Part shown: positions 1-64,000 of the stretch, piece by piece
Layout of the letters: every line of letters begins with the position of its first letter
Position numbering within the stretch: the first letter of the stretch is position 1
Assembly: GCA_964424195.1 (NCBI GenBank)
Contig: CAYRHT010000001.1
Location: forward strand, 135,260-199,259
From: an uncultured Gammaproteobacteria bacterium
GTDB taxonomy: Bacteria > Patescibacteriota > Patescibacteriia > UBA1558 > S5-K13
Direction: 5' to 3'
Length of the DNA stretch: 64,000 nt
Made by a program: the position numbers and the translations under genes
The notes under the pieces: model-generated
Told to the model about the DNA's origin: nothing
What the model saw: the letters and a program-made list of their open reading frames with translations, nothing else
Databases searched by the model: none

Positions 1-527
1 AAATAGAAAGAGTGATAGGAATAGTAAAAGCATATTTAACACGAGTAGGAAATGGACCAGTTCCAAGCGAAGATACTACTGAAAAGGGTGATGATTTACG
101 AGAAAGAGGTGATGAATATGGAACTACTACTGGTCGACCAAGAAGATGTGGTTGGTTAGATTTAGTCCAATTAAAATATTCAGTACGAGTTTGTGGAATG
201 ACTTCTTTAGCAGTTACTAAATTAGATATTTTAGGAGGTATTAAAAAGATTCCAATTTGTGTAAAATATAAATATCAAGATACATATTTAGAAGAAGTAC
301 CAGCTGATTTAAGTGTATTTAATAAATGTGAACCAGTTTATGAATACATGGATGGTTGGGATGACCTTTCTCGAGAAGATTTAGAAAAAATTGTTGAAGA
401 GGGTTATGATGCTTTACCAGAAAATATGAAAAAGTATTTAGATAAAATAGAATCAACTTTAAATGTTCTAATTGAATTAATTTCCTTTGGACCAGAAAGA
501 AAGATGACAATCGAGTTGAAAGTTTAA
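1..527 (+). CDS. purA: Adenylosuccinate synthetase, C-terminal fragment; the 5' end lies outside the window
   Basis: The translation (VKAYLTRVGNGPVPSE...GRPRRCGWLDLV) matches the conserved PurA C-terminal region. The ORF runs off the window start. Confidence 0.85.
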   Translation, partial: IERVIGIVKAYLTRVGNGPVPSEDTTEKGDDLRERGDEYGTTTGRPRRCGWLDLVQLKYSVRVCGMTSLAVTKLDILGGIKKIPICVKYKYQDTYLEEVPADLSVFNKCEPVYEYMDGWDDLSREDLEKIVEEGYDALPENMKKYLDKIESTLNVLIELISFGPERKMTIELKV

Positions 528-564
528 AGTTAAAAGTTGAAAAGTAATAATTAATAACAAATAT

Positions 565-837
565 ATGTCAGAAAAGATTTTTTTAGGTCATGAGAAACCA
601 GGACCAATGGAAGAGGTATCTGGAGAAGAGAAGAATAAATTAGATCTTCGAATAGATCTTCGAAGGAAACATTTAGAATATTATAAAAGCCATCCATGGA
701 TTAAAAAAATGATAGAAATAACAAATCTTTCTCTCGATGATTGGATAAATGAACGAGTAGCTGAAGATGAAGAAAAAAATGAAAGATTAACTAAAGAAAG
801 AGAAGAATTAATGAAAAAAAATTATAATAAAAAATAA
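565..837 (+). CDS. Small charged hypothetical protein inside the pur operon
   Basis: 90-aa ORF tightly packed between purA and purL, with a 4-nt gap to purL. No recognisable motif. Confidence 0.45.
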   Translation: MSEKIFLGHEKPGPMEEVSGEEKNKLDLRIDLRRKHLEYYKSHPWIKKMIEITNLSLDDWINERVAEDEEKNERLTKEREELMKKNYNKK

Positions 838-841
838 AACA

Positions 842-3127
842 ATGAAAGTTACTCAAGAAAATTTAAATAAATATAAAATTGCTTTAACTTTAGATGAAGC
901 TATAAAACTGCGAGATGAAATTTTAAAAAGGGAACCAACTCTAACCGAGCTGGTTGCTTTTGGAATTGAGGGCAGTGAACATTGTTCATATAAGAGTAGT
1001 CGTGATTATTTAAAGCAATTACCTACTGATGCTCCTAATGTAATTTTAGGTCCCAAAGAAGATGCCGGAATTATTCGAATCGCTGAAGGTTGGGGAGTGG
1101 TAATGGCTCATGAATCACATAATCATCCTTCTCAAGTTGTTCCTTATGAGGGAGCAGCAACAGGTATCGGTGGTATTGTACGAGATGTGCTTTGTATGGG
1201 AGCTAAAGTAATTGCTGTGTTAGACGGTCTTAGATTTGGAGATATTGAAAGAAATCATACTCAATGGATTCAATCTGGAGTAGTTTCAGGAATTTGTGGT
1301 TATGGAAATCCAATTGGAGTAGCAAATATTGGTGGTGATCTATATTACAATAAATCTTACAATGATAATTGTTTAGTTAATGTGGGGGCTATGGGTTTAA
1401 TTAAAGAAGATGAAATTATTCATTCTTTTGCTCCGAAAGATGCCGAAGGACTTAATTATATTCTTCTAGGTAAGCCAACAGATAATAGTGGTTTTGGTGG
1501 AGCTAGTTTTGCTAGTTTTGAATTAGATGAGAAAGACAAAGAATCGAATAAAGGTGCAGTTCAAGAACCAAACGCTTTTTTAAAGAGACATATTTTTGAA
1601 TCTACTTACGACTTATTTAAAATTTTAAAAGAAAAGAATTTATTAGATAAAATTGGTTTTAAAGATCTAGGAGCTGGTGGAATATTATGTTCTACAGTTG
1701 AAATGGCTGACCATGCTGGTTACGGAGCACTTATTGACTTAGATAAAGTTCATGTTGGTATGGATAATTTAGAACCTTATGTAATTCTTTCTGCAGAAAC
1801 TCAGGAAAGATTTATGTGGGTAGCTGATGATGAAGTCACGGAGTTAATTTTAAAACATTATAATGAGAAATGGGCTTTACCAGAAGTTTCTCGAGGAGTA
1901 AGAGCTTCAGTAATTGGTAAAATTCAAAAAGGAAATTATCAAGTTAAGTATAAAGGAGAAATAATTTTAGATGCTAAAGCTAATGATGTTACTGAAGGAT
2001 TAAAATATGATCGACCAGTGCAAGAAATTAAATATGATTTAAGTGAACCAGGCATTAAAGTAGAAGATTATAATGAAGAGTTGATGAAATTATTGAAATC
2101 AGAAAATATTGCTAGTCGAAAGTCAGTTTATGAAAAATATGACAAACAAATTCAAGGCATAACTCATATTGAGTCAGGTGAAGCTGATGCGGGAGTAATG
2201 AAACCTTTAATTGATGAAAATTTAAATACGGGAATTGCTTTTTCTATGGACGGAAATTCTCGTTATGGAGAAATATCTCCTTATTGGCAGGGAGCTAATG
2301 CTGTTACAGAAGCAATGAGGAATGTAGCTGCTGTGGGAGCTATTCCTTGGGGATTAACTGATTGTTTAAATTATGGTAATCCAGAAAAACCAGAACAAAT
2401 GTGGCAATTTGCGGAAGGAATTAAAGGTGTAGCAGATGCAGCCAAGAATATTCATTTAAAAACCTATCCTGATTCACCAACTCCTTTTGTATCTGGAAAT
2501 GTGAGTTTCTATAATCAGTCTAAGAATCAATCTATTAATCCATCAGCAGTTATTATTTGTTTAGGAAAGCTAGAGGATTATCATCAAGCGATTACTATGG
2601 ATATTAAAAAATCAGATAGCAATTTATATTTAATTGGTCCTCGGAAAAATGAATTAGGAGCTTCTGAATTTTATAACCTCCACGATGAATTAGGAGCTAA
2701 TGTTCCTCAGTCAGATTTCAAAGAGGTAGAAAAAGAAATTTATGCTTTAACTGATTCTATCGAGCAAGGTTTAGTATTATCAGCTCATGATATTTCCGAA
2801 GGTGGTTTAGCTGTTACTCTAGCAGAGATGATTATTACTAGTAAAAACAAACTTGGTTTAGAAGTTAATTTAGATAAAGTATCTGAACTTGATTTAAACA
2901 CTGTCCAAAAACTATTTTCCGAAACTGGTGGTTTTGTAATTGAAGTTAGTTCAGAAAACGATGAAAAACTCAAAGAAGTATTTAAAAACAGAGGAGTAGA
3001 ACTTTATAACCTAGGAAAAACAAATGAGAGCAAAGAATTAAAGATTGTAGATAAAGAAGAAATTATTAATTTGAAAGTTGATCAGATGCACGATGCCTGG
3101 TCAAATTCTTTAAGATCAAAATTATGA
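842..3127 (+). CDS. purL: Phosphoribosylformylglycinamidine synthase subunit PurL
   Basis: 761 aa. Contains the PurL motifs GPKEDAGIIRI and AHESHNHPSQVVPYEGAATGIGGIVRD. Confidence 0.93.
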   Translation: MKVTQENLNKYKIALTLDEAIKLRDEILKREPTLTELVAFGIEGSEHCSYKSSRDYLKQLPTDAPNVILGPKEDAGIIRIAEGWGVVMAHESHNHPSQVVPYEGAATGIGGIVRDVLCMGAKVIAVLDGLRFGDIERNHTQWIQSGVVSGICGYGNPIGVANIGGDLYYNKSYNDNCLVNVGAMGLIKEDEIIHSFAPKDAEGLNYILLGKPTDNSGFGGASFASFELDEKDKESNKGAVQEPNAFLKRHIFESTYDLFKILKEKNLLDKIGFKDLGAGGILCSTVEMADHAGYGALIDLDKVHVGMDNLEPYVILSAETQERFMWVADDEVTELILKHYNEKWALPEVSRGVRASVIGKIQKGNYQVKYKGEIILDAKANDVTEGLKYDRPVQEIKYDLSEPGIKVEDYNEELMKLLKSENIASRKSVYEKYDKQIQGITHIESGEADAGVMKPLIDENLNTGIAFSMDGNSRYGEISPYWQGANAVTEAMRNVAAVGAIPWGLTDCLNYGNPEKPEQMWQFAEGIKGVADAAKNIHLKTYPDSPTPFVSGNVSFYNQSKNQSINPSAVIICLGKLEDYHQAITMDIKKSDSNLYLIGPRKNELGASEFYNLHDELGANVPQSDFKEVEKEIYALTDSIEQGLVLSAHDISEGGLAVTLAEMIITSKNKLGLEVNLDKVSELDLNTVQKLFSETGGFVIEVSSENDEKLKEVFKNRGVELYNLGKTNESKELKIVDKEEIINLKVDQMHDAWSNSLRSKL

Positions 3128-4047
3128 CAACAACATATAAAGATGCTGGCGTAGATATTGATGCTGGCGCAGAAGTGGTAAAAAGAATTAAGAAAATGAT
3201 TCCTAAGGTTGGTGGCTTTGGGGGAATGTTTGAATATGAAGGAATGATTTTTGTACAAAGTATTGATGGTGTCGGAACTAAAATGAAATTAGCTTCTCAA
3301 TTTGATCGTTGGGAAACAATGGGGCGAGATATAGTTAGTCATTCTTGTTTAGATATTATGTGCCAAGGTGCTACTCCAAAAACTTTTATGGACTATATTG
3401 CTGGGGCAAAAATTGATCCAGCAGTAATTGAGAAAATAGTTACAGGTATTGTTAATGAATGTCAGGAAAATGATATTTCTTTAGTTGGTGGAGAAACTGC
3501 TGAAATGCCTGGAGTTTATGCTGAAGGGGAATATGATTTAGCAGGAGCAATTATGGGAGTAATGAAAAAAGATGAAGAAATAACTGGTGAGGATATTAAA
3601 GCTGGTGACAAAGTATATGGTTTAGCTTCTATCGGTTTACATACCAATGGCTATTCTTTAGCTCGAAAAGTTTTAGAAACAGAAATTGCTGATTCTAATA
3701 TGGAAATTGTAGATCAATTATTACAACCTCATCAGAATTATTTAAAAGAGGTTAAAGAGTTAATTAAAAAATACGATATTAAAGGAATTGCTCACATAAC
3801 TGGTGGTGGATTTTTGGATAATATCCCACGAATTTTACCAGAAGGTGTGGGGGTAGAAATTAAAAAAGGAGAGTGGCCAATTTTACCAATCTTTAAAACT
3901 ATTCAAGAAAAAGGAGATGTCCCAGAAATGGATATGTATCGAACATTCAATATGGGAATTGGTTTAGTTTTAATTTCTGAAGATGAATTACCAATATATA
4001 AAATAGGGGAAGTAGTTGAAGGGGATAAGCAAGTTAAATTAATTTAA
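3124..4047 (+). CDS. purM: Phosphoribosylformylglycinamidine cyclo-ligase (AIR synthetase)
   Basis: N-terminus YKDAGVDIDAGAEVVKRIK is PurM-like. ATGA start/stop overlap with purL. Confidence 0.9.
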   Translation: MTTTYKDAGVDIDAGAEVVKRIKKMIPKVGGFGGMFEYEGMIFVQSIDGVGTKMKLASQFDRWETMGRDIVSHSCLDIMCQGATPKTFMDYIAGAKIDPAVIEKIVTGIVNECQENDISLVGGETAEMPGVYAEGEYDLAGAIMGVMKKDEEITGEDIKAGDKVYGLASIGLHTNGYSLARKVLETEIADSNMEIVDQLLQPHQNYLKEVKELIKKYDIKGIAHITGGGFLDNIPRILPEGVGVEIKKGEWPILPIFKTIQEKGDVPEMDMYRTFNMGIGLVLISEDELPIYKIGEVVEGDKQVKLI

Positions 4048-4052
4048 AAATT

Positions 4053-6257
4053 ATGTATAAAATAGCAGTATTACAATTTCCAGGAACTAATTGTGAATAT
4101 GAAGCTCAAAGAGCTGTAAATAACTCTGGAATGCAAGGAGAATTTTTTAGATGGAATCAAAATGCAGAAGAATTAGATAATTATGATGGCTATGTCGTGG
4201 CGGGAGGATTTTCTTACGAAGATCGATCCCGAGCTGGAATAATTGCTTCTTTAGATCCAATCATGAAAAAGATTAAAGAAGAGGCTGAAAAAGGAAAACC
4301 AATTATTGGAATTTGTAATGGTTGTCAGATCTTAATGGAAACTGGTTTAGTGCCTGGTTTAGAAAACAATGCTTTGGGTGGAGCTCTAGCTTTAAATACT
4401 AGAGCTCAAGATGGCAAAGTCATTGATACTGGATATTATAACGAGCAAATTTACATTAAAAACCAAACCGAGAATCGTTCTGCTTTTAATTTAGAAACAG
4501 ATAAAAATCATCACTTTAGATTACCAATTGCTCATGGAGAAGGAAGATTTGTTTTAGAAGAAGAATTATTAAAAGAATTACAGGAACATAATCAAATAGT
4601 TTTTAGATATTGTGATGCTCAAGGAGAAGTTAAAAATGAATATCCAGTAAATCCTAATGGTACTACTGATAATATTGCGGGAATTTGTAATAAAAGAGGA
4701 AATGTTTTAGCTTTAATGCCTCATCCTGAGAGAGTAGCAGAGGGACAATTTATTTTTGATTCAATGAAAAAATACATTGAAGATAATTCTAAACTTTCAG
4801 AAGCAGATTATAAATTAGAATATTCTCAGGAAATCAAAAAACCAGAAGCATATTCTAAGCCGGAGAATTCTACAGAACTATTAGTGGATATGATAATTAC
4901 TGATAATGAAGCTGTAACTGTAGAAAATGCTTTGAAACAATCCGGATTTGAAGGCGTAGAAATTAAAAAGAAAGTATATTGGAATGTTGAAGCAGATAAT
5001 CTAGATCTAGATGCTTTAGTTAAATCAGGGGAGTTATTAAATACTAATAAAGAGAATGTAATAGAGAAATTAGAAGATGGATATTTTAATCTTTTAGTAA
5101 TGTATAAGGGTGATGCTGAAGGCAAAGGAAAATTAGCTACTCTAAAAAATAAATTAGGGTTTGATAGTATTGAAGATGTTCAGAAAGGAATTTTGTGGCA
5201 AATCAAATGCAAGGAAGAGGATCTAGAGAAAATTTTAGCTACCAATATATTTTATAATCCTTTTTCACAAGATTATTTTAACTATAAATTCAAATATATG
5301 AACAAAGAAGAGATAATAAAAAACAATTTAAAAAATACTTTAACTGAAATTAATATTCCCGAGCTAGGAGAAAAGAAAATTGGTAAAGTTAGAGACACTT
5401 TTTTTAAAGATAAACAAATTATTTTAGTTACTACTGATCGACAGAGTGCTTTTGATAGAGTGTTAGCTGCTATTCCATTTAAGGGACAAGTTTTAAATCA
5501 AACATCAGCTTGGTGGTTTAAACAAGTCGAAGATATTATTCCAAATTCAGTTATCTCTACTCCTGATCCAAATGTAGTTATTCAAAAAAAATGCCAAGTA
5601 TTCCCTTTTGAAGTAATTGTGCGTGGTTATTTAACTGGTTCTACTTCAACTTCTGCTTGGACTAATTATGAAAAAGGAGTCCGAAATTTATGTGGTAATA
5701 AATTGCCAGACGATATGTGGAAGAATCAAAAATTTGAGAAGAATATTATTACTCCGAGTACTAAATTTGAAGAACATGATCGAAATATCACTCCAGACGA
5801 TATTATCAATGAAAATTTTGCCACCAGAGAAGAATGGAAGTACATTTCTCAGAAAGCTTTGGAAGTTTTTACCAGAGGACAAAAGATTGCTAAAGAACAT
5901 GGTTTAATTTTAGTAGATACCAAATATGAATTTGGTAGAGATGAGGAAGGAAATATCATGATTATTGATGAGATCCATACTCCTGATTCTTCTCGTTATT
6001 GGTTAGCTAATAATTATCAAGAAAATATTGATGAAGGAAAAGAACCAGATAATATTGATAAGGAATTTTTAAGATTATGGTTTAAAGAAAATTGTGATCC
6101 TTATCAGGATGAGAAATTACCACCAGCTCCAGATGAGTTAGTAATTGAACTTTCAAAGAGATATATTCAACTATATGAAATGATTACCGGAGAAGAGTTT
6201 AAATTTCCGGAAGGCGATGTTGAAGAAAGAATTAAAAATAATTTAAAAAATATATAG
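4053..6257 (+). CDS. purQSC: Fusion protein: PurQ glutaminase, two tandem PurS-like repeats, and PurC (SAICAR synthetase)
   Basis: N-terminus MYKIAVLQFPGTNCEYE is class I GATase PurQ. The middle has two segments of about 80 aa resembling PurS (ITDNEAVTVENALKQSGFEGVEI..., LKNKLGFDSIEDVQKGILWQIK). The C-terminus is PurC (ILVTTDRQSAFDRV, FEVIVRGYLTGS). Confidence 0.8.
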   Translation: MYKIAVLQFPGTNCEYEAQRAVNNSGMQGEFFRWNQNAEELDNYDGYVVAGGFSYEDRSRAGIIASLDPIMKKIKEEAEKGKPIIGICNGCQILMETGLVPGLENNALGGALALNTRAQDGKVIDTGYYNEQIYIKNQTENRSAFNLETDKNHHFRLPIAHGEGRFVLEEELLKELQEHNQIVFRYCDAQGEVKNEYPVNPNGTTDNIAGICNKRGNVLALMPHPERVAEGQFIFDSMKKYIEDNSKLSEADYKLEYSQEIKKPEAYSKPENSTELLVDMIITDNEAVTVENALKQSGFEGVEIKKKVYWNVEADNLDLDALVKSGELLNTNKENVIEKLEDGYFNLLVMYKGDAEGKGKLATLKNKLGFDSIEDVQKGILWQIKCKEEDLEKILATNIFYNPFSQDYFNYKFKYMNKEEIIKNNLKNTLTEINIPELGEKKIGKVRDTFFKDKQIILVTTDRQSAFDRVLAAIPFKGQVLNQTSAWWFKQVEDIIPNSVISTPDPNVVIQKKCQVFPFEVIVRGYLTGSTSTSAWTNYEKGVRNLCGNKLPDDMWKNQKFEKNIITPSTKFEEHDRNITPDDIINENFATREEWKYISQKALEVFTRGQKIAKEHGLILVDTKYEFGRDEEGNIMIIDEIHTPDSSRYWLANNYQENIDEGKEPDNIDKEFLRLWFKENCDPYQDEKLPPAPDELVIELSKRYIQLYEMITGEEFKFPEGDVEERIKNNLKNI

Positions 6258-6258
6258 T

Positions 6259-6756
6259 ATGGAAATTCTAGATGTTATTAATATAAAAGATGAGGTTATA
6301 GGAGAAGCTAGTAAGGATGAATGTCATCAAAGAGGATTAAGACATAGAAGTGTTTTTGTATTTATATTTGATAATAATGATAATTTAATTCTACAAAAAA
6401 GAAGTAGTAAAAAAAAGATAAGACCCAATAAAATAACAGCTTCCGCTTGTGGTCATGTAGTGAAAGGAGAGAATTATTTAAAAGCTGCTGAAAGAGAATT
6501 ATTAGAAGAGCTGGGCATTAAAACAAATCTAATAGAAGTTTTAAGAACAATCGGTCCTTATGATCAAGACAAAGAGAATATTGTTTTATATGAAGGTCAT
6601 TATGAAGGAGATTTAGATTTTAATAAAGAAGAAATAGCTGAAATTATCAAAATGAGTGTAAATGATATAAAGGATAAATTGGAAGAAAAAGTCTGGAATT
6701 TTGGTTCAAGTTTTAAAAAAGTATTTTTAGAATATATAAATAATAAAAATATATGA
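6259..6756 (+). CDS. Nudix hydrolase
   Basis: Nudix box GHVVKGENYLKAAERELLEELGI, matching Gx5Ex7REUxEExGU. Confidence 0.75.
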   Translation: MEILDVINIKDEVIGEASKDECHQRGLRHRSVFVFIFDNNDNLILQKRSSKKKIRPNKITASACGHVVKGENYLKAAERELLEELGIKTNLIEVLRTIGPYDQDKENIVLYEGHYEGDLDFNKEEIAEIIKMSVNDIKDKLEEKVWNFGSSFKKVFLEYINNKNI

Positions 6757-7142
6757 AAGCAATAATAATCATGGGATCAGAATCTGATAAAGATTTTGTC
6801 CAAAAAATTACAACAAAATTAAGTGAATTAAAAATTGAGTTTGAGGAGCATGTAGCTTCTGCTCATAAAAATCCTAAAGAAGTATTAGAGATTATTGAGA
6901 AAAATAATGAGTCCGATGATAAATTATGTTATATTACAGTTGCCGGAAGAAGTAATGCTTTGTCAGGTTTCACAGCTGCTAATGCTAAACACCCTGTCAT
7001 TGCTTGCCCTCCTTTGAAGGATAAAATGGATTATATGGTAAATATCCATTCTACTCTCCAAATGCCCTCAAAAGTGCCTGTAATGACTGTAATTGACCCA
7101 GGAAATGCAGCTTTAGCAGTAAGTAGAATCTTAAACTTATAA
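6753..7142 (+). CDS. purE: N5-CAIR mutase / PurE family protein (short)
   Basis: IIIMGSESD, SAHKNP and AGRSNALSG align to the PurE motifs IVMGSKSD, SAHRTP and GGAAHLPG. Confidence 0.8.
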   Translation: MKAIIIMGSESDKDFVQKITTKLSELKIEFEEHVASAHKNPKEVLEIIEKNNESDDKLCYITVAGRSNALSGFTAANAKHPVIACPPLKDKMDYMVNIHSTLQMPSKVPVMTVIDPGNAALAVSRILNL

Positions 7143-7146
7143 AAAT

Positions 7147-8472
7147 ATGGATTCATTAAATAGTATTTGTCCTTTAGATGGACGTTATCAAAAAGACCTG
7201 AAGATTCTTCAGGAGTATTTTTCAGAAAGCGCTTTAATTAATTATCGGGCCGAGGTAGAAAAGAAATATTTAATAGCTTTATTAAAATTATTAAAGAAAG
7301 CTAATGCTACTGAATTAAAGAAAATTGAAAATATTAAAATTGATTCAGCTAAAGTTAAAAAAATTGAGAGCATTACTAATCACGATGTTAAAGCAGTAGA
7401 GTATTATTTAAAAGAGGAGTTAAAGAAATTAAAATTTAGTGATGATATTTTAGAGCTAGTACATTTTGCTTTAACTTCTGAGGATATAAATAATTTAGCT
7501 TATTCTTTAATGTTTAAAGACGCTTTAGAAAAAGCCTATCTTCCAGAATTAAATAAGACTATTAAAGAATTGAAAAAGCTAGCTCAGAAGCATAAAGCTC
7601 AGACAATTTTAAGCATGACCCACGGACAGCCAGCTACTCCAACAACACTTGGAAAAGAAATGGCTGTTTTTGTTTATCGTTTAAATAGACAATTAAAGTT
7701 TTCTCCTTTGCTAGGAAAATTAGCAGGAGCTACTTCTAATTGGGCTGCTCATTATGTCGCTTATCCAAAGATTGATTGGTTTAAATTTAGTGAAAAATTT
7801 GTGAAGTCTCTCGGCTTAGAATTAAATCCTTTAACTATCCAAATTGAATCACATGATAGTTTAGCTGAGAATCATCAGCAAGTTATTAGAATAAATAATA
7901 TTCTTAAAGATTTTTCTCGAGATATGTGGCTATATATCTCCCGAGGGATTTTTAAACAAAAGGTGGTTAAGGGTGAAGTTGGTTCCTCAACTATGCCTCA
8001 TAAAGTAAATCCAATTAGATTTGAAAATGCGGAAGGTAATCTCGGAATGAGTAATGCTATCTTTGATTTTATGGCTAATAAATTACCAATTTCTCGAATG
8101 CAAAGAGATCTTTCTGATTCTACAGTATTAAGAAACCAAGGTTTAGCTTTAGGATATAGTTTTTTAGCTCTACAGAATTTAGTCAAAGGTCTAGCTCGAG
8201 TAGAAGCTAATAGTATAAAGATCAAAGAGGAATTAGATAATAATTGGGAAGTTTTAGCTGAACCAATTCAAACTGTATTAAGAAAATTAGGATATTCTGG
8301 AGCCTATGAAAAATTAAAGGAATTAACTAGAGGTAAAAAATTAAATCAAGAAATCCTAACTGAGTTTATTGATGACTTGAAGATACCTCAAGAAGAAAAA
8401 GAACAATTGAAAAAATTAACACCATTTAATTATAATGGTATTTCATCTAAATTAATTAAATATATTAAATAA
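7147..8472 (+). CDS. purB: Adenylosuccinate lyase
   Basis: N-terminus CPLDGRYQKDL is PurB-like. Fumarase/lyase family signature near GSSTMPHKVNP. Confidence 0.9.
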   Translation: MDSLNSICPLDGRYQKDLKILQEYFSESALINYRAEVEKKYLIALLKLLKKANATELKKIENIKIDSAKVKKIESITNHDVKAVEYYLKEELKKLKFSDDILELVHFALTSEDINNLAYSLMFKDALEKAYLPELNKTIKELKKLAQKHKAQTILSMTHGQPATPTTLGKEMAVFVYRLNRQLKFSPLLGKLAGATSNWAAHYVAYPKIDWFKFSEKFVKSLGLELNPLTIQIESHDSLAENHQQVIRINNILKDFSRDMWLYISRGIFKQKVVKGEVGSSTMPHKVNPIRFENAEGNLGMSNAIFDFMANKLPISRMQRDLSDSTVLRNQGLALGYSFLALQNLVKGLARVEANSIKIKEELDNNWEVLAEPIQTVLRKLGYSGAYEKLKELTRGKKLNQEILTEFIDDLKIPQEEKEQLKKLTPFNYNGISSKLIKYIK

Positions 8473-8476
8473 TATT

Positions 8477-9955
8477 ATGTGTGGAGTGGTCGGAATATTT
8501 GGTAATCAAGAAACCAGAGTAAGTTTAGAGCTTTATGATTCTTTAATTGCTTTACAGCATCGAGGACAAGATTCAGCTGGGATTATAACTCTCAATGATG
8601 GTTTTCATTTACATAAGAAATTAGGATTAGTTCGTAATGTTTTTAATGAAGAAGTTCTTTCTCGTTTAAGAGGTAATATGGGAATTGGACATGTCCGTTA
8701 TTCAACAGTTGGTGATGGGACTGCAAATGATGCTCAACCATTTTTAGCTAGTTCTCCCTATGGAATAGCTATAGCTCATAATGGTAATGTAACTAATTTT
8801 GAAAAACTTAAGAAAGAATTAGCTGAAAAAGATTTACGACAAACTAATTCTGGTTGTGATGTAGAAATAATTTTGAATGTTTTTGCTAGTGCTTTAGCGA
8901 AACAAAAAGAGGGAGATTTTAAAGAGCAAGTTTTTAAAGCAGTAGCAGAAGTTCACCAAAGAGTTCAAGGGAGCTATTCAGTAGTAGTAATCATTGCTGG
9001 TAAAGGAATGGTAGCTTTTCGAGATCCTTTAGGAATTAAACCTCTGGTAATTGGTAAACGAGGAGAAGAATATATATTTGCTTCAGAGAATGTAATGTTT
9101 ACTACATTAGGATTTGAATATCAGGGAGATGTCCAAGCTGGTGAATGTATTTTTCTTGATCAAGAGAGTAAATTACATCGGAAGTTAATTACTAAAAAAA
9201 CTCATTGTCCTTGTATTTTTGAACATGTTTATTTCGCTCGACCAGATGCATTGATTGATAATGTTAGTGTTTACAAATCTCGTTTACGAATGGGTAATAA
9301 ATTATCAGAAAAGATTAAACCTTTGATGGATGAATTAAAAATAGATGTAGTAGTCCCAGTTCCTAGTACTTCTACTACCACAGCTTTAACTTTAGCCTAT
9401 GACTTAGGAGTTAAATACCGAGAAGGATTAATGAAAAATCATTTTATTGGTCGAACATTTATTATGGAGAGTCAAGAAAAAAGAAAAAAGTCAGTTCGTT
9501 ACAAACTATCTCCCGTAGAATTAGAAATTAAAGACAAGAATGTTTTATTATTAGATGATAGTATTGTTCGAGGAAATACTTCTAAAGAAATAGTGAGACT
9601 TCTGAAAGAATGTGGAGCTAAAAAAGTATATTTTGCTGTAGCTGCTCCACCAATTAAATTTCCTTGTGTCTATGGAATTGATATGCCAACTCGACAAGAA
9701 TTAATTGCTCATAATAAAGAGAGTATGGAAGAAATTAGAAAAGAGATTGGAGCTGACTTTTTAATATATCAAGAACTTGATGATTTAGTTGATTGTGTTC
9801 ATGAGGGTAATCCGGAAGTTAGAGAATATTGTACAGCTTGTTTCTCTGGAAAGTATCCAACTAATATTTCAGCAGAAGAGTTGTTAGAACTAGAAGAAGA
9901 GAGACTGGTAGTTCGGAAGAAACAAAAAGAACAACAAATGAAAATATTTAAATAA
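8477..9955 (+). CDS. purF: Amidophosphoribosyltransferase
   Basis: N-terminal MCGVVGIFG Ntn-amidotransferase start, followed by a PRTase domain. Confidence 0.92.
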   Translation: MCGVVGIFGNQETRVSLELYDSLIALQHRGQDSAGIITLNDGFHLHKKLGLVRNVFNEEVLSRLRGNMGIGHVRYSTVGDGTANDAQPFLASSPYGIAIAHNGNVTNFEKLKKELAEKDLRQTNSGCDVEIILNVFASALAKQKEGDFKEQVFKAVAEVHQRVQGSYSVVVIIAGKGMVAFRDPLGIKPLVIGKRGEEYIFASENVMFTTLGFEYQGDVQAGECIFLDQESKLHRKLITKKTHCPCIFEHVYFARPDALIDNVSVYKSRLRMGNKLSEKIKPLMDELKIDVVVPVPSTSTTTALTLAYDLGVKYREGLMKNHFIGRTFIMESQEKRKKSVRYKLSPVELEIKDKNVLLLDDSIVRGNTSKEIVRLLKECGAKKVYFAVAAPPIKFPCVYGIDMPTRQELIAHNKESMEEIRKEIGADFLIYQELDDLVDCVHEGNPEVREYCTACFSGKYPTNISAEELLELEEERLVVRKKQKEQQMKIFK

Positions 9956-9959
9956 AATT

Positions 9960-18682: not shown

Positions 18683-20539
18683 ATGACAGATTTAGCAGAT
18701 TTGCTTAAGAAGTTTTTAATTAAAACTAAAAAAGCATTCTCTCCAAATACTAGAGCGGATAGTCTTTTAAATAAATCAATTAGATTTGTTAATTTTATTG
18801 TTATCCCTAAAATTAAATCTTTATTCCCTTCTAAATACGATGAAGAGGAAAAATTATTATTCTCTTTATCTAAGAAAAAAATTCCTAGTCGTCAACAACT
18901 AAAACAACTTAAATACTTTTTAAATTACAAAGAGAAAAGAATTGTCTATATTTCTCTATTCTTCTTAGTTTTTTCAGTAGTTTTCTTAGGTGGAAGATTT
19001 TTATGGAAGAATTTAGTGGAAGTTCCTAAATATGGTGGAGAATACACTGAAGCTATAGTTGGTTCTATCCAATATATTAATCCAATTCTTTCTCAAGGTA
19101 ACGATGCTGACCGAGATCTTAGTAGATTAATTTTTTCAGGATTATTTAAGATAAATACTAACGGTGAATTAGAAAATGATTTAGTAGATAAATATCAGAT
19201 TTCTGAAGACCAGAAAACATATATTTTTACTTTGAAGAATAATATTAAATGGCATGATGGTATGGATTTAATTGCTGATGATATTGGTTTTACTTTGAAT
19301 GCTATTCAGAATCCAGAATTTAAGAGTCCTTTGTATAAGACTTTGCAGGGAGTAGGCTATGAGAAGATTTCTGAAAATTCTTTCAAACTTATTCTAGCTG
19401 AACCTTTTAGTCCTTTCATTTCTACTCTAACCTTTGGTATTTTACCAATGCATTTATGGGAGAGTATTAATCCAGAGAATTCTACTTTGACAGAGTTGAA
19501 TAAGAAGCCAATTGGTACCGGACCTTTTATGTACAAGTCATTTAGAAAAGATTCTAGTGGTAATATCAAACAATATACTTTAGTTAATTTTAAGGAGTAC
19601 TATGGTAAACGAGCTTATTTAAAAAGAATAATTTTAAAACTATTTGCTAATTCAGAAATGGCTTTAGAATCTTTGAAGAATAATCAAGTTCAGGGTGTAA
19701 GTTTCTTATCCCAGGATAATTACAAAGATGTAGTTGCTTCAGAGAATTTTAATGTTTATGACTTTAATATGCCTCAGTATTCAGCTTTGTTCTTTAATCT
19801 TAAACAACAAGAGTTATTAAAAGATAGAAGTATTAGAAGAGCTCTTTCTTTAGCAATTAACAAGAAAGAATTAGCTGCTGAATTGGGTTCAGGCTTAAAA
19901 GAAGCTTATGGTCCTCTAGATTTTATCATCGATCCTCAGGAAGATGAATATGATTTAGAAGCGGCAGCTGAATTATTAAAAGAATCGGAGTGGGAAATGA
20001 AAGATAATTTTCTAGAAAAAGATGAAAAGAAATTGGAGATAACTATAACTAGTGTTGATAATAATGAGTATATTAAAATTTTACAATATATTAAAAAACA
20101 ATGGGCAAAGTTAGGAATTATTACTAATTTAGAAATTATTCCCAAGCAAAAAATCTCTCAGATTATTACTGAAAGAGATTACGAAGTTTTGTTAATTGCT
20201 CAAATTTTATCATATGATCCTGATCCATATCCATTCTGGCATTCTTCCCAGACAAAAGTTGGTTTAAATCTTAGTATTTTTGCTAACCAGAATATTGATG
20301 ATATTCTAGAAGAGGCTCGGAAGATTACTTCTTTTGAAGAACGACTTAAAAAATATGAAAATTTTCAAGAAATTCTTAAAAAAGAACATATAGCTATATT
20401 TTTATTCAGACCAACTTATCATTATCCAGTGGATAAAGATTTAAGAGGTATTGATACAAAAGTTATCTATCTTCCATCAGATCGGTTCTCTAATATAGAG
20501 AATTGGTATCTGAAAACTAAAAAAACATTTAAAAAATAA
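18683..20539 (+). CDS. ABC transporter solute-binding protein, family 5 (peptide/nickel type), membrane-anchored
   Basis: N-terminal TM helix, then SBP_bac_5-like core (KNNIKWHDGMDLIADDIGFTLN). Confidence 0.75.
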   Translation: MTDLADLLKKFLIKTKKAFSPNTRADSLLNKSIRFVNFIVIPKIKSLFPSKYDEEEKLLFSLSKKKIPSRQQLKQLKYFLNYKEKRIVYISLFFLVFSVVFLGGRFLWKNLVEVPKYGGEYTEAIVGSIQYINPILSQGNDADRDLSRLIFSGLFKINTNGELENDLVDKYQISEDQKTYIFTLKNNIKWHDGMDLIADDIGFTLNAIQNPEFKSPLYKTLQGVGYEKISENSFKLILAEPFSPFISTLTFGILPMHLWESINPENSTLTELNKKPIGTGPFMYKSFRKDSSGNIKQYTLVNFKEYYGKRAYLKRIILKLFANSEMALESLKNNQVQGVSFLSQDNYKDVVASENFNVYDFNMPQYSALFFNLKQQELLKDRSIRRALSLAINKKELAAELGSGLKEAYGPLDFIIDPQEDEYDLEAAAELLKESEWEMKDNFLEKDEKKLEITITSVDNNEYIKILQYIKKQWAKLGIITNLEIIPKQKISQIITERDYEVLLIAQILSYDPDPYPFWHSSQTKVGLNLSIFANQNIDDILEEARKITSFEERLKKYENFQEILKKEHIAIFLFRPTYHYPVDKDLRGIDTKVIYLPSDRFSNIENWYLKTKKTFKK

Positions 20540-20613
20540 TATAAACAAGTAGAAGTTAATGAAGACACAAATCTTTGGGTCTCTGTTAGATTTCTATTTT
20601 AAACAAATAAATT

Positions 20614-22368
20614 ATGATTAAGAAAAAACAATTAAAGAGAGGCCCTGTTAAACACAGACCTGCTCATAACAAAAAACAAATAAATACCAAGGTCAAAACT
20701 TTTGACCATGGTAAACTTAAGATTGTTGTATTAGGCGGAAACGAAGAAGTTGGTCGAAATATGACAATCTTAGAATATGAAAATGATATTATTATCATTG
20801 ACATGGGAATTCAATTCCCAGAAGAAGATATGCCTGGAATAGATTTTATTATTCCAAATATTGAATATTTGAAAACAAAGAAGAAGAACATTAGAGGAGT
20901 TGTAATTACTCACGGACATTTAGATCATATTGGAGCAATTCCATATCTAATTCCAGAACTGGGCAATCCAGTAATTTACAGCGCTCCTTTAACATTGGGA
21001 TTAATTAAAAAAAGACATGAAGAATTCAAAGATCTTCCGGCTTTAAACCTTCAAGCAGTGACTCCTGATGACACAATAACTCTAGGAACTTTTAAAGTAT
21101 CATTCTTTGCAGTTAGTCACAATATTCCAGCTTCAATGGGAATTATCGTTGATACTCCTTTAGGAAAAGTAGTACATAGTGGTGATTTTAAACTTGATTT
21201 TGATGGACCAGTACGAGATATGCCAGAAGTTTCCAAGATTGCTAAGTTAGGAGAAGAAAATGTTCTAGCTTTAATGTCTGATTCAACTAATGCTCCTCAA
21301 TCAGGTCATCAAATTTCTGAATCAGAGATTCAAGGTAACCTATTTAATATTATTAGAAATGCTAAAGGTCGAGTTATTATCGGAACTTTTTCATCTCTAT
21401 TGAATAGATTGCAACAAGTTTTTGAAGCTGCTGAAAAATTGAACAAGAAAATATTGATTGATGGTTACAGCATGAAGACTAATGTAGAAATTGCTCATCA
21501 ATTAGGATATTTAAGCTTCAAGAAAGATACTTTTATTACTGAGAAGCAATTAAAAGAATATCCAGACAATCGAGTAGTAATTTGTTGTACTGGTGCTCAA
21601 GGAGAGGACAGAGCTGTTTTAATGAGAATTGTAAACAGAGATCACCGTTTCTTAGAAATTGGTAAAAACGATACTGTAGTCTTTTCATCTTCAGTTATTC
21701 CTGGAAATGAAAGATCAGTTCAAAGATTAAAAGATTCCTTATATCGACAAGGTGCAGAAGTTATTCATTATCAAATGATGGATGTTCATGCTGGTGGTCA
21801 TGCTAAAAAAGAGGATTTAAAATTAATGATTAATTTAGTTAATCCAAAATATTTTATTCCGATTGAAGGAAATCATTCTTTTTTACATATTCATGCTAAA
21901 TGGGCTACTGAAGCTGGTATTGATCCTAAGAATATTTTTATCGCTGACAATGGTCAAATAATTGAATTTACTAAACTTGGTGGAAAGTTAACTAACAAAA
22001 AGATTCCAGCTGATTATGTATTTGTAGATGGTTTAGGAGTAGGAGATGTTTCTCATATCGTACTTCGAGACCGGAAACAAATGTCAGACGATGGTATGAT
22101 TGTTGTTATTTCTACCATTAGTGCTAAAACTGGAAAGCTAATTCATTCTCCTGATATTATTTCTCGAGGTTTTGTGTATATGAAAGAGAATAAAGAATTA
22201 ATCGAAAAGACTAGAAAAAGAGTAAAACAAATTATGCAATCCAATACTGATAAATCTATGGCTAATGATATGTTTATTAAAAACAAGATTAGAAATCAAA
22301 TTGGTAATTTACTTTACAAAGAAACTGAGCGAAGACCTATGGTCTTACCAGTAATTATTGAAGTCTAA
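20614..22368 (+). CDS. rnj: Ribonuclease J
   Basis: Metallo-beta-lactamase motif HGHLDHIGAIPYL, beta-CASP region and RNase J C-terminal domain. 584 aa. Confidence 0.9.
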   Translation: MIKKKQLKRGPVKHRPAHNKKQINTKVKTFDHGKLKIVVLGGNEEVGRNMTILEYENDIIIIDMGIQFPEEDMPGIDFIIPNIEYLKTKKKNIRGVVITHGHLDHIGAIPYLIPELGNPVIYSAPLTLGLIKKRHEEFKDLPALNLQAVTPDDTITLGTFKVSFFAVSHNIPASMGIIVDTPLGKVVHSGDFKLDFDGPVRDMPEVSKIAKLGEENVLALMSDSTNAPQSGHQISESEIQGNLFNIIRNAKGRVIIGTFSSLLNRLQQVFEAAEKLNKKILIDGYSMKTNVEIAHQLGYLSFKKDTFITEKQLKEYPDNRVVICCTGAQGEDRAVLMRIVNRDHRFLEIGKNDTVVFSSSVIPGNERSVQRLKDSLYRQGAEVIHYQMMDVHAGGHAKKEDLKLMINLVNPKYFIPIEGNHSFLHIHAKWATEAGIDPKNIFIADNGQIIEFTKLGGKLTNKKIPADYVFVDGLGVGDVSHIVLRDRKQMSDDGMIVVISTISAKTGKLIHSPDIISRGFVYMKENKELIEKTRKRVKQIMQSNTDKSMANDMFIKNKIRNQIGNLLYKETERRPMVLPVIIEV

Positions 22369-22428
22369 CCACCTTGCTTTATTATTTAGTTTAATTTAAG
22401 GTATAATGAAATTATAAATATAAAATAT

Positions 22429-24204
22429 ATGAGACGAGAAAGTTCTTTAATTAAAGATTTTTCTAAAGAAAAAAATCAAGAAAATAGAGATAAAACAGCT
22501 CAAGATATTAGGTCTAAAAGAACTGAGTATTTTTCTAATAAAGAAGAAAGAAAAGAATGGCAGGGTGAAAAAGATAATTTGCAAGAAGACATGGAATCTA
22601 GTGACTTAGAAATTCAAGAAAAAGTTGAGTCATTAAATGACCTAAGGGATGATATAGAAAGATTATCTAGTAATTTACCTAAAAAGCTTTGGAATCATTT
22701 TAAAATAAAGAATATAAAGTCAAAATTAGCTATTGGTAAAAAATCTTATGAGGAATTAAAAACTTGGCACGATGGATTATTAGAACAAGATAATGTTTTA
22801 GAATCTAATTTATCAGAAGAAAATATTTCTGACGGAGACCAGGAAGCTCAGAAAATTCTAAATAATTTTTATAGAGAACAAGAAAATCAATGGGCTAATA
22901 GTGAATATAATAAAGAAGATATAAATAAACACTTTTCTGAAGAAAATTTAGCTTCTTTATCAATAGAAGACTATATTTTGCTTTTAAAAAGATTTCCTGG
23001 AAATATGGTTACTCATGTTACTCGACAAGGAATTAGAGATCATACTGGTCATATGTATCATACAGCTGGAAAGGGCGAATATTCAGATGGTTTTAAACAA
23101 ATATTAGAGTCTGGCAAGTTGTTTTCGATATTAAATGATAATTTAACAGAAAAAGAAAAAAGGAATTTGATTTCCGAATTTTTATTATTAGAAGAATGCG
23201 AAAATAGAGAAGAAGCATTGGAAAATTTAGAGGCGACCTTAGGTAGAGTAGGTGGACATTATAGCGACAGGACATCTGTTCATTTCGCTACAGAAGAAGT
23301 TGCTGATAAATTTTATGGAGGCGAGAAGGGAAATGAAATATTTTTTACTTATCCTTCTCTCTATATATCTTCTCAATATTCTTTTCAGGGGAATCTTGTG
23401 GAAGGGCAGGGTCATGAACATAATGATCAATGGGTCTGGATGAAGGAAGAAGAAAAAGGTATGAATATAAACGCAGGTATTGTTTTTATTCCCAAAGAAT
23501 CTCAGGTTGATAAAAGGACTGGTTCGGTATATGAATTAGACGAAGATAGTGATCCTATTATTAATCAAGAATATAAAGATCTTGTGAAAAACTTTATAGA
23601 TTCTGAAGATTTTTCTAAATTGTCTGATGAAATTATGGAAATTACTAATAATAGTGAAATAGATTATCTTATTCGCTTAGACGAAGCTACTTTGTCTGAG
23701 GAAGACAGAGAAAAACTAAATGTTCTAAATCCCTTTAGAAAAGAAATAGAAAATACTTTTAACATTAAAGATAGGAAATTACAGAACGTTCTATTTGGTT
23801 ATCAAAATCTGGATTCTTTTCAAGAATTTAGAAAAGAAAATATAGATAAATTAGACTCGCCTGATGAAAAAATAGAAAAGGCTTTAAATAAGAATGGTGT
23901 TTTATATAAAAGAGCAGAAGATGTTGTTGATTCTGAGAAATATTGGGAAGATTATTTTAAAAAATATCCTGGCAAGAAGCCATCAAAAATTGTTTATTAT
24001 AAAGCGAAAACTCCAACAATTGCATTAGAGAAGTGGAGAGAAGATAATTCCATTAAATCTGAACAAAACAATATTTATTTAGAATCTTCAGAAAATAGAA
24101 CAGATAGTACTTTCCCAGAAGTGAATGAAGGGAGAGATGAATTATATAATTTAGCGATAGAAGTTATTAATGACCATTTTGATAAAAAAGAAAAAGTGGC
24201 TTAA
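22429..24204 (+). CDS. Large acidic hypothetical protein
   Basis: 591 aa, E/D/K-rich with coiled-coil-like N-terminus. TATAAT -10 at about 22400. No assignable domain. Confidence 0.5.
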   Translation: MRRESSLIKDFSKEKNQENRDKTAQDIRSKRTEYFSNKEERKEWQGEKDNLQEDMESSDLEIQEKVESLNDLRDDIERLSSNLPKKLWNHFKIKNIKSKLAIGKKSYEELKTWHDGLLEQDNVLESNLSEENISDGDQEAQKILNNFYREQENQWANSEYNKEDINKHFSEENLASLSIEDYILLLKRFPGNMVTHVTRQGIRDHTGHMYHTAGKGEYSDGFKQILESGKLFSILNDNLTEKEKRNLISEFLLLEECENREEALENLEATLGRVGGHYSDRTSVHFATEEVADKFYGGEKGNEIFFTYPSLYISSQYSFQGNLVEGQGHEHNDQWVWMKEEEKGMNINAGIVFIPKESQVDKRTGSVYELDEDSDPIINQEYKDLVKNFIDSEDFSKLSDEIMEITNNSEIDYLIRLDEATLSEEDREKLNVLNPFRKEIENTFNIKDRKLQNVLFGYQNLDSFQEFRKENIDKLDSPDEKIEKALNKNGVLYKRAEDVVDSEKYWEDYFKKYPGKKPSKIVYYKAKTPTIALEKWREDNSIKSEQNNIYLESSENRTDSTFPEVNEGRDELYNLAIEVINDHFDKKEKVA

Positions 24205-24231
24205 AATTAATTTATAATAAGATATAAGATT

Positions 24232-25221
24232 ATGAGCGATAAGAAAATATTATTTTCAGGAATTCAGCCAACAGGTGATTTGCATATTGGAAATTACCTA
24301 GGAGCTTTAAAGAATTGGGTTGATTTACAAGATCAACATGATTGTTTTTATTCAATTGTAGATTTACATGCAATTACTGTTGATTATGATCAAGTAAGCT
24401 ATCAAGAACAAATTCTAAATACAGCAATTGATCTATTAGCTATTGGTATTGATCCTAAAAAATCAACTTTGTTTGTTCAATCTAAAGTAACTCAACATAC
24501 AGAACTTACTTGGTTATTCAATACTTTAGTTCCGATGGCAGAATTACAAAGAATGACTCAGTTTAAAGACAAGTCTCGACAAAACTTTACTAATATTAAT
24601 ATGGGACTTTTTGATTATCCAGTATTACAAACTGCTGACATTTTACTCTATAAAGGTGAACTAGTTCCAGTTGGTGAAGATCAATTACAACATTTAGAAT
24701 TAGCTAATACTATCCTTAGAAAGTTTAATAACAAGTTTGGAGAATATTTTCAAAAGATTGATCCAATTGTCAGTAAGAGTGCTCGAGTAATGTCATTACA
24801 AGAACCACAGAATAAAATGTCTAAGTCTCTAGGAGCTTCTAACTATATTGCTTTAAGAGATGATGCAGACACTATTCGAAAAAAGATTATGAGTGCTAAG
24901 ACAGATGCTGGTCCTCAAAAGGATGGACATATGTCTCCAGGAGTTGATAATCTATTCACTCTTTTAGAAAGCTTTGCTGATGAAAAAGTAATTAAGAAGT
25001 TTAATTTAGATTATCATAATGGTGAATTAAAATATTCAGAACTTAAAGCAGAGTTAGCAGATGCTATCATTAATACTCTAAAACCTATTCAAGCTAAGAT
25101 AGCTAAATTAGAGAAGGATAAAGATAAAGTGAAAAAGATTCTAGCAGATGGTGCTCAGAAAGCTCAGAAAATTGCTGAAGCTAATATGTTAGAGATTAAA
25201 GAGAAAATGGGATTAATTTAA
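24232..25221 (+). CDS. trpS: Tryptophan--tRNA ligase
   Basis: Class I aaRS HIGH-like motif (TGDLHIGNYLGA) and KMSKS motif. 329 aa. Confidence 0.93.
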   Translation: MSDKKILFSGIQPTGDLHIGNYLGALKNWVDLQDQHDCFYSIVDLHAITVDYDQVSYQEQILNTAIDLLAIGIDPKKSTLFVQSKVTQHTELTWLFNTLVPMAELQRMTQFKDKSRQNFTNINMGLFDYPVLQTADILLYKGELVPVGEDQLQHLELANTILRKFNNKFGEYFQKIDPIVSKSARVMSLQEPQNKMSKSLGASNYIALRDDADTIRKKIMSAKTDAGPQKDGHMSPGVDNLFTLLESFADEKVIKKFNLDYHNGELKYSELKAELADAIINTLKPIQAKIAKLEKDKDKVKKILADGAQKAQKIAEANMLEIKEKMGLI

Positions 25222-25251
25222 AATTATATTTTGAAATAGAAAAAGCTCTGT

Positions 25252-25284
25252 TTTTAAGCAGAGCTTTTTATTTTACGAAATTTA
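25252..25284. terminator. Intrinsic terminator after trpS, probably bidirectional
   Basis: aagctctg-tttttaag-cagagctt hairpin followed by a T-run. Confidence 0.8.
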
Positions 25285-25286
25285 GT

Positions 25287-25520
25287 TTAAGCGACAACGG
25301 GTCTTTGTTGTAAAGAGTTTTCATAATTTTCAGGACGAGGATCTGGGTGTAAAAAACCTGTTACATCGTTTTCGTTTGGACCACACTTCCATATTCCTGT
25401 TTTTTTATCTAAAGTTGGTTCATGAGAAAACCCATGTCTTTCTCCACCAAAATTAGTAGCTACCCATTGTATCGACTCATTTATGTTGGGCCAATCGTAC
25501 TCATATTTTACTGGCGGCAT
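25287..25520 (-). CDS. Orphan small protein, hypothetical
   Basis: 77 aa with a strong RBS (AGGAGGGAAAATG). Modestly higher GC than the surroundings. No motif recognised. Confidence 0.45.
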   Translation of the reverse strand: MPPVKYEYDWPNINESIQWVATNFGGERHGFSHEPTLDKKTGIWKCGPNENDVTGFLHPDPRPENYENSLQQRPVVA

Positions 25521-25656
25521 TTTCCCTCCTTATATTTTTATTATCTATAACTTACAAAAATATTAGTTTCTTGTCAATCTTTTATTACTCTGGACAATCC
25601 TTCTCTAATAAATTATAATTCCTTAACAACTTAATTATTTATGTTATTATTTAGAT

Positions 25657-28170
25657 ATGAAAGATTCAAATATTTTTAATAAATTTTCTAAACATTTAAA
25701 AACAATCTTAGTTAAAGCTCAGGACTTGAGTTCTGCTTTGCATAAAAAAGAAATAGATTTTTGGGAGATATTATATGCTCTGACTTTAGAAAAAGGTTCA
25801 GTAGCTTTTAGTTTATTGGGTAATAAAGGCTGTAAAGCTATTGATTTTAAAAGGGAAGCTGTGAAGCTTGTTAATTTGGAAAAAAAAGAGGCTGGAAAGA
25901 AAGTAGAACAAAAGATTCCAATGTTTTCTGAACAAGCTCAAAAGATTCTTGAAAAAGCAGTTAAAATTGCTTATCAAAACAAACATGCATATATTGGCAG
26001 TGAACATCTTTTGTCAGCTATTCTAGAGTCTAATCTTAAAGAGCTAAATCAATTCTTTAAAGACCAGAAAGTAGATAAAGTTGAATTAAAAGAAGATTTA
26101 AAAAATATTTTAGCAAATACTAGTAAATTAACAGATTTAATTGATGACAAGTTATCAAATGTTAATGTTTTAGAGAAAATGGTTATGGGTGGTGGAGCTC
26201 CAGAAACTGGAACCATGCCTCAATTTACTATGGAACTTACTTCAGCTGAAATACAGCATAAGATTGATCCAGTAATTGGTCGAAGCAAAGAAATTGATCG
26301 TTTGATTCAAGTATTAAGTAGAAGGAATAAAAATAATCCAGTACTTTTAGGGGAACCAGGAGTTGGGAAGACAGCAATTATTGAAGGTTTAGCAAAAAGA
26401 ATATTTGAAGGAAAAGTGCCCGATGTTTTATTAGAAAAGAAAATAATTTCTTTAGATTTAGGAGCTGTAATTGCCGGAACTATTTATCGAGGAGAGTTTG
26501 AAAAAAGATTAAAGAAAATTATTGATGATGCTAAGCATGATGATAATATAATTCTATTTATTGATGAAATTCATACTTTAGTTGGAACGGGAGCAACTAG
26601 TGGACAATTAGATGCTGCTAACCTATTAAAACCAGAATTAGCTAAAGGTGATTTGAAAGTCATTGGAGCTACTACTGTGCAAGAATATCGAAAATATATT
26701 GAATCTGATGCTGCTTTTGAAAGAAGATTCCAACCAATTGTAGTAGATGAACCAAGCGCTCAGGAAACTAAAGAAATTATTCAAGGTTTAAGATCTAATT
26801 ATGAAAAATATCACTTAGTTAAAATTACAGATGGAGCAATTAAAGCAGCAATTGAATTAAGTCAAAGGTATTTACCAGAGAAATTTTTACCAGATAAAGC
26901 TATTGATTTAATTGATGAAGCAGCTTCAAAGTTTAAGGTTAAGAATTTAAAGAATAGTAGCTTGAAAAAGATTATTAGTTTAAAGAATGATTTACAGAAG
27001 ATGTCTGAGGCTAAGGAAAAAGCTATTCACGATGATAATTATGAGAAGGCTGTTTTCTTTAGAGAAAACGAAGACAGGATTATTAAAGAATTAGAAATTT
27101 TGAATAAAAGTAAAACAAAGAGTAAAAAGTTCTTAGGAGAAATTGTGGAAAGTAATATTGCTGAAATTATTTCTAAGATTTCTGGTGTGCCAGTGGAGGA
27201 GTTAATGGAATCTGAAAAAAAGAAATTTATAAATTTGGAAAAACTTTTAACTAAAAAAATTATTGCTCAGGATGAAGTTATTAAAGATATTTCAGAGTAT
27301 ATTAGAAGAGCGAAGGCTGGTTTAGCTAATCCCAATAAACCTCTAGCTTCTTTTATATTCCTCGGACCCTCTGGAGTTGGTAAAACTGAAACTGCTAAAG
27401 TTTTAGCCCGAGAAGTATATAATAGTGAGAAAGCTTTAATTAGAATTGATATGTCTGAATTTTCAGAGAAATTTGATACTTCTAAGTTGATTGGAGCTCC
27501 AGCTGGCTATGTGGGTTACAAAGATGTAAATAAATTTACTGATCAAGTTCGAATGAAACCTTACTCTGTAATATTATTTGATGAAATAGAAAAAGCCCAT
27601 CCAGATATTTTTAATCTATTATTACCAGTCTTGGAAGATGGATATATTACTGATTCTAGTGGAAAAGTAATTAATTTCAAGAATACAATTATCATTATGA
27701 CTTCTAATATTGCCAATGAACAGTTTAATAAGCATGCTTCTATTGGTTTTGATGTAGCTAGTAAGACTAAGAAAGAGATTATTGACGAAGAATATCAGAG
27801 TTTGGAAAATAAAGTCATAGATTCTTTAGCTGATTATTTTAAACCTGAATTTTTGAATCGCTTGGATAAAATATTTACCTTCAAACCTATTGATGTAGAC
27901 AATATGTCTAAGATAGCTAAAATTGAGATGAAGGAGTTAGAAAAAAGATTAAAAGGCAAAGATATTTCTATTAAATTAGATAATAAGGTGTATAAATATA
28001 TTGCTCTTCATTCTTTTAATCCTCAATCCGGAGCTCGACCATTAAAGAGATTTATTCAAGATAAGATAGAAAACTTAATTGCTAATCAAATTTTAGCAGA
28101 TAGTATCCATAATGGTGATAATATTAAGATTGAATTAAAGGGTAAGGAAATTATAGTTGAAAAAGTTTAG
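25657..28170 (+). CDS. clpC: ClpC-like ATP-dependent Clp protease ATP-binding subunit (two AAA+ modules)
   Basis: Clp_N repeats. Walker A boxes GEPGVGKTAI and GPSGVGKTE. Only a short M-domain. Confidence 0.85.
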   Translation: MKDSNIFNKFSKHLKTILVKAQDLSSALHKKEIDFWEILYALTLEKGSVAFSLLGNKGCKAIDFKREAVKLVNLEKKEAGKKVEQKIPMFSEQAQKILEKAVKIAYQNKHAYIGSEHLLSAILESNLKELNQFFKDQKVDKVELKEDLKNILANTSKLTDLIDDKLSNVNVLEKMVMGGGAPETGTMPQFTMELTSAEIQHKIDPVIGRSKEIDRLIQVLSRRNKNNPVLLGEPGVGKTAIIEGLAKRIFEGKVPDVLLEKKIISLDLGAVIAGTIYRGEFEKRLKKIIDDAKHDDNIILFIDEIHTLVGTGATSGQLDAANLLKPELAKGDLKVIGATTVQEYRKYIESDAAFERRFQPIVVDEPSAQETKEIIQGLRSNYEKYHLVKITDGAIKAAIELSQRYLPEKFLPDKAIDLIDEAASKFKVKNLKNSSLKKIISLKNDLQKMSEAKEKAIHDDNYEKAVFFRENEDRIIKELEILNKSKTKSKKFLGEIVESNIAEIISKISGVPVEELMESEKKKFINLEKLLTKKIIAQDEVIKDISEYIRRAKAGLANPNKPLASFIFLGPSGVGKTETAKVLAREVYNSEKALIRIDMSEFSEKFDTSKLIGAPAGYVGYKDVNKFTDQVRMKPYSVILFDEIEKAHPDIFNLLLPVLEDGYITDSSGKVINFKNTIIIMTSNIANEQFNKHASIGFDVASKTKKEIIDEEYQSLENKVIDSLADYFKPEFLNRLDKIFTFKPIDVDNMSKIAKIEMKELEKRLKGKDISIKLDNKVYKYIALHSFNPQSGARPLKRFIQDKIENLIANQILADSIHNGDNIKIELKGKEIIVEKV

Positions 28171-28212
28171 AATTTTTGCTAAGTTAAATTTAAGAGGTCG
28201 CATTTATTAATA

Positions 28213-28857
28213 ATGGGACTTTTTATGTTCAAAAAATTATTAAATATATTATTCCCCATTGAATGTTTGGGATGTAATCAAAATGATATTCTATTATGTT
28301 CTAAATGTTTTGATTCTATAGAAATTAAAGAAGCAAGTTTTTTTAATACAGAATTTATTGACCAAGTTCATGTCACAGCTTCTTTTCATCAAAAATTACT
28401 ACAGAAGATTATTCATTTGTATAAATATTCATATATTAAAACATTAGCTACTCCTTTGTCTGAGTTAGTTATAGATTATTATTCTCAGATTGAAGATAAA
28501 TTAGATAAGCCAATTATTATTCCAGTGCCTCTGCATCAGAAGAGGTTGTTAGTGAGATGTTTTAATCAATCAGGTTTAATCGCTCATAGTTTTTGTAAAC
28601 AATTTAATTATGATTCTAACGATGATTTAATTGTTAGAATTAAACATACTGAACAACAAGCTAAATTGAATAAAAAGGGGAGAATAGAAAATATAAAGGG
28701 TGCTTTCAAAATTAAAGATAAATCTTTTATAAAAAATAGAAATTTTATAATAGTAGATGATTTGTATACCACTGGTTCTACTGTAGCTGGAATAGCTAAA
28801 TTATTGAAGGAAAACGGTGCTCAGCAAGTTTGGTGTCTAGTGATAGCTAAGAATTAG
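28213..28857 (+). CDS. comFC: ComF family phosphoribosyltransferase (ComFC-like)
   Basis: N-terminal Cys4 motif CLGCNQN...CSKCFD. C-terminal PRTase motif IIVDDLYTTGST. Confidence 0.75.
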   Translation: MGLFMFKKLLNILFPIECLGCNQNDILLCSKCFDSIEIKEASFFNTEFIDQVHVTASFHQKLLQKIIHLYKYSYIKTLATPLSELVIDYYSQIEDKLDKPIIIPVPLHQKRLLVRCFNQSGLIAHSFCKQFNYDSNDDLIVRIKHTEQQAKLNKKGRIENIKGAFKIKDKSFIKNRNFIIVDDLYTTGSTVAGIAKLLKENGAQQVWCLVIAKN

Positions 28858-28942
28858 CTTGACTTTTCTTTCAAAATATGGTATATTGTAATAATACTTC
28901 AATTTAATAGATTGAGTAGAAAAAGAAAACCAGGGAGGAAAA

Positions 28943-29326
28943 ATGAAAAATCTGTATTTACTTATTGTTCTAGCCATTTTATTTATGGCGGGTTGCTCTA
29001 CTGTTAGTAAGGGAGTCAGCACTGACGTTGTTAATACTAATAGTGTAGATGCTTGGAAAACAGGTTGGATGTCTGATGGATCAGTTAGAGCTACCGGAGA
29101 GGCATCTAAATCTACTCCAGCTTTGGCTCAGAAAATTGCAGATGATCGATCTAAAACGAACGCTCTCAAATTTATATTCCAGGAAGCTGGAATTGAATGG
29201 GATGGTAGTTCAATAGAAGTTCAAGCTCGTATTGTTAAAAGAAAACCAAAGGGCAATACTTGGACTTCACTAGCAGAAATTTCTACTCAAGGAGTATCAA
29301 ACATACTCCAAAAGTATAAAAAGTAG
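28943..29326 (+). CDS. Lipoprotein, hypothetical
   Basis: Signal peptide with lipobox LFMAGC|S. Confidence 0.6.
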   Translation: MKNLYLLIVLAILFMAGCSTVSKGVSTDVVNTNSVDAWKTGWMSDGSVRATGEASKSTPALAQKIADDRSKTNALKFIFQEAGIEWDGSSIEVQARIVKRKPKGNTWTSLAEISTQGVSNILQKYKK

Positions 29327-29411
29327 AATGTTTGAGAGTTTGTTAATTAATTGATTTATATCGATTATATTAACAGCTCTCTTTTTTATTGGCATTAAGT
29401 AGGAAGTTTAG

Positions 29412-29441
29412 TATAATAACTGTAATTGTATATTACAATTA
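29412..29441. promoter_or_regulatory. TATAAT -10 box followed by the perfect palindrome TAATTGTA-tat-TACAATTA (putative operator)
   Basis: The palindrome at 29423..29441 sits immediately downstream of TATAAT (29412..29417), 37 nt upstream of the ATG at 29478. Its half-site ACAATTA is the same motif repeated upstream of the HTH-GHKL gene at 13395..13449. Confidence 0.45.
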
Positions 29442-29477
29442 ATTATAGAAATAATTTAATAAATAAAGTTTAAATTT

Positions 29478-30659
29478 ATGAAATTTGAAGGAAATATAAC
29501 ACCCATTACTAAAGATGAGATATCTTCTAGTGATAGTGAAAAAAATAAATTAGAAGATTCTAAAAAAAAGGATATTGATTCATTAACAATAAAAGAAGTA
29601 GAAAATTATGAAGTACCAGGAGCAGATGAAATACTTGAAATTATGTCCGAAGAGGTTTCTGCAGAAGAAAAAGAAAAATTGGAAAAAATAACCAATAATA
29701 TACCATTAGGAGTGAAGGATAATATTGTTAATACTTTTAAGGATCAAGTCAAATTATTTAAAAATTTAGGAACAGGTTTACAGGAAAAAATTAATTGGGA
29801 TAAAAAGAAAACAAAAGCTGTTGTATGTTTAGGAATATATGCTCTTATGAATGTTATGGGTAGTGTGCTTCATGCTGATGAATCTGATACAGATTCGGAT
29901 ACAGATTTAGATGGTGAATTAAATCTCTCTTTTTTGAAATCTACACTTTCTGGTGCTATTAATGAATTAAATACTTTGGACGCGACTCCAGAACAGGGAG
30001 ATTTATTTTTTAATGCTTCTATGGAGTTAGCAAAGGAAATGACAGAGATAGAGGAATTAGATGGTGAAAGAGTAAAATATAATTGGGCTATAAATAAGAT
30101 GTTAGAATGGTCCGAATATGCGCAGGAAAGCGGAATATCTCTGGAAGAATATAAAAATGGGTTAAGTGAAATTTCAGATAACTTTTTAGATTATATTAAT
30201 GGTTCAGATGAAATTGATTCTAATGATAATTTAGATGATTCTGTTGAAAATAATAATAGTATTTTAAATGAGATAGTTTTACCAGAAAAAGCAGCATTAG
30301 AATTTGACTCTCATTTTTCAGAAATTAATAAAATGAATATGCAAAAAGGTTATAATAGTACTGTAGAAGAAATACATGCTGCGGCAGAAAAATTTGAATG
30401 GTGGGGAGATAAATATGGAGACAGAGATGCTTTTTCAAAATTTGAAGAGCAGGTTAAAGATTATATTAATGGTTTAATAGCTAAAGTTGAAAAGATAGAA
30501 AGTAATGCTAAGAATCCAGATCATACATTAAAAACATATAGTAACCATGAATCCAGTAATATAGGGTTGAAGGTAGAGTTTGAATTAGATAAATTTTCAA
30601 AAGACACTGGACTTCGTAGTGATATGGAAGAAATGGATGATCAGTTCGAAAATTTTTAA
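29478..30659 (+). CDS. Acidic hypothetical protein
   Basis: 393 aa, D/E-rich, one central hydrophobic segment. No recognisable domain. Confidence 0.5.
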   Translation: MKFEGNITPITKDEISSSDSEKNKLEDSKKKDIDSLTIKEVENYEVPGADEILEIMSEEVSAEEKEKLEKITNNIPLGVKDNIVNTFKDQVKLFKNLGTGLQEKINWDKKKTKAVVCLGIYALMNVMGSVLHADESDTDSDTDLDGELNLSFLKSTLSGAINELNTLDATPEQGDLFFNASMELAKEMTEIEELDGERVKYNWAINKMLEWSEYAQESGISLEEYKNGLSEISDNFLDYINGSDEIDSNDNLDDSVENNNSILNEIVLPEKAALEFDSHFSEINKMNMQKGYNSTVEEIHAAAEKFEWWGDKYGDRDAFSKFEEQVKDYINGLIAKVEKIESNAKNPDHTLKTYSNHESSNIGLKVEFELDKFSKDTGLRSDMEEMDDQFENF

Positions 30660-30671
30660 TATTTAAATAAT

Positions 30672-31625
30672 ATGATATTACAATTTGGTATTTTAATTAT
30701 TGCCTTTGTGATTTTAATCAAAGGTGCTGATTGGTTAGTTAAGGGTGGATCTTCTATTGCTAAGAGATTTGGAATCCCTAGTATTGTCATTGGATTAACT
30801 ATTGTAGCTTTTGGAACATCGGCTCCAGAGCTTTTGGTTAATGTCATGGCTAGTATTAATGGAAATAGTGGAATAGTTATTGGTAATGTTTTAGGTTCTA
30901 ATATTGCTAATACTTTGTTAATTCTAGGTATTTCAGCAATTATTTTACCCCTAGCAATTAGAAGAGGAACTGTTTTAATTCAAGTTCCTTTATCTCTTCT
31001 AGCAATTGTTGTTTTAGGAATAGTTGCTAATGATATTTTGATTGATGGTGGAGTAGCAAACTTCATTACTAGAATTGACGGAATAGTAATGCTCTTATTC
31101 TTTGCAATCTTTATATATTATACTTTTAGTATTGCTAAAGTCAAAGGTGAGCCAGAAACAGTTCTTAAGTATACCCTTCTTAAATCTATCTTTTTAATTT
31201 TAGGTGGTATGATTGGTTTAGCATTTGGTGGTCACTTTGTAGTGAACAGTGCAGTTAGTATAGCTAAATTATTTAATGTTTCCGAATCTTTAATTGCTTT
31301 AACTATTGTTTCTATTGGTACCTCTTTGCCAGAATTAGCTACATCAGTAGTAGCAGCTTTGAAAAAGAATCCTGATATTGCAATTGGTAATGTAATTGGT
31401 TCAAATATATTTAATATTTTCTGGGTTTTAGGATTTTCTGCTGTTATTCGACCAGTGGTATTTTTACCAGCTTTAAACTTTGATGTCCTATTTGTTGTTT
31501 TTATAACTGTTTTATTATTTGTATATATGTTTGTTGGTAAGAGAGATGTTATTCAAAAATGGCAGGGAGCTAGTTTAGCTACTCTATATGTAGCTTACAT
31601 TGTATATTTAGTCATGAGAGGATAA
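30672..31625 (+). CDS. Na+/Ca2+ exchanger (CaCA) family antiporter
   Basis: Two internal repeats each carrying the alpha-repeat signature GTSAPEL / GTSLPEL. 10 TM helices. Confidence 0.85.
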   Translation: MILQFGILIIAFVILIKGADWLVKGGSSIAKRFGIPSIVIGLTIVAFGTSAPELLVNVMASINGNSGIVIGNVLGSNIANTLLILGISAIILPLAIRRGTVLIQVPLSLLAIVVLGIVANDILIDGGVANFITRIDGIVMLLFFAIFIYYTFSIAKVKGEPETVLKYTLLKSIFLILGGMIGLAFGGHFVVNSAVSIAKLFNVSESLIALTIVSIGTSLPELATSVVAALKKNPDIAIGNVIGSNIFNIFWVLGFSAVIRPVVFLPALNFDVLFVVFITVLLFVYMFVGKRDVIQKWQGASLATLYVAYIVYLVMRG

Positions 31626-31647
31626 ATTAATAATAATATTTAAAAAT

Positions 31648-31824
31648 ATGCCAAAAGTAGATAAAGAGAAATGTATTGGGTGTGGAACATGTGTTTCAAT
31701 GTGTTCTGATTGTTTTAAATTAGATGATGAAGGAAAGGCAGAGAGTAGTTGTGAAGGCAAATCTGGATGTACTACTGTTGATGAAGTTATAGCTGCTTGT
31801 CCAGTTGATGCTATTAGTAAATAG
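31648..31824 (+). CDS. Small 4Fe-4S ferredoxin (58 aa), below the ORF-track size cutoff
   Basis: Translation MPKVDKEKCIGCGTCVSMCSDCF...AACPVD contains CxxCxxC...CP cluster ligands. Confidence 0.6.
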   Translation: MPKVDKEKCIGCGTCVSMCSDCFKLDDEGKAESSCEGKSGCTTVDEVIAACPVDAISK

Positions 31825-31843
31825 ATTTTAAATAATTTAAAAA

Positions 31844-31872
31844 ACGTTAGAGTAAATCTAGCGTTTTTTATT
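31844..31872. terminator. Bidirectional intrinsic terminator
   Basis: acgttag-agtaaat-ctagcgt hairpin with one G.U pair, an A-run upstream and a T-run downstream. Confidence 0.7.
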
Positions 31873-31880
31873 TTAATTAA

Positions 31881-32330
31881 TTATTTTAATAAGAAGTAAC
31901 AGATGATAATTGGAATAAATTGGAATGAATATTCAAAGATGTATTTTGGTTTATAACCAATAAGGCGGTGACATTTGTGATTAAGATCATCAAACTGTTT
32001 AAAAAATTTAATTTTACTTACTCTATATATTCCCCAAAGAATATCCGGCAAGATTGCTCCAGATAAGGCGATTATAATATAATAGATGTTAAAATCATAT
32101 ATTTTGTACACCATATTACTTATGACTAGGACAAATCCAAAATCAAATATAGCCATCAGAGCAATATTAATATCCTTATTTTTAAAACCCTTAGTTATAG
32201 AACTACCATCTCCATGAGGAATAGCATCTAAGATATAATGTAATATAAAATTAACTATAAATAATAGTAGAGGATTAGAAATATATTTGATGCTCGTTAA
32301 AGCAACTATGCTGTGAACGCTTAAAAACAT
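31881..32330 (-). CDS. Hypothetical membrane protein, possibly YdjM-like membrane-bound metal-dependent hydrolase
   Basis: Four TM segments. His/Asp-rich loop ILDAIPHGDGS. Confidence 0.4.
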   Translation of the reverse strand: MFLSVHSIVALTSIKYISNPLLLFIVNFILHYILDAIPHGDGSSITKGFKNKDINIALMAIFDFGFVLVISNMVYKIYDFNIYYIIIALSGAILPDILWGIYRVSKIKFFKQFDDLNHKCHRLIGYKPKYIFEYSFQFIPIIICYFLLK

Positions 32331-32422
32331 AAGTGTATTATATCATGTAATGATGAGTGAGTATTGCTTTGTTTTTTATTTTATTATAAGCTTTAACAAA
32401 AGGAAATATTTAAGGAGGAAAA

Positions 32423-32599
32423 ATGTTTATTCAATTTATTCAAAAGATTATTGATCTTTTTAACTTCTCTGGAAAACCTAAAAAGATAAGTAAGAGAGAA
32501 CAAAAATTAATGGCTAAAGTAAATGAATTAAAACGTGAAGAAGTATTAAACAAGACTCGTCCTAAGCATGATTTTTCAGGTGCACGAAGACATTATTAA
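32423..32599 (+). CDS. Small basic hypothetical protein (58 aa)
   Basis: AAGGAGGAAAAATG RBS. Followed by an intrinsic terminator. Not in the ORF track because of its size. Confidence 0.45.
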   Translation: MFIQFIQKIIDLFNFSGKPKKISKREQKLMAKVNELKREEVLNKTRPKHDFSGARRHY

Positions 32600-32604
32600 A
32601 TACT

Positions 32605-32632
32605 AAGACCGGTTTTAAACTGGTCTTTTTTT
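32605..32632 (+). terminator. Intrinsic terminator
   Basis: aagaccgg-ttttaaa-ctggtctt hairpin followed by a T-run. Confidence 0.7.
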
Positions 32633-32676
32633 ATTGACTAATTACTCTTTTTTATTTATTATAATGATTAGTCTAT

Positions 32677-32762
32677 GCCGAAGTGGCGGAACTGGTAGAC
32701 GCGCACGACTCAAAATCGTGTGGACTTTGTCCGTGAGAGTTCAAGTCTCTCCTTCGGCACCA
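32677..32762 (+). tRNA. tRNA-Leu (anticodon CAA), class II with long variable arm
   Basis: GCCGAAGTGGCGGAA...CTCAAAA anticodon loop, long extra arm, T-arm GTTCAAGTC and 3' CCA encoded. Confidence 0.85.
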
Positions 32763-32802
32763 TTGACAAAGAGATGAATATTTATTATCATCTCTATATC
32801 GT

Positions 32803-32879
32803 CGCGGGGTGGAGCAGTCTGGCAGCTCGTCAGGCCCATAACCTGAAGGTCGTAGGTTCAAATCCTACCCCCGCTACCA
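32803..32879 (+). tRNA. tRNA-Met (anticodon CAU), likely initiator type
   Basis: CGCGGGGTGGAGCAG start resembles bacterial tRNA-fMet. C1:U72 mismatch at the acceptor end. Anticodon loop cCCATAA. CCA encoded. Confidence 0.75.
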
Positions 32880-32896
32880 ATTTTCTTTAATATCTA

Positions 32897-32973
32897 GGCA
32901 GGGTAGCTCAGTTGGTTAGAGCGCAGGACTCATAAGCCTGAGGTCGCGAGTTCAATTCTCGCCCCTGCTACCA
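32897..32973 (+). tRNA. tRNA with CAU anticodon (elongator Met or lysidine-modified Ile2)
   Basis: GGCAGGGTAGCTCAGTTGGTTAGAGC...CTCATAA anticodon loop, T-arm GTTCAATTC, CCA encoded. Confidence 0.75.
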
Positions 32974-33087
32974 AAGCTTAACATTTATCATCCGGAAGGG
33001 TGTTTTTTGTTATCTATTTTTCTGTTATAATAAAGGTAATTAAAATATAAGATTAGAAATAAAGAACTCTTTATTAATTATTTTTTT

Positions 33088-33870
33088 ATGCCAGAAACAA
33101 TTGCCATAGTAAATCAAAAGGGCGGAGTAGGAAAAACTACAACTTCTATTAATTTAGCAGCATATTTAACATATCTAGGAAAAAGAGTGTTGATTGTTGA
33201 TTTTGATTCTCAAGGTAATGCTTCTTCTGGTTTAGGTGTAGATTACAAGAATTTAGATCATGGTATGTATGAGGTTATTATTCCTGGTCCAGTTACTATG
33301 AAGAAAGTAATTCTATCCACTACTCTAGAAGGATTACATTTAGCTCCCTCCACTCCTAATCTAGCTGGTGCTAGTGTTGATTTAGTACAATTAGATAAAA
33401 GAGAATATCGTTTATTACATAACTTAGAAGAAATATATGATTACTATGATTTTATCCTAATCGATTGTCCACCTTCTCTAGGATTGGTGACAATTAATGC
33501 TTTAGTAGCTTCTGATCATGTTCTAATCCCAGTTCAATGTGAATATTATGCTCTAGAAGGTTTAGGACAATTATTAAATACAGTGAATTTAATAAAAGAA
33601 AATTTAAATAGTAAATTAAATATTCTTGGAGCAGTTTTAACGATGTATGACAAACGGAATAAACTGAGCGAAGAGGTATTTAATGAACTATACAAATATT
33701 TTCCAAACAAGATATTTAGAACAGTTATTCCTAGAACAGTGAGGTTAGCAGAAGCTCCTTCACATGGTAAGAGTATTTTAGATTATGATCCAAGATCAGT
33801 AGGTGCTAAAGCCTATGAAAGATTAGCAAGAGAAATTCTAGGTTCATATGATTCTTTAAAGAGTAAATAA
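33088..33870 (+). CDS. parA: Chromosome partitioning ATPase ParA/Soj
   Basis: Deviant Walker A motif KGGVGKTT. 260 aa. Confidence 0.9.
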   Translation: MPETIAIVNQKGGVGKTTTSINLAAYLTYLGKRVLIVDFDSQGNASSGLGVDYKNLDHGMYEVIIPGPVTMKKVILSTTLEGLHLAPSTPNLAGASVDLVQLDKREYRLLHNLEEIYDYYDFILIDCPPSLGLVTINALVASDHVLIPVQCEYYALEGLGQLLNTVNLIKENLNSKLNILGAVLTMYDKRNKLSEEVFNELYKYFPNKIFRTVIPRTVRLAEAPSHGKSILDYDPRSVGAKAYERLAREILGSYDSLKSK

Positions 33871-33879
33871 AATAAATAT

Positions 33880-34758
33880 ATGGCTAAATATGGTTTAGGA
33901 AGAGGATTAGGATCCTTAATACCTAAAAAAAATGATCCCGAGCCAGTACATCCTGTGGATTTAGGGGAGATTAAGGATAAGAATATTAAAGAAGAAATTG
34001 TAGAAATAAGTGTTGATGATATTCAATCAAATCCTTGGCAACCAAGAACTAATTTTGATAAAGAGAAACTTCAAGAGTTAGTAGATTCTATTCGAGAACA
34101 CGGTATTATTCAACCTTTAATTGTAACTAAGTCAGCTAAGGGTTATGAGTTAGTTGCTGGAGAGAGAAGACTTAAGTCTGCTCGAACTTTAGGAATGTTT
34201 AGAGTTCCGGTTATTGTGAGAGATATGAATGATATGAAGAAATTAGAATTAGCCGTAATTGAGAATGTTCAAAGAAGTGATTTACATGTTCTAGAAGAGG
34301 CAGAAGCATATAATCGTCTGATGGATGAATTTAAATTAACTCAAGAAGAAGTTGCTAAGAAAGTTGGTAAAAGTCGTTCCACTGTAGCAAATATATTAAG
34401 ATTAAGGGAATTACCAGAATCGATTAAAAAATCTTTAAACAATGAGAAGGTTAGTTTTGGTCATGCTAAACTTTTACTTTCTTTAGATAGCGAAATCAAA
34501 CAAAAAGAATTATTGAAAAGAATCTTAGTTAAAAATTTAAATGTTCGTGACACTGAAGAAGAAGTTAAAAAAGTTACTGTTAAGACTCATAAGAGGGTAG
34601 TAAATAAAGATGCTAATCTTCTAGCTAAAGAAGAAGAGCTTCGGAATCATTTGAATACTAAGGTTAAGATTAATGACAAAAAAGGTAAGGGAAGTATTAG
34701 TATTGAATATTATTCTAAAGAGGAGTTAGGAGATATATTAGGGAAGATATTGAAGTAA
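33880..34758 (+). CDS. parB: Chromosome partitioning protein ParB/Spo0J
   Basis: GLGRGLGSLIP N-terminal motif, ParB box (GERRLKSA) and HTH. Confidence 0.9.
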   Translation: MAKYGLGRGLGSLIPKKNDPEPVHPVDLGEIKDKNIKEEIVEISVDDIQSNPWQPRTNFDKEKLQELVDSIREHGIIQPLIVTKSAKGYELVAGERRLKSARTLGMFRVPVIVRDMNDMKKLELAVIENVQRSDLHVLEEAEAYNRLMDEFKLTQEEVAKKVGKSRSTVANILRLRELPESIKKSLNNEKVSFGHAKLLLSLDSEIKQKELLKRILVKNLNVRDTEEEVKKVTVKTHKRVVNKDANLLAKEEELRNHLNTKVKINDKKGKGSISIEYYSKEELGDILGKILK

Positions 34759-34780
34759 TTAATATATATTTTATGATAGA

Positions 34781-34812
34781 AAGTCACTTAATTATAAGTG
34801 GCTTTTTTAGTC
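34781..34812 (+). terminator. Intrinsic terminator after parB
   Basis: aagtcactt-aattat-aagtggctt hairpin with one G.U pair, followed by a T-run. Confidence 0.65.
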
Positions 34813-34860
34813 AAAAAAAGAAACCATTCAAGCATATTGCTGAACGGTTTCAAATGTTGA

Positions 34861-35319
34861 TTAACAAAGTTCTTCGACCATTTTTTTTGCCTCTGTTTCT
34901 ATTTTTTTGCAAATTGTTTCAAAGTCTGCGCTTCGAAAATCAAGGTTTTGGCATTTTGTAAATTCATCAGGTCTGAATTCACTAATTAAAAAACAATGTA
35001 CCTTGTAACTTTGAGAATCATCTCTTACTGATGCTAATAAAGCTTTTCCACAATATAGCTCTCGACCGGTATCAGTTTTCTTCCATACTATTTTGAATCC
35101 TTTCAATTCTTCTAACATTTCATCGAAAAGTTTTTCTATTTCTTCCTTGGCTTTTGTGCCACATGAGTAAAATATACCACTTTTGCTTAAGAAATGATAG
35201 GTAAGAAAATAATTTTCTTCATCTTCTGTAAAAGAATTAACAAATGTAATTGAACCATAGTGTGCGGTAATTTTCTTTTTAATTTTTCTCCATTGCAATT
35301 GTTTCGGCAATTGTTTCAT
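34861..35319 (-). CDS. Hypothetical cytoplasmic protein
   Basis: 152 aa with a strong RBS (TAGGAGGAAAAATG). No motif recognised. Confidence 0.5.
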   Translation of the reverse strand: MKQLPKQLQWRKIKKKITAHYGSITFVNSFTEDEENYFLTYHFLSKSGIFYSCGTKAKEEIEKLFDEMLEELKGFKIVWKKTDTGRELYCGKALLASVRDDSQSYKVHCFLISEFRPDEFTKCQNLDFRSADFETICKKIETEAKKMVEELC

Positions 35320-35492
35320 TTTTCCTCCTATAGAAAATATTTTTTAATTATAATTAAAGTATATCATACTTTAATATAAATGTCAAGTAATTTATCCACT
35401 TTTAGAGTTGATTTATCCTCTAAAATAGAGTAAAATAAAGGTAACGAAAAGGTCGTTTTTTGTTTATTTTATACATTTATTTACATAAATAT

Positions 35493-38240
35493 ATGGCGTG
35501 GAAAGTAAAGAAAGTAAAAGCTAAAAAAGTTGTTAAAAAGGCTGTAAAAAAGCCAGTTAAAAAAGTAATTAAGAAGAAGGCTGTTCCTAAAAAGAAGAGT
35601 CTTGTTAAAGTTAAAAAAGTTGCTAAAAAGACTATTAAAAAAACAGTAAAGAAAGTTGTTAAGAAAGCTCCTGTTAAAAAAGTAGTTAAGAAGGTTATTT
35701 CTAAAAAACCAGAAGTTAAAAAAGAAGTAATTAAAGAAATTAAACCAGAAACTGAAGTAGTTGTTCCAGAAGTAGTAGAGGATAAAATTGAAATAGAAAG
35801 AACTCCGAATGGTAAAAATGTTTCTGACCAACCTTTAGTTGAAGAAATGAAAACTTCTTATTTAGATTATGCAATGAGTGTTATTGTCTCTAGAGCTTTA
35901 CCAGATGTCCGAGATGGTTTAAAACCAGTACATAGAAGAATTCTTTATGCCATGTGGAAACTCGGTTTAAGACCAAGTGCTAAGTTTAGAAAATCAGCTA
36001 CAGTAGTCGGTGAAGTTTTAGGTAAATATCATCCTCATGGAGATTCTTCAGTTTATGATGCTATGGTGCGTATGGCTCAAGAGTTTTCTCTAAGATATAT
36101 GTTAGTTAATGGTCAGGGTAACTTTGGTTCTATTGATGGAGATGGTGCAGCGGCTATGAGATATACTGAAGCTAAATTACAAAAGATCTCTGAAGAATTA
36201 TTATCTGATATTGAAAAAGATACAGTTGATTTTATGCCAAACTATGATGGTTCTCAAAAAGAACCAGTAGTTTTGCCAGCTCGAGTTCCAAACCTTCTTT
36301 TAAATGGTTCTATGGGTATTGCGGTTGGTATGGCTACAAATATTCCTCCTCATAATCTGAGAGAGGTAGTAGATGCTACTTGTCATTTGATTGATCATCC
36401 TCAAGCTGATGTAGATGCTTTGATGGAATTTGTAAAAGGCCCTGATTTCCCAACTGGTGGAATTGCCTATGATGTTAAAGAATTAAAGTCCGCTTATTCA
36501 ACTGGTAAGGGTGGAGTAGTAGTGCGAGCTAAGACTGAAATTACTGAAGGTAAAAAAGGATTTAAAATTATTGTTTCAGAAATTCCTTATCAAGTAAATA
36601 AATCTACATTATTAGAAAAGATAGCTAATTTAGTTAAAGACAAGAAAATTACTGGTGTTAGTGATCTAAGAGATGAATCTAATAAAGATGGTATTCGGAT
36701 TGTTATTTATTTAAAGGATTCAGCTTATCCAAAGAAGATTCTAAATAGTCTTTACAAACATACTCAACTCCAAGATAAGTTTCATTTTAATACAGTTGCT
36801 TTAATTGATGGTATTCAACCTAAATTATTATCCTTGAAAGTAATTTTAAGTGAGTTTATTAAACATCGACAAGAAGTTGTTACTCGAAGAGTAACTTTTG
36901 ATTTGAATAAAGCTAAAGACCGAGCTCATATTTTAGAGGGATTGGTAATGGCTTTAGAAAAAATTGATGCGATTATTAAAACCATTAAACAATCTAAGGA
37001 TAAAGAAATTGCTAAAGTTAATTTAATTAAGAAATTCAAGTTAACAGATAGACAGGCAGTAGCAATTTTAGAAATGAAGTTGCAACAATTAGCTAATTTA
37101 GAAAAATTAAAATTAGAAGAAGAGCTTAAAGAAAAGAAAAGAATTATTAGAGAATTAACAGCAATTTTGAAAGATCCTAAGAAAGTATTAAAGATTATTA
37201 AAGATGAGCTTCATGAAATTAAAGATAAATTTGGTGATGAAAGAAGAACTAGAATTATTAAAGGTAAAGTAGACCAAATTTCTAGTGAAGATTTAATTCC
37301 TAAAGAAGAGATTGTCGTGATTATGACTAAAGATGGATATATCAAACGAATGTCTACTGATAATTTCCATACTCAGAATAGAGGTGGAAAAGGAGTTATT
37401 GGTTCAGCTACTAAAGAAGAAGATGTTATCGAAAGATTATTTGCTTGTACAACTCATTCAGATTTATTGTTCTTTACTAGTCGAGGTAGAGTTTTCCAAT
37501 TGAAATCCTATGAAATTCCAGTAGCTACTCGCCAAGCTAAGGGACAGAATATTGTTAACTTCCTCCAATTAGCTCCAGAAGAAAAAGTAAACGCTATTTT
37601 ACCTAATGATGAAATTGCAGAGTTAAAGTATTTAATGTTCATTACTAATAATGGTTTAATTAAGAAAACAGAGATTGATAAATTTTCTAATGTTCGGAAA
37701 TCAGGATTAATTTCTATTAAATTAAAAGATGGTGACTTCTTGAAATGGGTTAAACCAACTACTGGTAAAGATGAAGTAGTTTTAGTAACTGCTAATGGCC
37801 AGTCTATTAGAACTAAAGAAAAGAATATCCGATCAATGGGAAGATCAGCTTCTGGTGTGAGAGGTATTAGATTAAAAGGTGAAGATCAGATTGTTGGTAT
37901 GTTAATTATCAATCCAAAACGAACGGATAAAGATAAGCTGTCCATAGTTATGGAAAATGGTTTTGGTAAGAAGACATTTTTGAAAGCTTATAAAGTTCAA
38001 GGACGAGGTGGTTCTGGAATTAAGACTGCTAAGGTTACTGCTAAAACTGGAAAGATTGTTTCCGCTTTCATAGCCGATGAAGAAAACAAAGATAAGGATA
38101 TTATCATTATTTCTACCGGAGCCCAAGTAATTCGATTAGCTTTAAAGAATATCCCTACAATTGGTAGAGCTACTCAAGGAGTAAGATTAATGAGATTTAA
38201 GAAAGCTGGAGACAAAGTAGCTTCAGTAACTATAGTTTAA
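35493..38240 (+). CDS. gyrA: DNA gyrase subunit A with a lysine-rich, histone-H1-like N-terminal extension
   Basis: GyrA core ([33 protein letters not shown], active-site region, GyrA-box NRGGKG) preceded by about 110 aa of KKxVKK repeats. Start at 35493 chosen over the ORF-track 35460. Confidence 0.88.
35496..35780 (+). repeat. Tandem coding repeats (AAAAAGTTGTTAAGAAAG-like) encoding KKVVKK-type lysine-rich repeats
   Basis: Low-complexity K/V/A repeats. The six-frame antisense ORF 35481..35831 is an artefact of this repeat. Confidence 0.7.
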
Positions 38241-38258
38241 ATATTAAAATATAAATAT

Positions 38259-39230
38259 ATGATGACTGTTAAAGAAATATATGATTTAGCAATAAAATTA
38301 GGTGTTCAGAATGATCTTCGGGGCTCTGATTTTGTTAATAAAAAACTCAAATATATTAATGAAAAATATAAAGAATTAAAACCAGAAGATAAAAAGGATT
38401 TTGATCAAGAAATTCTAAAAAATCCCTATGCTGATTCTAGAGTTTTAACTAAGGGCCTGAGTAAAAAAGTTAAGAGAGTTTTAGTTGGTATTGATATTGA
38501 AGTAGGAGAAGTTATGTTAGCTAATGAACTTTCCAAAAAGAAACCAATTGATTTAATTATTGCTCATCATCCTGAAGGAGTTGCCTTAGCTGGTTTAGGA
38601 AGTGTTATGGATCTCCAGATTGAATTACTTCATAAGTATGGTATTCCAATAAATATTGCCGAAGATATTACTAGAATGAGAATGTCAGAAGTTAATCGAG
38701 GAGTGAATCCAATTAATCATAATCGAGCTGTTGATACTGCTAACCTCTTAGGATTGGAAATGATGAATGTTCATACTCCAGCTGATAATTTAGTTGCTAC
38801 TTTTTTAGATAATTTAATTAAGAAGAATGAGAAGAAATTAGAAAGAGTAGAGGACCTATTAAAACTATTAAAAACAATTCCAGAATATAAAGAAGCTGCT
38901 AAAACTAAAGTTGGTCCTAAATTATTTGTTGGTAGTCCAGATAGATACTTAGGTAAGATTGCAGTTACAGAGATAACAGGTGGAACTAGTGGTTCTAAAG
39001 CCTATTACCAAAAGATAGCTGATGCTGGCATTGGAACTATTGTGGGAATGCATATGGGAGAAGAGCATCGTAAAGAAGCTGAAAAAGCTCATTTAAATAT
39101 TGTTATTGCTGGTCATATGTCTTCTGACTCTATTGGTATGAATTTATTCTTAGATGAATTAGAAAAGAAAGGTGTTGAAATTGTTCCTTGTTCTGGATTA
39201 ATTAGACATTCTCGAAACAAGAAAAAATAA
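38259..39230 (+). CDS. Nif3-like dinuclear metal center protein (DUF34 / GTP cyclohydrolase 1 type 2 homologue)
   Basis: IIAHHPEG matches the YbgI VIVHHG motif. C-terminal AGHMSSDSIGMN matches the AGHYxTE motif. Confidence 0.65.
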   Translation: MMTVKEIYDLAIKLGVQNDLRGSDFVNKKLKYINEKYKELKPEDKKDFDQEILKNPYADSRVLTKGLSKKVKRVLVGIDIEVGEVMLANELSKKKPIDLIIAHHPEGVALAGLGSVMDLQIELLHKYGIPINIAEDITRMRMSEVNRGVNPINHNRAVDTANLLGLEMMNVHTPADNLVATFLDNLIKKNEKKLERVEDLLKLLKTIPEYKEAAKTKVGPKLFVGSPDRYLGKIAVTEITGGTSGSKAYYQKIADAGIGTIVGMHMGEEHRKEAEKAHLNIVIAGHMSSDSIGMNLFLDELEKKGVEIVPCSGLIRHSRNKKK

Positions 39231-39251
39231 TATATTTTAGATATTAAAAAA

Positions 39252-39279
39252 GGCGAAGAGATATTTCTCTTCGCTTTTT
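39252..39279. terminator. Bidirectional intrinsic terminator between the nif3-like gene and acpP
   Basis: gcgaagag-atattt-ctcttcgc hairpin flanked by A- and T-runs. Confidence 0.8.
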
Positions 39280-39292
39280 GGTTGATTTAATT

Positions 39293-39526
39293 TTACTTAA
39301 CTTTTGTTTTTAGATATTCAATCGCTTTTTCAACTGTAGTGATCTTTCTAGCATCTTCATCAGGAATTTCAATATCAAATTCTTCTTCGAATTTCAGGAT
39401 GAGTTCTACTGTGTCTAAAGAATCTGCTGCTAGATCTTCAATAAAGTTAGAATTCATTTTTACTTTATCTTCATTAAAGCCTAATTCTTCAGCAACAATT
39501 TTGATTACTTTTTGAGTAATATCCAT
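39293..39526 (-). CDS. acpP: Acyl carrier protein
   Basis: 77 aa with DSLDTVEL phosphopantetheine-attachment motif. GGAGG RBS. Confidence 0.9.
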
Positions 39527-39624
39527 TTTTCCTCCTTATTTGATTTAACTACATCTTGCATTAAATAATCTAATAAGTCAAGAACTTTATTGAGTTATTT
39601 ATGATTTTAAGATAAGATTAATTT

Positions 39625-40653
39625 ATGATTGAAGAAGATACACAAATATTAACCACTAAAGAACGAGAAGAGGACAAAACCTTGGAAGTTGCTTTGCGTC
39701 CCAAAAGTTTTAAAGAATATATTGGTCAAAAGAATGTGAAGGATAATTTAAAGATTTCTATTCAAGCTGCTAAACAGAGAGAAGAACCAATTGAACATGT
39801 TTTACTTTATGGTCCTCCTGGACTTGGTAAAACTACTTTAGCATATATTATTGCTCGAGAAATGGGAGCTAATATTAAAATTACTTCTGGACCAGCAATT
39901 GAAAAAGTAGGAGACTTAGCAGCTATTTTAACAAATTTAGAAGATGGAGATATTCTATTCATTGATGAGATTCATCGTTTAAACCGAGTAATTGAAGAAG
40001 TTTTGTATCCAGCTATGGAAGAGCATGCTCTAGATATAGTTATTGGTAAAGGTCCTTCAGCTCGAACCTTAAGATTAGATTTATCTAAATTTACAATTAT
40101 TGGAGCCACTACTCGTTATGATTTATTATCTTCACCTTTTCGAGATAGATTTGGCTTAATTTTTAGATTAGATTATTATCAAGCTCAAGAAATATCTACG
40201 ATTATCAAGAATAATGCTCAGAAATTAAATATTGAAATTGATGATCAGGGAGCAAAATATATTGCAGAGCGTTCTCGTTTAACTCCTCGAATTGCTAATC
40301 GTTTGTTAAAAAGAGTAAGGGATTATGCTCAAGTGAAAGGTAATGGAAAAATTTCTGGAGATTATGCTTTAGAAGCTCTTTCGATGATTGATGTTGATAG
40401 TCATGGTTTAGACTATATTGATCGAAGAATACTAGAAACTATTGTGGATAAATTTAAAGGTGGTCCAGTTGGATTATCAACTTTGTCAGCAGCAGCTGGG
40501 GAAGAAATTGGAACCATTAGTGAAATCTATGAACCTTACTTAATGCGAATTGGATTTTTAGCACGAACTTCAAGAGGACGAGTTGTAACTGAAGAAGGAT
40601 ACAAACATATTGAAAGAGAATGTCCAGATGATATACAGAACAAATTATTATGA
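39625..40653 (+). CDS. ruvB: Holliday junction branch-migration helicase RuvB
   Basis: [12 protein letters not shown], Walker [12 protein letters not shown] and sensor motifs. 342 aa. Confidence 0.92.
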
Positions 40654-41183
40654 AGAAAATATTATTACATTCCTGTTGTGCACCATGTAGTGCTCACGTA
40701 ATTCAAGAGTTACAAAAAGAATATGAAGTAACTCTCTTTTATTTCAATCCTAATATTTTTCCAGAAGCGGAATATCAGAAAAGATTAGCAGAAGCTAAGA
40801 AATATTTGAAGAAAATTAATGTAAATTTGATAGAAGGAAAGTATGATTATCAAGCTTGGTTAGAAAAAGTTAAGGGCTATGAAAATGAACCAGAGAGAGG
40901 TAAAAGATGTCAGATTTGCTATCAAATGCGTTTAGCAGAAACAGCTTCTCAGGCGAAAGAATTAGGATGTTCAGTATTTTGTTCTACATTATCAATAAGT
41001 CCTCATAAGGACTCAGAAATGGTAAATAAGATAGGTTTAGAGCTCTCAGAAGAGCATAATATTAGCTATTTACCATCAGATTGGAAAAAACAAGAAGGTT
41101 TTAAAAAAGCTTGTGATATTTCTAAAGAAGAAGGGTTCTATAGACAAGAATATTGTGGCTGTGAATTTAGTATTAGGAAATAA
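40650..41183 (+). CDS. queH: Epoxyqueuosine reductase QueH (DUF208)
   Basis: [11 protein letters not shown]-terminal motif plus conserved Cys (CQICY, CGCEF). Confidence 0.8.
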
Positions 41184-41186
41184 AAT

Positions 41187-42227
41187 ATGAAATTAAGTGA
41201 ATTTAATTACAATTTACCTCAGAAGATGATTGCTCAAAAACCGGCTTCACCGCGGGATTCTTCTAAATTAATGTTAGTTAATTATCAGAGTGGAAAATTA
41301 AGTAATTATATTTTTAATGAACTCCCTGATTTTTTAGAAAAGGGTGATGTTTTAGTTTTTAATAATACTAAAGTTTTCCCAGCAAGGTTATTCGGTAAAA
41401 AAGAAACAGGTGGAAAGGTAGAAGTTTTTTTACTTACTCATCATCAGAAAAATGTTTGGGAAGTATTGATTGGTGGGAAGAGAATGAAAGTTGGGATGGA
41501 GATTATTTTTTCAAAAGATTTTAGATGTATTTTAAAACAAAAAACAGATTCCGGGGTTTGGAAAGTTAAATTTAGTTGTTCTGGAAAAAAGTTGGACAAA
41601 TTAATTGATCATTATGGAAATATTCCTATTCCTCCATATATTAAAAGTACAAGTAGTAAATCTAAATTGAAGAAAGAATATCAAACTGTTTATGCTCAGA
41701 AGAGAGGGTCAGTAGCAGCGCCAACAGCTGGCTTGCATTTTACTAATCGGATTTTGAATAAATTAAAGAAACAGGGAGTAGTTTTTAAATATGTGACCTT
41801 ACATGTTGGTCTAGGAACTTTTGAACCAGTGAAAGAAGAGAAAGTTGAAGACCATCAGATTCATTCTGAGTTTGGAATTCTAGATCAAGCTATTGCTAAA
41901 TATTTGAATAAAGCTCGGAAAAATGGTCGGAGAATTATTATTGTTGGTACTACTACTATGCGAGTTATTGAAGCTTTTGCTAATCAAAAAGGAATTTTAA
42001 AAGCAAATAAAAAATGGATAGATATATTTATCTATCCTGGTTACAAGTTTAAGTTTGCTAGTAATCTAATGACTAATTTTCATTTACCTAAATCAACTCT
42101 TTTAATGTTAATTTCAGCTTTAGCTGGAAAGTCTTTAGTTAAAAAAGCATATCAAAAAGCTATAAAAGATAAATACAGATTCTTTTCTTTTGGAGATGTT
42201 ATGTTGATTAATGATTTTAAAGAATGA
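41187..42227 (+). CDS. queA: S-adenosylmethionine:tRNA ribosyltransferase-isomerase
   Basis: LSEFNYNLPQKMIAQKPASPRDSSKLM is a QueA N-terminus. 346 aa. Confidence 0.9.
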   Translation: MKLSEFNYNLPQKMIAQKPASPRDSSKLMLVNYQSGKLSNYIFNELPDFLEKGDVLVFNNTKVFPARLFGKKETGGKVEVFLLTHHQKNVWEVLIGGKRMKVGMEIIFSKDFRCILKQKTDSGVWKVKFSCSGKKLDKLIDHYGNIPIPPYIKSTSSKSKLKKEYQTVYAQKRGSVAAPTAGLHFTNRILNKLKKQGVVFKYVTLHVGLGTFEPVKEEKVEDHQIHSEFGILDQAIAKYLNKARKNGRRIIIVGTTTMRVIEAFANQKGILKANKKWIDIFIYPGYKFKFASNLMTNFHLPKSTLLMLISALAGKSLVKKAYQKAIKDKYRFFSFGDVMLINDFKE

Positions 42228-42231
42228 AAAA

Positions 42232-42267
42232 AGGAAAGTTATTAGATGTTTATAACTTTCCTTTTTT
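42232..42267 (+). terminator. Intrinsic terminator after queA (11-bp stem)
   Basis: aggaaagttat-tagatgttt-ataactttcct hairpin followed by a T-run. Confidence 0.75.
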
Positions 42268-42507
42268 AATAATATATTCAAAAGCTAAATTTGTTTGATC
42301 GAACTCTTTAGGTATTTGAAAGGTTTTACCTTTCATTCCTTCGGGAGTATTAACTTCGAATATTATTAAAAGACTTTTGAGTTGTGATTCATCTGGAATA
42401 AAACTAAGAATTCTTTTCTTACGACTAGCAGATTTTTTAACAAATATCTGTGGTCCTGATTTACCGTCTAATTTAACCTCAACTATTTCTAATTTTATCT
42501 CTTCCAT
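42250..42507 (-). CDS. Small hypothetical protein; its last codons lie inside the queA terminator hairpin
   Basis: 85 aa with a strong RBS (AGGAGGGAAAATG). Confidence 0.45.
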   Translation of the reverse strand: MEEIKLEIVEVKLDGKSGPQIFVKKSASRKKRILSFIPDESQLKSLLIIFEVNTPEGMKGKTFQIPKEFDQTNLAFEYIIKKGKL

Positions 42508-42522
42508 TTTCCCTCCTATTTT

Positions 42523-43068
42523 CTAGTTTGTTTTTATATTTTCTAATAAGTTAATATATTCTTTTGGTAAATTGCAATCAAGTGCTCCTCGAATTAAAGT
42601 ATTTTTGTATCCAAGAGTTGTTATATCATCTCCAGACTGAGGTTGAATGTAAATATAGGCATCGTAGCTTTCTTGATCACTAATTTTAACATTAATTGTT
42701 TGACGATTATAACTATTAACTTCTCGGCCTTCTTGATAACCTTCAATTCTATCTAAATCATAAATATCATCCATATCTAATAAGTATAGACAACCCCAAA
42801 GTATTTGATCTTCAATTTTTTCAATATTACCAACTTTTCTGGGAAAAGTTAAGTGATAATTTTCTAGGTAAGCTGGGCCAATAACTTTAATATTTGAGTT
42901 ATTAGTTCGAGAACGCATTTTATCAATATCCATATTACTACCGTAAGCAAAATAATAATATTGGTTAGTAGTTATTTCTGATTCAGAAGTTTTTTTCTGA
43001 AAGAATAAAAAGAATATTATCAGAATGGAAAAAGAGATGATGATTACTAAACCAATTTTTCTTTTCAT
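42523..43068 (-). CDS. Gamma-glutamyl cyclotransferase-like (AIG2/GGCT family) protein with N-terminal TM/signal
   Basis: YYFAYGSNMD motif characteristic of the GGCT/AIG2 fold. N-terminal hydrophobic helix. Confidence 0.6.
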   Translation of the reverse strand: MKRKIGLVIIISFSILIIFFLFFQKKTSESEITTNQYYYFAYGSNMDIDKMRSRTNNSNIKVIGPAYLENYHLTFPRKVGNIEKIEDQILWGCLYLLDMDDIYDLDRIEGYQEGREVNSYNRQTINVKISDQESYDAYIYIQPQSGDDITTLGYKNTLIRGALDCNLPKEYINLLENIKTN

Positions 43069-43077
43069 TGTTTTTGT

Positions 43078-44133
43078 TTAATTACTAAATCTAAAAACCA
43101 TTGTATCTCCATCTTGAGTGATGTATTCTTTACCCTCTAATCTAATTAATCCTTTTTCTTTAGCCTGGACTTCTCCACCAGCATCAAGTAAGTCTTTCCA
43201 ATTTATAACTTCAGCTCGAATAAAACCGTCTTCAAAATCTGTATGTATTTTTCCAGCTGATTGAGGAGCAGTAGATCCTTTTTTAATTGTCCAGGCTCGG
43301 GATTCTTTAGGTCCACTAGTTAAGAAAGTTATTAAATCTAAAGCTTGATATGATTCTTTAATTAACTTATTCAAACCAGTATCTTCAATTCCTAATTCTT
43401 TCATATACTCTTCTAAATCTTTTCCTTCTAGTTCTGCTAATTCTGATTCTAGCTTAGCACAAATAGTTAAACCATCTTCAGCTTTATCACTCAATTCATT
43501 TTCATCAACATTGTAGGCATAAAGCATTGGTTTCAGAGTGAGTAGACTATAGCTTTTAATTAACTTTCTTTCATCAGTATTTAAATCTGTTTCAATAGCT
43601 AATTTATTGTTTTCTAAAGTGTCTTTAATTTTATCTAAAACTATTTTTAGTTTATCAATCTCTTTGTCATGTGGTCCTTTAAGTTGAGAATTTACTTTAT
43701 CCAATACTTTGTTAATAGTTTCTAAATCAGACATGATTAATTCTAAATTAATAACTTCTTGATCACTGCTCGGATTTATCTCTCCATGAACATGAGTAAC
43801 ATTAGGATCATTAAATCTTCGCACAACTTGAAGAATAGCATCTACCTCTCGGATATTGGATAGAAACTTGTTTCCTAATCCTTCTCCTTTGGAAGCTCCT
43901 TTTACTAAACCAGCAATATCAACAAACTCTATTGTAGTGTAAATAGTTTTTTCAGAATTATGTATTTTAGATAAAGAGTCTAATCTTTCGTCAGGTACAG
44001 TAACAACACCTACATTTGGTTCAATGGTACAAAAAGGGTAATTAGAAGCATCTACTTGTTTTTTAGTTAAGGCTTTAAATAGTGTTGATTTACCAACATT
44101 TGGTAAGCCTACTATTCCAATTGAGAATGACAT
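43078..44133 (-). CDS. ychF: Ribosome-binding ATPase YchF (Obg family)
   Basis: G1 motif [12 protein letters not shown]-domain, TGS-like C-terminus. 351 aa. Confidence 0.9.
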
Positions 44134-44190
44134 GATTAATTAATATTTTATTAGTTTTAACTACCATAAATTTAACTAATATTTAGGTTT

Positions 44191-44832
44191 TTGTCCACAT
44201 TTTTAAAAAATAAAATTCTATGTTATAGTGTATTTACTAAGAAATTAAAAAACATTATGTCTAAAACATTATTTAATAATATTATAAAGGATTTAAAACT
44301 TTATTACCAAGAAAGAGGAGTTTTACATAAAATATCATCTGAAGGGCTTACTAAAAGCAAACAAGCAATCTTTACTGCTCATGATGGTGAAATTGCAAAA
44401 GCGGAGAAGATACTTAAAGAAGTTAGGGGATTATTAACAGATTTGAATAAAAAGTATAATCATAGTAATCGATTACAATTTGAAGGATCCTATCGAGCTT
44501 GTGTTGAAGAATTTTTAGAAGCTAGTTTTTTTGTAGCTACTCTAAAGGGTAAAGAATTAAAATTAGATCCTGATTTTCAATTTGGGCCAGAAGAATATAT
44601 TGGTGGACTTTGTGATTTAACTGGTGAATTAGTTAGACAAGCAGTTTTATTAGGAAGTAAAAAGAATTTACCTAAGATTAAAAAATATACTAAGATGACT
44701 AAAGAAGTTGTTGGATTTATGATGCAATTATATATCTCTGGAAAATCAAGACAAAAATTTGATGAAGCTAAGAGAAATTTAAAGAGATTAGAACAAATTG
44801 TTTATGAAATTAATTTAAAAAATATTAAATAA
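44191..44832 (+). CDS. Translin-family protein; the true start may be the Met at 44257
   Basis: EEYIGGLCDLTGELVRQAV and SRQKFDEAKRNLKRLEQIVYEINL align with translin core EYLGGISDLTGELMRLAI and LRKRYDGLKYDVKKVEEVVYDLSI. Confidence 0.6.
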   Translation: MSTFLKNKILCYSVFTKKLKNIMSKTLFNNIIKDLKLYYQERGVLHKISSEGLTKSKQAIFTAHDGEIAKAEKILKEVRGLLTDLNKKYNHSNRLQFEGSYRACVEEFLEASFFVATLKGKELKLDPDFQFGPEEYIGGLCDLTGELVRQAVLLGSKKNLPKIKKYTKMTKEVVGFMMQLYISGKSRQKFDEAKRNLKRLEQIVYEINLKNIK

Positions 44833-44855
44833 CAAAAAGAAAGACAAACAAAAAT

Positions 44856-44984
44856 ATGCATCGATTACCTAAAAGTGTTAGAAAATATATTGCCCATCAG
44901 AAATCTTTAATTCGGAGAGATTTTTCTAATCAGACAGAAGTGGAAGACAAGATCAGAAATTTATATAGTAAATTTGGACTTTAG
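44856..44984 (+). CDS. Small basic peptide A (42 aa), paralogue of peptide B
   Basis: MHRLPKSVRKYIAHQKSLIRRDFSNQTEVEDKIRNLYSKFGL. Shares LPK, KYI and the C-terminal LYxKF(G/S) with peptide B. Weak RBS. Terminator hairpin follows. Confidence 0.4.
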   Translation: MHRLPKSVRKYIAHQKSLIRRDFSNQTEVEDKIRNLYSKFGL

Positions 44985-44994
44985 AGTTATAATT

Positions 44995-45034
44995 ATCCCT
45001 AAATTATTTTTTGTTTAGATTTAGGGATTTTTTG
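44995..45034 (+). terminator. Intrinsic terminator after peptide A
   Basis: atccctaa-(18-nt loop)-ttagggat followed by TTTTTT. A TTGACA -35-like box follows at 45036. Confidence 0.6.
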
Positions 45035-45099
45035 ATTGACAAAGAATAATAGAAGGTGTAAGTTTTAGAAAAGAGGATAAAATGATTAAGGGAGGAAAG

Positions 45100-45258
45100 A
45101 TGCGTAGTAGTTGTAGATTACCTAAGAATATTCAAGTTAGACTCTCCAGAGGCGCTCATAAATATATTAGGAAAGAGAAAGCTAAAATAAATAGATCTCT
45201 TTTAAGTGCCGAGAAGAAAAAAGACAAAATGAAAGAGTTATATTTAAAATTTTCATAA
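45100..45258 (+). CDS. Small basic peptide B (52 aa), paralogue of peptide A
   Basis: MRSSCRLPKNIQVRLSRGAHKYIRKEKAKINRSLLSAEKKKDKMKELYLKFS. Has its own TTGACA...TAAGTT promoter-like boxes and an AAGGGAGGAAAGATG RBS. Confidence 0.5.
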   Translation: MRSSCRLPKNIQVRLSRGAHKYIRKEKAKINRSLLSAEKKKDKMKELYLKFS

Positions 45259-45262
45259 ATAT

Positions 45263-45294
45263 AAGTTCCCCGAGCATTACTCTGGGAACTTTTT
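45263..45294 (+). terminator. Intrinsic terminator after peptide B
   Basis: gttcccc-gagcattactct-ggggaac hairpin followed by a T-run. Confidence 0.75.
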
Positions 45295-45319
45295 TATTTA
45301 TCCCCATTGTCAGTTAGTT

Positions 45320-46735
45320 GTGAGATATGATATTATTTTAATATCATTTATGATTAATAAATTATTTTCAAATGGTGATGATTTGACTAATGGTTCTCGT
45401 CTCCAAGAGTTCATGGCCAAGCCTAAGAAAGCATTATGGACACTAGCAGGTCCTATAATTTTTAGTTTAATGTTTCAAGCTTTGTATCTAATTATAGATA
45501 CTTTTTTTGTAATTAAAATTGGATATGAGGCTGTAGCAGCTATTACTTTTGCCATGCCTGTTTTTTTAATTATTGTAGCTACAGTAACTGGTTTTGGGAT
45601 TGGAGTTACTACTTTAATTTCCAAATATATTGGTGCTCAAGAAAAAGAAAAAGCTTCTAAGATTGCCCATCATGCTGTAATTGCTGGTTTAATATTAGGA
45701 GTATTTATTAGTTTATTTGGTTATATTATTACTCCAGCTATTTTTAAATTTTTAGGAGCTACTGGAATTACTTTATTTTTAGCTATTCAATATTTTAGAG
45801 TAATTTTTATTGGTAGTCTTTTTTTAGTTTCTTCAGTAATTTTTAGATCTATTTTAGCTGGTGAAGGTAATCATATGGCTCCAGCTACTATTTTAGTTAT
45901 TGCTGTGGTTATAAATTTAATTTTAGATCCTATTTTTATAATTGTTTTAGATTGGGGAATCCAAGGAGCTGCTTGGGCAACTCTTTGTGGTTTTTTATTT
46001 TCTTTTATTACTTATGCTTATTTTTTATTCATCAAAAATTCATCTTTTTTTAATTTCAATTTTAAAGAATTTAATTTTAATGCTAGTTTAATTAAAAAGA
46101 TATTTAAGATTGGAGCTCCAATTGCAGTATCTCAAATGTTATTATCTAGTGGAGCTATGATAGTTAATTTTTTTGTTTCTCGTTTTGGACAAGAAATGGT
46201 AGCTGGTTTTGGTTTAGCGTCGAGGTTAGAATCTTTGTATATAATTATATTAATTGGTTTAAGTTCAGCTCTGTTAACTCTATTAGGAATGTATTTAGGT
46301 GCTAAGCGTTATGATTTGATAAAATTAATTGTTCATTATTCAGCTAGAGTCAGTTTAGTTATTAGTTTATTTATTGGAATTCTTCTTTATTTTTTCTCGG
46401 GAATGTTCTTATCGATATTTACTAACAATATAATGTTAATTAGTATTGGAATTCTTTATTTTAAGATTACAGTTTATTCCTATCCAGCTATTGCTATAAT
46501 ATATGTGATAGCTAAATTACTCCAAGTAGCAGGTCATCCTATTAAAGATGTTTTGATTAATCTTTTTAGACTAGTAATATTCTTTTTACCTCTGGCTTAT
46601 CTCTTAGCTTATGGATTGGATTGGGGAATTAGAGGAATCTGGTATGCTCGTTTATTTGCCACATTACTAGCTCTGATAACAGCAGTCATTTTCTACAAGA
46701 AAGTTTGTTTTCAAGTTAAAGAAGTTTGTAAATAA
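45320..46735 (+). CDS. MATE family efflux transporter
   Basis: 12 predicted TM helices. N-terminal LAGPIIFSLMFQALYLIIDTFFV...GYEAVAAITFAMPVF pattern typical of NorM/MATE. Confidence 0.75.
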   Translation: MRYDIILISFMINKLFSNGDDLTNGSRLQEFMAKPKKALWTLAGPIIFSLMFQALYLIIDTFFVIKIGYEAVAAITFAMPVFLIIVATVTGFGIGVTTLISKYIGAQEKEKASKIAHHAVIAGLILGVFISLFGYIITPAIFKFLGATGITLFLAIQYFRVIFIGSLFLVSSVIFRSILAGEGNHMAPATILVIAVVINLILDPIFIIVLDWGIQGAAWATLCGFLFSFITYAYFLFIKNSSFFNFNFKEFNFNASLIKKIFKIGAPIAVSQMLLSSGAMIVNFFVSRFGQEMVAGFGLASRLESLYIIILIGLSSALLTLLGMYLGAKRYDLIKLIVHYSARVSLVISLFIGILLYFFSGMFLSIFTNNIMLISIGILYFKITVYSYPAIAIIYVIAKLLQVAGHPIKDVLINLFRLVIFFLPLAYLLAYGLDWGIRGIWYARLFATLLALITAVIFYKKVCFQVKEVCK

Positions 46736-46761
46736 GATTATATAGTATTTAAATAATTTTT

Positions 46762-47802
46762 ATGATTTTATCTTCTTACAATAATTTATATTTATTTATT
46801 AAAAGACATTTTAATAATTTGTTACCTTTTTTAAATTTTGTTAAGCTTTTTAATGGAGTTACTGCTTTGTTAGAGATGGCTATGAGGAAGGAAAGGTGTC
46901 ATTCATTTCCTTTGATATATAGAATAGATCCTTGTACTCAATGTAATTTAAAGTGTCCACCATGTACATCTTGGCAAACAAATACTAAAGAAAAAAGGAT
47001 GATGGAATACAGTGATTACAAAGTGATAATTGATAAAGTAAAAAAATACGCTTTGAGAGCTTCATTATATGACATGGGAGAACCCTTGTTGAATAAGGAT
47101 ATCTATAAAATGATTAAATATGCTAGTAATAATAATATAAGTACATTAATTAGTACTAATTTTAATTTATTTAATAGGAATCAAATTAAGGATTTATTTG
47201 AAAGTCGCTTAACTGTTTTAGAGCCTTGTTTGGATAGTTTTACTCAAAAAAATTATGAAATATATAGAAGAGGTGGGAATGTTCAATTGGTTAAAAATAA
47301 CATAAAAAGTGTTATGGAATATAAATTAAAGAATAAATTTAAATATCCAATTGTTGATGTACAGATTATTAATTTTAAATATATAAAAAATGAAATTCCT
47401 TTAATTAATAAATTTTTAAAAAGAAATAAAGTAGATAAAATTACTTATCGGAAGGATATTTATGATTTTAATACAGACATAATTACAGAGGTTAAAAGTA
47501 ATAGAAAAACATGTTTTTGGTTGTATTTAGGTATGATGATTAGACCAGATGGAAATGTTTATCCTTGTTGTGGTAAAGATTTCAATCGTTTTTCTTATGG
47601 TAATATATTGAGTCAAAATTTAGAGGATATTTGGAATAATGAATATTATCGTTTTTCTAGAAAGTTATTTAAGAGGGGTAAGAACTTATCTTACAATAAA
47701 AAGATGAAAAATATACCTTGTTTAACTTGTAATAATTTTACAAAATTAAGAATAATGAAAAAAGACTGTAATAAAAATCCTCTACTGAGAGTAGAGGATT
47801 AA
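46762..47802 (+). CDS. Radical SAM protein with C-terminal SPASM/twitch-like Cys-rich domain; the true start is probably the Met at 46876/46882
   Basis: Cx3Cx2C motif CNLKCPPC. GEPLL SAM-binding motif. C-terminal CFWLYLGMMIRPDGNVYPCCGKDF...CLTCNNF auxiliary-cluster-type cysteines. Confidence 0.7.
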   Translation: MILSSYNNLYLFIKRHFNNLLPFLNFVKLFNGVTALLEMAMRKERCHSFPLIYRIDPCTQCNLKCPPCTSWQTNTKEKRMMEYSDYKVIIDKVKKYALRASLYDMGEPLLNKDIYKMIKYASNNNISTLISTNFNLFNRNQIKDLFESRLTVLEPCLDSFTQKNYEIYRRGGNVQLVKNNIKSVMEYKLKNKFKYPIVDVQIINFKYIKNEIPLINKFLKRNKVDKITYRKDIYDFNTDIITEVKSNRKTCFWLYLGMMIRPDGNVYPCCGKDFNRFSYGNILSQNLEDIWNNEYYRFSRKLFKRGKNLSYNKKMKNIPCLTCNNFTKLRIMKKDCNKNPLLRVED

Positions 47803-47818
47803 AAGGAAGTAAGTTTTT

Positions 47819-49117
47819 TTAATAATCTAAGTCTGGATAAAGAGGAAATTTATCACACAGGTCTTTGACTTGTTTTTTTATTTTCTCTAAAACTGTATTA
47901 TCTTTGTTATTCTTTAAAGCCTCTACAATCATCTTAGCTATTTCTTTCATTTCTTCTTCTTTCATTCCTCTAGAAGTCAAAGCTGGAGTGCCAATTCTAA
48001 TTCCAGATGGATCAAATGGAGATCGAGGATCAAAAGGAATAGTATTCTTATTCACCGTAATCATAGCCTTTTCTAGAGCAGTTTCAGCTTCGGAACCACT
48101 AATATTAAAAGGAGTAACATCAATAAGCATTAGATGATTATCAGTTCCACCAGTGATTACTTTTAATCCAGCATTCATTAATTCTTCAGCTAATACTTTA
48201 GCATTTTTTACAATCTGTTCAGCATAAACTTTAAATTCTGGTTGTTGAACTTCGAATAAAGCTTGAGCTATTCCAGCTGTAGTTTGATTATGAGGACCAC
48301 CTTGTAATCCTGGGAATACAGCTCGATCAATATATGATGGAATATTATGTTTTGATTCTTTCCAACCAATAACTGGTTCTGGTTTCTTAACTGGATTAGA
48401 TGGATCACCATCACACATAATCATTGCTCCTCGAGGTCCTCTTAAAGTCTTGTGAGTAGTAGTAGTAATTACATCAGCATGTCCAGCTGGAGAAGGATGA
48501 ACACCACCAGCAATTAAACCAGCAATATGAGCAACATCAGCAATTAAAAATGCATTTTCAGCATGAACAATTTCTGCTAATTTTTTAAAATCAATTATTC
48601 GAGAATAAGCAGTTGCTCCAACAAAGACTAGTTTTGGTTTTTCTTTTTTAACTAAAGCTTCAATAGCATCATAATCTAGGAAACCATCTTTATCAGTAGT
48701 ATATTGAATTGATTCATAGAATCTTCCACTAAAATTTACTTTCCAACCATGAGTTAGATGTCCACCATACAAAAGATTAAATCCCATTACTTTATCTCCT
48801 GGTTCACAAAGAGCAAAATATACAGCTTGGTTAGCTGGAGATCCAGAATATGGTTGAAGATTAGCATGGTCAACTTTAAAGATATTTTTAGCATAATCTC
48901 GACCCATATTTTCAATTTCATCTACAAATTCATTGCCACCATAATATCTTTTTCCGGGATAGCCTTCAGAATATTTATTAGTTAAAATTGAACCCATAGC
49001 TTTAAGGACATTTTCGGAAACATAATTCTCTGAAGCAATCATTTCTAAACCATCTTGTTGGCGTCCAAGTTCTTGGTTAATTAATCCAAATAAGTCATTG
49101 TCTTTTTTGTTTATCAT
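47819..49117 (-). CDS. glyA: Serine hydroxymethyltransferase
   Basis: LEMIASENYVS, PLP-lysine motif TTTTHKTLRGPRG. 432 aa. Confidence 0.93.
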   Translation of the reverse strand: MINKKDNDLFGLINQELGRQQDGLEMIASENYVSENVLKAMGSILTNKYSEGYPGKRYYGGNEFVDEIENMGRDYAKNIFKVDHANLQPYSGSPANQAVYFALCEPGDKVMGFNLLYGGHLTHGWKVNFSGRFYESIQYTTDKDGFLDYDAIEALVKKEKPKLVFVGATAYSRIIDFKKLAEIVHAENAFLIADVAHIAGLIAGGVHPSPAGHADVITTTTHKTLRGPRGAMIMCDGDPSNPVKKPEPVIGWKESKHNIPSYIDRAVFPGLQGGPHNQTTAGIAQALFEVQQPEFKVYAEQIVKNAKVLAEELMNAGLKVITGGTDNHLMLIDVTPFNISGSEAETALEKAMITVNKNTIPFDPRSPFDPSGIRIGTPALTSRGMKEEEMKEIAKMIVEALKNNKDNTVLEKIKKQVKDLCDKFPLYPDLDY

Positions 49118-49233
49118 AGATTTAATTTATTTTTAAGTATTAATATTATATCATTGTTTAAAGATTTTTCTATATTGACATTATAAGAATATTATTTTAA
49201 GATATAGAAAATAAAGAAGAAATAGGAGGAAAG

Positions 49234-49506
49234 ATGTCAGTAATGGACTGGTTAGTTATTGTATTAGGAGTGTTATTTTGGATTGGAATACCAGTAGCTA
49301 TAGAAATTTATTCCAGAAAAGAAGAAAAAAAAGAGATCTTAAAGAAAAAGAAAACCTCGAATGATAAAAACTTTGGACATCTACATGCTGAACTTTTTAA
49401 AGAAGATGGTAATATGAAAATATTTACACCAGAAGAAAGAAAATCTCTTCTTACTTTGAGACCTGAGTTGAAAGATCCACCACCTTTTATTAAGACTTAT
49501 CACTAG
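49234..49506 (+). CDS. Small membrane protein, hypothetical
   Basis: One N-terminal TM helix, basic tail. AGGAGGAAAGATG RBS. Confidence 0.5.
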   Translation: MSVMDWLVIVLGVLFWIGIPVAIEIYSRKEEKKEILKKKKTSNDKNFGHLHAELFKEDGNMKIFTPEERKSLLTLRPELKDPPPFIKTYH

Positions 49507-49523
49507 CTAATACAAAATCAAAA

Positions 49524-49551
49524 ACTGTTCGAAAATTTCGAGCAGTTTTTT
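49524..49551. terminator. Bidirectional intrinsic terminator
   Basis: ctgttcgaaa-a-tttcgagcag hairpin with one G.U pair, flanked by A- and T-runs, between convergent genes. Confidence 0.7.
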
Positions 49552-49572
49552 ATTTGTTTTGAATTTAATAAT

Positions 49573-51165
49573 TTATATCTTCTTAGTCATATAAGTTCCT
49601 TCAAGTTTATACCCTAACTTTCGATAATATTCTCGAACTCCAATACCAGAAATTACAGCAATTTTAGAATATTTATTTTTTTTGGATAATTTTTCAGCTT
49701 CAATCATTAGTTTTTTACCAAAGCCCATATGTTGAGCACTTGATTTTGATTTAGACTTTCCATGAGCTACTAATTTACCATAGGCATGAATTTCTCTAAC
49801 AATGGAAGAATTATTTAATTCAGAGATAAAGTTATCTTGAGAATTGTTGAAACGCAATCTTAAAAAAGCATATAGTTTATTTCGTTCTTTGTTTTCATAA
49901 GAGATAAAATATTCTATGCCATCGGAGGCTTTATATTTTTCTATAAATAATTTAGCATCAGATAATTTAATTTCTTGATCTTTTATTTCCCGACAACGAA
50001 TACATTTACATTGTATATTTTTCTTCTTTAATTCTAATTGAACACTTTGTCTTAAATTAGTAATTCTATTTCCAGCCACAATTGATTCAGAAGGAATATC
50101 CCTAATTAACCTATTAATCCGTACATAATAGGGGATAGTTTTAATCTTTATTTTAATTAATAAGTCTAAGAGTTGTTTTTTAGTATAAGGGGTATACTTT
50201 TTATCTTTAAATAGCTTATAAAGTGTTTGAGCTTCTTTAGTAACTACACAGGGATAAATTTTAATTTGATCTGGCTGGTAATCAGGAGTGAAAAAAACTT
50301 TTTCAAACATTTTAAAGTCCTTGGCTGGAGTAGAAAATGGTAAGTCAGGCATTAAATGATAATCTACTTTAATTCCAGCTTGTTTACATAATTTAGTAGC
50401 TTCAATAATTTCTTTTTGAGTATGACCTCTTTTAATTTTTTGGAGAATTTGATCATCAGTATGTTGAACGCCAAGTTGGATCCGAGTACAACCCTGTTCT
50501 CGCATAGCAATAATCTCTTTTTTATTTACTAAATCGGGTCGAGTCTCTAAAGTTTCTCCAATAATCCTATATTTAGTTTTTTCATTTTTTTTTAATTCTT
50601 TTTCCAAGGTAGTTTTTACCTTTTCTTTGTTCTGGGGATAGTCATTAGCAGCTTGAAAACATTTAGCAATAAAATTATCTTGATAACTACGAGTATAGGC
50701 GTTCCAAGAACCTCCTAAGACCAAGAGTTCTATCTTGTCAACTACATGACCATTAGTTTCCAAAGCTTTAATTCGGTATTGAACTTGTTGGTAAGGATTA
50801 AAATTTAAACCTTTAGCTCGTTGAGCTGCTGGTTCATTGGATAAATAACTAACTGGCATATTTTTTTCATGAGGACAATAGATACATTTTCCAGGGCATT
50901 GATATGGTTTAGTTAAAACAGTTACTGGAGTTACACCAGAGATTGTTCTAGTAGCCCGGGCAATAGTTAAATTTTCAAAGTTTAGGTTTTTTTTAATTAA
51001 GCCTTTTTGTAAAAGTTTGCGATAGGCTTTAATTAAAACAGAATTCATTACTGGCTCTATTTTATTTTTTCCACAGAGTTTCTTTTTTGCTGATTCAAAA
51101 GTATCCCTATTTTTGTAGGGTTTTTTAATTAGTTCTTGAACAATTTTTTGGTATAATGAATTCAT
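49573..51165 (-). CDS. elp3: Elp3-like protein (radical SAM + C-terminal GNAT acetyltransferase); the ORF track extends to 51210 but the start is likely the Met at 51165
   Basis: Radical SAM Cys cluster CPGKCIYCP. C-terminal GNAT segment HMGFGKKLMIEAEKLSK...GVREYYRKLGY. Architecture matches the Elp3 family. Confidence 0.75.
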   Translation of the reverse strand: MNSLYQKIVQELIKKPYKNRDTFESAKKKLCGKNKIEPVMNSVLIKAYRKLLQKGLIKKNLNFENLTIARATRTISGVTPVTVLTKPYQCPGKCIYCPHEKNMPVSYLSNEPAAQRAKGLNFNPYQQVQYRIKALETNGHVVDKIELLVLGGSWNAYTRSYQDNFIAKCFQAANDYPQNKEKVKTTLEKELKKNEKTKYRIIGETLETRPDLVNKKEIIAMREQGCTRIQLGVQHTDDQILQKIKRGHTQKEIIEATKLCKQAGIKVDYHLMPDLPFSTPAKDFKMFEKVFFTPDYQPDQIKIYPCVVTKEAQTLYKLFKDKKYTPYTKKQLLDLLIKIKIKTIPYYVRINRLIRDIPSESIVAGNRITNLRQSVQLELKKKNIQCKCIRCREIKDQEIKLSDAKLFIEKYKASDGIEYFISYENKERNKLYAFLRLRFNNSQDNFISELNNSSIVREIHAYGKLVAHGKSKSKSSAQHMGFGKKLMIEAEKLSKKNKYSKIAVISGIGVREYYRKLGYKLEGTYMTKKI

Positions 51166-51828
51166 ATGAATAATGATATTAAAAAAGCTTATGATGTAGT
51201 GGCTGAACATTTTAGTTTAACTCGGAAAAGAGCTCTACCATCACAATTAATAGATTTTAAACAATATTTGGCTAATGGTCAACAGGTTTTAGATTTAGGT
51301 TGTGGTTCTGGAAGAATTATTCGGATTTTAAAGGATTTTGAAATAGATTGTGTTTTTACAGATATTTCCGAGAAGCAAGTTAATTATGCCAGAAAAGAGG
51401 AGCGAGGTAAAATAAGGAGTGCTGAATTTATTGCTGAGGACATGATAAATTCTTCTTTTCCAGATAATAAATTTGATGTCATTTTTTGTGTAGCTACTTT
51501 TCATCATTTAAAAACTAGAAAAGCTAGAATTAAATTTTTGAAGAATGTTTATTCTTGGTTAAAGCCCGAAGGATATTTTTTAATGACTAATTGGAATTTA
51601 ATGCAAAAGCGTTATTTTAAATACATTTTTAATTTTAAAAAGAGAGTTTGGAATGATTTTTCTATTCCTTACAAAGATAATCAGGGGAAGAATTTAGCTA
51701 ATCGTTATTATCATAGTTTTACTCATCAGGAATTAGAAAAACTTCTATTAAAAGTTGGTTTTAAGATAGAAAAATTAGAATTATCTGAAAATGGGAACGA
51801 CCGAGTAAGTGTTTGTCGGAAAAGATAA
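51166..51828 (+). CDS. Class I SAM-dependent methyltransferase, Trm9/ALKBH8-MTase-like
   Basis: Motif I VLDLGCGSGRII. ATFHHLKTRKARIKFLKNVYSWLKPEGYFLMTNWN resembles Trm9 AVIHHF...LKPGG..L.YVWA. TATAAT at 51153..51158 lies 7 nt upstream of the ATG, so the mRNA may be leaderless. Confidence 0.65.
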   Translation: MNNDIKKAYDVVAEHFSLTRKRALPSQLIDFKQYLANGQQVLDLGCGSGRIIRILKDFEIDCVFTDISEKQVNYARKEERGKIRSAEFIAEDMINSSFPDNKFDVIFCVATFHHLKTRKARIKFLKNVYSWLKPEGYFLMTNWNLMQKRYFKYIFNFKKRVWNDFSIPYKDNQGKNLANRYYHSFTHQELEKLLLKVGFKIEKLELSENGNDRVSVCRKR

Positions 51829-51899
51829 TTTTTACTATTGACTAATCCCTTATAATCCCATATAATTACTTATATAACTTATAAGCATTGTAAATAAAG

Positions 51900-52979
51900 T
51901 TGAAGATTATGGAAAAAGATAAATTAACAACTAGATTAAATTTTAGAAAATTAGAGGATGCTCAAAAAATTCAACGTTTGTTAGCGGAAATTGATGAATT
52001 TAAGGGTCGATGGATCGCAGGAATGAAATTATCTCCGCAGATTTTGAATAAATTAAAAAGATCGGTAATTATTACTTCTACTGGGTCTAGTACTCGAATT
52101 GAGGGAGTAGAGCTTAGTGATGAAGAGATTGAAAAATTATTTAAAGGTTTAAAGATTAAAAAATTTAATACTAGAGATGAACAAGAAGTAGCTGGTTATA
52201 AAGAGCTTTTGGAAAACGTTTTTAATTCTTATTTAAATATAAAATTTAATGAGAGTTTAATTAAAAGTTTTCATAAAGAATTATTAAAATATTCTGAAAA
52301 AGATAAGTATCATTTAGGGAAGTATAAATTTGATAATAATCAAGTAGAAGCTCTTGATTTAAAGGGCAAGGTAATTGGCATTGTTTTTGATCCAAGCCCA
52401 CCACATTTAACCTCTAAAGAGATGAATGAGTTGATTGAATGGACTCAAACTGCTTTACAAAAGAATTTAATTCACCCTTTGCTAGTAATTGGAAATTTCA
52501 TTTTGGAATTTTTAGCAATTCATCCTTTTCAAGATGGTAATGGTCGAACTTCAAGAATTCTGACTAATTTTTTGATGCTTAAATTAGGATATGAATATAT
52601 GCCTTATGTTTCGCATGAAAAATTTATAGAGGATAATAAAACAGATTATTATTTAGCCCTTCGAAAAAGTCAGGGGAATTGGAAAAAACGAAGTAAAGAT
52701 ATTGCCCCGTGGATGATTTTCTTTTTAAATATTGTCTTAGAACAAGCTCAAATGGCAATTACTATTAGTGATAATGAGAAAATAGAATTTTTGTTATCAG
52801 AGAAGCAGTTGTTAGTTTGGGAATATTTTCAAGAGCATGAGTATTTAAGTCCAAAAGATATTAGAGATAATTTGAATATCAAAGAGTCAACTGTGTTGCA
52901 GATATTAAATAAATTATTAAATATGAAGAAAATTGAACGTTTAGGAATGGGTAGAGGTGTGAGATATAAGAAAACTTAA
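51900..52979 (+). CDS. Fic family protein (class II, with N-terminal inhibitory motif)
   Basis: Fic motif HPFQDGNGRTSRIL. N-terminal STRIEG matches the (S/T)xxxE(G/N) inhibitory helix. C-terminal winged-helix-like domain. Confidence 0.85.
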   Translation: MKIMEKDKLTTRLNFRKLEDAQKIQRLLAEIDEFKGRWIAGMKLSPQILNKLKRSVIITSTGSSTRIEGVELSDEEIEKLFKGLKIKKFNTRDEQEVAGYKELLENVFNSYLNIKFNESLIKSFHKELLKYSEKDKYHLGKYKFDNNQVEALDLKGKVIGIVFDPSPPHLTSKEMNELIEWTQTALQKNLIHPLLVIGNFILEFLAIHPFQDGNGRTSRILTNFLMLKLGYEYMPYVSHEKFIEDNKTDYYLALRKSQGNWKKRSKDIAPWMIFFLNIVLEQAQMAITISDNEKIEFLLSEKQLLVWEYFQEHEYLSPKDIRDNLNIKESTVLQILNKLLNMKKIERLGMGRGVRYKKT

Positions 52980-53098
52980 GGAGAATTTTTAGTTTTATAT
53001 TAAAAGAATTTTTATTCCGTCAAGAGATTTTTAACGGTTTTTTATTTTACCTTAAAAATGTGTTATAATATAAGCAAATATAAACAAAAATGAATTAA

Positions 53099-54208
53099 AT
53101 GCCAGATATTAAAATAAAAAGTGATCTTGGTAATTTTTCTGATATTAATGATGAAATTATTATCAAAGATGATGATGATTTTCAAGTTTTTTCCCAAGGA
53201 AATTTATCAGATTTAGATATTTCTAAATTAGAAGAAAAGAAAAAGTTTTCAGAATCTAAAGAAGTCCTAGATACAGGTAAGGAAGAAATAAATTTAGCTC
53301 CACCAGCTCCAGTTGTTTGGGATAAAAAATCTAGCTTTTATTTCGATATTCAAGATGAAGATGATATTGCTCAGGAGGTCAAGAAGATAGCAAAGATGGA
53401 GAAAGAATCTCCAGAATCTACAAAGAGCAAGGAATTAAAAAAATACAGTTTAACTAAGATATTAAAAAAACTTTTAGAGAATTATAATTTAAATTTACTA
53501 CCAGATTTAGAAAAAAGATTGAGTAATATTGTTCTGTCTTTTTTAAAACATACTAGAAATAGAGTAGATGCTTTGAATTTGTTTAAGGCTCCGATTAATC
53601 AATCTGGTTTAGCCATCGATAGTGAGTTAGCAGGTAAATTAATTGATTTATTAGATAATATTAGGACTAAAGTTGATGAAGTCGGAGGAAGTATTATTGA
53701 GGATCAAAAGGATGTAAAAAATAATAATCAAGTTCAAAATAACCAACGGGTAGAAAACTTAGCTAATATTGATCCGCGACAAAAGATTAAAGTTGAAGAA
53801 AAAGGAATAGAAATACCAATGATTCAAAGGAATTCTTCAGTTGGAGACAAGCCTATAGTTACAGGTATTAAAAAGAAGGAAAGAGTAGTTGGTCCAATGG
53901 ATGAATTTTCAGAAATTACTTTAATAAATTTTAGACGTTTATCCAACGACCCTACTGAAGCAGCTCAGAAAATTATGGATAGAATTAGATCTTTAGAAAA
54001 AGAATCATATATCAAGAGAGCGACAGCTATTCAGAACTGGAGAAAGAGCGAGGTTTATAAACTTTATTTAGATTTAGGTAGAGAAAGTATGGAAAAAAAT
54101 CTATCAATAGATAAAATTATTGAACAAAAGATTTTAAATAAAGAAAAAGTTTTGAAGATGAAAGAGTTTAGTGCTGTTACAGATTTAAATAAAAAATTAA
54201 GGTTTTAA
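53099..54208 (+). CDS. Hypothetical protein (first gene of the T4SS-like cluster)
   Basis: 369 aa, acidic, no TM helix and no recognised domain. Confidence 0.45.
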   Translation: MPDIKIKSDLGNFSDINDEIIIKDDDDFQVFSQGNLSDLDISKLEEKKKFSESKEVLDTGKEEINLAPPAPVVWDKKSSFYFDIQDEDDIAQEVKKIAKMEKESPESTKSKELKKYSLTKILKKLLENYNLNLLPDLEKRLSNIVLSFLKHTRNRVDALNLFKAPINQSGLAIDSELAGKLIDLLDNIRTKVDEVGGSIIEDQKDVKNNNQVQNNQRVENLANIDPRQKIKVEEKGIEIPMIQRNSSVGDKPIVTGIKKKERVVGPMDEFSEITLINFRRLSNDPTEAAQKIMDRIRSLEKESYIKRATAIQNWRKSEVYKLYLDLGRESMEKNLSIDKIIEQKILNKEKVLKMKEFSAVTDLNKKLRF

Positions 54209-54210
54209 AT

Positions 54211-54669
54211 ATGCGTTATATTGTTCCTCAATTTATTGATGTCGAAGATAAAATATTTGGTCCAGTTACGGTTCGACAGTTTTTAATTTTAACAGTTGGC
54301 GGGCTTTTTATATTCATCTCCTTTAAATTATCTGATTTTTCCTTATTTGTTTTTTTAACTGTTATCATCGCTGGTTTAGCAGTGGTAATTGCCTTTGTTA
54401 AGGTGAATGGTAAAAAATTTCATGTCTTTTTCCTAGATATGTTAAATTTTCTTTTTAAAACTCCTAAATTATCTATTTGGCAAAAAAAAGAAAACACTAT
54501 TAAAACCATAGAGATAAAAGAAAAGGAAATAATAGATGATTATTACTTTAATCCCAAAGATTTACCACGAACAAAGTTGTCAGAAATATCTTTAGTAGTT
54601 GATACTGGTGGAGCATATATTGGTGAAGATAATAATGACTCATTAATAGGACAAAAATATGAAAAATAA
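54211..54669 (+). CDS. PrgI-like / VirB3-like small membrane protein
   Basis: 152 aa. N-terminal MRYIVPQFIDVEDKIFGPVTVRQFL followed by two TM helices, immediately upstream of a VirB4-like ATPase. Confidence 0.55.
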   Translation: MRYIVPQFIDVEDKIFGPVTVRQFLILTVGGLFIFISFKLSDFSLFVFLTVIIAGLAVVIAFVKVNGKKFHVFFLDMLNFLFKTPKLSIWQKKENTIKTIEIKEKEIIDDYYFNPKDLPRTKLSEISLVVDTGGAYIGEDNNDSLIGQKYEK

Positions 54670-55330
54670 AAAGAGAAAAACAAATAGTGCTGCTCAAGAA
54701 ATTTTAGAAATTTCTAGTATTCAGGATAATATGGTGATTTTGAAAAATGGTACTGTCCGAGCAGTGTTAATGGTTTCATCTATTAATTTTGCTTTAAAAA
54801 ATCAAGACGAGCAAGAAGGTATTATTGGAGCTTTTTATTCTTTCTTAAATTCGATTGATTATCCTTTACAAATAGTTATTCAATCAAGAGCCTTAGACAT
54901 TGATCAGTATTTAGATAAATTAGATAAATTAGGAAAACAGCAAACTAATGAATTACTAAGAATGCAAACTACTGATTATACCCAGTTTATTAGAGAGCTT
55001 CTACAATTACAATCAATTATGAGTAAGAAGTTTTTTGTAGTCGTCCCTTATTCAGTCGTAGAAGTTAAAAAGAAAAGTTTTTTCACTCAAGCTTCTGATC
55101 TATTTACAGCTCAGAAAGTATTGAAAATTAGGAAGAAAGAATATGAAGAATACAAGGATCAATTATTTAGAAGAGTTGGTCATGTTCGTTCAGGTTTAGA
55201 AGGTATGGGATTGCAATCAGCACCATTGGATACTTCAAGTCTAATAGAACTTTATTATAATTCATATAACCCAGAAACTTCCAAAAGAGAGAAGTTAAAG
55301 GATATTAAAAAAGTTAGAATTGATGAGTAA
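54659..55330 (+). CDS. Hypothetical T4SS-associated protein
   Basis: 223 aa, translationally coupled (11-nt overlap) between the PrgI-like and VirB4-like genes. Confidence 0.4.
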   Translation: MKNKKRKTNSAAQEILEISSIQDNMVILKNGTVRAVLMVSSINFALKNQDEQEGIIGAFYSFLNSIDYPLQIVIQSRALDIDQYLDKLDKLGKQQTNELLRMQTTDYTQFIRELLQLQSIMSKKFFVVVPYSVVEVKKKSFFTQASDLFTAQKVLKIRKKEYEEYKDQLFRRVGHVRSGLEGMGLQSAPLDTSSLIELYYNSYNPETSKREKLKDIKKVRIDE

Positions 55331-55365
55331 GATTATTAATTTATTTGTAAAATAATAATTCTAAG

Positions 55366-57234
55366 ATGTTTAAACAAAAACAAATTCAAGAAACAAATAA
55401 TGCTTCTGAACAGGATTCACAAGTTTCAACACAGAATAATGTTCAAGATAAGCGTTTTTTAGAAGCTGAAAAAGTATATCGAAGAGGTAAGACTTCTGTT
55501 AAAGATTTAATTGCTCCAGCTGCTTTTAAAGTAGAAAGTAGTTTTCTTCGGATTGGTGATAAATATGTTAGTACTATTTATGTTATAACTTATCCTCGAT
55601 ATATTAGTATTGGATGGTTTGCTCCAGTTATTAATTATTCTATTCCTTTGGATGTTGCTATGTATTACTATCCTTTACCTTCAGAAAAGATTTTAAAAAA
55701 GTTAAGAAACAAAGTTGGTTCTTTGGAAGCTCAATTACATGGTGATGCTGAAAAAGGTGCTCCTCGTGATCCCCAAAGACAAACTGCCTTACAAGATATT
55801 GAAGAATTAAGAGATAATTTGACTCAAGGTACAGAGAAATTTTTTCAATTTGCTTTGTATATAACTATTTATGCTAATGATCCAGAAGAATTAGAAAAAA
55901 GAGTTGAAAATGTTGAAAATATTTTTGGTTCAAAATTAATTTTTACTAAGAGAGCATTATTTACTTCTAAAGAAGGATTTAATTCAACTTTACCACTAGG
56001 TAATGACGAATTATACATTGCCAACAATATGAATTCATCCCCGGCTTCTGCCTCTTTCCCTTTTATCTCTTCCGAATTAACTAGTGATGATGGTATTTTG
56101 TATGGAATTAATCGACATAATAATTCTCTGATACTTTTTGATAGATTTTCTTTACAAAATGCTAATGCTGTTGTTTTTGCTACTTCTGGTGCTGGTAAAT
56201 CCTACGCTATTAAGTTAGAAGTAATTCGAAGTTTAATGATGGGTACAGAGGTTATTATAATTGATCCGGAAAAAGAATATCAACATTTATCAGAAGCAGT
56301 AGGAGGAACATATATTAATCTTTCTCTAAATTCTAATTCTAAAGTTAATCCTTTCGATTTACCTAAGGGTTTAAGTAAAGAGATGAAGGCGGCTGATGTT
56401 TTAAGAAGTGCTGTAATTACTTTAAAAGGATTAATTCGTTTAATGGTCGGTAAATTATCTCATTTGGAAGATTCTTTAGTTGATCGAGCGCTTTTAGAAA
56501 CTTATGCTAAAAAAGATATTACAGCAGATAGTGATTTAGATGATGTAGAAGCTCCTTTGATGGCAGATTTTGAAGAAGTTTTAAATGGAATGGAAGGTGG
56601 AGGAGACTTAGCTCAAAGAATTAAAAAATATACTGAAGGAACTTTTGCAGGACTTTTTAATAGTCCTACTAATGTTGATGTTACTAATCAATTAATTACT
56701 TTTAGTGTTCGAGATTTAGAAGATGAATTAAGACCAATCGCTATTTATACCATTATTACCTATATTTGGAATTTAGTTAGATCTCAAGTTAAGAAGAGAA
56801 TCTTAATTATTGATGAGGCTTGGTGGTTAATGCAACATGAAGATAGTGCTAAGTTTATCTATGCTTTAGTAAAAAGATGTCGAAAATACTATTTAGGAGT
56901 AACTACTATTACTCAGGATGTTAATGACTTTTTAAGATCACCATATGGTCAAGCTATTGTTACTAATTCTTCTTTACAATTATTGTTAAAACAGTCTCCA
57001 GCAGCTATTGATCTAATTCAAAAGACTTTTATGCTGACTGATGAAGAAAAATATTTACTATTACAAGGTAAAGTTGGACAAGGAATTTTCTTTGCTGGAA
57101 ACAAGCATGTCGCAATTCAAATTGAAGCATCATATACTGAAGATCAATTAATTACCTCTGATCCAAAACAACTTTTAGAAATTGAAGAAGCTAAGAGAGA
57201 GTTTAAAGACAAACAAGTAAAAGAAAATTCTTAA
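55366..57234 (+). CDS. VirB4/TrsE/PrgJ-like conjugation ATPase
   Basis: Walker A ATSGAGKSY, Walker B ILIIDEAWWLM. N-terminal IAPAAFKVESSFLRIGDKYVSTIYVITYP typical of Gram-positive VirB4 homologues. Confidence 0.8.
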   Translation: MFKQKQIQETNNASEQDSQVSTQNNVQDKRFLEAEKVYRRGKTSVKDLIAPAAFKVESSFLRIGDKYVSTIYVITYPRYISIGWFAPVINYSIPLDVAMYYYPLPSEKILKKLRNKVGSLEAQLHGDAEKGAPRDPQRQTALQDIEELRDNLTQGTEKFFQFALYITIYANDPEELEKRVENVENIFGSKLIFTKRALFTSKEGFNSTLPLGNDELYIANNMNSSPASASFPFISSELTSDDGILYGINRHNNSLILFDRFSLQNANAVVFATSGAGKSYAIKLEVIRSLMMGTEVIIIDPEKEYQHLSEAVGGTYINLSLNSNSKVNPFDLPKGLSKEMKAADVLRSAVITLKGLIRLMVGKLSHLEDSLVDRALLETYAKKDITADSDLDDVEAPLMADFEEVLNGMEGGGDLAQRIKKYTEGTFAGLFNSPTNVDVTNQLITFSVRDLEDELRPIAIYTIITYIWNLVRSQVKKRILIIDEAWWLMQHEDSAKFIYALVKRCRKYYLGVTTITQDVNDFLRSPYGQAIVTNSSLQLLLKQSPAAIDLIQKTFMLTDEEKYLLLQGKVGQGIFFAGNKHVAIQIEASYTEDQLITSDPKQLLEIEEAKREFKDKQVKENS

Positions 57235-57253
57235 ATTAATAATATATAAATAT

Positions 57254-57835
57254 ATGGATAAGAAACAAATTAAAATATTAATTATTACCTTTATAGCAGT
57301 ACTTTTAATAGTCTTTGTAGTGTTTTTACTAGTTAATATTGGAGATAAAGTAAATAATTCTCAATCAGAAATAAATTCAGTTGATAATACTTTAAAAGAG
57401 GAGAAAAAAGATTCAGAGCTTATTAAAGAAGTAATTGCTGAAAAGAGTGCAGAAGAATTATCAGAAATGAAGATCAAAAGTGTTGCTAAAAATTTTACAG
57501 AAAGATATGGTACTTGGTCATCAGATAATCAAGCTAATAATTTTAAATCAACTAAAGTATATACCACTTCAAGAATGGAGAATATTATTAAGGACTTTGT
57601 AGAAAATGATGAAAGATTAGCTAATGATTATCCAGATTATTATGGAATCACTACTAAAGCTTTGAATGTTAAGATTATAGATTCCAATGAATCTAGTGCT
57701 AATCTATTAGTTTCTGTTCAACAAACAGAGACTTTAGGAGATGTTTCAGGAGAAGATACTAGTTATAGTAGTTTAAGTTTGGAATTGATAGAATATAATG
57801 GAGATTGGTTTGTTAATTATGCAGAGTGGGAATAG
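57254..57835 (+). CDS. Membrane-anchored protein, possibly VirB8-like (NTF2-like fold)
   Basis: N-terminal TM helix followed by a soluble domain of about 150 aa. Assignment is tentative. Confidence 0.35.
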   Translation: MDKKQIKILIITFIAVLLIVFVVFLLVNIGDKVNNSQSEINSVDNTLKEEKKDSELIKEVIAEKSAEELSEMKIKSVAKNFTERYGTWSSDNQANNFKSTKVYTTSRMENIIKDFVENDERLANDYPDYYGITTKALNVKIIDSNESSANLLVSVQQTETLGDVSGEDTSYSSLSLELIEYNGDWFVNYAEWE

Positions 57836-57850
57836 ATTAATTTAAAAAAT

Positions 57851-58897
57851 ATGCCAGAAGATCAGAAAGAAATAGAATTAAAGCCAGGAGAAACTAAAGA
57901 AATTAAAATTGATATTCCTTTAGCAGTTCAAGGTGATGATAAGCCAGAAGTAAAACCTAAAGAAGATTCAGAAGTCAGAAACCAACAACCAGAAAATCAA
58001 GAAGAAGATCAAAATTTAAAGAATGATGAAGAAAATAATCAAGAAGAAAGACCAGGACTAAGTGATGTTGGTCAGATGAATCAGAGATCAGAGAGAAGAC
58101 ATTATCCTCAAACTGAAAAAATGGATAATCTAGATAAGCCAAAGCAAAATGATAAAAAACGAGATTCAAAAGAAAATGGAGATGAAAGAAGTTTAAGGGA
58201 TAGGTGGAGAGATGCTCAAGCCAAGAAACAAAATAAAGATAGAGAAAATGTAAGAAAGAATGCTAAAGATAAATCTAATTCAAATTTAGGAGATAAAATG
58301 ACAGAGTTAGCAGGTAAAGCAGGAGATAAGCTTTTACCGAAATCTAGGATTCCAGAGAGAGGAAAGGGAATGCCAAGAGATAAATCAGATGTTATTGATA
58401 GTGATTATGGTGGTCCAAGTAAAAAAGAAGATTTAATGTCTAGTTGGAATAAGTTAAGGAATTCAGTTAGAAATAAAAAAGATCAGAATGATATTAAGGA
58501 AAAGAGAAGTGGAACTGGTCAAATTATTAATAAAGGAAGTAGATTGGCTAGTTATGAATTTTATAGATTATGTTGGCTAAATTTAATAGATAGTTTTGGT
58601 TTAACATATCTTGGATTATTGTTCTTATTTGTAGCTAAATATGTCGCTGGTAGTAGTAAGGTTATAAAATTTGTTAGTATTAAAGATACTTCAGCTCGTT
58701 TAGATGTAATTCATAATAAAGAGAAAACAGACATACTATCAATGATTACCTTTGTTGCCCTGACTATGGCCATTGTAGCATTAATTATCTTAGCCATATT
58801 CTTGATAATACTAATATTAGTAGCCTTAGGAGTAATTAAAATTGAAGGTCTTAGTAGATTAGAGGCTATTATAGAGATTATTAAAAAAATATTTTAA
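57851..58897 (+). CDS. Hypothetical membrane protein with charged low-complexity N-region and C-terminal TM helices (possibly VirB6-like)
   Basis: K/E/D/N-rich first 230 aa. Three hydrophobic helices at the C-terminus. Confidence 0.4.
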   Translation: MPEDQKEIELKPGETKEIKIDIPLAVQGDDKPEVKPKEDSEVRNQQPENQEEDQNLKNDEENNQEERPGLSDVGQMNQRSERRHYPQTEKMDNLDKPKQNDKKRDSKENGDERSLRDRWRDAQAKKQNKDRENVRKNAKDKSNSNLGDKMTELAGKAGDKLLPKSRIPERGKGMPRDKSDVIDSDYGGPSKKEDLMSSWNKLRNSVRNKKDQNDIKEKRSGTGQIINKGSRLASYEFYRLCWLNLIDSFGLTYLGLLFLFVAKYVAGSSKVIKFVSIKDTSARLDVIHNKEKTDILSMITFVALTMAIVALIILAIFLIILILVALGVIKIEGLSRLEAIIEIIKKIF

Positions 58898-58909
58898 TAA
58901 ATTAAATAT

Positions 58910-60184
58910 ATGTCAAAATTTAGGAAAATAGCATTAATCATTTTATTTATTCTAGTAATTACAATAGTTAGTATTTTATTGTATAGAATATTCTTTAAAA
59001 CAGCAGATCCTGTTATTGTTACGGATCCTAGTGGTATTGAAGGCGGAGGTTTGCCAGCTATTAATGAAGGAGATGTTTCAGTGAGGGGATTAGAAGGAGA
59101 TATTGTTACGGATCCAATAGATGCGGAAGATATTTTTGTAGAACAAGAAGGAGTTGATAATATTGCTCAAGGAGGATTTACAAACTCTAAAGAATTAGTT
59201 GCTAAAAATATTAAATCCCCAGATTTTAGTAAGATTAATAATGGTTTAGTCTATTATGATCGAGAGAATCAAGGATTTTATCGAGTTAATGATGATGGTA
59301 GTGTTTTTAAAATGTCAGAGAATAAATTCTATTCAGTAGTTGATGTTGTTTGGTCTCCAACTAAAAACCAAGCTTTAATAGAATATCCAGAAGATGATAA
59401 TGTGGTTTATAATAAAGTTTTGTATGATTTTGATAAAGATAGAGCAATAACTAGCTTCCAGAAAGAGATGAAAGATTTTAACTTTTCTAATAATGGAGAA
59501 AAGATATCAGCTAAATGGATAGGTGATTATGAAGATCATAATTATATAGTTAGTTCTGATATTCATGGTAATAATTTTAAATTTGTAGAACCAATTGGTA
59601 GTAAGAGAAAAGATGTTCAAACAGTTTGGAGTCCAGATTCTGAAATCCTAGCTACTTATCGAGAATCTGTTGATGCTAATCGACAGGAAGTGTATTTTAT
59701 AAATGAAAATAATAAGAATCTTAGTTCTTTAATAGTTGATGGTCGAGGTTTTGAAGTTGCTTGGAACCCCAAGGGGGACAAGATTTTATATAGTGTTTTT
59801 AAAGCTCAAACTGATTACAACCCCACTTTATGGATAGCTAGTGGACAAGGAAATGGTCTGGGAGGCGGTAAAAGATATGTTGGTTTAAATACTTGGGTTG
59901 ATAAATGTGATTTTAGTCAAAATAATGGTGACATAGTATATTGTGCAGTACCAGATTATTTACCTAAAGGCAGTGGTTGGTATCCAGAACTAGCTAAAGA
60001 TGTCCCTTATCATATATATCAAGTAGATATTAGTACTGGTCGAAAACAAAAAGTTGCTGACCCAGTTGTTAATGGTTCAAGAGTTAATATTGATCAAATA
60101 TATTTAGGGGAGAATGATCAAACACTATATTATACTAATGGAGCAGATGGTCATTTATATAGTATAAATTTAGCAACAGAATAA
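58910..60184 (+). CDS. Membrane-anchored TolB-like (PD40/WD40-like) beta-propeller protein
   Basis: N-terminal TM helix. Repeated VWSP...K-type PD40 segments (VVWSPTKNQ, VWSPDSEILA, VAWNPKGDKILYS). Confidence 0.6.
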   Translation: MSKFRKIALIILFILVITIVSILLYRIFFKTADPVIVTDPSGIEGGGLPAINEGDVSVRGLEGDIVTDPIDAEDIFVEQEGVDNIAQGGFTNSKELVAKNIKSPDFSKINNGLVYYDRENQGFYRVNDDGSVFKMSENKFYSVVDVVWSPTKNQALIEYPEDDNVVYNKVLYDFDKDRAITSFQKEMKDFNFSNNGEKISAKWIGDYEDHNYIVSSDIHGNNFKFVEPIGSKRKDVQTVWSPDSEILATYRESVDANRQEVYFINENNKNLSSLIVDGRGFEVAWNPKGDKILYSVFKAQTDYNPTLWIASGQGNGLGGGKRYVGLNTWVDKCDFSQNNGDIVYCAVPDYLPKGSGWYPELAKDVPYHIYQVDISTGRKQKVADPVVNGSRVNIDQIYLGENDQTLYYTNGADGHLYSINLATE

Positions 60185-60188
60185 TATT

Positions 60189-60851
60189 ATGCCAGAACAA
60201 AAAGATAAATTATTTTCTTCATTAATGATTATATTAATCTTAGTTGTTTTAGCTTTTTTAGTATATAATTTTGTTTGGGATATAAATATTTTTAAAACTA
60301 AAAATAATGAAACTGTAATCCAGAGCAAAACAGAAGGATATTTACTTTCTTCTTTACCAAACGACCCAGTTAAAGGAGAAGGATTATCAACTATTGCTAT
60401 TTATTTATTTACTGATTATGAAGCTAATCAAATGAATGAAATTATGAAGATAGTTAATGATTTAATAAAGAAATATCCTAATGATGTTCATTTAGTTTGG
60501 AAGGATTTACCAGTTTCTAAACATTATTTCTCTCGAGGAGCAGCTTTAGCAGCTCGTTGCTCTCTAGATGATCAGAAGTATTGGGAATATAATGAAAAAT
60601 TATTAAATAGAAAAAAGTCTTTATCTTTAGAATTGTATCAAGAAATAGCTAGTGACTTAGGAATGGATTCAGTAAGCTTCTTAGCTTGTTATAAGTCAGG
60701 TAAATATCTATCTGATATAGATAATAATATTAGGGAAGCTTATGTTTTAGATGTTGATGATGTTCCTAGTATTTTTCTAAATCAAGAGCAATTGAAGGGG
60801 GAGATTAGTTTTGAAAAATTAGATAAGATGGTTAGTAATTTAGTAAAATAA
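60189..60851 (+). CDS. DsbA/BdbD-like thioredoxin-fold protein lacking the CxxC active site, membrane-anchored
   Basis: N-terminal TM helix. DsbA-like pattern (VWKDLPVS...GAALAARCSLDDQKYWEYNEKLL...GTP-like DVPSIFLN), but the CxxC position reads FTDYEANQ. Confidence 0.5.
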   Translation: MPEQKDKLFSSLMIILILVVLAFLVYNFVWDINIFKTKNNETVIQSKTEGYLLSSLPNDPVKGEGLSTIAIYLFTDYEANQMNEIMKIVNDLIKKYPNDVHLVWKDLPVSKHYFSRGAALAARCSLDDQKYWEYNEKLLNRKKSLSLELYQEIASDLGMDSVSFLACYKSGKYLSDIDNNIREAYVLDVDDVPSIFLNQEQLKGEISFEKLDKMVSNLVK

Positions 60852-60928
60852 TATTCAACTTGACAAGTATAATAATATTAGATAATATTATACTTAGTAA
60901 GTGGTAAATTATTAAATATGTAAAGTAT

Positions 60929-62125
60929 ATGCTTTATTCAAGAGAAATTTTTGAACAAGCTAAAAAATTATTATTAAAAGATGAATGTATTATCTTAACA
61001 GGAGCTAGGCAAACTGGTAAGACTTCTATTTTAATAATGTTGAAAAATTTTTTAGAAATAAAAAAAAATCAACCTTGTTTCTATTTTAATTTAGAAAATC
61101 AGGATTATTTGAAATTATTAAATAAACATCCTTATAATATTTTTGAATTAATTCCTAATAGTAAAGTTAAACAAACTATTATTATTGATGAAATTCAATA
61201 TTTAGATGATCCAACTAATTTTTTAAAATTACTTTATGATGAAAAAAGGGATCAAGTAAAAATTATTGCTTCGGGTTCTTCGTCTTTTTACATTGATAAG
61301 AAATTCAAAGATAGTTTGGTAGGACGAAAAGTATTATTAGAAGTGTATCCTCTTAATTTTACAGAATTTTTAGTTTTTAATGATGAAGATGATTTAATAA
61401 AGCAGAAAAGTAAAACATTGTCAGTTTATTATAAAAACAAATTAAAGAAATTATGGGATAAATATTTAATTTATGGTGGTTATCCTAAGGTTGTTTTAGA
61501 GGGTAAAAATAATGCTCAGATAGTAATTTTGCAAGATATTGTTTCTTCTTATATTAAAAAAGATATTCGGGATGCTGGTATTAAGAATACAGATAAATAT
61601 TTTGCTCTTTTAAAAATATTAGCTAGTCAAACGGGTGAATTAGTAAATTCTCAAGAGTTAGCTAATACATTAAATATGGCTCACAAGACAGTAGAGGAAT
61701 ATTTATATGTTATGAAAAAGTCTTATCAAGTTGCTTTTATTCGACCTTTTTACAGAAATGCTAGAAAAGAGTTAAGTAAGATGCCTAAGGTATATTTTTA
61801 TGATTTAGGTTTTAGAAATTTATTACTTAATGATTTTGATTTTTTAGATAAAAGACAAGATAAGGGAGCTTATTTAGAAAATGTTATTTTTAAAGAATTT
61901 TTAAGACAGTTTGGAAATATTAATTTGATTAATTTTTGGCGCACTCAAGACAAGAAAGAAGTTGATTTTGTAATTGATAGTAAAGAAGCTTTTGAAGTTA
62001 AGTTTGTTGCATCTCAGATTAAGAAAAAGAAGTATGAAGCATTTAAAAATTTCTATCCTAATATTAAATTAAGTTTTTTAGAATATTCTAAAGTTTTAGA
62101 AAAGTTTTACAAATGGAAATTATAA
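60929..62125 (+). CDS. AAA family ATPase (AAA_14 + DUF4143 type)
   Basis: Walker A GARQTGKTS, Walker B IIIDEIQY. C-terminal DUF4143-like region. Confidence 0.7.
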   Translation: MLYSREIFEQAKKLLLKDECIILTGARQTGKTSILIMLKNFLEIKKNQPCFYFNLENQDYLKLLNKHPYNIFELIPNSKVKQTIIIDEIQYLDDPTNFLKLLYDEKRDQVKIIASGSSSFYIDKKFKDSLVGRKVLLEVYPLNFTEFLVFNDEDDLIKQKSKTLSVYYKNKLKKLWDKYLIYGGYPKVVLEGKNNAQIVILQDIVSSYIKKDIRDAGIKNTDKYFALLKILASQTGELVNSQELANTLNMAHKTVEEYLYVMKKSYQVAFIRPFYRNARKELSKMPKVYFYDLGFRNLLLNDFDFLDKRQDKGAYLENVIFKEFLRQFGNINLINFWRTQDKKEVDFVIDSKEAFEVKFVASQIKKKKYEAFKNFYPNIKLSFLEYSKVLEKFYKWKL

Positions 62126-62142
62126 ATTTTAACCATAATAAG

Positions 62143-63243
62143 ATGAATAAAAAAATAATTAAAGTCATATTAGTATCCTTAGTTCTAGTCTTTATTTTTA
62201 ATATTAACTTTGCATTAGCTGAAAATCCTTTTGGAGAACCTTGTTCAACTAAATCATTCACTGATCTTAAAGGTGCTATTTGTTATGAACCAGAGATTGC
62301 TATTCCTGGATTACCAAGTTCTTTTGAAGTTGAATCTAATACTTTAGGTTTATATATTAAAATCTGGTATGAATATTTACTTTATGTAGCTGGAGTCCTA
62401 GCTGTAATTGTAGTTATGGTTGGTGGATTTCAATGGATTACTGCTGGAGGAAATCAGAGTAAGATTGGTGAAGCTAAAGAGAGGATTATTAGTGCAATTA
62501 TTGGTTTATTTTTAGCTCTAGGTTCTTATTTATTACTTTATACTATTAATCCTGAATTAGTTAAAATACATGATTTAAATATGCCGGATATAGAGCCAAT
62601 CAATATCTATTGCGAAGATGTCAGTAAATTAAGAAAGGTTGGGGATACAGGAGAATACACAATTGATGGTTCAGAAACTGAATGTGGTGAATATTATGAA
62701 TATGTGGTGGATGAATCTATTTTTAAGTGTCGAGGAAGGAGTTGTTTTAAAGAAGGTGCTAGTTATGTTTGTAAAATTGATAAATGTGTAAATGAGTCAG
62801 TTTCTTATAATCATCCCTGTGATGATAATAAAGATTCTGATTGTATACCACCTAATGTTTGTAAATCATATGCAGCTAGACAGGACGGAGGAACTGGTTT
62901 ATGTGGTCTTAGATCTGGTCAAGATGGTTATTGCTCTGAGGATTTAGATTGTGTAGAAGATTATTCATGTATAAGTTCAAGATGTAAACATGATGTGTCT
63001 GGATTGTGCGAAGGTTTGAGTCCGGGAGATACTTGTGTTAATAGTGAAGAAAATGGTTATTGTAATAATCAATTAGCTTGTTTTGCATGTGCTAGTGTTG
63101 GTGATAATTGTGGTTCACCACATGGTCCACAATATGTTTGTCCCAATCCACAGGGTATTTGTGGAAGTAATAATGGAGGAGATTATTGTGATAGTTGGTC
63201 TAATTTATGTACAGAAAATGATAATCCTGGTTTACTTCATTAA
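62143..63243 (+). CDS. TrbC/VirB2-like pilin fused to a cysteine-rich extracellular domain (about 190 aa)
   Basis: Signal peptide MNKKIIKVILVSLVLVFIFNINFALA. Pilin-like core with two TM helices (LAVIVVMVGGFQWITAGGNQSKIGEAKERIISAIIGLFLALGSYLLLYTINPEL). C-terminal domain with more than 30 Cys in CxxxC/CxC-rich arrangements. The ORF track starts at 62113; the internal Met at 62143 was chosen. Confidence 0.55.
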   Translation: MNKKIIKVILVSLVLVFIFNINFALAENPFGEPCSTKSFTDLKGAICYEPEIAIPGLPSSFEVESNTLGLYIKIWYEYLLYVAGVLAVIVVMVGGFQWITAGGNQSKIGEAKERIISAIIGLFLALGSYLLLYTINPELVKIHDLNMPDIEPINIYCEDVSKLRKVGDTGEYTIDGSETECGEYYEYVVDESIFKCRGRSCFKEGASYVCKIDKCVNESVSYNHPCDDNKDSDCIPPNVCKSYAARQDGGTGLCGLRSGQDGYCSEDLDCVEDYSCISSRCKHDVSGLCEGLSPGDTCVNSEENGYCNNQLACFACASVGDNCGSPHGPQYVCPNPQGICGSNNGGDYCDSWSNLCTENDNPGLLH

Positions 63244-63274
63244 TAATTCAATATAATAAAATTAAAATAAAAAT

Positions 63275-64000
63275 ATGAAAAACATTCAAAGAATTGATAT
63301 TTCTACAGCTACTTTCTTAAAAGTAATAGTGTTGATTGCAATTTTTGCTTTTCTTTATTTAGTTAAAGAAATTCTAGCTTTAATCTTCTTAGCCTTAATC
63401 TTTGCCTCTTCAATTGATCCTTGGGTAGATTGGTTAAAGAAAAGAAGTATTCCAAAAACTCTGAGTATTATTGTAATTTATGCTCTTTTTATTGGTATCT
63501 TTTTAACTATTATAATTTCAGTTATTCCACCGGTAGCTGGGGAAATTGCTCAATTAGCAAAACTTTTCCCAGATTATTATGAGAAGCTTAGTCAATTTTT
63601 TAGTAATTTTCAAAAAGTTGAAAGTACTAGCGCTGTTCAAGATGTTCAATTAGGATTAAATACTGTGAGTAGTACTTTAACTCAAGCTCTTAGTTCATTA
63701 TTTACAACAACAACACAAGTCTTTAGTGGAATATTTTCTTTCATAACTATTTTAATCATGGCTTTTTATTTCACAGTTGAAGAGAATGCTATTAAAAAGT
63801 TTTCGGAAGCTATTATTCCTAAAAAATATCAAAATTATGTTACTGATTTAACCTCTCGGATTCAGACAAAGTTAGGTCAGTGGTTTAGAGGACAGCTTAC
63901 TTTATCTCTGGTAATATTTGCTATGACATTTTTAGGGTTATTTTTAATAAGTATTTTTATACCTATTAAATATATTTTAATCATGGCTTTGTTAGCTGGT
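63275..64000 (+). CDS. AI-2E family transporter (PerM/UPF0118), 3'-truncated by the window end
   Basis: Polytopic membrane protein with N-terminus typical of AI-2E/PerM permeases (IDISTATFLKVIVLIAIFAFLY...LIFASSIDPWVDWLKKR). Continues past position 64000. Confidence 0.6.
   Translation, partial: MKNIQRIDISTATFLKVIVLIAIFAFLYLVKEILALIFLALIFASSIDPWVDWLKKRSIPKTLSIIVIYALFIGIFLTIIISVIPPVAGEIAQLAKLFPDYYEKLSQFFSNFQKVESTSAVQDVQLGLNTVSSTLTQALSSLFTTTTQVFSGIFSFITILIMAFYFTVEENAIKKFSEAIIPKKYQNYVTDLTSRIQTKLGQWFRGQLTLSLVIFAMTFLGLFLISIFIPIKYILIMALLAG

What the first reader, a model, noticed from the sequence alone, without database searches (positions are those of the whole stretch)
4053..6257. Single 734-aa polypeptide fusing PurQ, two tandem PurS-like domains and PurC
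PurQ (glutaminase of FGAM synthetase), PurS (normally an 80-aa protein acting as a dimer) and PurC (SAICAR synthetase) are usually separate genes in the order purC-purS-purQ. Here they are one ORF in the order Q-S-S-C with two PurS-like repeats, as if the PurS dimer had been hard-wired. This is an unusual architecture that could scaffold a FGAM-synthetase complex with PurL (encoded just upstream) and couple two non-consecutive pathway steps.
Basis: partly seen in the sequence, partly recalled or inferred. Interest (0 to 1): 0.5.

Follow-up and report, generated by a model that had tools for sequence, protein, structure and literature searches.

The report
PurQ–tandem-PurS–PurC fusion protein
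A small-genome (Patescibacteria) bacterium makes one real 734-aa protein that joins the glutaminase of purine step 4, a built-in copy of the usual two-subunit PurS adaptor and the step-7 enzyme PurC; the glutaminase–adaptor part is an old, widespread and apparently undescribed layout, and the PurC part was added very recently by loss of a stop codon.

Summary
ORF 4053..6257 (+) encodes 734 aa. It comprises PurQ (aa 1-245), a connector, two PurS-like repeats (aa 273-342 and 343-412), a 3-residue bridge and PurC (aa 416-734).

It is not an artefact. The exact ORF is on at least 24 contigs, and every segment has dN/dS of 0.07-0.22.

Two events of different age are involved:
- PurQ plus tandem PurS is old and common: 488 clusters at 50 % identity, mostly Patescibacteria, usually about 420 aa.
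- The PurC join is very recent. Relatives with 83-88 % nucleotide identity have a stop (TAA) and 6 nt before purC's ATG, in the same frame.

Similar Q-SS-C and Q-SS-C-PurE fusions arose separately elsewhere.

The most likely function is a glutaminase-plus-adaptor subunit for the smPurL encoded at 842..3127, with an active PurC tethered to it. Channelling between the two steps is unproven.

This is a new variant of a known kind and of moderate interest.

The parts
4053..6257 (+). Whole ORF, 734 aa plus stop: PurQ, connector, PurS-like repeat 1, PurS-like repeat 2, 3-aa bridge, PurC
   Evidence: The exact protein is on at least 24 public contigs. Full-length AF2 model: pLDDT 93.3, pTM 0.67.
4053..4787 (+). 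PurQ glutaminase domain (aa 1-245), with nucleophile motif GICNG at aa 86-90 and HPE at aa 224-226
4788..4868 (+). Connector (aa 246-272) between PurQ and the first PurS-like repeat
   Evidence: Variable in length and sequence across homologues. pLDDT is about 87-91 in the full-length model.
4869..5078 (+). PurS-like repeat 1 (aa 273-342), with family-wide motifs LIITDNEA, HWE and SGELxNxNKE
   Evidence: Pfam PurS 23.3 bits against 22.2 on the isolated linker. hhalign against PDB PurS: probability 72 %, E 3.4e-5. Invariant D284, N285 and K333. dN/dS 0.14-0.22.
5079..5288 (+). PurS-like repeat 2 (aa 343-412), with motifs LLVRYxDD, KKGxLW and ILxNPYSQ
   Evidence: hhalign against repeat 1: probability 93.9 %, E 1.5e-7. 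Against PurS: E 6.4e-4. NF005019 PurS matches aa 347-408 at E 0.0025. Invariant W382. dN/dS 0.07-0.15.
5289..5297 (+). Fusion bridge TTC AAA TAT (F413-K414-Y415). It occupies the place of TAA TGT ATT (stop plus 6-nt spacer) in the unfused relatives L001 and L008.
   Evidence: The unfused P0266, from the same 90 % cluster, ends at ...NYK, which corresponds to K412.
5298..6257 (+). PurC, SAICAR synthetase (aa 416-734 plus stop). It starts at the retained ancestral purC ATG.
842..3127 (+). smPurL (761 aa), the inferred partner of the PurQ-tandem-PurS part
   Evidence: NF002290 710 bits against 648. FGAR-AT_linker plus 2x AIRS/AIRS_C. No N-terminal PurS-like extension.

Best explanation
The gene encodes a bifunctional purine-biosynthesis protein.

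The N-terminal 412 residues are the glutaminase PurQ, covalently followed by a tandem duplication of PurS. That tandem folds into the same pseudo-dimeric adaptor that two free PurS chains form in the PurL-PurQ-PurS2 complex, and that the N-terminal domain forms in large PurL. This part is inferred to bind the separately encoded smPurL (842..3127) 1:1. The tandem module would bridge glutaminase and synthetase and help form the ammonia tunnel, replacing a free purS gene, of which there is none in the window.

The two repeats share only about 18 % identity. That fits each half having specialised for a different contact, as in lgPurL.

The C-terminal 319 residues are an intact SAICAR synthetase (PurC). 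It became attached very recently, when base substitutions removed the stop codon between two adjacent, in-frame genes. The PurC join most likely gives co-expression or tethering at best, or is neutral, and does not provide substrate channelling.

Shown here: domain identities, fold, internal duplication, age and mechanism of the fusion, reality of the ORF, and purifying selection.

Inferred: complex formation with PurL, replacement of free PurS, and activity of both enzymes.
For: Domains.

Internal duplication and PurS homology. Pfam PurS hits fall on repeat 1 in P0257 and on repeat 2 in P0258.

Literature:
- The lgPurL N-terminal domain equals a PurS dimer, and PurS is required (PMC3815217, PMC3261824).
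- The N-terminal domain is a non-catalytic adaptor central to ammonia-tunnel formation (PMC7124931).

No stand-alone PurS turns up in a six-frame search of the 64-kb window, which holds an otherwise complete pur operon: purA, L, M, QSSC, E, B, F, D, N, H.

Family:
- 488 clusters at 50 % identity, with the module at about aa 260-420 of proteins of about 420 aa.
- Stand-alone tandem PurS genes sit right after purQ in L011.

Fusion history:
- Unfused syntenic relatives and the junction sequence.
- Unfused alleles within the same 90 % cluster.
- The window protein nests among 8 unfused proteins in the tree.

Reality of the ORF: at least 24 contigs, up to 952 kb, plus a 1-SNP variant in L007.

Selection: dN/dS 0.07-0.22 in all four segments.
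Against: - pTM of 0.67 leaves the domain arrangement uncertain.
- Sequence methods alone are weak. A family profile against PDB sequences found nothing. hhalign against E. coli lgPurL is not significant, E 0.1. Repeat 2 against PurS reaches only 28 % probability.
- Only 64 kb of a genome of roughly 0.95 Mb was seen, so a free purS elsewhere is not excluded.
- Recurrent Q-SS-C(-E) fusions in other lineages could mean the PurC join is selected and not neutral.
Confidence: 0.8

Rival explanations
1. The PurC join is adaptive. The protein (and the Q-SS-C-PurE versions in relatives) is a covalent mini-metabolon that keeps several purine enzymes together, fixes their stoichiometry, or lets one activity regulate another.
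Against: - FGAM synthesis and SAICAR synthesis are not consecutive and share no intermediate.
- The closest relatives, including one with 94 % identical GyrA, are unfused.
- The bridge is 3 residues created by point substitutions.
- Tightly packed genes in the same frame make stop-loss fusions easy, so recurrence may reflect opportunity and not selection.
- The junction has pLDDT of about 80 and the whole model has pTM 0.67, so no confident docking of PurC is predicted.
Confidence: 0.2
2. The single ORF is an assembly, sequencing or frameshift artefact joining two separate genes.
For: Close relatives have two genes only 6 nt apart.
Against: - The exact 734-aa product is on at least 24 contigs from JGI, NCBI, ENA and Logan, with 19 index blocks in the 0.2-1 Mb contig class.
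- A separate assembly that differs by one SNP has the same junction.
- The junction differs from relatives by several substitutions with no length change, so no frameshift is involved.
- Both sides are under purifying selection.
Confidence: 0.02
3. The 160-residue middle region is not a PurS-type adaptor. It would be a different small alpha/beta domain pair (for example ACT-, PII- or RRM-like ligand-binding modules) with a regulatory role unrelated to PurL.
For: Single-sequence and profile searches against PDB sequences find no PurS. Ferredoxin-like folds are common, and weak Foldseek hits to ACT, PII and RRM proteins appear (ranks 19-40).
Against: - Those hits have E >= 0.07 and TM of about 0.2, whereas lgPurL hits have probability 1.0 and TM 0.65.
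- PurS is the only Pfam family hit repeatedly, 21 of 40 members.
- The module is always attached to or adjacent to purQ.
Confidence: 0.04
4. The retained internal ATG (nt 5298) is still used, so the cell makes free PurC as well as, or mostly instead of, the fusion. The fusion protein would then be a minor by-product.
For: The ancestral purC ATG is kept. Genes in this operon lack Shine-Dalgarno motifs, and the A/T-rich sequence before the internal ATG looks like that before real starts.
Against: Without a stop codon, ribosomes translating purQ-SS must read through into purC, so the fusion is necessarily made whenever purQ-SS is translated. No data on internal initiation are available.
Confidence: 0.3

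Closest known systems
PurL-PurQ-PurS2 three-protein FGAM synthetase (B. subtilis; T. maritima PDB 3D54)
   Different: There is no free 80-aa PurS. The two PurS units are one chain, have diverged to about 18 % identity, and are covalently attached to the C-terminus of PurQ. The gene order is L-M-Q/SS-C, not C-S-Q-L.
N-terminal domain of large PurL (Salmonella 1T3T/4LGY, human PFAS 9N9W)
   Different: In lgPurL the module sits at the N-terminus of the synthetase (order SS-L-Q). Here it follows the glutaminase (order Q-SS) and PurL is a separate protein. No significant sequence similarity to the E. coli N-terminal domain was found; by sequence the module is closer to PurS.
Archaeal mdPurL (Brown et al. 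2011, PMC3261824)
   Same: It is another case where a PurS-like region of about 200 aa is fused to a partner and free purS is usually absent.
   Different: In mdPurL the fusion partner is smPurL (at its N-terminus), not PurQ. I did not compare it at the sequence or structure level.
PAICS / PurCE bifunctional enzymes of eukaryotes
   Same: PurC is fused to another purine enzyme. Relatives of this protein continue into PurE in the same C-to-E order.
   Different: In this window PurE is a separate gene (6753..7142), with a Nudix gene in between. Here PurC's fusion partner is the step-4 glutaminase/adaptor, a combination I did not find described.

Membership tests
PurQ (FGAM synthase I, TIGR01737 / PF13507) | Score above the curated equivalog cut-off over the full glutaminase domain | tested here: met
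   TIGR01737 228.5 bits against 177.8, aa 3-231; GATase_5 E 2.4e-50.
PurQ (FGAM synthase I, TIGR01737 / PF13507) | Class-I amidotransferase catalytic triad (Cys nucleophile, His, Glu) | tested here: met
PurS (PF02700 / TIGR00302) | Profile score above the gathering threshold | tested here: inconclusive
   Repeat 1 passes only when the linker is scanned alone (23.3 against 22.2; partial match to profile positions 12-47 of 77) and fails in the context of the full protein (17.7). Repeat 2 scores only 18 bits against the 122-bit cut-off of NF005019. Family members pass on either repeat.
PurS (PF02700 / TIGR00302) | PurS fold of about 80 aa (beta-alpha-beta-beta-alpha-beta) | tested here: met
PurS (PF02700 / TIGR00302) | Free small protein that homodimerises | tested here: not met
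   The two units are covalently linked, diverged (about 18 % identity) and part of a 734-aa chain. So this is PurS-derived and not a PurS in the strict sense.
lgPurL N-terminal (PurS-dimer-like adaptor) domain | Single-chain pseudo-dimer superposable on the N-terminal domain of 1T3T-type structures | tested here: met
lgPurL N-terminal (PurS-dimer-like adaptor) domain | Located N-terminal to the FGAM synthetase domain in one chain, with the FGAR-AT linker | tested here: not met
   The module follows PurQ. PurL is a separate 761-aa protein that carries its own FGAR-AT_linker.
lgPurL N-terminal (PurS-dimer-like adaptor) domain | Contacts both glutaminase and synthetase and supports the ammonia tunnel | not testable with these tools
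   This needs a complex model or structure, or biochemistry. The role is taken from PMC7124931.
PurC (SAICAR synthetase, NF009251 / PF01259) | Score above the curated equivalog cut-off over the full length | tested here: met
PAICS-type PurC-PurE fusion | PurC and PurE in one chain | tested here: not met
   In the window purE is a separate ORF (6753..7142), after a Nudix gene. The feature is met only in relatives such as P0002, P0005 and P0036.

The most novel reading that the evidence does not exclude
PurQ plus tandem PurS would be a fourth, independently evolved format of FGAM synthetase, alongside smPurL+PurS+PurQ, mdPurL and lgPurL. In it the PurS dimer was hard-wired by duplication and attached to the glutaminase and not to the synthetase. 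This would be either a convergent re-invention of the lgPurL adaptor or a surviving intermediate on the route to it. In addition, the repeatedly arising Q-SS-C and Q-SS-C-PurE chains would be selected bacterial 'mini-purinosomes' that physically organise steps 4, 6 and 7.
Probability: 0.15. Interest if true: 0.65.

Novelty: new variant of a known kind. Interest (0 to 1): 0.42.

Why it matters
It gives a natural, covalently fixed PurS dimer attached to the opposite partner from the one in large PurL. That supports the stoichiometry of two PurS folds per PurQ and PurL independently. It also offers a permuted system for asking what the non-catalytic adaptor does in ammonia-tunnel formation.

For annotation, hundreds of 'PurQ' proteins of about 420 aa in Patescibacteria and other MAGs carry an unrecognised PurS function. 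Pathway reconstructions that report purS as missing in these genomes are therefore probably wrong.

The PurC join is a clean, datable example of gene fusion by stop-codon substitution between tightly packed in-frame genes, caught while still polymorphic among close relatives.

Tried and rejected
- phmmer of the linker, and hmmsearch with a 40-sequence linker profile, against all PDB sequences found no PurS. HMM-to-single-sequence searching is too insensitive here; profile-profile and fold methods were needed.
- hhalign of the linker profile against full-length E. coli PurL was not significant (E 0.1). The best stretch lay in the N-terminal domain, Ec 89-127.
- The 90-aa ORF at 565..837, which sits where purS might be expected next to purL, has no PurS or any other match. 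Rejected as a PurS.
- P0245 (1142 aa) was suspected to be a Q-SS-PurL single chain. It is Q-SS joined to an SMC/AAA-type protein.
- The search for related loci with the linker alignment failed because no conserved 7-10-column stretch exists. The single-protein scan of reference genomes returned only 3 loci, with unreliable organism labels.
- The afdb50 fold library was unavailable.
- The promoter scan found fewer sites than in shuffled sequence and was uninformative.
- Exact look-ups of window proteins gave no organism names. Taxonomy was obtained from GyrA homologues instead.
- Five literature searches found no description of a PurQ-PurS-PurS protein. The library lacks most subscription journals, so absence is not proof.

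Full report
**1. The observation**

The ORF listing and translation confirm an uninterrupted ATG-to-stop ORF at 4053..6257 (+) of 734 aa. It lies in a one-strand, tightly packed operon: purA (3' part), a 90-aa orphan ORF, purL (842..3127), purM (3124..4047), this ORF, a Nudix gene, purE, purB, purF, purD, purN and purH, with guaA further on.

Pfam and NCBIfam place PurQ at aa 3-231 (GATase_5 E 2.4e-50; TIGR01737 228.5 bits against a cut-off of 177.8). They place PurC at aa 426-733 (NF009251 434.3 bits against 371). Between them the full-length scan gives only two sub-threshold PurS hits, one in each half: PF02700 at aa 282-313 with 17.7 bits, and NF005019 at aa 347-408 with E 0.0025.

**2. Is the middle really two PurS units?**

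I extracted the region from 104 homologues. It has two blocks with parallel motifs:
- repeat 1: LIITDNEA…AL..xG…R..HWEI…SGELxNxNKE
- repeat 2: LLVRYxDD..G..K..L…I..IKKGxLWxI…ILxNPYSQ

The supporting tests were as follows:
- Profile-profile comparison of the halves gives probability 93.9 %, E 1.5e-7, at 18 % identity.
- Scanned alone, the window's linker passes the Pfam PurS gathering score (23.3 against 22.2). 21 of 40 diverse family members hit PurS (best E 7.6e-10), and no other family is hit by more than one member.
- Against a profile of four authentic PurS sequences verified in the PDB, repeat 1 gives E 3.4e-5 and repeat 2 gives E 6.4e-4. Reversed-profile controls give E about 0.25.
- AlphaFold2 on aa 262-422 with the 40-sequence alignment gives pLDDT 94.6 and pTM 0.87, with two consecutive beta-alpha-beta-beta-alpha-beta units.
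- In Foldseek against the PDB, ranks 1-18 are all Salmonella lgPurL or human PFAS (probability 1.0, TM 0.61-0.65 over about 150 columns). Everything else has E >= 0.07.

[quoted passage not shown] So the module is a covalent PurS pseudo-dimer.

Sequence-only methods against PDB sequences or E. coli PurL fail. The link to lgPurL is therefore structural, while the link to PurS is both sequence-based (weak) and structural.

**3. Artefact or real?**

The exact 734-aa product is recorded on at least 24 contigs (36 index blocks) from JGI, NCBI, ENA and Logan. 19 of those blocks hold contigs of 0.2-1 Mb, for example a 952-kb JGI contig. A further ENA contig (L007) is 99.965 % identical over 2869 nt, differs by one amino acid and has the same junction. 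dN/dS against two unfused relatives is as follows:

| Segment | dN/dS |
|---|---|
| PurQ | 0.08-0.13 |
| Connector + repeat 1 | 0.14-0.22 |
| Repeat 2 | 0.07-0.15 |
| PurC | 0.10-0.11 |

The ORF is real and all parts are constrained.

**4. Two events of different age**

(a) Q-SS is old and common.
- A profile of the tandem module finds 488 representatives (50 % clusters) at E <= 1e-3 among 1.84 billion, and 276 at E <= 1e-10.
- In most full-length hits the module lies at about aa 260-420 of proteins of 410-450 aa.
- Sources name these simply 'phosphoribosylformylglycinamidine synthase I', from Patescibacteria, Magasanikbacteria, Komeilibacteria, Veblenbacteria and others.
- Stand-alone tandem-PurS proteins of 145-160 aa also exist. 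In L011 one lies directly after a 268-aa purQ, overlapping it by 4 nt, and before purE and purC. The order Q, SS, (E), C is therefore a conserved gene order from which fusions arise.

(b) The SS-C join is very young.
- Syntenic relatives with 83-88 % nucleotide identity (L001, L004, L008) encode a Q-SS of 413-426 aa and a separate PurC of 318-319 aa.
- In L001 and L008 the two genes are in the same frame, separated by TAA TGT ATT. The window has TTC AAA TAT in exactly that place, giving …NYK-FKY-MNKEE….
- Unfused alleles that end …NYK or …KYKI fall within the same 90 %-identity cluster. One comes from a genome whose GyrA is 94 % identical.
- In an NJ tree of the Q-SS part, the window protein nests within eight unfused sequences.

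(c) Other Q-SS-C proteins (about 683-758 aa) and Q-SS-C-PurE proteins (about 820-946 aa), at 38-57 % identity, have junctions of 9-64 residues. Several still show the ancestral PurC start motif M-D/N-Y-T…KI. Crude parsimony gives at least 10 fused/unfused changes, so I regard at least two independent events as secure.

**5. Mechanism (inferred)**

In the known three-protein enzyme, PurQ makes ammonia, smPurL uses it with ATP to convert FGAR to FGAM, and a PurS dimer is required. In lgPurL the equivalent N-terminal domain is a non-catalytic adaptor whose interface dynamics control ammonia-tunnel formation (PMC7124931).

Here PurQ keeps its GICNG and HPE motifs. smPurL is a normal 761-aa protein with no PurS-like extension. 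No free PurS is detectable in any frame of the 64-kb window.

I therefore propose a 1:1 complex of PurL with Q-SS, in which the tandem module takes the place of PurS2. Its two diverged halves would be specialised for different contacts, as in lgPurL.

Steps 4 and 7 share no intermediate, and the join is a 3-residue bridge that is still polymorphic among close relatives. I therefore consider tethering or co-expression, or neutrality, more likely than channelling.

Genes here lack Shine-Dalgarno motifs, and the retained ATG at 5298 has a start-like context. Some free PurC may therefore also be made.

**6. Organism**

The nearest named GyrA homologues are 'Patescibacteria group bacterium' (81 %) and Komeilibacteria, Parcubacteria and Buchananbacteria (about 69-70 %). 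Together with about 30 % GC and contigs of about 0.95 Mb, this indicates a CPR/Patescibacteria genome that nevertheless carries a complete de novo IMP pathway.

**7. Comparison and novelty**

Formats of FGAM synthetase described in the papers I could read are lgPurL (SS-like N-terminal domain, L, Q in one chain), smPurL+PurS+PurQ, and archaeal mdPurL (a PurS-like N-terminal extension on PurL). A PurQ with a C-terminal tandem PurS, with or without PurC and PurE, was not found in five full-text searches. The library is incomplete, and the proteins themselves have long been in databases under generic names.

I rate it a new variant of a known kind. It is mechanistically unsurprising to a specialist, since lgPurL already shows a hard-wired PurS dimer. 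It is useful for annotation, as a permuted natural experiment on the adaptor, and as a datable stop-loss fusion.

Noticed in passing
window 565..837 (+): A 90-aa Lys/Glu-rich ORF lies between purA and purL. It has no Pfam, NCBIfam or PDB match and is absent from the same position in the syntenic relatives L001 and L004. It is not PurS-like.
   Followed up: partly
window 6259..6756 (+): A Nudix hydrolase gene (best, sub-threshold, resemblance to YfcD/IPP-isomerase types) is inserted between the PurC end of the fusion and purE. Relative L001 has only a 195-nt gap there.
   Followed up: partly
window 6753..7142 (+): purE is short (129 aa) and carries AGRSNALSG, which from memory is the class II (AIR carboxylase) type signature. 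No purK is present in the otherwise complete operon.
   Followed up: partly
relatives P0036, P0044, P0047, P0048; P0002, P0005, P0009 etc.: PurC-PurE two-part proteins and PurQ-SS-PurC-PurE four-part proteins occur in related Patescibacteria. The C-to-E order is the same as in animal PAICS.
   Followed up: partly
window 5298..6254 (PurC part); P0091, P0111: The PurC part is 58-59 % identical to plant (Arachis, Lotus) chloroplast-type PurC. That is higher than its identity to many bacterial PurC families.
   Followed up: no
L004 4535..4897 and 7248..7799; L006: Close relatives carry a DUF559 endonuclease-like gene between purL and purM and an alpha/beta-hydrolase gene between purQ-SS and purC. 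The operon seems to tolerate small gene insertions at its junctions.
   Followed up: no
window 1..26000, gene starts: Almost no gene has a Shine-Dalgarno motif; only purN and guaA show GGAG-like sites. Leaders are simply A/T-rich, and many genes abut or overlap by a few bases.
   Followed up: partly
L008 (CAZAOE010000002.1) and L010 (CAZTBE010000053.1): Reference MAGs carrying close homologues are titled 'uncultured Gammaproteobacteria bacterium' (82 % identity) and 'uncultured Methanosarcinales archaeon' (46 %). Given the GyrA placement in Patescibacteria, at least the first label looks wrong.
   Followed up: partly
window 4826..5125 (-): A 99-aa TTG-start antisense ORF lies inside the tandem-PurS coding region. 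It is most likely a chance ORF in AT-rich sequence.
   Followed up: no
window 32677..32973 (+): There is a cluster of three tRNA genes: Leu-CAA and two Met-CAT.
   Followed up: no
P0245 (1142 aa): One representative joins PurQ plus tandem PurS to an SMC_N/AAA_23-type ATPase. This is possibly a gene-calling or assembly chimera, or an odd fusion.
   Followed up: partly

Follow-up and report, generated by a model that had tools for sequence, protein, structure and literature searches.

The GyrA subunit of DNA gyrase encoded in the window (the whole 64-kb stretch of DNA that was analysed, 29.5% GC) carries an N-terminal tail of about 100 residues, a lysine-rich half followed by an acidic or mixed one, and all eight close relatives keep such a tail. 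The host is a tiny-genome, Komeilibacteria-like member of the Patescibacteria. We infer that the tail is a polycationic, disordered tether for DNA at the DNA gate of the enzyme, and put the probability of this reading, DNA binding and effect on the enzyme included, at about 60%.

According to the ORF list of the window, gyrA occupies positions 35493..38240 of the forward strand, starts with the ATG at 35493 and encodes 915 aa. The following parts were located behind the tail.

35805..35855, forward strand: conserved pre-core segment, start of the GyrA N-terminal arm (residues 105-121, before SYLDYAMS)
35892..37211, forward strand: GyrA catalytic core, PF00521 (residues 134-573, Pfam E = 1.5e-167)
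37302..38240, forward strand: C-terminal beta-pinwheel domain and stop codon (boundaries approximate)
37374..37394, forward strand: GyrA box QNRGGKG (residues 628-634, first blade of the C-terminal domain)

What tells gyrase apart from topoisomerase IV ParC is a six-bladed pinwheel whose blade 1 contains the GyrA box QxRGGxG. The protein has both the core domain with the catalytic tyrosine (Tyr224 at 36162-36164, within an AAAMRYTE motif) and the pinwheel with the GyrA box, six PF03989 blades following PF00521 in the Pfam search, and solved GyrA chains are matched at 1e-90 or better. It ends with ...DKVASVTIV right after blade 6, and the acidic C-terminal tail is absent; gyrB was not found among the scanned ORFs of the window (20 of 52 ORFs, at least 120 aa, taken through Pfam). 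The core has a net charge of +38, and what a tether would gain from more positive charge is not self-evident.

Residues 1-133 gave no Pfam match at E <= 0.001. Homology to solved GyrA chains begins at query residue 101-114, which pairs with residue 7-11 of the B. subtilis, S. aureus and E. coli proteins, and the pre-core segment aligns to residues 7-20 of the solved chains. Most of the clade keeps its sequence RTPNGKN[VI]xDQ[PS][LI]VEEMK, and three relatives (L004, L005, L006) have variants of it. Judged from these alignments, the N-terminal excess over solved GyrA is about 100 aa. Within and across it lie the following features.

35493..35516, forward strand: start codon and conserved motif MAWKVKKV (M[AS]W[KT][VI]KKV in 8/8 clade members)
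35493..35720, forward strand: polybasic segment of xKKx tetrads (residues 1-76, 36 Lys, net +35)
35514..35665, forward strand: internal duplication (arms 35514-35575 and 35604-35665, 81% identical)
35721..35804, forward strand: acidic or mixed linker (residues 77-104, net -4)
35481..35831, reverse strand: antisense ORF of 116 aa, F/N/L-rich, a mirror of Lys and Val codons and not a gene

The tail is a bipartite module, basic then acidic. The first-pass annotation had described a single KK-repeat tail of about 110 aa on GyrA; the tail itself is confirmed, but the excess is nearer to 100 aa, its lysine-rich part comprises residues 1-76, and the acidic second half had been missed. Lysine makes up 47% of the basic segment, the 36 K being accompanied by 19 V, 6 A and 4 P (25%, 8% and 5%). 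The lysines are spaced as KK plus two neutral residues (V, A, I, T or P), with an autocorrelation peak at lag 4 (0.36), and the usage of AAA versus AAG is the same in tail and core. Lysine density reaches 21 K in 40 aa in GyrA; the other ORFs of the 64 kb (80 aa or longer) all stay below 14 K in any 40 aa. An amphipathic-helix signal in the tail did not exceed the shuffled null. AF2 hints that the tail may be intrinsically disordered: residues 1-110 receive a pLDDT below 50 and no secondary structure, in a model that is poor overall (mean pLDDT 53) and too poor for a fold search. The likeness to histone H1 and AKP-type tails drawn earlier holds for the charge alone; the segment is K/V-rich rather than rich in A and P, matches no linker-histone, Hc1 or other Pfam domain, and contains no [ST]PKK in the window copy. 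One or two [ST]PKK motifs occur in some relatives (L003-L006, L012).

A nucleotide-level tandem repeat, also reported for this region, survives only in part. The tail-coding DNA has a degenerate 12-nt periodicity and a single duplication whose arms, detected by repeat search, are 90 nt (30 aa) apart, but TRF finds only 2-4 copies of 9-15-nt units with 68-90% match and one 100% pair of 9 nt. Slippage in a genome of 29.5% GC yields Lys-rich low complexity. The antisense ORF had rightly been called spurious: neither the frame nor the length (30-136 codons) of antisense open stretches is constant among the relatives, and it is therefore a compositional by-product.

The tail is a coding part of GyrA and not 5' UTR. 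Its frame is open and conserved at the protein level in all eight close relatives, and the chance that a random 118-codon stretch stays open at 29.5% GC is about 5e-5 per species. Indels relative to the closest relative (L007) measure 6, 9, 3 and 3 nt, all multiples of three. No Shine-Dalgarno sequence precedes 35493, which means little because most genes in this genome have none (a Shine-Dalgarno-like 4-mer is found in only 9 of 52 window genes), and the start context aaatatATG is typical of the source genome. The sole alternative in-frame start, ATG 35847 (Met119), lies inside the conserved pre-core segment and has no Shine-Dalgarno sequence either. A 5' UTR would have implied a strong ribosome-binding site at 35847 and a region not conserved as protein; neither was found. 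Assembly expansion of the tail is unlikely, since the identical 915-aa protein is recorded from 18-19 contigs (NCBI, ENA, Logan), the longest of 774 kb.

Upstream of the start codon, two further elements were delimited.

35408..35436, forward strand: sigma-70-type promoter of gyrA from a consensus scan (TTGATT, 17-nt spacer, TAAAAT)
35437..35492, forward strand: 5' leader, a conserved box and then an A/T-rich stretch ending in aaatatATG

Retrieved upstream sequence extends to both hexamers in five clade relatives, and all five keep the -35 and the -10; the -10 hexamer was seen in all relatives. From the position of the promoter, transcription is therefore predicted to start about 50 nt before ATG 35493, and the conservation of a promoter at this place also speaks for a coding tail. 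The leader box AAAGGTRAC-N5-6-GTCRTTTTTT (35437-35462) is conserved in 8/8 relatives. A leader hairpin or attenuator (AAAGGTGAC..GTCATTTTTT), which seemed to covary by eye, was rejected; RNAalifold returned no pairs and hence no stable consensus structure in the leader, and Rfam gave no match.

We compared the tail across the clade. The close relatives were taken from a genome scan, the first homology search having given only partial GyrA proteins of at most 79% identity, without the query's own cluster. Among the relatives the tail is kept open in 8/8 species, with a length of 105-206 aa and a core identity of 79-94%, bearing out the extension among GyrA orthologues. Third codon positions of the start motif vary (GCG/GCT/GCC/TCT), and in two relatives (L007, L002) a stop codon stands 1-2 codons upstream of the motif ATG. 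The pure electrostatics of a tether do not account for the conserved Trp3 motif. The apparent lack of the tail in L006 turned out to be an N-gap flanked by duplicated sequence, the tail itself being there. In all eight relatives the basic half is followed by a second half that is acidic or charge-neutral; L004, L005 and L006 have a strongly acidic one, reaching -8 per 20 aa, and L003 and L012 a roughly neutral one. Lysine accounts for 35-46% of the basic half across the clade while length and sequence drift, and it looks as if charge rather than sequence were the selected property. Tail dN/dS is 0.16-0.46 at dS 0.9-1.5, and core dN/dS 0.04-0.09; evolution runs 4-7 times faster in the tail, which also varies two-fold in length. 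When the tail alone was searched against 5.8 billion proteins, none of 8000 word-sharing candidates reached E <= 0.001, compositional correction probably suppressing low-complexity scores.

Lys-rich tails without sequence resemblance to this one occur on other Patescibacteria GyrA, at the N- or the C-terminus (L069, L009, P0006, P0007, P0123, P0174, P0242), in samples biased towards tails by the inclusion of MAWKVKKV among the scan patterns and of the tail in one query. The L069 tail (+22) belongs to a 45% GC genome and has a GC content of 48%; that of P0242 contains KKPAA x6; in L041 and L051 the Lys-rich tail is C-terminal and preceded by acidic residues. MPKKK... is the start of many Patescibacteria GyrA, whose extensions vary in length around a median of 34 aa. 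Among 785 ORFs in the fetched loci, 15 reach at least 14 K per 40 aa; 12 of them are GyrA, and the other Lys-rich carriers include NusA. In L016 and L021 a separate Lys-rich membrane protein is encoded beside gyrA. These upstream ORFs were considered as an unfused or read-through form of the tail and rejected; both end in TAA, that of L016 lies in another frame, and both have a transmembrane helix.

It is conceivable that the tail is a near-neutral low-complexity expansion, slippage in an AT-rich genome having inflated a short MxKKK N-terminus into a product that is translated and tolerated without specific function. The 29.5% GC of the window, the 12-nt periodicity and the 90-nt duplication, which suggest slippage or duplication, the length range with omega up to 0.46, and the variable extensions behind MPKKK... 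elsewhere in Patescibacteria all fit such an origin. We nevertheless consider it unlikely, since 8/8 species keep the tail despite near-saturated dS and omega stays below 1. MAWKVKKV and the basic-then-acidic order are conserved, other ORFs in the 64 kb have no comparable stretch, and Lys-rich stretches in the related loci are strongly concentrated on GyrA; a similar tail in the 45% GC genome likewise argues against drift in an AT-rich background.

The tether that we favour would work as follows. At the DNA gate, the N-terminus of GyrA is next to the C-terminus of GyrB and the TOPRIM domain. Because of this, two flexible polycations per A2B2 enzyme would lie beside the G-segment, with a length sufficient for contact with flanking DNA, the T-segment or DNA wrapped on the CTD. 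At this junction the alignment to B-A fusion crystal constructs is direct, and the GyrA N-terminal arm is located at the TOPRIM/DNA gate (PMC6821735). The tails would bind the DNA backbone without sequence specificity, and the non-specific DNA binding proposed at first sight remains the most economical reading. Such binding would raise affinity and slow dissociation, giving more processivity or retention in the nucleoid. The acidic linker may be a spacer, or it may tune binding by weak competition within the molecule. A bolder extension, which we regard as doubtful, is that polycationic gyrase tails were gained repeatedly and independently in Patescibacteria, at the N- or C-terminus, the window clade being the longest conserved example seen here, and make gyrase hyper-processive, nucleoid-resident and architectural. 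They could then compensate for a minimal set of nucleoid proteins and/or an absent topoisomerase IV, and the basic-acidic design would act as a wrapping switch sensitive to ionic strength or DNA.

No description of a Lys-rich N-terminal tail on GyrA was found in the literature searched, part of the search being poorly targeted. Such a tail on gyrase is apparently undescribed, but other DNA-topology enzymes are already known to use this trick. The C-terminal domain of H1, Hc1/Hc2, the KPAA repeats of AlgP and the PAKKA tail of mycobacterial HupB/Hlp are Lys-rich and disordered and bind DNA non-specifically through electrostatics. The window tail shares with the H1 C-terminal domain and the bacterial H1-like proteins a lysine content of about 40-47%, predicted disorder and putative DNA binding. 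Unlike linker histones H1/H5, it has no winged-helix or other globular domain by Pfam and no Lys/Ala/Pro tail with [ST]PKK; it is Val-rich instead of Ala/Pro-rich and sits on an enzyme, not on an architectural protein. Nor does any family profile in Pfam link it to Hc1/Hc2, AlgP or the named bacterial Lys-rich nucleoid proteins.

Streptomyces coelicolor TopA is a closer parallel, as it bears a terminal Lys-rich low-complexity tail of about 70 residues on a DNA-topology enzyme, with acidic residues after the Lys-rich part and a length that varies between genera (PMC5714199). That enzyme is of type IA and its tail is C-terminal, whereas GyrA is of type IIA and its tail N-terminal; the repeats read K1-2(A/T/N)3-5 there and KK(V/A/I/T/P)2 here, without sequence homology, and are linked to GC-rich genomes there as opposed to 29.5% GC here (PMC5714199). 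The actinobacterial lysine-repeat tails (TopA, HupS and others) bind DNA and make complexes more stable and the enzyme more processive. Of the sequence traits that define them, only the trailing acidic segment is shared, and by this comparison the window tail is best called a functional analogue, not a member. Topoisomerase II alpha likewise has a basic, disordered terminal appendage on a type IIA enzyme, a disordered C-terminal region and chromatin-tether (ChT) domain; strand passage does not require it, but the time spent on chromatin or DNA depends on it (PMC3824022, PMC5713405). Unlike the tail described here, it is C-terminal and eukaryotic, binds histones and nucleosomes and is regulated by modification, and there is no homology (PMC3824022, PMC5713405).

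Gyrase itself offers one precedent, the short, charged, unstructured C-terminal tail of GyrA in E. coli and Salmonella, which tunes processivity and the supercoil density at which the enzyme settles (PMC6463007). It is acidic, that is, of opposite charge and at the opposite terminus, and competes with DNA for the pinwheel (PMC6463007). A counterpart of it could be imagined in which the two halves of the window tail contact each other, the basic rim of the C-terminal domain or GyrB, and let ionic strength or DNA control the wrapping of DNA or the capture of the T-segment. The conserved basic-then-acidic layout, strongly acidic in three relatives, agrees with this autoinhibition, as do the acidic residues before the C-terminal Lys tails of L041 and L051, the end of the window GyrA after blade 6 with no acidic tail of its own, and the Streptomyces TopA lysine repeats, which end in acidic residues that enhance complex stability. 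Yet the acidic part is weak in the window protein (net -4) and about neutral in L003 and L012, and an intramolecular contact finds no support in structure or co-variation, which makes autoinhibition quite unlikely in our judgement.

We find it very improbable that the polycation addresses some other polyanion (RNA or ribosomes, polyphosphate, anionic membrane lipids) and localises gyrase rather than altering its affinity for DNA. The conserved Trp at position 3 in a K/V-rich sequence does resemble interfacial or amphipathic membrane-binding peptides, and Lys-rich tails occur on the membrane protein beside gyrA in L016 and L021. However, the hydrophobic moment at 100 degrees does not exceed the shuffled null in most clade members, AF2 predicts no helix, and apart from that membrane protein the tails were seen on nucleic-acid enzymes (GyrA, NusA). 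An amphipathic membrane-binding helix was rejected, its hydrophobic-moment spectrum not being consistently above the shuffled null. Finally, an untranslated or mis-assembled region with GyrA starting at Met119, to which the missing Shine-Dalgarno sequence at 35493 and a low-complexity sequence that could in principle be mis-assembled might point, is effectively refuted by the start motif and open frame conserved in eight species against such low odds of chance, the in-frame indels, the many identical contigs, the lack of an Rfam element, and a second start that also has no Shine-Dalgarno sequence and falls within homology to solved GyrA.

Few molecular machines have been studied as thoroughly as gyrase, which is also a major drug target. 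The accessory elements known in it, the TOPRIM insertion of GyrB, the GyrA box and the acidic C-terminal tail, each set processivity and supercoiling set-points that are specific to a species. To these, a conserved polycation of about 100 residues placed at the DNA gate would add a tuning element of a very different sort, in carriers that belong to a vast uncultivated radiation whose chromosome biology is essentially uncharted. If the tail were near-neutral, it would show cleanly, in a bacterium, that an essential protein can tolerate low-complexity growth. If it raises processivity, it would provide a natural design for topoisomerase engineering and a case of DNA-organising functions fused onto essential enzymes under genome reduction.

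The core of the window's GyrA is that of a canonical gyrase A subunit, since the Pfam domains (aa 134-573 as the topoisomerase IIA subunit-A domain PF00521, with E = 1.5e-167, then six blades of the beta-pinwheel), the catalytic Tyr224 (AAAMRYTE) and the GyrA box QNRGGKG (aa 628-634) are all present. An acidic C-terminal tail is absent, the chain stopping directly after blade 6, and no Pfam family matched aa 1-133. In all solved structures compared, homology begins at query residue 101-114, aligned with residue 7-11 of the GyrA chains from B. subtilis, S. aureus and E. coli; the protein therefore has an excess of about 100 residues. The gene follows those of ParA, ParB and a small hypothetical protein (minus strand) in a window of 29.5% GC. 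Two ORFs of the ORF listing concern us here:

35493..38240, plus strand: gyrA, 915 aa
35481..35831, minus strand: antisense ORF with an F/N/L-rich translation

Elsewhere in the window, a same-strand ORF run (842-17578) includes genes of purine synthesis, a pathway whose de novo form is generally considered rare in Patescibacteria. The TraG/VirB4-like ATPase, whose neighbours are ORFs without Pfam matches, may belong to a cluster related to type IV secretion, conjugation or competence.

842-3127: PurL-like AIR-synthase-domain protein
4053-6257: GATase-SAICAR synthetase (PurQ-PurC) fusion
15779-17578: GMP synthase
32677-32973: tRNA cluster (Leu-CAA, then two adjacent tRNA-Met CAT genes), directly upstream of parA
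55366-57234: TraG/VirB4-like P-loop ATPase

Residues 1-76 of GyrA contain 36 K, 19 V, 6 A and 4 P (net charge +35) and consist mostly of xKKx tetrads; residues 77-104 have a net charge of -4, and residues 105-121 run into SYLDYAMS. No other ORF of the 64-kb window holds a comparably Lys-rich stretch. The first-pass annotation had attributed the tail to a nucleotide-level tandem repeat, which is true only loosely: TRF detected short degenerate arrays (2-4 copies, periods of 9-15 nt, 68-90% match) in place of a regular one, and the repeat search one internal duplication (35514-35575 versus 35604-35665, 81% identity, spacing 90 nt). Lysine autocorrelation at lag 4 is 0.36-0.54 in the window and in L007 and L002, two gyrA loci fetched from other genomes, and almost nil in more distant members of the clade. 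The antisense translation mirrors Lys and Val codons; open antisense stretches of relatives (30-136 codons) vary in frame and length, and this ORF is indeed spurious, a by-product of composition.

The evidence is for the tail region being coding, not 5' UTR. Only two in-frame starts, ATG 35493 and ATG 35847, precede the core. The second is Met119, three residues before SYLDY, and the segment holding it aligns with the N-terminal arms of solved GyrA and is kept in relatives. No Shine-Dalgarno sequence was found before either. Of all 52 window ORFs of at least 120 aa, only 9 have a Shine-Dalgarno-like 4-mer no further than 22 nt from the start, and most window starts, 35493 included, are preceded by A and T alone (aaatatATG), a pattern that points to largely Shine-Dalgarno-independent initiation in the source organism. 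A random 118-codon frame would stay open at the window's GC with a probability of about 5e-5. The identical 915-aa protein is on record from 18-19 contigs of three sources (the longest 774 kb), which argues against assembly expansion. With no strong ribosome-binding site at the downstream start and a conserved protein region, the earlier assignment of the tail to GyrA stands. A promoter (TTGATT-17-TAAAAT), located about 55 nt upstream of ATG 35493, is conserved across relatives, as is a box directly after its -10 element:

35437-35462: conserved leader box AAAGGTRAC-N5-6-GTCRTTTTTT

L002-L007 and L012 have the box at the corresponding position, and changes in a stem of 4-6 bp look compensatory; RNAalifold gave no stable structure and Rfam no match for it. 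Its role may be that of a supercoiling-responsive or attenuator-like element.

In species-representative genomes, a scan picked up 80 GyrA loci. The closest relative is L007, a Candidatus Komeilibacteria MAG (94% identity), followed by L012, L002, L003, L004, L006 and L005 at 79-85%, and comparison of these orthologues, as proposed in the first-pass annotation, revealed the N-terminal extension in all of them. The length before SYLDY in the clade is 105-206 aa. Every copy starts with M[AS]W[KT][VI]KKV, third codon positions varying, and proceeds from a basic part (K 35-46%) to an acidic or neutral one; RTPNGKN[VI]xDQ[PS][LI]VEEMK closes most tails, with variants in L004, L005 and L006. Nucleotide indels between the window and L007 measure 6, 9, 3 and 3 nt. 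By the Nei-Gojobori method, with dS at 0.9-1.5 or more, omega is 0.16-0.46 in the tail and 0.04-0.09 in the core; the protein-level alignment of the tail makes these estimates rough.

L006 was considered as a tail-less member and rejected as an N-gap artefact, the tail being present. Its scaffold gap (a run of N with duplicated flanks, at about 3000-3100) splits gyrA artificially within the 5' end, so that automated annotation would miss the tail. The GyrA of L012 (2656-6834, 85% identity) is interrupted by an intein that immediately follows the catalytic tyrosine (AAAMRY|CITGDS...FINHN|TEAKL), in an ORF of 1392 aa, which has the Lys-rich tail too.

Among 119 Patescibacteria GyrA from a protein search, the median extension before SYLDY is 34 aa long (IQR 27-45), the sequence frequently starting with MPKKK or MAKKK, and 5 of the 119 reach at least 12 K/R in a 30-aa window. 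Long polycationic N-tails of dissimilar sequence occur in L069 (AKKA-type, +22, genome of 45% GC), in L009 and in P0006, P0007, P0121, P0123, P0125, P0135, P0174 and P0242, the P-numbers denoting GyrA proteins from protein searches. P0242, a fragment of 128 aa, has six perfect KKPAA repeats of AlgP/HupB type ahead of a GyrA/ParC-like N-terminus. Two Uhrbacteria-like GyrA (L041:2941-5559 and L051:2920-5565) have ordinary N-termini and, after acidic residues, Lys-rich C-terminal tails (...EEKKPEKKPVVKEKKKAPAKKKAVKKKPAAKKRKKK); the same kind of appendage thus exists at the other terminus. The fetched loci hold 785 ORFs of 100 aa or longer; a density of at least 14 K per 40 aa is reached by 15, of which 12 are GyrA. 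All such frequencies are only indicative, since the samples are biased towards tails: MAWKVKKV was among the patterns of the genome scan, and one protein search used a query that included the tail.

In L016 (2354-3004) and L021 (2320-3000), a separate gene directly upstream of gyrA encodes a ~220-aa protein whose N-terminal stretch of about 45 aa is rich in Lys and precedes a single predicted transmembrane helix; the L021 gene shares the frame of gyrA, only TAA and one codon intervening. A NusA-like ORF of 429 aa (L025:6507-7799) has a Lys-rich C-terminal tail (...KKNKEIKKSKKETTDKKKKTKKPKKEKKKK), so Lys-rich termini are found also on other nucleic-acid-binding proteins of Patescibacteria.

In an AF2 model (49-sequence alignment), poor as a whole with a mean pLDDT of 53, residues 1-110 have pLDDT below 50 and no secondary structure. 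Hydrophobic-moment spectra of the tails gave no consistent amphipathic-helix signal, and no Rfam family matched the tail region. At the DNA gate, the GyrA N-terminal arm packs on the TOPRIM domain of GyrB (PMC6821735), and in crystallographic GyrB-GyrA fusion constructs the chains are joined exactly at the tail position; two tails per A2B2 enzyme would therefore emerge beside the G-segment. From there, a 76-residue polycation on a 28-residue linker could reach flanking, CTD-wrapped or T-segment DNA, each tail neutralising phosphates of roughly 17 bp. A tether that binds DNA electrostatically and non-specifically is the best-supported model; it would raise affinity and processivity or nucleoid residence. 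The trailing acidic segment might act as a spacer or compete weakly; the latter role would parallel that of the acidic C-tail in E. coli GyrA, a competitor of DNA for pinwheel binding (PMC6463007).

Among other explanations, near-neutral low-complexity growth in an AT-rich genome comes first and is unlikely; that the tail is primarily a regulatory basic-acidic switch seems more doubtful still. Binding of another polyanion (RNA, polyphosphate, membrane lipids) has little to recommend it. The conserved Trp3 motif is accounted for by none of these readings.

For the tether model, the lysine repeats of Streptomyces TopA (PMC5714199) are a direct experimental precedent, although the window's tail differs from actinobacterial lysine repeats in repeat grammar and in position. 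Nor can the label histone-H1-like be retained: the tail is no member of the H1, Hc1 or AlgP families, sharing no domain and no homology with them and being K/V-rich instead of K/A/P-rich. The resemblance to all these proteins lies only in the likely mode of action. Full-text literature searches found no description of a Lys-rich N-terminal tail on GyrA. The tail is real, conserved, recurrent and apparently undescribed, yet conceptually anticipated, and its function is putative: DNA-topology enzymes with a disordered polycationic tail at one terminus are a known kind, while the occurrence of such a tail on gyrase A, at the N-terminus and in Patescibacteria, is apparently new.

Follow-up and report, generated by a model that had tools for sequence, protein, structure and literature searches.

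The two short tandem genes described here, A and B, are almost certainly real members of one family of small basic proteins. Comparison of their reading frames with those of related genomes indicates that both are genuine protein-coding genes under purifying selection, and profile searches place them in a family that appears to be very widespread in Patescibacteria/CPR and so far undescribed. Taken as a whole, the reading that we prefer, and to which we would give an even chance, is that these are RNA-binding accessory proteins for enzymes acting on RNA ends. The genes lie in a 64,000-nucleotide stretch of DNA with about 27% GC, the whole of which was analysed and is referred to below as the window; related loci and genomes are designated by L numbers.

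A tandem pair of small basic proteins

The pair and the signals that surround it are arranged as follows.

44856-44984, + strand: gene A, 42 aa, basic (from the ORF list; pI 10.4, net charge +6)
44995-45034, + strand: intrinsic terminator after A, an 11-bp stem (44995-45005/45018-45028) and then a T-run
45036-45064, + strand: sigma-70-like promoter of B, with -35 TTGACA at 45036-41, a 17-nt spacer and -10 TAAGTT at 45059-64
45090-45095, + strand: Shine-Dalgarno GGGAGG of B, 4 nt 5' of the ATG, read from the sequence
45100-45258, + strand: gene B, 52 aa, paralogue of A (pI 10.7, net charge +13)
45263-45301, + strand: intrinsic terminator after B, an interrupted 11-bp stem (45263-45291) and then TTTTTTATTT

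The translation of A is MHRLPKSVRKYIAHQKSLIRRDFSNQTEVEDKIRNLYSKFGL (ORF 44856-44984, + strand, 42 aa). For B the ORF list gives 45082-45258, which begins at an in-frame ATG at 45082 and corresponds to a longer form of 58 aa; two things favour the 52-aa start, namely GGGAGG at 45090-95 and an equivalent Shine-Dalgarno-to-ATG layout in the orthologues. The original prediction of two basic, homologous ORFs of 42 and 52 aa in tandem is borne out by the exact ORF coordinates, by pI values of 10.4 and 10.7, and by a BLASTP alignment of residues 3-41 of A with residues 14-52 of B (36% identity over 39 residues, E 2e-7). The same alignment is collinear and ungapped, and it replaces the earlier description of two peptides that share their termini around an indel: the difference between them is an N-terminal extension of B, which carries a second 'RLPK'. 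An internal 24-nt duplication was considered as the source of the two RLPK motifs in B; 10 of 24 bases match by eye, and we make no claim for it. No third copy of the small gene was found in the 64-kb window.

The pair had also been described as easy to miss. In fact the NCBI, JGI, ENA and Logan gene sets already contain both ORFs, annotated as hypothetical proteins and lying on contigs of up to 0.77-0.95 Mb, and samples in which this genome occurs include JGI 3300022888 and SRR8437085; the remark does apply to one JGI annotation of identical sequence, which leaves B out.

Expression signals

From these signals A and B are best described as separate transcription units, with B provided with a promoter, Shine-Dalgarno and terminator of its own. 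The stem-loop and T-run previously noted after each ORF are recovered by RNA folding, the hairpin of A at 44995-45028 having a dG of -13.7 kcal/mol (z -3.6) and that of B at 45263-45291 a dG of -17 (z -6.1). Both hairpins were overlooked by a simple terminator scanner because of its rules for loop size and GC. The position of the A hairpin is kept in L003, L004, L005, L007 and L021, and substitutions in its stem preserve pairing; the B hairpin is structurally kept in L007 and L021, with inner stems that differ. The TTGACA and TAAGTT boxes and the strong ribosome-binding site that had been proposed for B are likewise present and conserved in related genomes: the promoter boxes recur in L004, L007 and L021/L022, and the orthologues of B are preceded by an equivalent GAGGAGG or GGGAGG. 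Transcription of B is predicted to begin about 7 nt past 45064. In L003, which is without B, a degraded remnant of the promoter is all that is retained, and its survival indicates that B was lost there by deletion. No obvious Shine-Dalgarno site was seen for A, which is probably co-transcribed with the translin/TRAX-like gene directly upstream because the gap between the two is 23 nt and contains no hairpin.

Conservation of the reading frames

Orthologues of A fall into 11 clusters with 72-86% identity, all of them 42-50 aa long. In the genome collection the only species representative with a homologue of A is the Candidatus Komeilibacteria MAG L004, which places the source of the window among the Patescibacteria (CPR) genomes of that group. 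Pairwise dN/dS for A is 0.04-0.32, and over seven loci the variable columns are distributed 10/10/24 by codon position, third positions thus being in excess. A word-indexed search with B as the query returned no match other than B itself, and orthologues of B were read directly from the loci, between A and the MATE transporter gene, where they encode 47 aa in L004, 57 aa in L007 and 49 aa in L021/L022. Over a 38-codon core shared by the window, L004 and L007, dN/dS for B is 0.15-0.22, and the frame of B is the only one open in all three of these genomes. The comparison of frames and dN/dS in relatives that had been suggested as a check on the two genes therefore finds the frames kept and purifying selection acting on them; the lack of frame conservation that would have spoken against coding function was not observed.

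B is absent from L003 and L005. In L023, a distant relative whose small protein is about 52% identical, the translin gene precedes just one copy of the small gene, and both B and MATE are lacking. Judged from this distribution, the two copies arose before several Komeilibacteria-like genomes diverged from one another, and some of these genomes afterwards lost B by deletion.

The same data bear on whether the two frames are chance ORFs in a region whose real product is a regulatory or other non-coding RNA, such as an attenuator before the MATE gene. Two terminator hairpins are indeed present, and Rfam gives a sub-threshold match to the PyrR site at 45195-45298, which scores 37.5 bits where the gathering score is 54. 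In that match the protein-binding loop is gapped out and the score derives from AU-rich sequence and the terminator. Nothing in the window reaches an Rfam gathering score except three tRNAs elsewhere. Together with the protein-coding pattern of substitution and the large protein family to which A and B belong, this makes a non-coding origin of the frames vanishingly improbable.

A widespread family in Patescibacteria

A profile built from A, its orthologues and B was searched against 1.84 billion representative proteins and retrieved 511 representatives (50% identity) at E <= 1e-3, with lengths of 42-111 aa among the best 150 of the 511 matches. The cluster representative of B scored E 1.6e-15 in this search, the profile itself having included B. 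A second search, with an alignment of 93 sequences, brought the family to no fewer than 2,949 clusters (90% identity), each annotated 'hypothetical protein'; wherever the source names a taxon among these clusters, that taxon is Patescibacteria. When an HMM was made from canonical members only, with A and B excluded, A scored 45.7 bits and B 37.5 bits, and their orthologues scored 29-53 bits.

The consensus reads KRLPKSxRKYIRxEKARIRREVLDxKEQExLIxELYxKF and then a variable tail. It defines a basic core of about 40 residues, (K/R)LPKSxRK(Y/F)IRxEKARIRRE-x5-EQExxIxELYxKF, which in many members is followed by a lysine-rich tail; K16, I19 and Y37 are invariant in 121 sequences. The median member has 59 aa and a pI of 10.4, the minimum pI is 9.74, tails contain 23% Lys, and Cys is nearly absent (a mean of 0.17 per protein in the family, none in A and one in B). 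A and B match the family in the core motif LPKSxRK(Y/F)I..xK..I(R/N)R ... I..LY.KF, in small size and in a pI above 9.7.

Searches of Pfam, NCBIfam, PHROGs, PADLOC and PDB sequences with A, B and consensus-like members gave no match. A Pfam scan of each of 93 members pointed to no consistent family, since at most 8 members match any one model, all of them weakly, and none of these models is a bacterial ribosomal-protein model; the best match in a PDB profile search had an E of 0.26 and was non-ribosomal. In literature on Patescibacteria/CPR combined with RtcB, archease, translin or DUF763 we found no description of the family. GenBank phages contained no match to it, and one copy of the small gene was found on a phage contig. 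Because the genomes of Patescibacteria are tiny, a protein of about 40 residues that is kept in thousands of lineages likely does something basic, and the family is defined well enough that it could receive a model and a name for use in annotation.

Predicted structure

AlphaFold2, run with the family alignment, predicts a helical hairpin for A (helices 6-22 and 26-40, pLDDT 91.2). The AlphaFold2 prediction for B is a disordered stretch of about 16 residues at the N terminus and then a hairpin formed by helices 17-32 and 37-51 (pLDDT 81.5). According to a helical wheel calculated from the consensus, one face of helix 1 (L4, V8, I12 and I19) would pack on I33, L36, Y37 and F40 of helix 2. The remaining 200 degrees or so of helix 1 would form a near-invariant Lys/Arg ridge made up of K6, R9, K10, R13, K16, R20 and R21. 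Charged residues (K+R+D+E) account for 14/42 positions in A and 21/52 in B, GRAVY is about -0.92 and -1.0, respectively, and a hydrophobic or Trp-rich segment is absent from both.

Neighbourhood in other Patescibacteria

Genomic context was examined in seven distinct genomes with canonical members of the family (L009, L011, L012, L013, L015, L017 and L018), a sample that may over-represent one CPR subgroup because it was picked from top-scoring, near-consensus matches on long contigs. The recurring order in the seven is a Mur-ligase-like gene, archease, RtcB, the small gene, a NIF3-like gene and DUF763. RtcB is the immediate upstream gene in 5/7 genomes and lies no more than 3 kb upstream in 7/7; archease is upstream in 6/7 and DUF763 downstream in 5/7; and in five the NIF3-like gene starts within the 3' end of the small gene. 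At each of the seven canonical loci the small gene is single-copy, and in these genomes it has neither a link to translin nor a maturase among its neighbours.

A close parallel to this setting is archease itself (PF01951), which is, like the small family, a small accessory gene kept near RtcB in many genomes, and from which the canonical members are one or two genes away. Archease is an acidic alpha/beta protein. The two are readily told apart: archease has about 140 aa and belongs to PF01951, which the family members do not match, whereas the small family is a basic two-helix core of about 40 aa.

Neighbourhood in the Komeilibacteria-like lineage

The genes on either side of the pair in the window are the following.

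35460-38240, + strand: gyrA
38259-39230, + strand: NIF3-like gene
39625-40653, + strand: ruvB
40650-41183, + strand: queH
41187-42227, + strand: queA
42523-43068, - strand: GGACT-like gene
43078-44133, - strand: ychF
44257-44832, + strand: translin/TRAX-like gene (Pfam Translin, E 6e-17), directly 5' of A
about 45350-46735, + strand: MATE transporter
46762-47802, + strand: radical SAM/SPASM gene
47819-49117, - strand: serine hydroxymethyltransferase gene (SHMT)
49573-51210, - strand: ELP3

RtcB, archease and DUF763 were not found within the 64-kb window. The NIF3-like gene lies 5.6 kb upstream of the pair, behind gyrA, and ELP3 is also nearby. The small gene thus occupies a broadly similar chromosomal area here, with the TRAX-like gene in the slot of RtcB; the difference is one of context and does not extend to the sequence of the small protein. 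The TRAX-like gene begins at an ATG at 44257 (the start in the ORF list is a TTG at 44191), and the best solved relative of its product is the TRAX of Archaeoglobus fulgidus (3zc1, E 5e-5). L003-L008 and L021-L023, the divergent L023 included, keep the order of translin and then the small protein.

One suggestion made for the pair was that A and B are nucleic-acid-binding partners of the translin-like nuclease. The suggestion is plausible, and the linkage on which it depends holds in all Komeilibacteria-like loci; as a general account of the family it is too narrow, as the neighbours in seven other genomes are RtcB and archease. The resemblance to C3PO (translin/TRAX) has the same two sides, in that the upstream gene is TRAX-like, with A. 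fulgidus TRAX as the best PDB relative, and the link between the small gene and the translin family is limited to this lineage. To our knowledge, translin and TRAX are the sole subunits of C3PO complexes, and we know of no basic partner of about 40 aa.

Downstream, the local order of peptide, peptide, MATE and radical SAM/SPASM (46762-47802) would agree with the earlier suggestion of RiPP precursors, in the form that the radical SAM/SPASM enzyme matures A and B and MATE exports them. The relatives do not keep this arrangement. The radical SAM/SPASM gene is specific to this genome: L003, L004 and L007 lack it and have MATE directly followed by SHMT, even though A is kept in all three and B in L004 and L007; the L023 homologue in turn, like every canonical member, has no MATE beside it. 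The enzyme itself reaches no NCBIfam cutoff, scoring at best 82 bits where 380 are required. The peptides show no precursor architecture either, being nearly Cys-free and uniformly conserved, without a division into leader and core, and confidently predicted to fold as a hairpin. A role as RiPP precursors is barely credible on these grounds, and the look of a RiPP cluster is best regarded as coincidental.

Two tandem cationic helical peptides of about 45 aa beside a transporter might also be taken for toxins, as had been suggested, whether type I toxins or leaderless cationic bacteriocins exported by MATE. A model would be enterocin L50A/L50B, which is likewise a pair of tandem paralogous, unmodified, cationic and helical peptides of about 40-50 aa encoded near a transporter. 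Leaderless two-peptide bacteriocins are hydrophobic or amphipathic, membrane-active and sporadic. A and B differ from L50A/L50B in being hydrophilic members of a core-like family that shows no linkage to an exporter in the seven other genomes. Their GRAVY values of -0.9 and -1.0 are too hydrophilic for membrane activity, and the family, with thousands of clusters, has the conservation of a core gene and lies beside RtcB without exporters. Selection on it is purifying and slow, unlike the turnover typical of bacteriocins, and PADLOC gave no match. Hydropathy and a core-gene-like, non-sporadic distribution thus speak against the suggestion, and we consider a toxin or bacteriocin very improbable.

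Proposed function and alternatives

Polyanion binding, likely of RNA, and a role at RNA ends are proposed because the gene is anchored beside RtcB and archease or, in the lineage of the window, beside a TRAX-like nuclease; the functional link to RNA-end enzymes is drawn entirely from gene neighbourhood. In the mechanism that we favour, the Lys/Arg ridge of helix 1, and the K-rich tail in those members that have one, would bind the phosphate backbone of RNA, and the small protein would serve as an accessory or chaperone for enzymes working on RNA ends. In most CPR genomes it would assist the archease-RtcB ligase module, along with the NIF3-like and DUF763 proteins, and in the Komeilibacteria-like lineage the TRAX/C3PO-like nuclease in the same slot. 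DNA, ribosomes or acidic proteins would be equally possible ligands of the basic surface.

The last point leads to the main alternative, a broader one: the family would bind polyanions in some general housekeeping capacity, as an unrecognised, CPR-specific ribosomal or ribosome-associated protein or as a nucleoid or RNA chaperone, without a particular tie to RtcB or the TRAX-like nuclease, and its neighbourhood would be mere synteny. A small, very basic, helical protein whose K-rich tails resemble those of small ribosomal or H1-like proteins, conserved very widely and in a single copy per canonical locus, is what such a role would call for. The strong promoter, Shine-Dalgarno and terminator of B are of the kind often found with highly expressed genes, and the copy on a phage contig can be set beside the small ribosomal proteins that phages sometimes carry. 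Yet among the loci examined the setting is never a ribosomal-protein operon, and no ribosomal Pfam family or PDB ribosome chain is matched, in which respects the family differs from bS20, bS21 and Sra. In addition, the gene immediately adjoins RNA-end-processing enzymes repeatedly and in two different arrangements. We therefore regard a general housekeeping function as possible though unlikely.

A second alternative is that the hairpin does not bind nucleic acid and instead works on the neighbouring enzyme through protein contacts, as a small subunit, an adaptor or an inhibitor; that enzyme would be a TRAX-like octamer here and an RtcB or NIF3-like enzyme elsewhere. Docking onto partner proteins is common for helical hairpins; A follows the TRAX-like gene by 23 nt with no terminator between them, and the overlap of the small gene with the NIF3-like start in other genomes suggests translational coupling. 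This proposal must nevertheless accommodate a core that is near-invariant though the neighbours differ by lineage, for which a common ligand such as RNA is the easier explanation, and a transcription unit of B that is independent of any partner gene. A role confined to protein contacts is accordingly doubtful in our estimation, and clearly improbable.

RNA binding in the service of RNA-end enzymes, the reading preferred here, can be taken a step further. The small protein may be a CPR-wide third component of the archease-RtcB machinery for RNA repair or splicing, acting as a cofactor that presents RNA ends or binds tRNA, and may have been re-partnered with the TRAX/C3PO-like nuclease and duplicated in Komeilibacteria. 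This more specific proposal is tentative and rather unlikely to hold in full. If it were true, one small RNA-binding module would serve cutting and sealing enzymes alike. Introns, inteins and homing endonucleases abound in Patescibacteria. The placement of the small gene after RtcB and archease, and after a TRAX-like nuclease, offers a concrete lead into RNA repair or splicing in CPR.

Within the pair, the two copies have diverged in their basic residues. A has lost several conserved basic residues, with R13 replaced by A and R18 by L, I, T or S, whereas B retains them along with a YIRKxKAKI core and has gained charge, to a net +13. Such divergence suggests a division of labour between A and B or a control of dosage through their separate promoters.

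Divergence of the locus among relatives

The region spanning the two small basic protein genes A and B and the downstream MATE transporter gene differs from the window in two Komeilibacteria-like relatives. In locus L003 the TAG stop codon of A (5001-5150) is replaced by GAA, which extends the reading frame by 7 residues into the terminator stem, and B is deleted. The MATE gene of the same locus (5286-6685) is broken into pieces of 72 and 281 aa and is probably a pseudogene. In the Candidatus Komeilibacteria MAG (L004) a GC-rich insert of ~230 nt at about 4090-4310 separates the A terminator from the B promoter. The insert has no counterpart in the window and no match in Rfam, and could represent a small element that is either mobile or structured.

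Differences extend to the coding sequence of B. The window copy carries two RLPK-type motifs spaced 8 residues apart (RLPKNIQV followed by RLSRGAHK, 45115-45162), whereas the B orthologues have a single one. The DNA segments encoding the two motifs, compared by eye, are identical at only 10 of 24 bases, and an old internal duplication therefore cannot be demonstrated.

Neighboring genes in the window

The surrounding genes include the following features.

32677-32973, tRNA cluster: tRNA-Leu(CAA) and two tRNA-Met(CAT) genes
42250-42507, - strand, small ORF of 85 aa
46762-47802, + strand, radical SAM/SPASM gene, between the MATE and SHMT genes
49234-49506, + strand, small ORF of 90 aa

Both small ORFs are called as genes where the same DNA sequence has been annotated publicly, and neither matches Pfam. 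The radical SAM/SPASM gene is found in the window genome only, being missing from L003, L004 and a further related locus (L007), and its GC content of ~0.23 is the minimum of the neighborhood. Every NCBIfam model scores under its cutoff for this gene, and its PADLOC matches are viperin-like and weak (E 1e-9). For the translin/TRAX-like protein (44257-44832), the nearest NCBIfam models (PRK14562), which score under cutoff, carry the name 'haloacid dehalogenase superfamily protein', in conflict with the Pfam Translin and PDB TRAX matches. More broadly, genes with roles in tRNA modification or RNA metabolism are numerous in the interval 38259-51210: NIF3-like, queH, queA, TRAX-like and ELP3, the last matching TIGR01211 at 532 bits. 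This concentration could be coincidence or could mark a loose functional island.

Family members and inserted elements elsewhere

Among 2.9 million viral contigs, one (IMGVR_UViG_3300034378_000133; L025) encodes a canonical member of the small basic protein family, MRKKLPKSIRKHIRKEKARIRRELFFLSDQREAIKKLYEKIATRYKL, at 4992-5135 on the + strand. The gene lies directly 3' of genes for an HNH endonuclease and a terminase large subunit, the latter matching PHROG 5989 (E 4.6e-24), and an RNase H gene is next downstream. Presumably the contig belongs to a phage that infects a Patescibacterium and has picked up the small gene.

In two Patescibacteria loci the RtcB gene contains an intein (L011, 1995-4937; L017, 2090-4831), and in a third a LAGLIDADG ORF separates archease and RtcB (L018, 1196-2050).

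Follow-up and report, generated by a model that had tools for sequence, protein, structure and literature searches.

The closest described relatives of the locus reported here belong to pathways that tune the wobble uridine (U34) of tRNA. In eukaryotes, Elp3, which combines radical SAM and KAT domains, works within Elongator alongside Elp1/2/4/5/6, and its methyltransferase counterparts are Trm9-Trm112 and ALKBH8-TRMT112. Archaea have a stand-alone Elp3, as in Methanocaldococcus infernus (MinElp3), and their Trm9 acts with Trm112, as in the Haloferax pair HVO_1032-Trm112. Eukaryotic and archaeal Trm9 alike require Trm112, and archaea turn cm5U into other products as well. MnmE/MnmG/MnmC (cmnm5U and mnm5U) and CmoA/CmoB/CmoM (mcmo5U) have a comparable role at U34; like Trm9, CmoM methyl-esterifies a carboxyl group on the modified uridine. 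To our knowledge, mcm5U-type wobble modifications and Trm9 have been treated as archaeal and eukaryotic traits. [quoted passage not shown] A 2017 review described bacterial homologues of the Trm112-partner methyltransferases as not detectable (PMC5372719). Studied bacterial Elp3 is limited to the stand-alone enzyme of Dehalococcoides mccartyi (DmcElp3), and we found no literature report on the fate of its product. Our literature search returned nothing relevant on Elp3 or Trm9 in CPR/Patescibacteria and no paper describing the pair in bacteria.

We analyzed a 64,000-nucleotide stretch of patescibacterial DNA (the window) in which an Elp3 gene (49573..51165, minus strand, 530 amino acids [aa]) and a class I methyltransferase (MTase) open reading frame (ORF) (51166..51828, plus strand, 220 aa) are encoded divergently. 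We consider it likely that in this tiny-genome member of the Patescibacteria (CPR) the locus specifies a two-step pathway, archaeal/eukaryotic in type, for modifying the wobble uridine, with divergent transcription and a leaderless MTase mRNA. Unlike eukaryotic Elongator, the CPR locus is bacterial and lacks Elp1/2/4/5/6. Unlike yeast Trm9, the CPR MTase is only about 220 aa long, is without the yeast insertion, and is encoded next to Elp3 with abutting start codons.

Identity of the two enzymes

The minus-strand gene encodes an unambiguous member of the Elp3 family, predicted to be a tRNA U34 cm5U synthase. TIGR01211 matches the protein over its full length with 532.5 bits (cutoff, 350), aligning residues 8-530 with profile positions 2-522, and PF04055 and PF16199 both exceed their cutoffs. 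The generic Pfam GNAT model falls slightly under its own (19.1 versus 20.7), and the acetyl-CoA motif QHxGxG is present as QHMGFG and conserved across the CPR Elp3s. The best matches in the PDB are MinElp3 (6IAD, 1.6e-110) and DmcElp3 (5L7J, 1.5e-103), the latter sharing the same two-domain core in a bacterial stand-alone enzyme. The full-length profile match and the solved structures thus confirm the initial annotation of a radical SAM and GNAT protein as a true Elp3. Two further traits of the CPR proteins stand out. The Fe-S cysteine motif CPGKCIYC aligns with CPHGKCIFC of MinElp3 through a one-residue deletion, and the resulting Cx3Cx2C form is uniform across the CPR Elp3s, unlike the Cx4Cx2C of MinElp3. 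A K/R-rich N-terminal extension, with 17 K/R in the roughly 70 aa ahead of the part that aligns with the solved cores, is likewise conserved among CPR Elp3s. Archaeal and eukaryotic Elp3s have a basic extension of this tRNA-binding type, whereas DmcElp3 lacks the basic N terminus (PMC6367351, which also treats the role of the extension in tRNA binding).

The plus-strand ORF encodes a class I SAM MTase, matching Methyltransf_11 at 8.4e-21. Its SAM-binding motif I reads LDLGCGSG, residues D43 and D66 are invariant, and its AF2 model is Rossmann-type (pLDDT 94.4). The Pfam and NCBIfam libraries, which hold no Trm9-specific model, returned only generic or subthreshold families, and fold searches likewise indicated a generic fold, with 3SM3 as the top Foldseek match. 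We obtained a sharper placement by searching the PDB with a profile of 39 sequences of the MTase family (profile A1). The top match was Trm9 of Yarrowia (YlTrm9; 5CM2_Z, 1.2e-30, 109.7 bits, profile 22-222 on chain 2-196), the sole PDB match to align over both halves of the protein and to take in the motifs TR, HH, W, PW, and RYYH. A search with the single MTase sequence instead placed PEAMT first and Trm9 only tenth, a misleading order because the PEAMT alignment is confined to the SAM-binding half. When YlTrm9 was used in reverse, it matched only the MTase ORF within the window (1.9e-13); the two proteins are about 25% identical. The profile check for both families proposed in the initial annotation succeeded for Elp3 through TIGR01211 and for Trm9 through profile A1, the libraries having no Trm9 model. 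An identical protein is named TRM9 in IMG, and some relatives carry the name UbiE in databases. An exhaustive profile search outlines a large family (1,855 clusters at an E value of ≤1e-30), which comes without names and gives no Trm9 placement.

Alanine substitutions at R29, D72, H116, W145, W168, R241, Y243, and N271 abolish the activity of yeast Trm9 (PMC4678810); D72 is the acidic residue that binds the ribose. Among the 39 family members, R29, D72, and W145 are conserved in all, H116 and Y243 in 38, and R241 and N271 in 36, while the W168 site is W, Y, or F in 37, so that conservation ranges from 92 to 100% if an aromatic is counted at the W168 site. The window MTase is identical to the Trm9 pocket at R20, H114, W143, R180, and Y182, which correspond to the R29/H116/W145/R241/Y243 pocket of the eukaryotic enzymes. 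It departs from it conservatively at two places, with Y169 for W168 of Trm9 and N211-D212 for the Trm9 D-N; at the latter position the family has N second, and most members keep W and N at both sites. The Trm9 signature motifs are absent from the next-best PDB relatives, PEAMT, 3SM3, and PH0226. We asked whether 3SM3 might be an archaeal Trm9 and dismissed the idea, as it lacks every signature motif. Together, the best full-length match to Trm9, the retained pocket, and the absence of that pocket from the next-best PDB relatives uphold the proposal that the MTase is Trm9-like beyond its class I fold, and we predict that it is a cm5U-to-mcm5U carboxyl methyltransferase.

Conservation of the pair

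To assess linkage, we counted 24 informative CPR Elp3 loci in a clade whose Elp3 identity is 44% or higher. At 15 of these loci the MTase gene is divergent and directly adjacent, at 5 it is divergent at a distance of 0.6 to 2.9 kb, and at 2 it lies 4 to 5 kb downstream. A divergent upstream MTase gene thus accompanies Elp3 at 20 of the 24 loci, in the midst of differing flanking genes, and an MTase gene lies within 6 kb at 22. Three distant MTase relatives (37 to 38% identity), looked up independently, are all divergently adjacent to Elp3 and have different flanking genes. The adjacency persists down to 25 to 40% MTase identity at more than 20 loci with varied flanks. The initial annotation named a lack of co-occurrence in other genomes among the findings that would refute it; we find the pair conserved across CPR lineages.

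Against the proposed pathway, no MTase gene was found within 6 kb of Elp3 in the Gracilibacteria/Peribacteria clade, which uses an alternative genetic code. No Trm9-like gene lies within 6 kb at the single Chloroflexota locus recovered. One contig (L051) appears archaeal and bears an archaeal ThrRS editing domain, and it shows the same divergent Elp3/MTase neighborhood; in its MTase, P0118, the H116 position is occupied by C and the Y243 position by T. In the window, the GC content over the pair is 27 to 31% compared to 29.5% for the whole, and composition gives no sign of recent transfer of the pair.

We also searched for a Trm112 partner. A Zn-knuckle regular expression, run on the window and 50 related loci, picked up only sporadic, nonconserved Zn-ribbon ORFs and no small Zn-knuckle ORF that is conserved, a possible difference from the eukaryotic systems. 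No Trm112 fusion occurs among the longer members of the MTase family, which carry NUDIX, WecG, or SET domains instead; these extensions are probably read-throughs into neighboring genes.

Predicted pathway and competing readings of the methyltransferase

In the pathway we propose, Elp3 would use its [4Fe-4S]/SAM radical chemistry and acetyl-CoA to carboxymethylate U34 at C5, which forms cm5U, with the basic N-terminal extension aiding tRNA binding. The Trm9-type MTase would then esterify the carboxylate with SAM to yield mcm5U34 or, where the tRNA is thiolated as well, mcm5s2U34. Judged from homology, the locus may therefore hold a complete bacterial mcm5U pathway, as the initial annotation suggested. 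Its standing as a new member, from bacteria, of the Elp3/Trm9 pathway is well supported.

Two other readings of the MTase need to be weighed against this one. The enzyme could partner Elp3 and yet perform different chemistry, on another atom of the uridine or on a neighboring nucleotide, or it could be inactive for want of a Trm112-like partner, so that the product would not be simple mcm5U. The two pocket deviations of the window MTase (Y in place of W168, and N-D in place of D-N) point in this direction, as do the failure to find Trm112 in the window, the 50 loci, or family fusions, the replacement of H116 and Y243 by C and T in P0118, which lies beside an Elp3, and the conversion of cm5U into other products by archaea. 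Opposed to these are the residues proposed to position the carboxylate (R29 and H116) and to stack on the base (W145) in Trm9, which are invariant or nearly so, the W and N that most family members retain at the deviating sites, and an alignment to Trm9 that spans the full length. We regard different chemistry or inactivity as unlikely. Less probable still, and already disfavored, is an unrelated general or small-molecule enzyme of the UbiE or PEAMT kind that came to lie beside Elp3 through genome compaction or synteny. Such an enzyme would account for the generic or subthreshold library matches, the lead of PEAMT in the single-sequence search, the generic fold, and the UbiE names of some relatives. 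It is difficult to reconcile with divergent adjacency that endures at 25 to 40% MTase identity across more than 20 loci with different flanks, with PEAMT-type matches that cover only the SAM-binding half, and with the conservation of Trm9-specific residues outside the SAM site. A Trm9-type esterification of cm5U is accordingly the reading we prefer.

The conserved CPR Elp3-Trm9 pair predicts a bacterial mcm5U pathway and offers a concrete case for studying how split codon boxes are decoded in ultrasmall genomes, as well as possible gene exchange with archaea. The MTase itself, as a small Trm9 that may need no partner, would suit studies of mechanism and structure.

The junction and its candidate promoters

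The plus strand at the junction reads attCATATGaat, with CATATG at 51163..51168, where the two divergent ATGs touch and leave an intergenic spacer of 0 nucleotides (nt). The coordinates of both ORFs and the meeting of their start codons at CATATG are as the initial annotation described them. The palindrome follows automatically from two abutting divergent ATGs and is no additional feature. The conserved Elp3 start is the ATG at 51165..51163 on the minus strand. An alternative start at 51210, which gives the longer ORF 49573..51210, had been doubted, and rightly so: the orthologs in L024 (89% identity) and L006 (79%) each have one possible start, aligned to M16 of the long ORF; position 2 of TIGR01211 aligns at residue 8 of the 530-aa form; and the public gene call has this 530-aa length. 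For the MTase, no alternative ATG precedes residue 93, and Y9, F16, and R20 are conserved.

This zero-spacer divergent architecture is unusual. The window has five other divergent gaps, all of them larger, at 57 nt or more. Short or negative spacers are recurrent among relatives: the start codons overlap by 2 nt as CATG in six loci from three lineages (L003, L004, L005, L007, L023, and L042), two of which (L003 and L004) have unique start candidates for both genes, and spacers of 7 to 43 nt are found in most other relatives. Since no spacer separates the genes, the promoter of each would lie within the first codons of its partner.

Upstream of the MTase, TATAAT at 51152-51157 is preceded by TGG and forms an exact extended −10 element, TGGTATAAT (51149..51157, plus strand; 6/6 with the TG present), encoded within Elp3 codons 3 to 6. 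It ends 8 nt from the A of the MTase ATG rather than the 7 nt first assigned to the hexamer. For Elp3, the TAATAT initially proposed at about 9 nt is present (51181..51176, minus strand) but lies 10 nt from the ATG, and TATCAT (51173..51178, minus strand) is better placed at 7 nt. TATCAT is the weaker of the two candidates, matching TATAAT at 5/6 positions within MTase codons 3 to 5 and having no TG extension; a hexamer of this quality and spacing has a background rate of about 5 to 6%. We took a −10 element 5 to 9 nt upstream of the start codon, which would make the transcription start site coincide with the AUG, as the mark of a leaderless gene, and both TGGTATAAT (8 nt) and TATCAT (5/6, 7 nt) fall within this range. 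Given TGGTATAAT at this distance, the MTase mRNA is likely leaderless, most likely beginning at or within 2 nt of the AUG. The Elp3 mRNA may be leaderless from TATCAT, for which the case is weaker, or equally possibly leadered from TTGACC-17-TAAAAT, a promoter-like site (10/12) deeper in the MTase gene (51254..51282, minus strand) that would provide the mRNA with a leader some 80 nt long, running antisense to the 5′ end of the MTase. The initial proposal that both genes are leaderless is thus well supported for the MTase, while for Elp3 a leadered transcript is as plausible. The candidate promoters overlap, as was also proposed, but their arrangement is back-to-back (divergent) and not face-to-face. 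We found no relevant literature on leaderless mRNAs in CPR.

Conventional expression is a less probable but substantial alternative. Elp3 could start at the ATG at 51210, or both mRNAs could carry leaders with antisense 5′ untranslated regions running through the partner gene, the −10 hexamers being chance occurrences at 29.5% GC. TTGACC-17-TAAAAT (51282..51254) could drive such a leadered Elp3 mRNA. Sites of its kind, however, are no more frequent in the region than in shuffled sequence, and generic sigma-70 matches around the junction likewise stay within shuffle expectation, which counts against the main reading. The number of TGNTATAAT sites in the window (n = 7) equals chance expectation, although five of the seven lie directly upstream of genes, 6 to 56 nt from the start on the correct strand (p ~2.5e-7), the placement expected of real promoters in this genome. 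Most CATG-overlap loci have no recognizable −10 element at leaderless spacing; across 16 pairs, however, −10-like hexamers occur at that spacing in 7 of 32 upstream regions versus a background of 4.6%, an approximately fivefold enrichment (p = 5e-4). Three observations exclude the start at 51210: the single possible start in each of L024 and L006, the profile alignment, and the public gene call. A 39-nt block (51121..51159, Elp3 gene nt 7-45) is identical to the L006 ortholog, synonymous sites included; it contains the complement of TGGTATAAT and is invariant in L024 too. No exact run is longer in the whole Elp3 gene (1.6 kb), which has 77% overall nucleotide identity with L006, and about 0.07 such runs are expected. 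Its conservation is only suggestive, and the block with TGGTATAAT persists in L006 even though the MTase ATG there is 239 nt away, which speaks for conventional expression. Shine-Dalgarno-like motifs are seldom used in this genome (10 of the window's 56 ORFs have one), and their absence at the pair is therefore uninformative. On balance, we favor a leaderless MTase mRNA.

A broader and more speculative reading extends these features to much of the CPR. There, an Elp3 acting alone and a Trm9 that needs no Trm112 would make mcm5(s2)U34 of the eukaryotic/archaeal type, perhaps replacing the bacterial MnmEG route, and both would be expressed from a conserved zero-spacer bidirectional unit (CATATG or CATG) with promoters in the first codons of the partner. 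Two polymerases could not share such a unit at once, which would couple expression of the two genes. We offer this generalization tentatively and think it more doubtful than the pathway proposed for the locus itself. Divergent start codons that touch or overlap also provide a compact natural system in which to test leaderless initiation and interference between promoters.

Elsewhere around the pair, a hairpin at 51105-51120 is not conserved among close relatives. A bidirectional intrinsic terminator (49520..49550; a 14-bp hairpin with a flanking A-run and T-run) ends both Elp3 and a convergent 90-aa ORF, and the Fic gene is preceded by a promoter of its own. Both features support the view that Elp3 and the MTase would be transcribed divergently as separate monocistronic units.

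Identity of the Elp3 and Trm9-like proteins

The Elp3 protein matches the TIGR01211 profile over its whole length with 532.5 bits against a cutoff of 350, and among solved structures it matches the Elp3 enzymes of Methanocaldococcus infernus (MinElp3; 1.6e-110) and Dehalococcoides mccartyi (DmcElp3; 1.5e-103) as well as yeast and mouse Elongator. These profile and structure matches confirm the radical SAM plus GNAT assignment made in the initial annotation, and we consider the protein almost certainly a genuine Elp3. Its Fe-S cysteines (CPGKCIYC) follow a Cx3Cx2C spacing that is uniform among the Elp3 proteins of the Candidate Phyla Radiation (CPR), in contrast to the Cx4Cx2C of MinElp3, and the acetyl-CoA motif QHMGFG is present. 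An N-terminal extension of about 70 residues, rich in lysine and arginine (17 K/R), is found here and in nearly all CPR homologs. In archaeal Elp3 such a basic extension drives tRNA binding, whereas the studied bacterial enzyme, DmcElp3, lacks it (PMC6367351). The CPR enzyme is thus of the archaeal/eukaryotic type.

The divergently encoded methyltransferase (MTase) is recognized in Pfam and NCBIfam only as a generic class I MTase, and a single-sequence search of PDB ranks plant phosphoethanolamine MTases at the top and Yarrowia Trm9 tenth. We therefore aligned 39 diverse homologs with 30 to 83% identity and ran the resulting profile against PDB. Yarrowia Trm9 (5CM2_Z) then ranks first (1.2e-30, 109.7 bits) and is the only match spanning both halves, with profile positions 22-222 aligned to chain residues 2-196. 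The family and Trm9 have in common the motifs TR(x)KxW, AxxHH, W(x)L(x)Q, DxxxPW, and RYYH, which are missing from the next-best PDB relatives (PEAMT, 3SM3, and PH0226). In the reverse direction, a search of all ORFs in the window with Yarrowia Trm9 returned the MTase as the sole match.

Mutagenesis of yeast Trm9 by Létoquart et al. showed that activity requires R29, D72, H116, W145, W168, R241, Y243, and N271, and in their proposal the cm5U carboxylate is held in place by R29 and H116, with W145 stacking on the base (PMC4678810). The corresponding columns of the CPR family (n=39) hold R29 in 39/39 members, D72 in 39/39, H116 in 38/39, W145 in 39/39, R241 in 36/39, Y243 in 38/39, and N271 in 36/39, and the W168 column is aromatic in 37/39 (W 27, Y 7, F 3). 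The window MTase deviates conservatively at two sites, with Y169 at the W168 position and N211-D212 in place of the D-N of Trm9. The Trm9-like character first read from its motifs is upheld by the top rank of Trm9 in the profile search together with the conservation of these essential residues. Gene calls fuse four Trm9-like members (P0122, P0199, P0252, and P0261) to a NUDIX, WecG glycosyltransferase, or SET domain. NUDIX and WecG genes also neighbor the pair in loci L046 and L049, so these fusions may be read-through gene calls.

Conservation of the pair and the proposed pathway

The window matches without difference a stretch of a 952-kb contig in JGI metagenome 3300022916, and the nearest relatives of both proteins come from metagenome-assembled genomes of Patescibacteria/CPR. 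With the Elp3 protein as query we scanned one genome per species, recovering 44 loci, and searched their surroundings for the MTase by tblastn. Loci whose Elp3 identity reaches 44% or more form a clade of Falkow-, Komeili-, Buchanan-, Peregrini-, Pacei-, and related bacteria, in which 24 loci offer enough upstream DNA for a judgment. The MTase is divergent and directly adjacent to Elp3 in 15 of these, divergent at 0.6 to 2.9 kb in 5, on the same strand 4 to 5 kb downstream in 2, and not found within reach in the remaining 2. The converse look-up started from three independently chosen MTase relatives with 37 to 38% identity, from Magasanikbacteria, an 812-kb Patescibacteria contig, and a 119-kb contig. 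In each, Elp3 lies divergently adjacent (gaps of 74, 35, and 9 nt) while the remaining neighbors differ. The initial annotation had treated co-occurrence in other genomes as decisive, and the pair indeed recurs in 22 of the 24 loci and in 3/3 relatives. A 481-aa Elp3 lies one gene from P0118, the most divergent MTase relative, and their contig also encodes the archaeal ThrRS editing domain.

No MTase was detected by tblastn within 6 kb of Elp3 in the single Chloroflexota locus or in 17 Gracilibacteria/Peribacteria loci with 35 to 39% Elp3 identity (L026-L043), and the latter result indicates that the pairing is clade specific inside the CPR. Translation table 11 fragments the Elp3 ORFs of these 17 loci by in-frame stops, consistent with stop-codon recoding; Gracilibacteria and Peribacteria recode one stop codon. 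Clustering of Elp3 and Trm9 genes has been reported as well in Sulfolobus (PMC6144793). Overall, the MTase is very probably tied to Elp3 in function.

In the proposed pathway, Elp3 would form cm5U34 from acetyl-CoA via radical chemistry, and the Trm9-like MTase would use SAM to methyl-esterify cm5U34 to mcm5U34, yielding mcm5s2U34 where the tRNA is also thiolated. Family membership and residue conservation make it likely, though less so than the functional tie itself, that the MTase makes mcm5U. Eukaryotic and archaeal Trm9 require Trm112. We found no conserved Trm112-like ORF near the Elp3/MTase loci and no Trm112 fusion among the family members. Domains of MnmE/MnmG, MnmA, and CmoA/B were not found in the 64-kb window, which is not informative on the whole genome. 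The tRNA cluster at 32677-32973 (plus strand) contains Leu(CAA) and two Met(CAT) genes but no U34 tRNA, and the window thus holds no candidate substrate.

Both the enzymes and the pathway are already well known, and automated annotation already names "TRM9"; the pair is a bacterial addition rather than a new system. A literature search for Elp3 together with the phrase "candidate phyla radiation" found nothing, none of the Elp3/Trm9 papers listed in our searches mentions Patescibacteria, and work on bacterial Elp3 has centered on Dehalococcoides. A 2017 review described bacterial homologs of the Trm112-partner MTases as undetectable (PMC5372719).

Start codons and candidate promoters at the junction

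The ORF list places a 545-aa Elp3 ORF at 49573..51210 (minus strand) and the 220-aa MTase ORF at 51166..51828 (plus strand), which would overlap. The MTase start is fixed, since its ATG (51166-51168) is the first start codon past the upstream stop, the following methionine occurs only at residue 93, and conserved family positions already occur at residues 9, 16, and 20. An Elp3 start at 51210 was suspected from the outset not to be real, and four lines of evidence favor 51165 instead: TIGR01211 position 2 aligns with residue 8 of the 530-aa form; the Elp3 orthologs in the related loci L024 (89% identical) and L006 (79% identical) each have one possible start, aligned with the methionine at 51165; the public gene call is 530 aa; and the 15 additional residues of the longer form are antisense to the MTase N terminus. 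With the Elp3 ATG thus at 51163-51165 (as complement), the two start codons abut with zero spacer at 51163-51168, as originally described. The junction reads attCATATGaat, and its palindrome reflects nothing beyond two abutting divergent ATGs.

Elsewhere in the window, which is A+T rich (29.5% GC), the five remaining divergent gaps all measure at least 57 nt, compared to 0 here. Six related loci representing three sequence-distinct lineages show a 2-base start-codon overlap, CATG (L003, 5982-5985; L004, 5997-6000; L005, 6006-6009; L007, 5988-5991; L023, 5898-5901; L042, 2278-2281). Only one start is possible for each of the two genes in L003 and L004, and there the overlap therefore follows from the ORFs alone. 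Spacers in other loci measure 7 to 43 nt, with 239 nt in L006. Most lineages thus have no space between the genes for two promoters and leaders, and this conserved zero or negative spacer is the less expected aspect of the locus.

An exact extended -10, TGGTATAAT, lies at 51149-51157 (plus strand), separated from the MTase ATG by 8 nt. The seven occurrences of this motif in the window equal the number expected by chance, but five of them sit 6 to 56 nt ahead of a gene start and on its strand (chance p ~2.5e-7), preceding the genes at 31881-32330, 33088, and 53099, SHMT (serine hydroxymethyltransferase, glyA), and the MTase. Placement so far beyond chance argues that the motif works as a genuine promoter element, and the mRNA of the MTase probably has either no leader or one of 1 to 2 nt. 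The best Elp3 candidate is TATCAT (minus strand), 7 nt upstream of the ATG and without a TG extension; alternatively, the promoter-like TTGACC-17-TAAAAT at 51282..51254 (minus strand) could give Elp3 a leader of about 80 nt. The suggestion that both genes are leaderless therefore holds better for the MTase than for Elp3.

In 16 Elp3/MTase pairs, 7 of the 32 upstream regions carry, at leaderless spacing, a hexamer that fits the -10 consensus in at least 5/6 positions, compared with a background rate of 4.6% (p = 5e-4); the six CATG-overlap loci mostly have none recognizable. Shine-Dalgarno (SD)-like motifs precede only 10 of 56 window ORFs, so their absence at the pair says nothing. Where found they are strong (AGGAGGAAAA plus ATG), mostly before small ORFs of 85 to 152 aa (e.g., starts at 17890, 28943, 35319, 42507, and 49234). 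The Elp3 genes of the window and L006, 77% identical overall, share no exact nucleotide run longer than 39 nt; this longest run spans gene positions 7-45 and takes in the complement of TGGTATAAT. With ~0.07 such runs expected by chance, it is only suggestive.

The Elp3 unit stops at a 14-bp bidirectional terminator hairpin (49520-49550), and the downstream Fic gene has a separate promoter, TTGACT-17-TATAAT, at 51838-51866, so both genes look monocistronic. The hairpin CCCTATTTTTGTAGGG followed by a T-run (51105-51120), inside the Elp3 5' coding region and just upstream of the MTase promoter (plus strand), is probably incidental, since its stem is unconserved in L024 and L006. Elsewhere, a second exact extended -10, TGATATAAT (32337-32345, minus strand), lies 6 nt upstream of the ATG of gene 31881-32330 (minus strand; 149 aa, function unassigned), which suggests the use of leaderless mRNAs at other loci of the genome. 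The ClpB-like gene at 25657 is preceded by TG-TATTAT at a distance of 6 nt.

Neighboring genes

ORF clustering shows SHMT beside Elp3 in 13 of about 45 loci (window, 47819-49117, minus strand; L003, 8237-10332; L046, 3500-4750; L048, 4367-5647). A FolD-like family follows SHMT in nine loci, and L003 carries Elp3, SHMT, and FolD on one strand. In the window, a terminator lies between SHMT and Elp3, and SHMT is preceded by a TGATATAAT promoter of its own (49145-49153), so the proximity of the two genes may reflect lineage synteny rather than an operon. Between them, a 90-aa ORF (49234-49506, plus strand) runs convergently with Elp3; it is preceded by a strong SD, begins with a hydrophobic helix at its N terminus, and matches nothing in Pfam. 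A 346-aa radical SAM/SPASM protein (46762-47802, plus strand), 1.8 kb downstream of the Elp3 stop, scores far below the cutoff of every NCBIfam subfamily.

QueH and QueA (40650-42227) lie 8 kb from the pair, and QueH and TsaE lie near it in the Magasanikbacteria locus L046 (1480-2031 and 2969-3406); queuosine is also a position 34 modification in the anticodon loop. A Translin-family protein (44191-44832, plus strand; PF01997, 6e-17) adds another nucleic-acid protein of archaeal/eukaryotic type, the family being chiefly eukaryotic and archaeal. A contiguous de novo purine cluster occupies 842-13343 and 15779-17578, comprising FGAM synthase parts, PurM, a fused amidotransferase-SAICAR synthetase, an embedded NUDIX gene, PurE, PurB, PurF, PurD, PurN, and PurH, with GMP synthase after them. 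To our knowledge CPR genomes usually lack nucleotide synthesis, and the cluster is thus unusual for a CPR-type genome. Beyond the MTase, the plus strand (51900-57234) encodes a Fic-domain protein bearing a winged helix at its C terminus and, after it, a type IV secretion-like set comprising PrgI-like, TraC-like, and VirB4/TraG-type ATPase genes.

Follow-up and report, generated by a model that had tools for sequence, protein, structure and literature searches.

The window analysed here, a stretch of 64,000 nucleotides, carries ten ORFs between positions 53,099 and 63,243. All of them lie on the + strand, with −13 to +77 bp between neighbours, which bears out the ten co-directional, tightly spaced genes of the initial annotation. 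Their reading as a single operon is based on gene spacing alone, because promoter and terminator scans were uninformative in this AT-rich DNA. The genes are as follows:

53099..54208, + strand: O1, 369 aa, cytoplasmic, no transmembrane (TM) segment and no Cys
54211..54669, + strand: PrgI/VirB3-like membrane protein, 152 aa, hydrophobic hairpin at residues 18-69 (TM prediction)
54659..55330, + strand: TrsD-like protein, 223 aa, counterpart of the VirB4 N-terminus as a separate gene
55366..57234, + strand: VirB4-family ATPase of the MPF_FATA (Gram-positive) type, 622 aa
57254..57835, + strand: VirB8-like bitopic protein, 193 aa, N-terminal TM helix, disordered linker and extracytoplasmic NTF2-like domain (residues 66-193)
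57851..58897, + strand: O6 membrane protein, 348 aa, C-terminus with 2-3 TM segments
58910..60184, + strand: membrane-anchored PD40/TolB-like beta-propeller, 424 aa, N-terminal TM segment, invariant Cys 333 and 345
60189..60851, + strand: membrane-anchored DsbA-like thioredoxin-fold protein, 220 aa, CXXC active site lost
[quoted passage not shown]
62113..63243, + strand: VirB2-like T4SS pilin with a Cys-rich C-terminal tail of ~226 aa containing 24 Cys

The ATPase matched the NCBIfam model conju_CD1110 (363.6 bits against a cutoff of 325, E = 2e-108) and P-loop_TraG (E = 1.2e-30), and PrgJ of pCF10 matched it at ~1e-44. Walker A was located at residue 272 (ATSGAGKS) and Walker B at residue 479 (ILIIDEAW), in agreement with the intact motifs claimed earlier. 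The membrane protein previously described as PrgI/VirB3-like exceeded the gathering score of Pfam PF12666 (33.4 bits versus 27, E = 6.5e-8). The 223-aa gene, previously unnamed, is identified by its sequence matches as TrsD-like, an N-terminal piece of VirB4: it aligned with positions 95-233 of NCBIfam VirB4_plasma (E = 2.7e-11) and with TrsD/TraD (E = 1.1e-6), and PF26593 (TraC-like) is listed for it in the JGI record. TrsD-like and PrgI/VirB3 genes next to virB4 are a feature of the Patescibacteria-clade T4SS. The bitopic protein, for which only a VirB8-like layout had been proposed, has an extracytoplasmic NTF2-like domain closest to VirB8-family structures and lies in a T4SS locus; the assignment is thereby raised from layout to a VirB8-like fold. 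Failure of the VirB4 profiles, with no T4SS model hitting any neighbour, had been named as grounds for dropping the T4SS assignment; instead, conju_CD1110, PrgI and T4SS_pilin all passed their cutoffs.

We compared the cluster with the 80 best genomic matches to the window VirB4 (68-91% identity). By their titles, these relatives were mostly Komeili-, Falkow- and Kerfeldbacteria and Parcubacteria; many others were entitled 'bacterium', 'uncultured bacterium' or 'uncultured Gammaproteobacteria', which we took as mislabelled TPA MAG records. The core O1-PrgI-TrsD-VirB4-VirB8-like was syntenic in 68 to 80 of the 80 related loci, with the TrsD-like gene found in all 80 and the PrgI gene in 78. O1, an orphan protein, belongs to the core of the T4SS cluster in this lineage. 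Mean identity in the same genome pairs was 80% for VirB4, 61% for RadA and 57% for RecG. The version of the T4SS in the window corresponds to that of Komeili-, Falkow- and Kerfeldbacteria, which we take to be the GTDB class ABY1.

Downstream of the core, a block of membrane protein, pilin, propeller and Dsb-like genes was present in ~20 of the 80 related loci. The initial annotation had called these accessory parts unusual. The propeller, the Dsb-like protein and the Cys-rich pilin are indeed there, but because the block recurs they are typical of the lineage, not oddities of one genome. The strongly charged, low-complexity N-terminal ~225 residues of O6 precede TM segments at 243-263 and 292-337, and profile searches gave no family match for this protein. 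The corresponding slot in relatives with the extended block had the same layout, with one Pro between the TM segments as the conserved sequence, indicating a fast-evolving slot. The TolB-like propeller claim found support at the family level: PD40 matches occurred in 6 of 20 members (best E = 1.3e-6), a THOC3 propeller model matched 13 of 20, and hhalign against E. coli TolB gave 92% probability (E = 6e-7) over 139 propeller columns. Its gene was found in 20 of the 80 related loci, always adjoining the pilin and/or the Dsb-like gene.

The DsbA-like protein matched Thioredoxin_4 (E = 6e-13) and DSBA (E = 9.5e-8), both past the cutoffs. The Cys pair 124/167 and the cis-Pro Pro193 are invariant in the family. 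However, FTDYEANQ stands in the window protein where relatives have F-x-D-F-x-C-x-x-C, so that CXXC is replaced by E-A-N-Q. The CxxC was present in 20 of 26 aligned members and absent from the window protein and five relatives (L008, L009, L010, L075 and L084). The protein is thus, as judged from its sequence and as proposed earlier, a member of the fold family and not an active oxidoreductase, and as such it is unable to oxidise the pilin's 26 Cys by itself.

The AAA ATPase had been listed as part of the cluster, and this assignment did not hold. The protein matched PADLOC PDC-S01 over its full length (E = 2.8e-93) in addition to Pfam AAA_14 and DUF4143. Only 6 of the 80 related loci had a homologue, each at a different position, and in L008 and L009 the Dsb-like gene directly adjoins the pilin gene. 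We therefore rejected it as a system component and regard it as an inserted defence-candidate gene. Nowhere in the window is GC lower than in the 2-kb block containing this gene (0.248).

The pilin scored 36.2 bits with T4SS_pilin PF18895 (gathering score 26.6, E = 6.4e-9) and carries a signal peptide and, at residues 82-147, a hairpin of two TM segments, so that the pilin-like protein with two TM helices and a Cys-rich fusion in the initial annotation was borne out. Translation probably starts at 62143 (MNKK...) and not at 62113. The pilin is encoded 4.9 kb downstream of virB4, and no second pilin gene was found in the window plus 10 kb. The tail had four non-self relatives among 1.84 billion representative proteins and no recognisable enzyme domain. 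The pilin domain of relatives carries other tails, namely SLT (3 members, E = 6e-21), Peptidase_M15_4 (E = 5.7e-20), Amidase_2 (E = 5.7e-16) or other Cys-rich sequences. No separate VirB1-type hydrolase is encoded at the locus; relatives fuse one to the pilin.

The cluster sits on a 952-kb contig between housekeeping genes (purine synthesis, ParAB, GyrA, RuvB, CysRS and ATP synthase), and its GC equals that of the surroundings. No relaxase, T4CP (VirD4) or integrase had been apparent in the window at the outset. The Pfam domains of the called genes across the window and, in line with the advice to search the flanks, 10 kb past its end (−53 kb and +10 kb) likewise included none. Phmmer searches with PcfC, PcfG, PrgH and PrgK of pCF10 yielded no match in the window or in the 80 related loci with 10-kb flanks. 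Self-transmissible conjugative MPF_FATA systems combine a relaxase, a T4CP and oriT with the mating-pair formation genes; relaxase and T4CP were absent from the window, the following 10 kb and the 10-kb flanks of the 80 relatives. No integrase, tRNA or repeat boundaries were found at the cluster; the only tRNAs lie ~20 kb upstream (32677-32973). An AI-2E-family transporter gene and CysRS follow the cluster in the window. Relatives have ComF (f18, double zinc ribbon + PRTase), RadA (f6) or RecG (f5) immediately after the cluster, and the same neighbourhood has been noted for ABY1 (PMC12102498). Synteny extends to the flanking methyltransferase (f25) in the near relatives L007-L010. PADLOC placed a defence-type gene, SoFic, at the upstream edge of the cluster.

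These data confirm the cluster as real and support its reading as the relaxase-less T4SS carried on the chromosome by ultra-small Patescibacteria (CPR), as the initial annotation had suggested in preference to a mobile element. Four lines of evidence support this: the housekeeping flanks with matching GC, the core synteny across 80 Patescibacteria genomes, the conservation of VirB4 above RadA and RecG in the same genomes, and the match to the published component set of VirB4, TrsD, PrgI and VirB2-like pilin with no relaxase and no T4CP nearby (PMC12102498, PMC10633639). Such systems were described in 2023-2025 (PMC10633639, PMC12102498), and the locus is a further member of this known kind (Wang et al. 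2023, Cell, SEML1_0006-0019; Quinonero-Coronel et al. 2025, Microb Genom). The relaxase-less set occurs in 2,417 of 3,035 Patescibacteria genomes, and Patescibacteria VirB4 forms a clade nested in MPF_FATA (PMC12102498). The system is probably vertically inherited and typical of Patescibacteria, a descendant of Gram-positive (MPF_FATA) conjugation machinery put to non-conjugative use.

Comparison with the described Patescibacteria-clade T4SS showed a shared chromosomal location, VirB4 of MPF_FATA ancestry, a separate TrsD, PrgI/VirB3, a PF18895 VirB2-like pilin near virB4 with no relaxase or T4CP nearby, and a VirB8-like protein, homologues of which are reported almost only in ABY1 (PMC12102498). 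However, one pilin gene is present here as opposed to an array of 2-11, and neither a VirB6 homologue nor a separate VirB1-type hydrolase was detected. A VirB6/PrgH-like polytopic protein was missing from the cluster and from the rest of the window, where no polytopic protein of unknown family is encoded either, which leaves the 2-3-TM protein O6 as the sole candidate. Although widespread, VirB6 is not strictly defining for this clade, since it is scarce or absent in some Patescibacteria classes (PMC12102498). O1, the TolB-like propeller, the DsbA-like pseudo-enzyme and the long Cys-rich pilin tail are extra, and we found no description of O1, the propeller/Dsb-like block or swappable pilin tails in the texts of Wang 2023 and Quinonero-Coronel 2025. 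The cluster is also not beside dnaA, nor beside radA/recG/comF as in relatives.

The MPF_FATA prototype, Prg/Pcf of Enterococcus faecalis pCF10, shares the order PrgI - VirB4 (PrgJ) - ... - VirB8-like (PrgL). In contrast, the window has no PrgH (VirB6), PrgK (hydrolase), PcfC (VirD4), PcfG (relaxase) or PrgB adhesin, its VirB4 is split over two genes, and it encodes a VirB2-like pilin, which Gram-positive systems lack. The one Mbov_0397-family model (fused VirB3-VirB4) of the minimal Mycoplasma ICE T4SS matches PrgI, TrsD-like and VirB4 in collinear order, at positions 27-122, 95-233 and 273-893, respectively, and the pilin weakly matched the Mbov_0395 pilin-like family (E = 0.0017). However, the scores were far under the family cutoffs (271 bits versus 590), the three genes are fused in Mycoplasma, and the window cluster is not on an ICE. 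Archaeal Ced/Ted DNA-import systems, for which inward transport is proposed, share a VirB4-family ATPase without a relaxase, whereas their membrane parts and pilin differ; CedB reached 52.1 bits against a cutoff of 700, CedD was marginal and no CedA/A1/A2 was found.

As for what is transported, the system may take up macromolecules from the host (DNA, RNA or other) or may export proteins. A dedicated DNA-uptake machine like Helicobacter ComB or archaeal Ced/Ted, supplying host or environmental DNA for recombination or nucleotide salvage, appears unlikely. With neither a relaxase nor a T4CP nearby, import is a better fit than export, CedB gave a weak match (E = 4e-14), and ComF, RadA or RecG directly follows the cluster in relatives. 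However, that link is broken in the window by the transporter and CysRS, the CedB score is far below its cutoff, and no CedA-like or ComB-specific parts were found. The argument from nucleotide scavenging is also weakened by the complete de novo purine pathway that this genome encodes. In S. epibionticum, comEC is dispensable and the T4SS essential (PMC12857230), which separates the T4SS from classical competence but is silent on DNA import. A contact weapon that exports protein, with wall hydrolases and adhesins on a filament breaching and holding the host envelope and the pilin tails as effectors, seems similarly doubtful. Protein export is one option in Wang et al. 2023 (PMC10633639), the pilins of relatives bear SLT, Peptidase_M15_4 or Amidase_2 and others, including that of the window, Cys-rich tails, and the swapping of tails among close relatives and the near-orphan tail of the window are as expected at a host interface. 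Against this, the window tail has no recognisable enzyme domain, and the fused hydrolases could be housekeeping VirB1 proteins cutting the cell's own wall for assembly. Moreover, no VirB2 polymer with tails of 200-500 aa is documented, and such tails would have to fit sterically into a pilus.

A degraded or active integrative conjugative element, with its relaxase, coupling protein and integrase beyond the examined sequence, is very improbable. The VirB4, PrgI and TrsD families do stem from Gram-positive conjugative elements, T4CP homologues lie far from virB4 in many Patescibacteria genomes (PMC12102498), and defence-type genes such as SoFic and PDC-S01 often move with mobile DNA. But relatives lack both genes at these positions, so the two are later insertions. 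The lack of integrase, relaxase, T4CP, tRNA or repeat boundaries from −53 kb to +10 kb, a GC matching the genome and the synteny reaching the methyltransferase in near relatives likewise argue against an element, and VirB4 being more conserved than RadA and RecG is the opposite of what a mobile element would predict.

For the chromosomal, non-conjugative T4SS that we prefer, VirB4 is encoded in two parts, by the TrsD-like gene and the virB4 gene, both with homology to the family. PrgI/VirB3 would dock it to the membrane, by analogy with VirB3-VirB4 biology. The membrane platform would be built by the VirB8-like protein, whose fold is shown above, and perhaps O6, which we infer may take a VirB6-like role. 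VirB4 may then extract the pilin from the membrane and polymerise a conjugative-type pilus, as in work on Agrobacterium VirB4/VirB2. Since the signal peptide and TM hairpin put both pilin ends outside the cell, the C-terminal tail would be exposed on the surface of the cell or the pilus and act there as a module for host binding. The propeller and the catalytically dead DsbA-like protein, anchored outside, probably handle or scaffold the pilin, judging from gene neighbourhood only. More tentatively, the pilin may be a modular carrier with a conserved pilin domain and interchangeable C-terminal cargo: here a Cys-rich domain for binding, in relatives an SLT, an M15 peptidase or an amidase. Modules that bind the host or cut its wall would then line the surface of the assembled filament, with the propeller, the DsbA-like pseudo-enzyme and O1 as dedicated assembly factors, forming an 'armed' conjugative-type pilus in a monoderm-like bacterium whose fast-evolving tips set the host range.

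Few machines have been shown to be indispensable to Patescibacteria as epibionts, and the T4SS is one of them; with its pilin array it is required for epibiotic growth of Southlakia epibionticum (PMC10633639). The locus adds nothing new on the T4SS core. The comparison with 80 relatives provides handles in the universally linked O1, the structurally confirmed VirB8-like subunit, the pilin/propeller/Dsb-like block and the swapped tails. If displayed on the pilus, the tails would be candidate determinants of host recognition and host-wall breaching. Tubular structures that are possible T4SS pili have been seen at the parasite-host interface (bioRxiv 10.64898/2026.06.21.733656).

The region at 53099-63243 contained ten ORFs (O1-O10) on the plus strand, separated by gaps of -13 to +77 bp, with a GC content of 0.25-0.30 vs 0.25-0.33 in the rest of the window.

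53099-54208 (+), O1, protein with no TM segment and no Cys
54211-54669 (+), O2, PrgI/VirB3-like protein, exceeding the Pfam gathering score
54659-55330 (+), O3, profile matches to the VirB4 N-terminal part and TrsD
55366-57234 (+), O4, VirB4 ATPase (NCBIfam conju_CD1110, E 2e-108)
57254-57835 (+), O5, VirB8-like protein
57851-58897 (+), O6, protein with a strongly charged, low-complexity N-terminal half and 2-3 TM segments at the C-terminus
58910-60184 (+), O7, propeller protein with an N-terminal TM anchor
60189-60851 (+), O8, DsbA/Thioredoxin_4-like protein by profile search
60929-62125 (+), O9, protein with AAA_14 and DUF4143 by profile search
62113-63243 (+), O10, pilin with a T4SS_pilin domain (PF18895), exceeding the gathering score

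O4 scored 363.6 bits against the conju_CD1110 cutoff of 325 bits and carried a Walker A motif (ATSGAGKS, residue 272) and a Walker B motif (ILIIDEAW, residue 479), and O3 matched the model of the fused Mycoplasma VirB3-VirB4 family over positions 95-233. Single-sequence profile searches gave no significant match for O1, O5, O6 and O7, and no VirB6 could be identified in the cluster or the rest of the window. Promoter and terminator scans of the cluster performed no better than on shuffled sequence. The ten-gene, co-directional T4SS-like cluster proposed in the initial annotation was borne out by the ORF layout and the profile matches.

Such a system has already been published. Wang et al. [quoted passage not shown] In the survey by Quinonero-Coronel et al. 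(2025; PMC12102498), VirB4 was detected in 2,417 of 3,035 genomes of Patescibacteria. It makes up a clade inside MPF_FATA and is accompanied by TrsD, PrgI/VirB3, VirB6 and VirB2-like pilins; relaxases are absent, T4CP genes are seldom close by and homologues of VirB8 are almost confined to ABY1. A 2025 FEMS review gives the same account, and a 2026 preprint describes tubular structures, possibly T4SS pili, at the parasite-host interface (bioRxiv 10.64898/2026.06.21.733656). The cluster fits the published Patescibacteria T4SS feature by feature, and we consider this identity probable. The features that merit targeted follow-up are the fusion of pilins to cargo domains, the co-inheritance of the propeller and Dsb-like genes as a block, and the O1 orphan family.

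Relatives were collected by a VirB4 scan with one genome per species, which yielded 80 loci with VirB4 identities of 68-91%. The lineage names on their records were Komeili-, Falkow- or Kerfeldbacteria, Parcubacteria and 'Patescibacteria group', which we take to correspond to GTDB class ABY1. The 'uncultured Gammaproteobacteria' labels on many of them were taken to be mislabelled automated titles of TPA MAGs. By tblastn, blastp and ORF clustering, the 80 loci shared an invariant core order of O1, PrgI, TrsD, VirB4 and O5; TrsD and VirB4 were present in all of them, PrgI in 78, O1 in 76 and O5 in 68-72. The O5 search was repeated with a profile, as a single-sequence query had returned only 10 close matches. 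About 20 of the 80 loci had an extended block 3' of O5, slightly variable in gene order, consisting of a variable 2-3-TM membrane protein, one or two pilins, a propeller and a Dsb-like gene.

In nearly every relative O1 was linked to PrgI, and it was often duplicated. It was confidently modelled as two conserved helical domains, for which no family or fold match was found, and is an orphan core component. The family profiles of O1 and O5 gave nothing significant against PDB and Pfam. Comparison by hhalign with proteins of the Enterococcus faecalis pCF10 T4SS was negative for O1 as a PrgF-like protein and for O5 as a PrgD-like protein. The O6 slot in relatives was occupied by proteins that shared its layout but almost none of its sequence, and their alignment revealed no real conservation.

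O10 carried a signal peptide and a hairpin of two TM segments (residues 82-147), and its 226-aa tail contained 24 Cys; the true start is probably MNKK at 62143. A VirB2-type topology would place both ends outside the cell, so that the tail would be extracytoplasmic. Only four non-self representatives (E<=1e-3) of this tail were found among 1.84 billion proteins, making it nearly an orphan. The pilins of related loci matched PF18895 in 24 of 25 cases, and all 25 had a long C-terminal extension of unrelated sequence. Three of these extensions were SLT lytic transglycosylase domains (E 6e-21), one was Peptidase_M15_4 (E 5.7e-20) and one Amidase_2 (E 5.7e-16), the remainder being Cys-rich. Pilin and peptidoglycan-hydrolase tail lay in the same ORF at the following related loci.

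L009:11006-12235, pilin with hydrolase tail
L028:16450-17796, pilin with hydrolase tail
L050:16286-17530, pilin with hydrolase tail
L067:16041-17405, pilin with hydrolase tail
L078:16302-17663, pilin with hydrolase tail
L008:15410-16822, pilin with putative hydrolase tail

The hydrolase domains (Amidase_2, Peptidase_M15_4, SLT) were assigned to loci by reading the alignment. By eye, the Amidase_2 tail belonged to the pilin in the equivalent gene slot of L009, which is among the nearest relatives. The SLT domain in L008 was recognised solely by visual inspection, on the basis of the motif QESGGDPRAF. The pilin family aligned with PrgF over only 25 columns within a TM segment (hhalign). No mention of such pilin fusions, or of propeller and thioredoxin genes, was found in the text of the 2025 survey (PMC12102498).

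Members of the O7 family matched PD40 repeats and other propeller models. Its family profile gave only weak propeller matches against PDB and Pfam, and aligned to the E. coli TolB propeller with 92% probability (E 6e-7, hhalign). The PD40 matches and this alignment support the earlier description of O7 as a TolB-like propeller. In the O8 family, the motif F-x-D-F-x-C-x-x-C was found in 20 of 26 members, and all of them kept the cis-Pro and a further pair of Cys (124/167). Both active-site Cys were lost in the window protein, in the nearest relatives L008-L010, and in L075 and L084, confirming the proposed inactive DsbA-like protein. Since the gene was kept after catalysis was lost, these sequences point to a binding or scaffolding role for O8.

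Two genes of defence type appear to be later additions. O9 matched PDC-S01, a candidate-defence family in PADLOC, over its full length (E 2.8e-93), and was missing from this position in relatives; from these sequence comparisons we concluded that it is an insertion rather than a T4SS ATPase. A second T4SS ATPase of VirB11- or VirD4-like type was rejected, as no such matches were found, PDC-S01 covered the full length and the position was not conserved. In 6 of the 80 relatives a homologue of O9 occurred close to the T4SS locus, each time at another position (e.g., 3' of RadA in L063 and L083, 5' of O1 in L049), which suggests repeated insertion there. The 5' edge of the cluster is adjoined by a further gene.

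51900-52979 (+), Fic-domain protein, PADLOC SoFic family (E 9.8e-43)

It looks like an insertion at the cluster edge, because in the nearest relatives (L007-L010) O1 lies directly beside a methyltransferase gene, without an intervening Fic gene. A role as T4SS effector or system part was rejected on its SoFic assignment and its absence at this position in near relatives.

We propose a mechanism in which each step is less certain than the identity of the cluster. PrgI, the two-gene VirB4 and the VirB8-like protein, possibly with O6, would form a membrane platform, where ATP hydrolysis by VirB4 would power pilin extraction from the membrane and polymerisation to a surface filament or stub. The outward-facing pilin tail may then contact the host, with O7 and the inactive O8 as putative extracytoplasmic helpers and O1 as a possible cytoplasmic partner of the ATPase. 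Protein export or display is a rival explanation, to be read beside the hydrolase-tailed pilins. DNA import is another; import of DNA or other macromolecules was proposed by Quinonero-Coronel et al., who also report ComF, RadA or RecG next to the cluster for ABY1 (PMC12102498). In the relatives, the core was indeed directly followed by ComF (a double zinc ribbon plus PRTase), RadA or RecG (e.g., L013:12697-13458, L008:16849-18186 and L008:18222-20285 (-)), with equivalents in most of L006-L085. The window's cluster had no such neighbours, and the linkage to DNA-processing genes was lost in this genome.

The third rival, a residual conjugative element, bears on the surroundings of the cluster. 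Identical proteins are encoded on the JGI metagenome contig Ga0233431_1000003 (952,420 bp), and this contig gave the sequence for 10 kb past the window's end. The downstream genes encoded an AI-2E-family transporter, a TP_methylase-family methyltransferase, CysRS, CvpA, TatD, a Gp49/HTH pair and RmuC, and ATP synthase. Upstream in the window lay the Fic protein, a methyltransferase, two radical-SAM enzymes, SHMT, queuosine genes, RuvB, GyrA, ParAB, three tRNAs, ClpB, RNase J and a full purine pathway. A domain search from -53 kb to +10 kb (~74 kb of the 952-kb contig) found no relaxase, coupling protein or integrase; their reported absence from the window therefore holds and extends 10 kb past its end. 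Over 150 pairs from 30 genomes, mean identity was 80% for VirB4, 66% for TrsD, 61% for RadA, 57% for RecG, 56% for PrgI, 41% for O5 and 40% for O1. That VirB4 is more conserved than recombination housekeeping genes, and stands in conserved synteny, speaks for strongly selected vertical inheritance and against a mobile element. Flanks, synteny and VirB4 conservation likewise support the original reading of a chromosomal, relaxase-less T4SS-like apparatus.

Other features of the region were observed.

L001:15904-16549, 5.9-6.5 kb past the window's end, Gp49-like/HTH toxin-antitoxin-type gene pair, followed by RmuC
842-17578 (+), complete-looking de novo purine pathway
13472-15775 (+), two genes within the purine operon, between purH and guaA
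22429-24204 (+), large acidic low-Cys protein, 591 aa
29478-30659 (+), large acidic low-Cys protein, 393 aa

The purine genes comprised purL/Q/S-type FGAR-AT, purM, purC, purE, purB, purF, purD, purN, purH and guaA, with purA and IMPDH immediately upstream of them. A full pathway is notable for a CPR-type genome of ~0.95 Mb; to our knowledge, CPR bacteria are usually described as lacking nucleotide synthesis. Of the two genes between purH and guaA, the second (410 aa) had no matches, and the first (350 aa) showed weak HATPase_c and DUF4325 matches (JGI record) and weak N-terminal AbiEi and SoFic matches; together they could be a defence or regulatory pair that was inserted here. The two acidic proteins had no Pfam or PADLOC match, and the 393-aa protein had one predicted TM segment.
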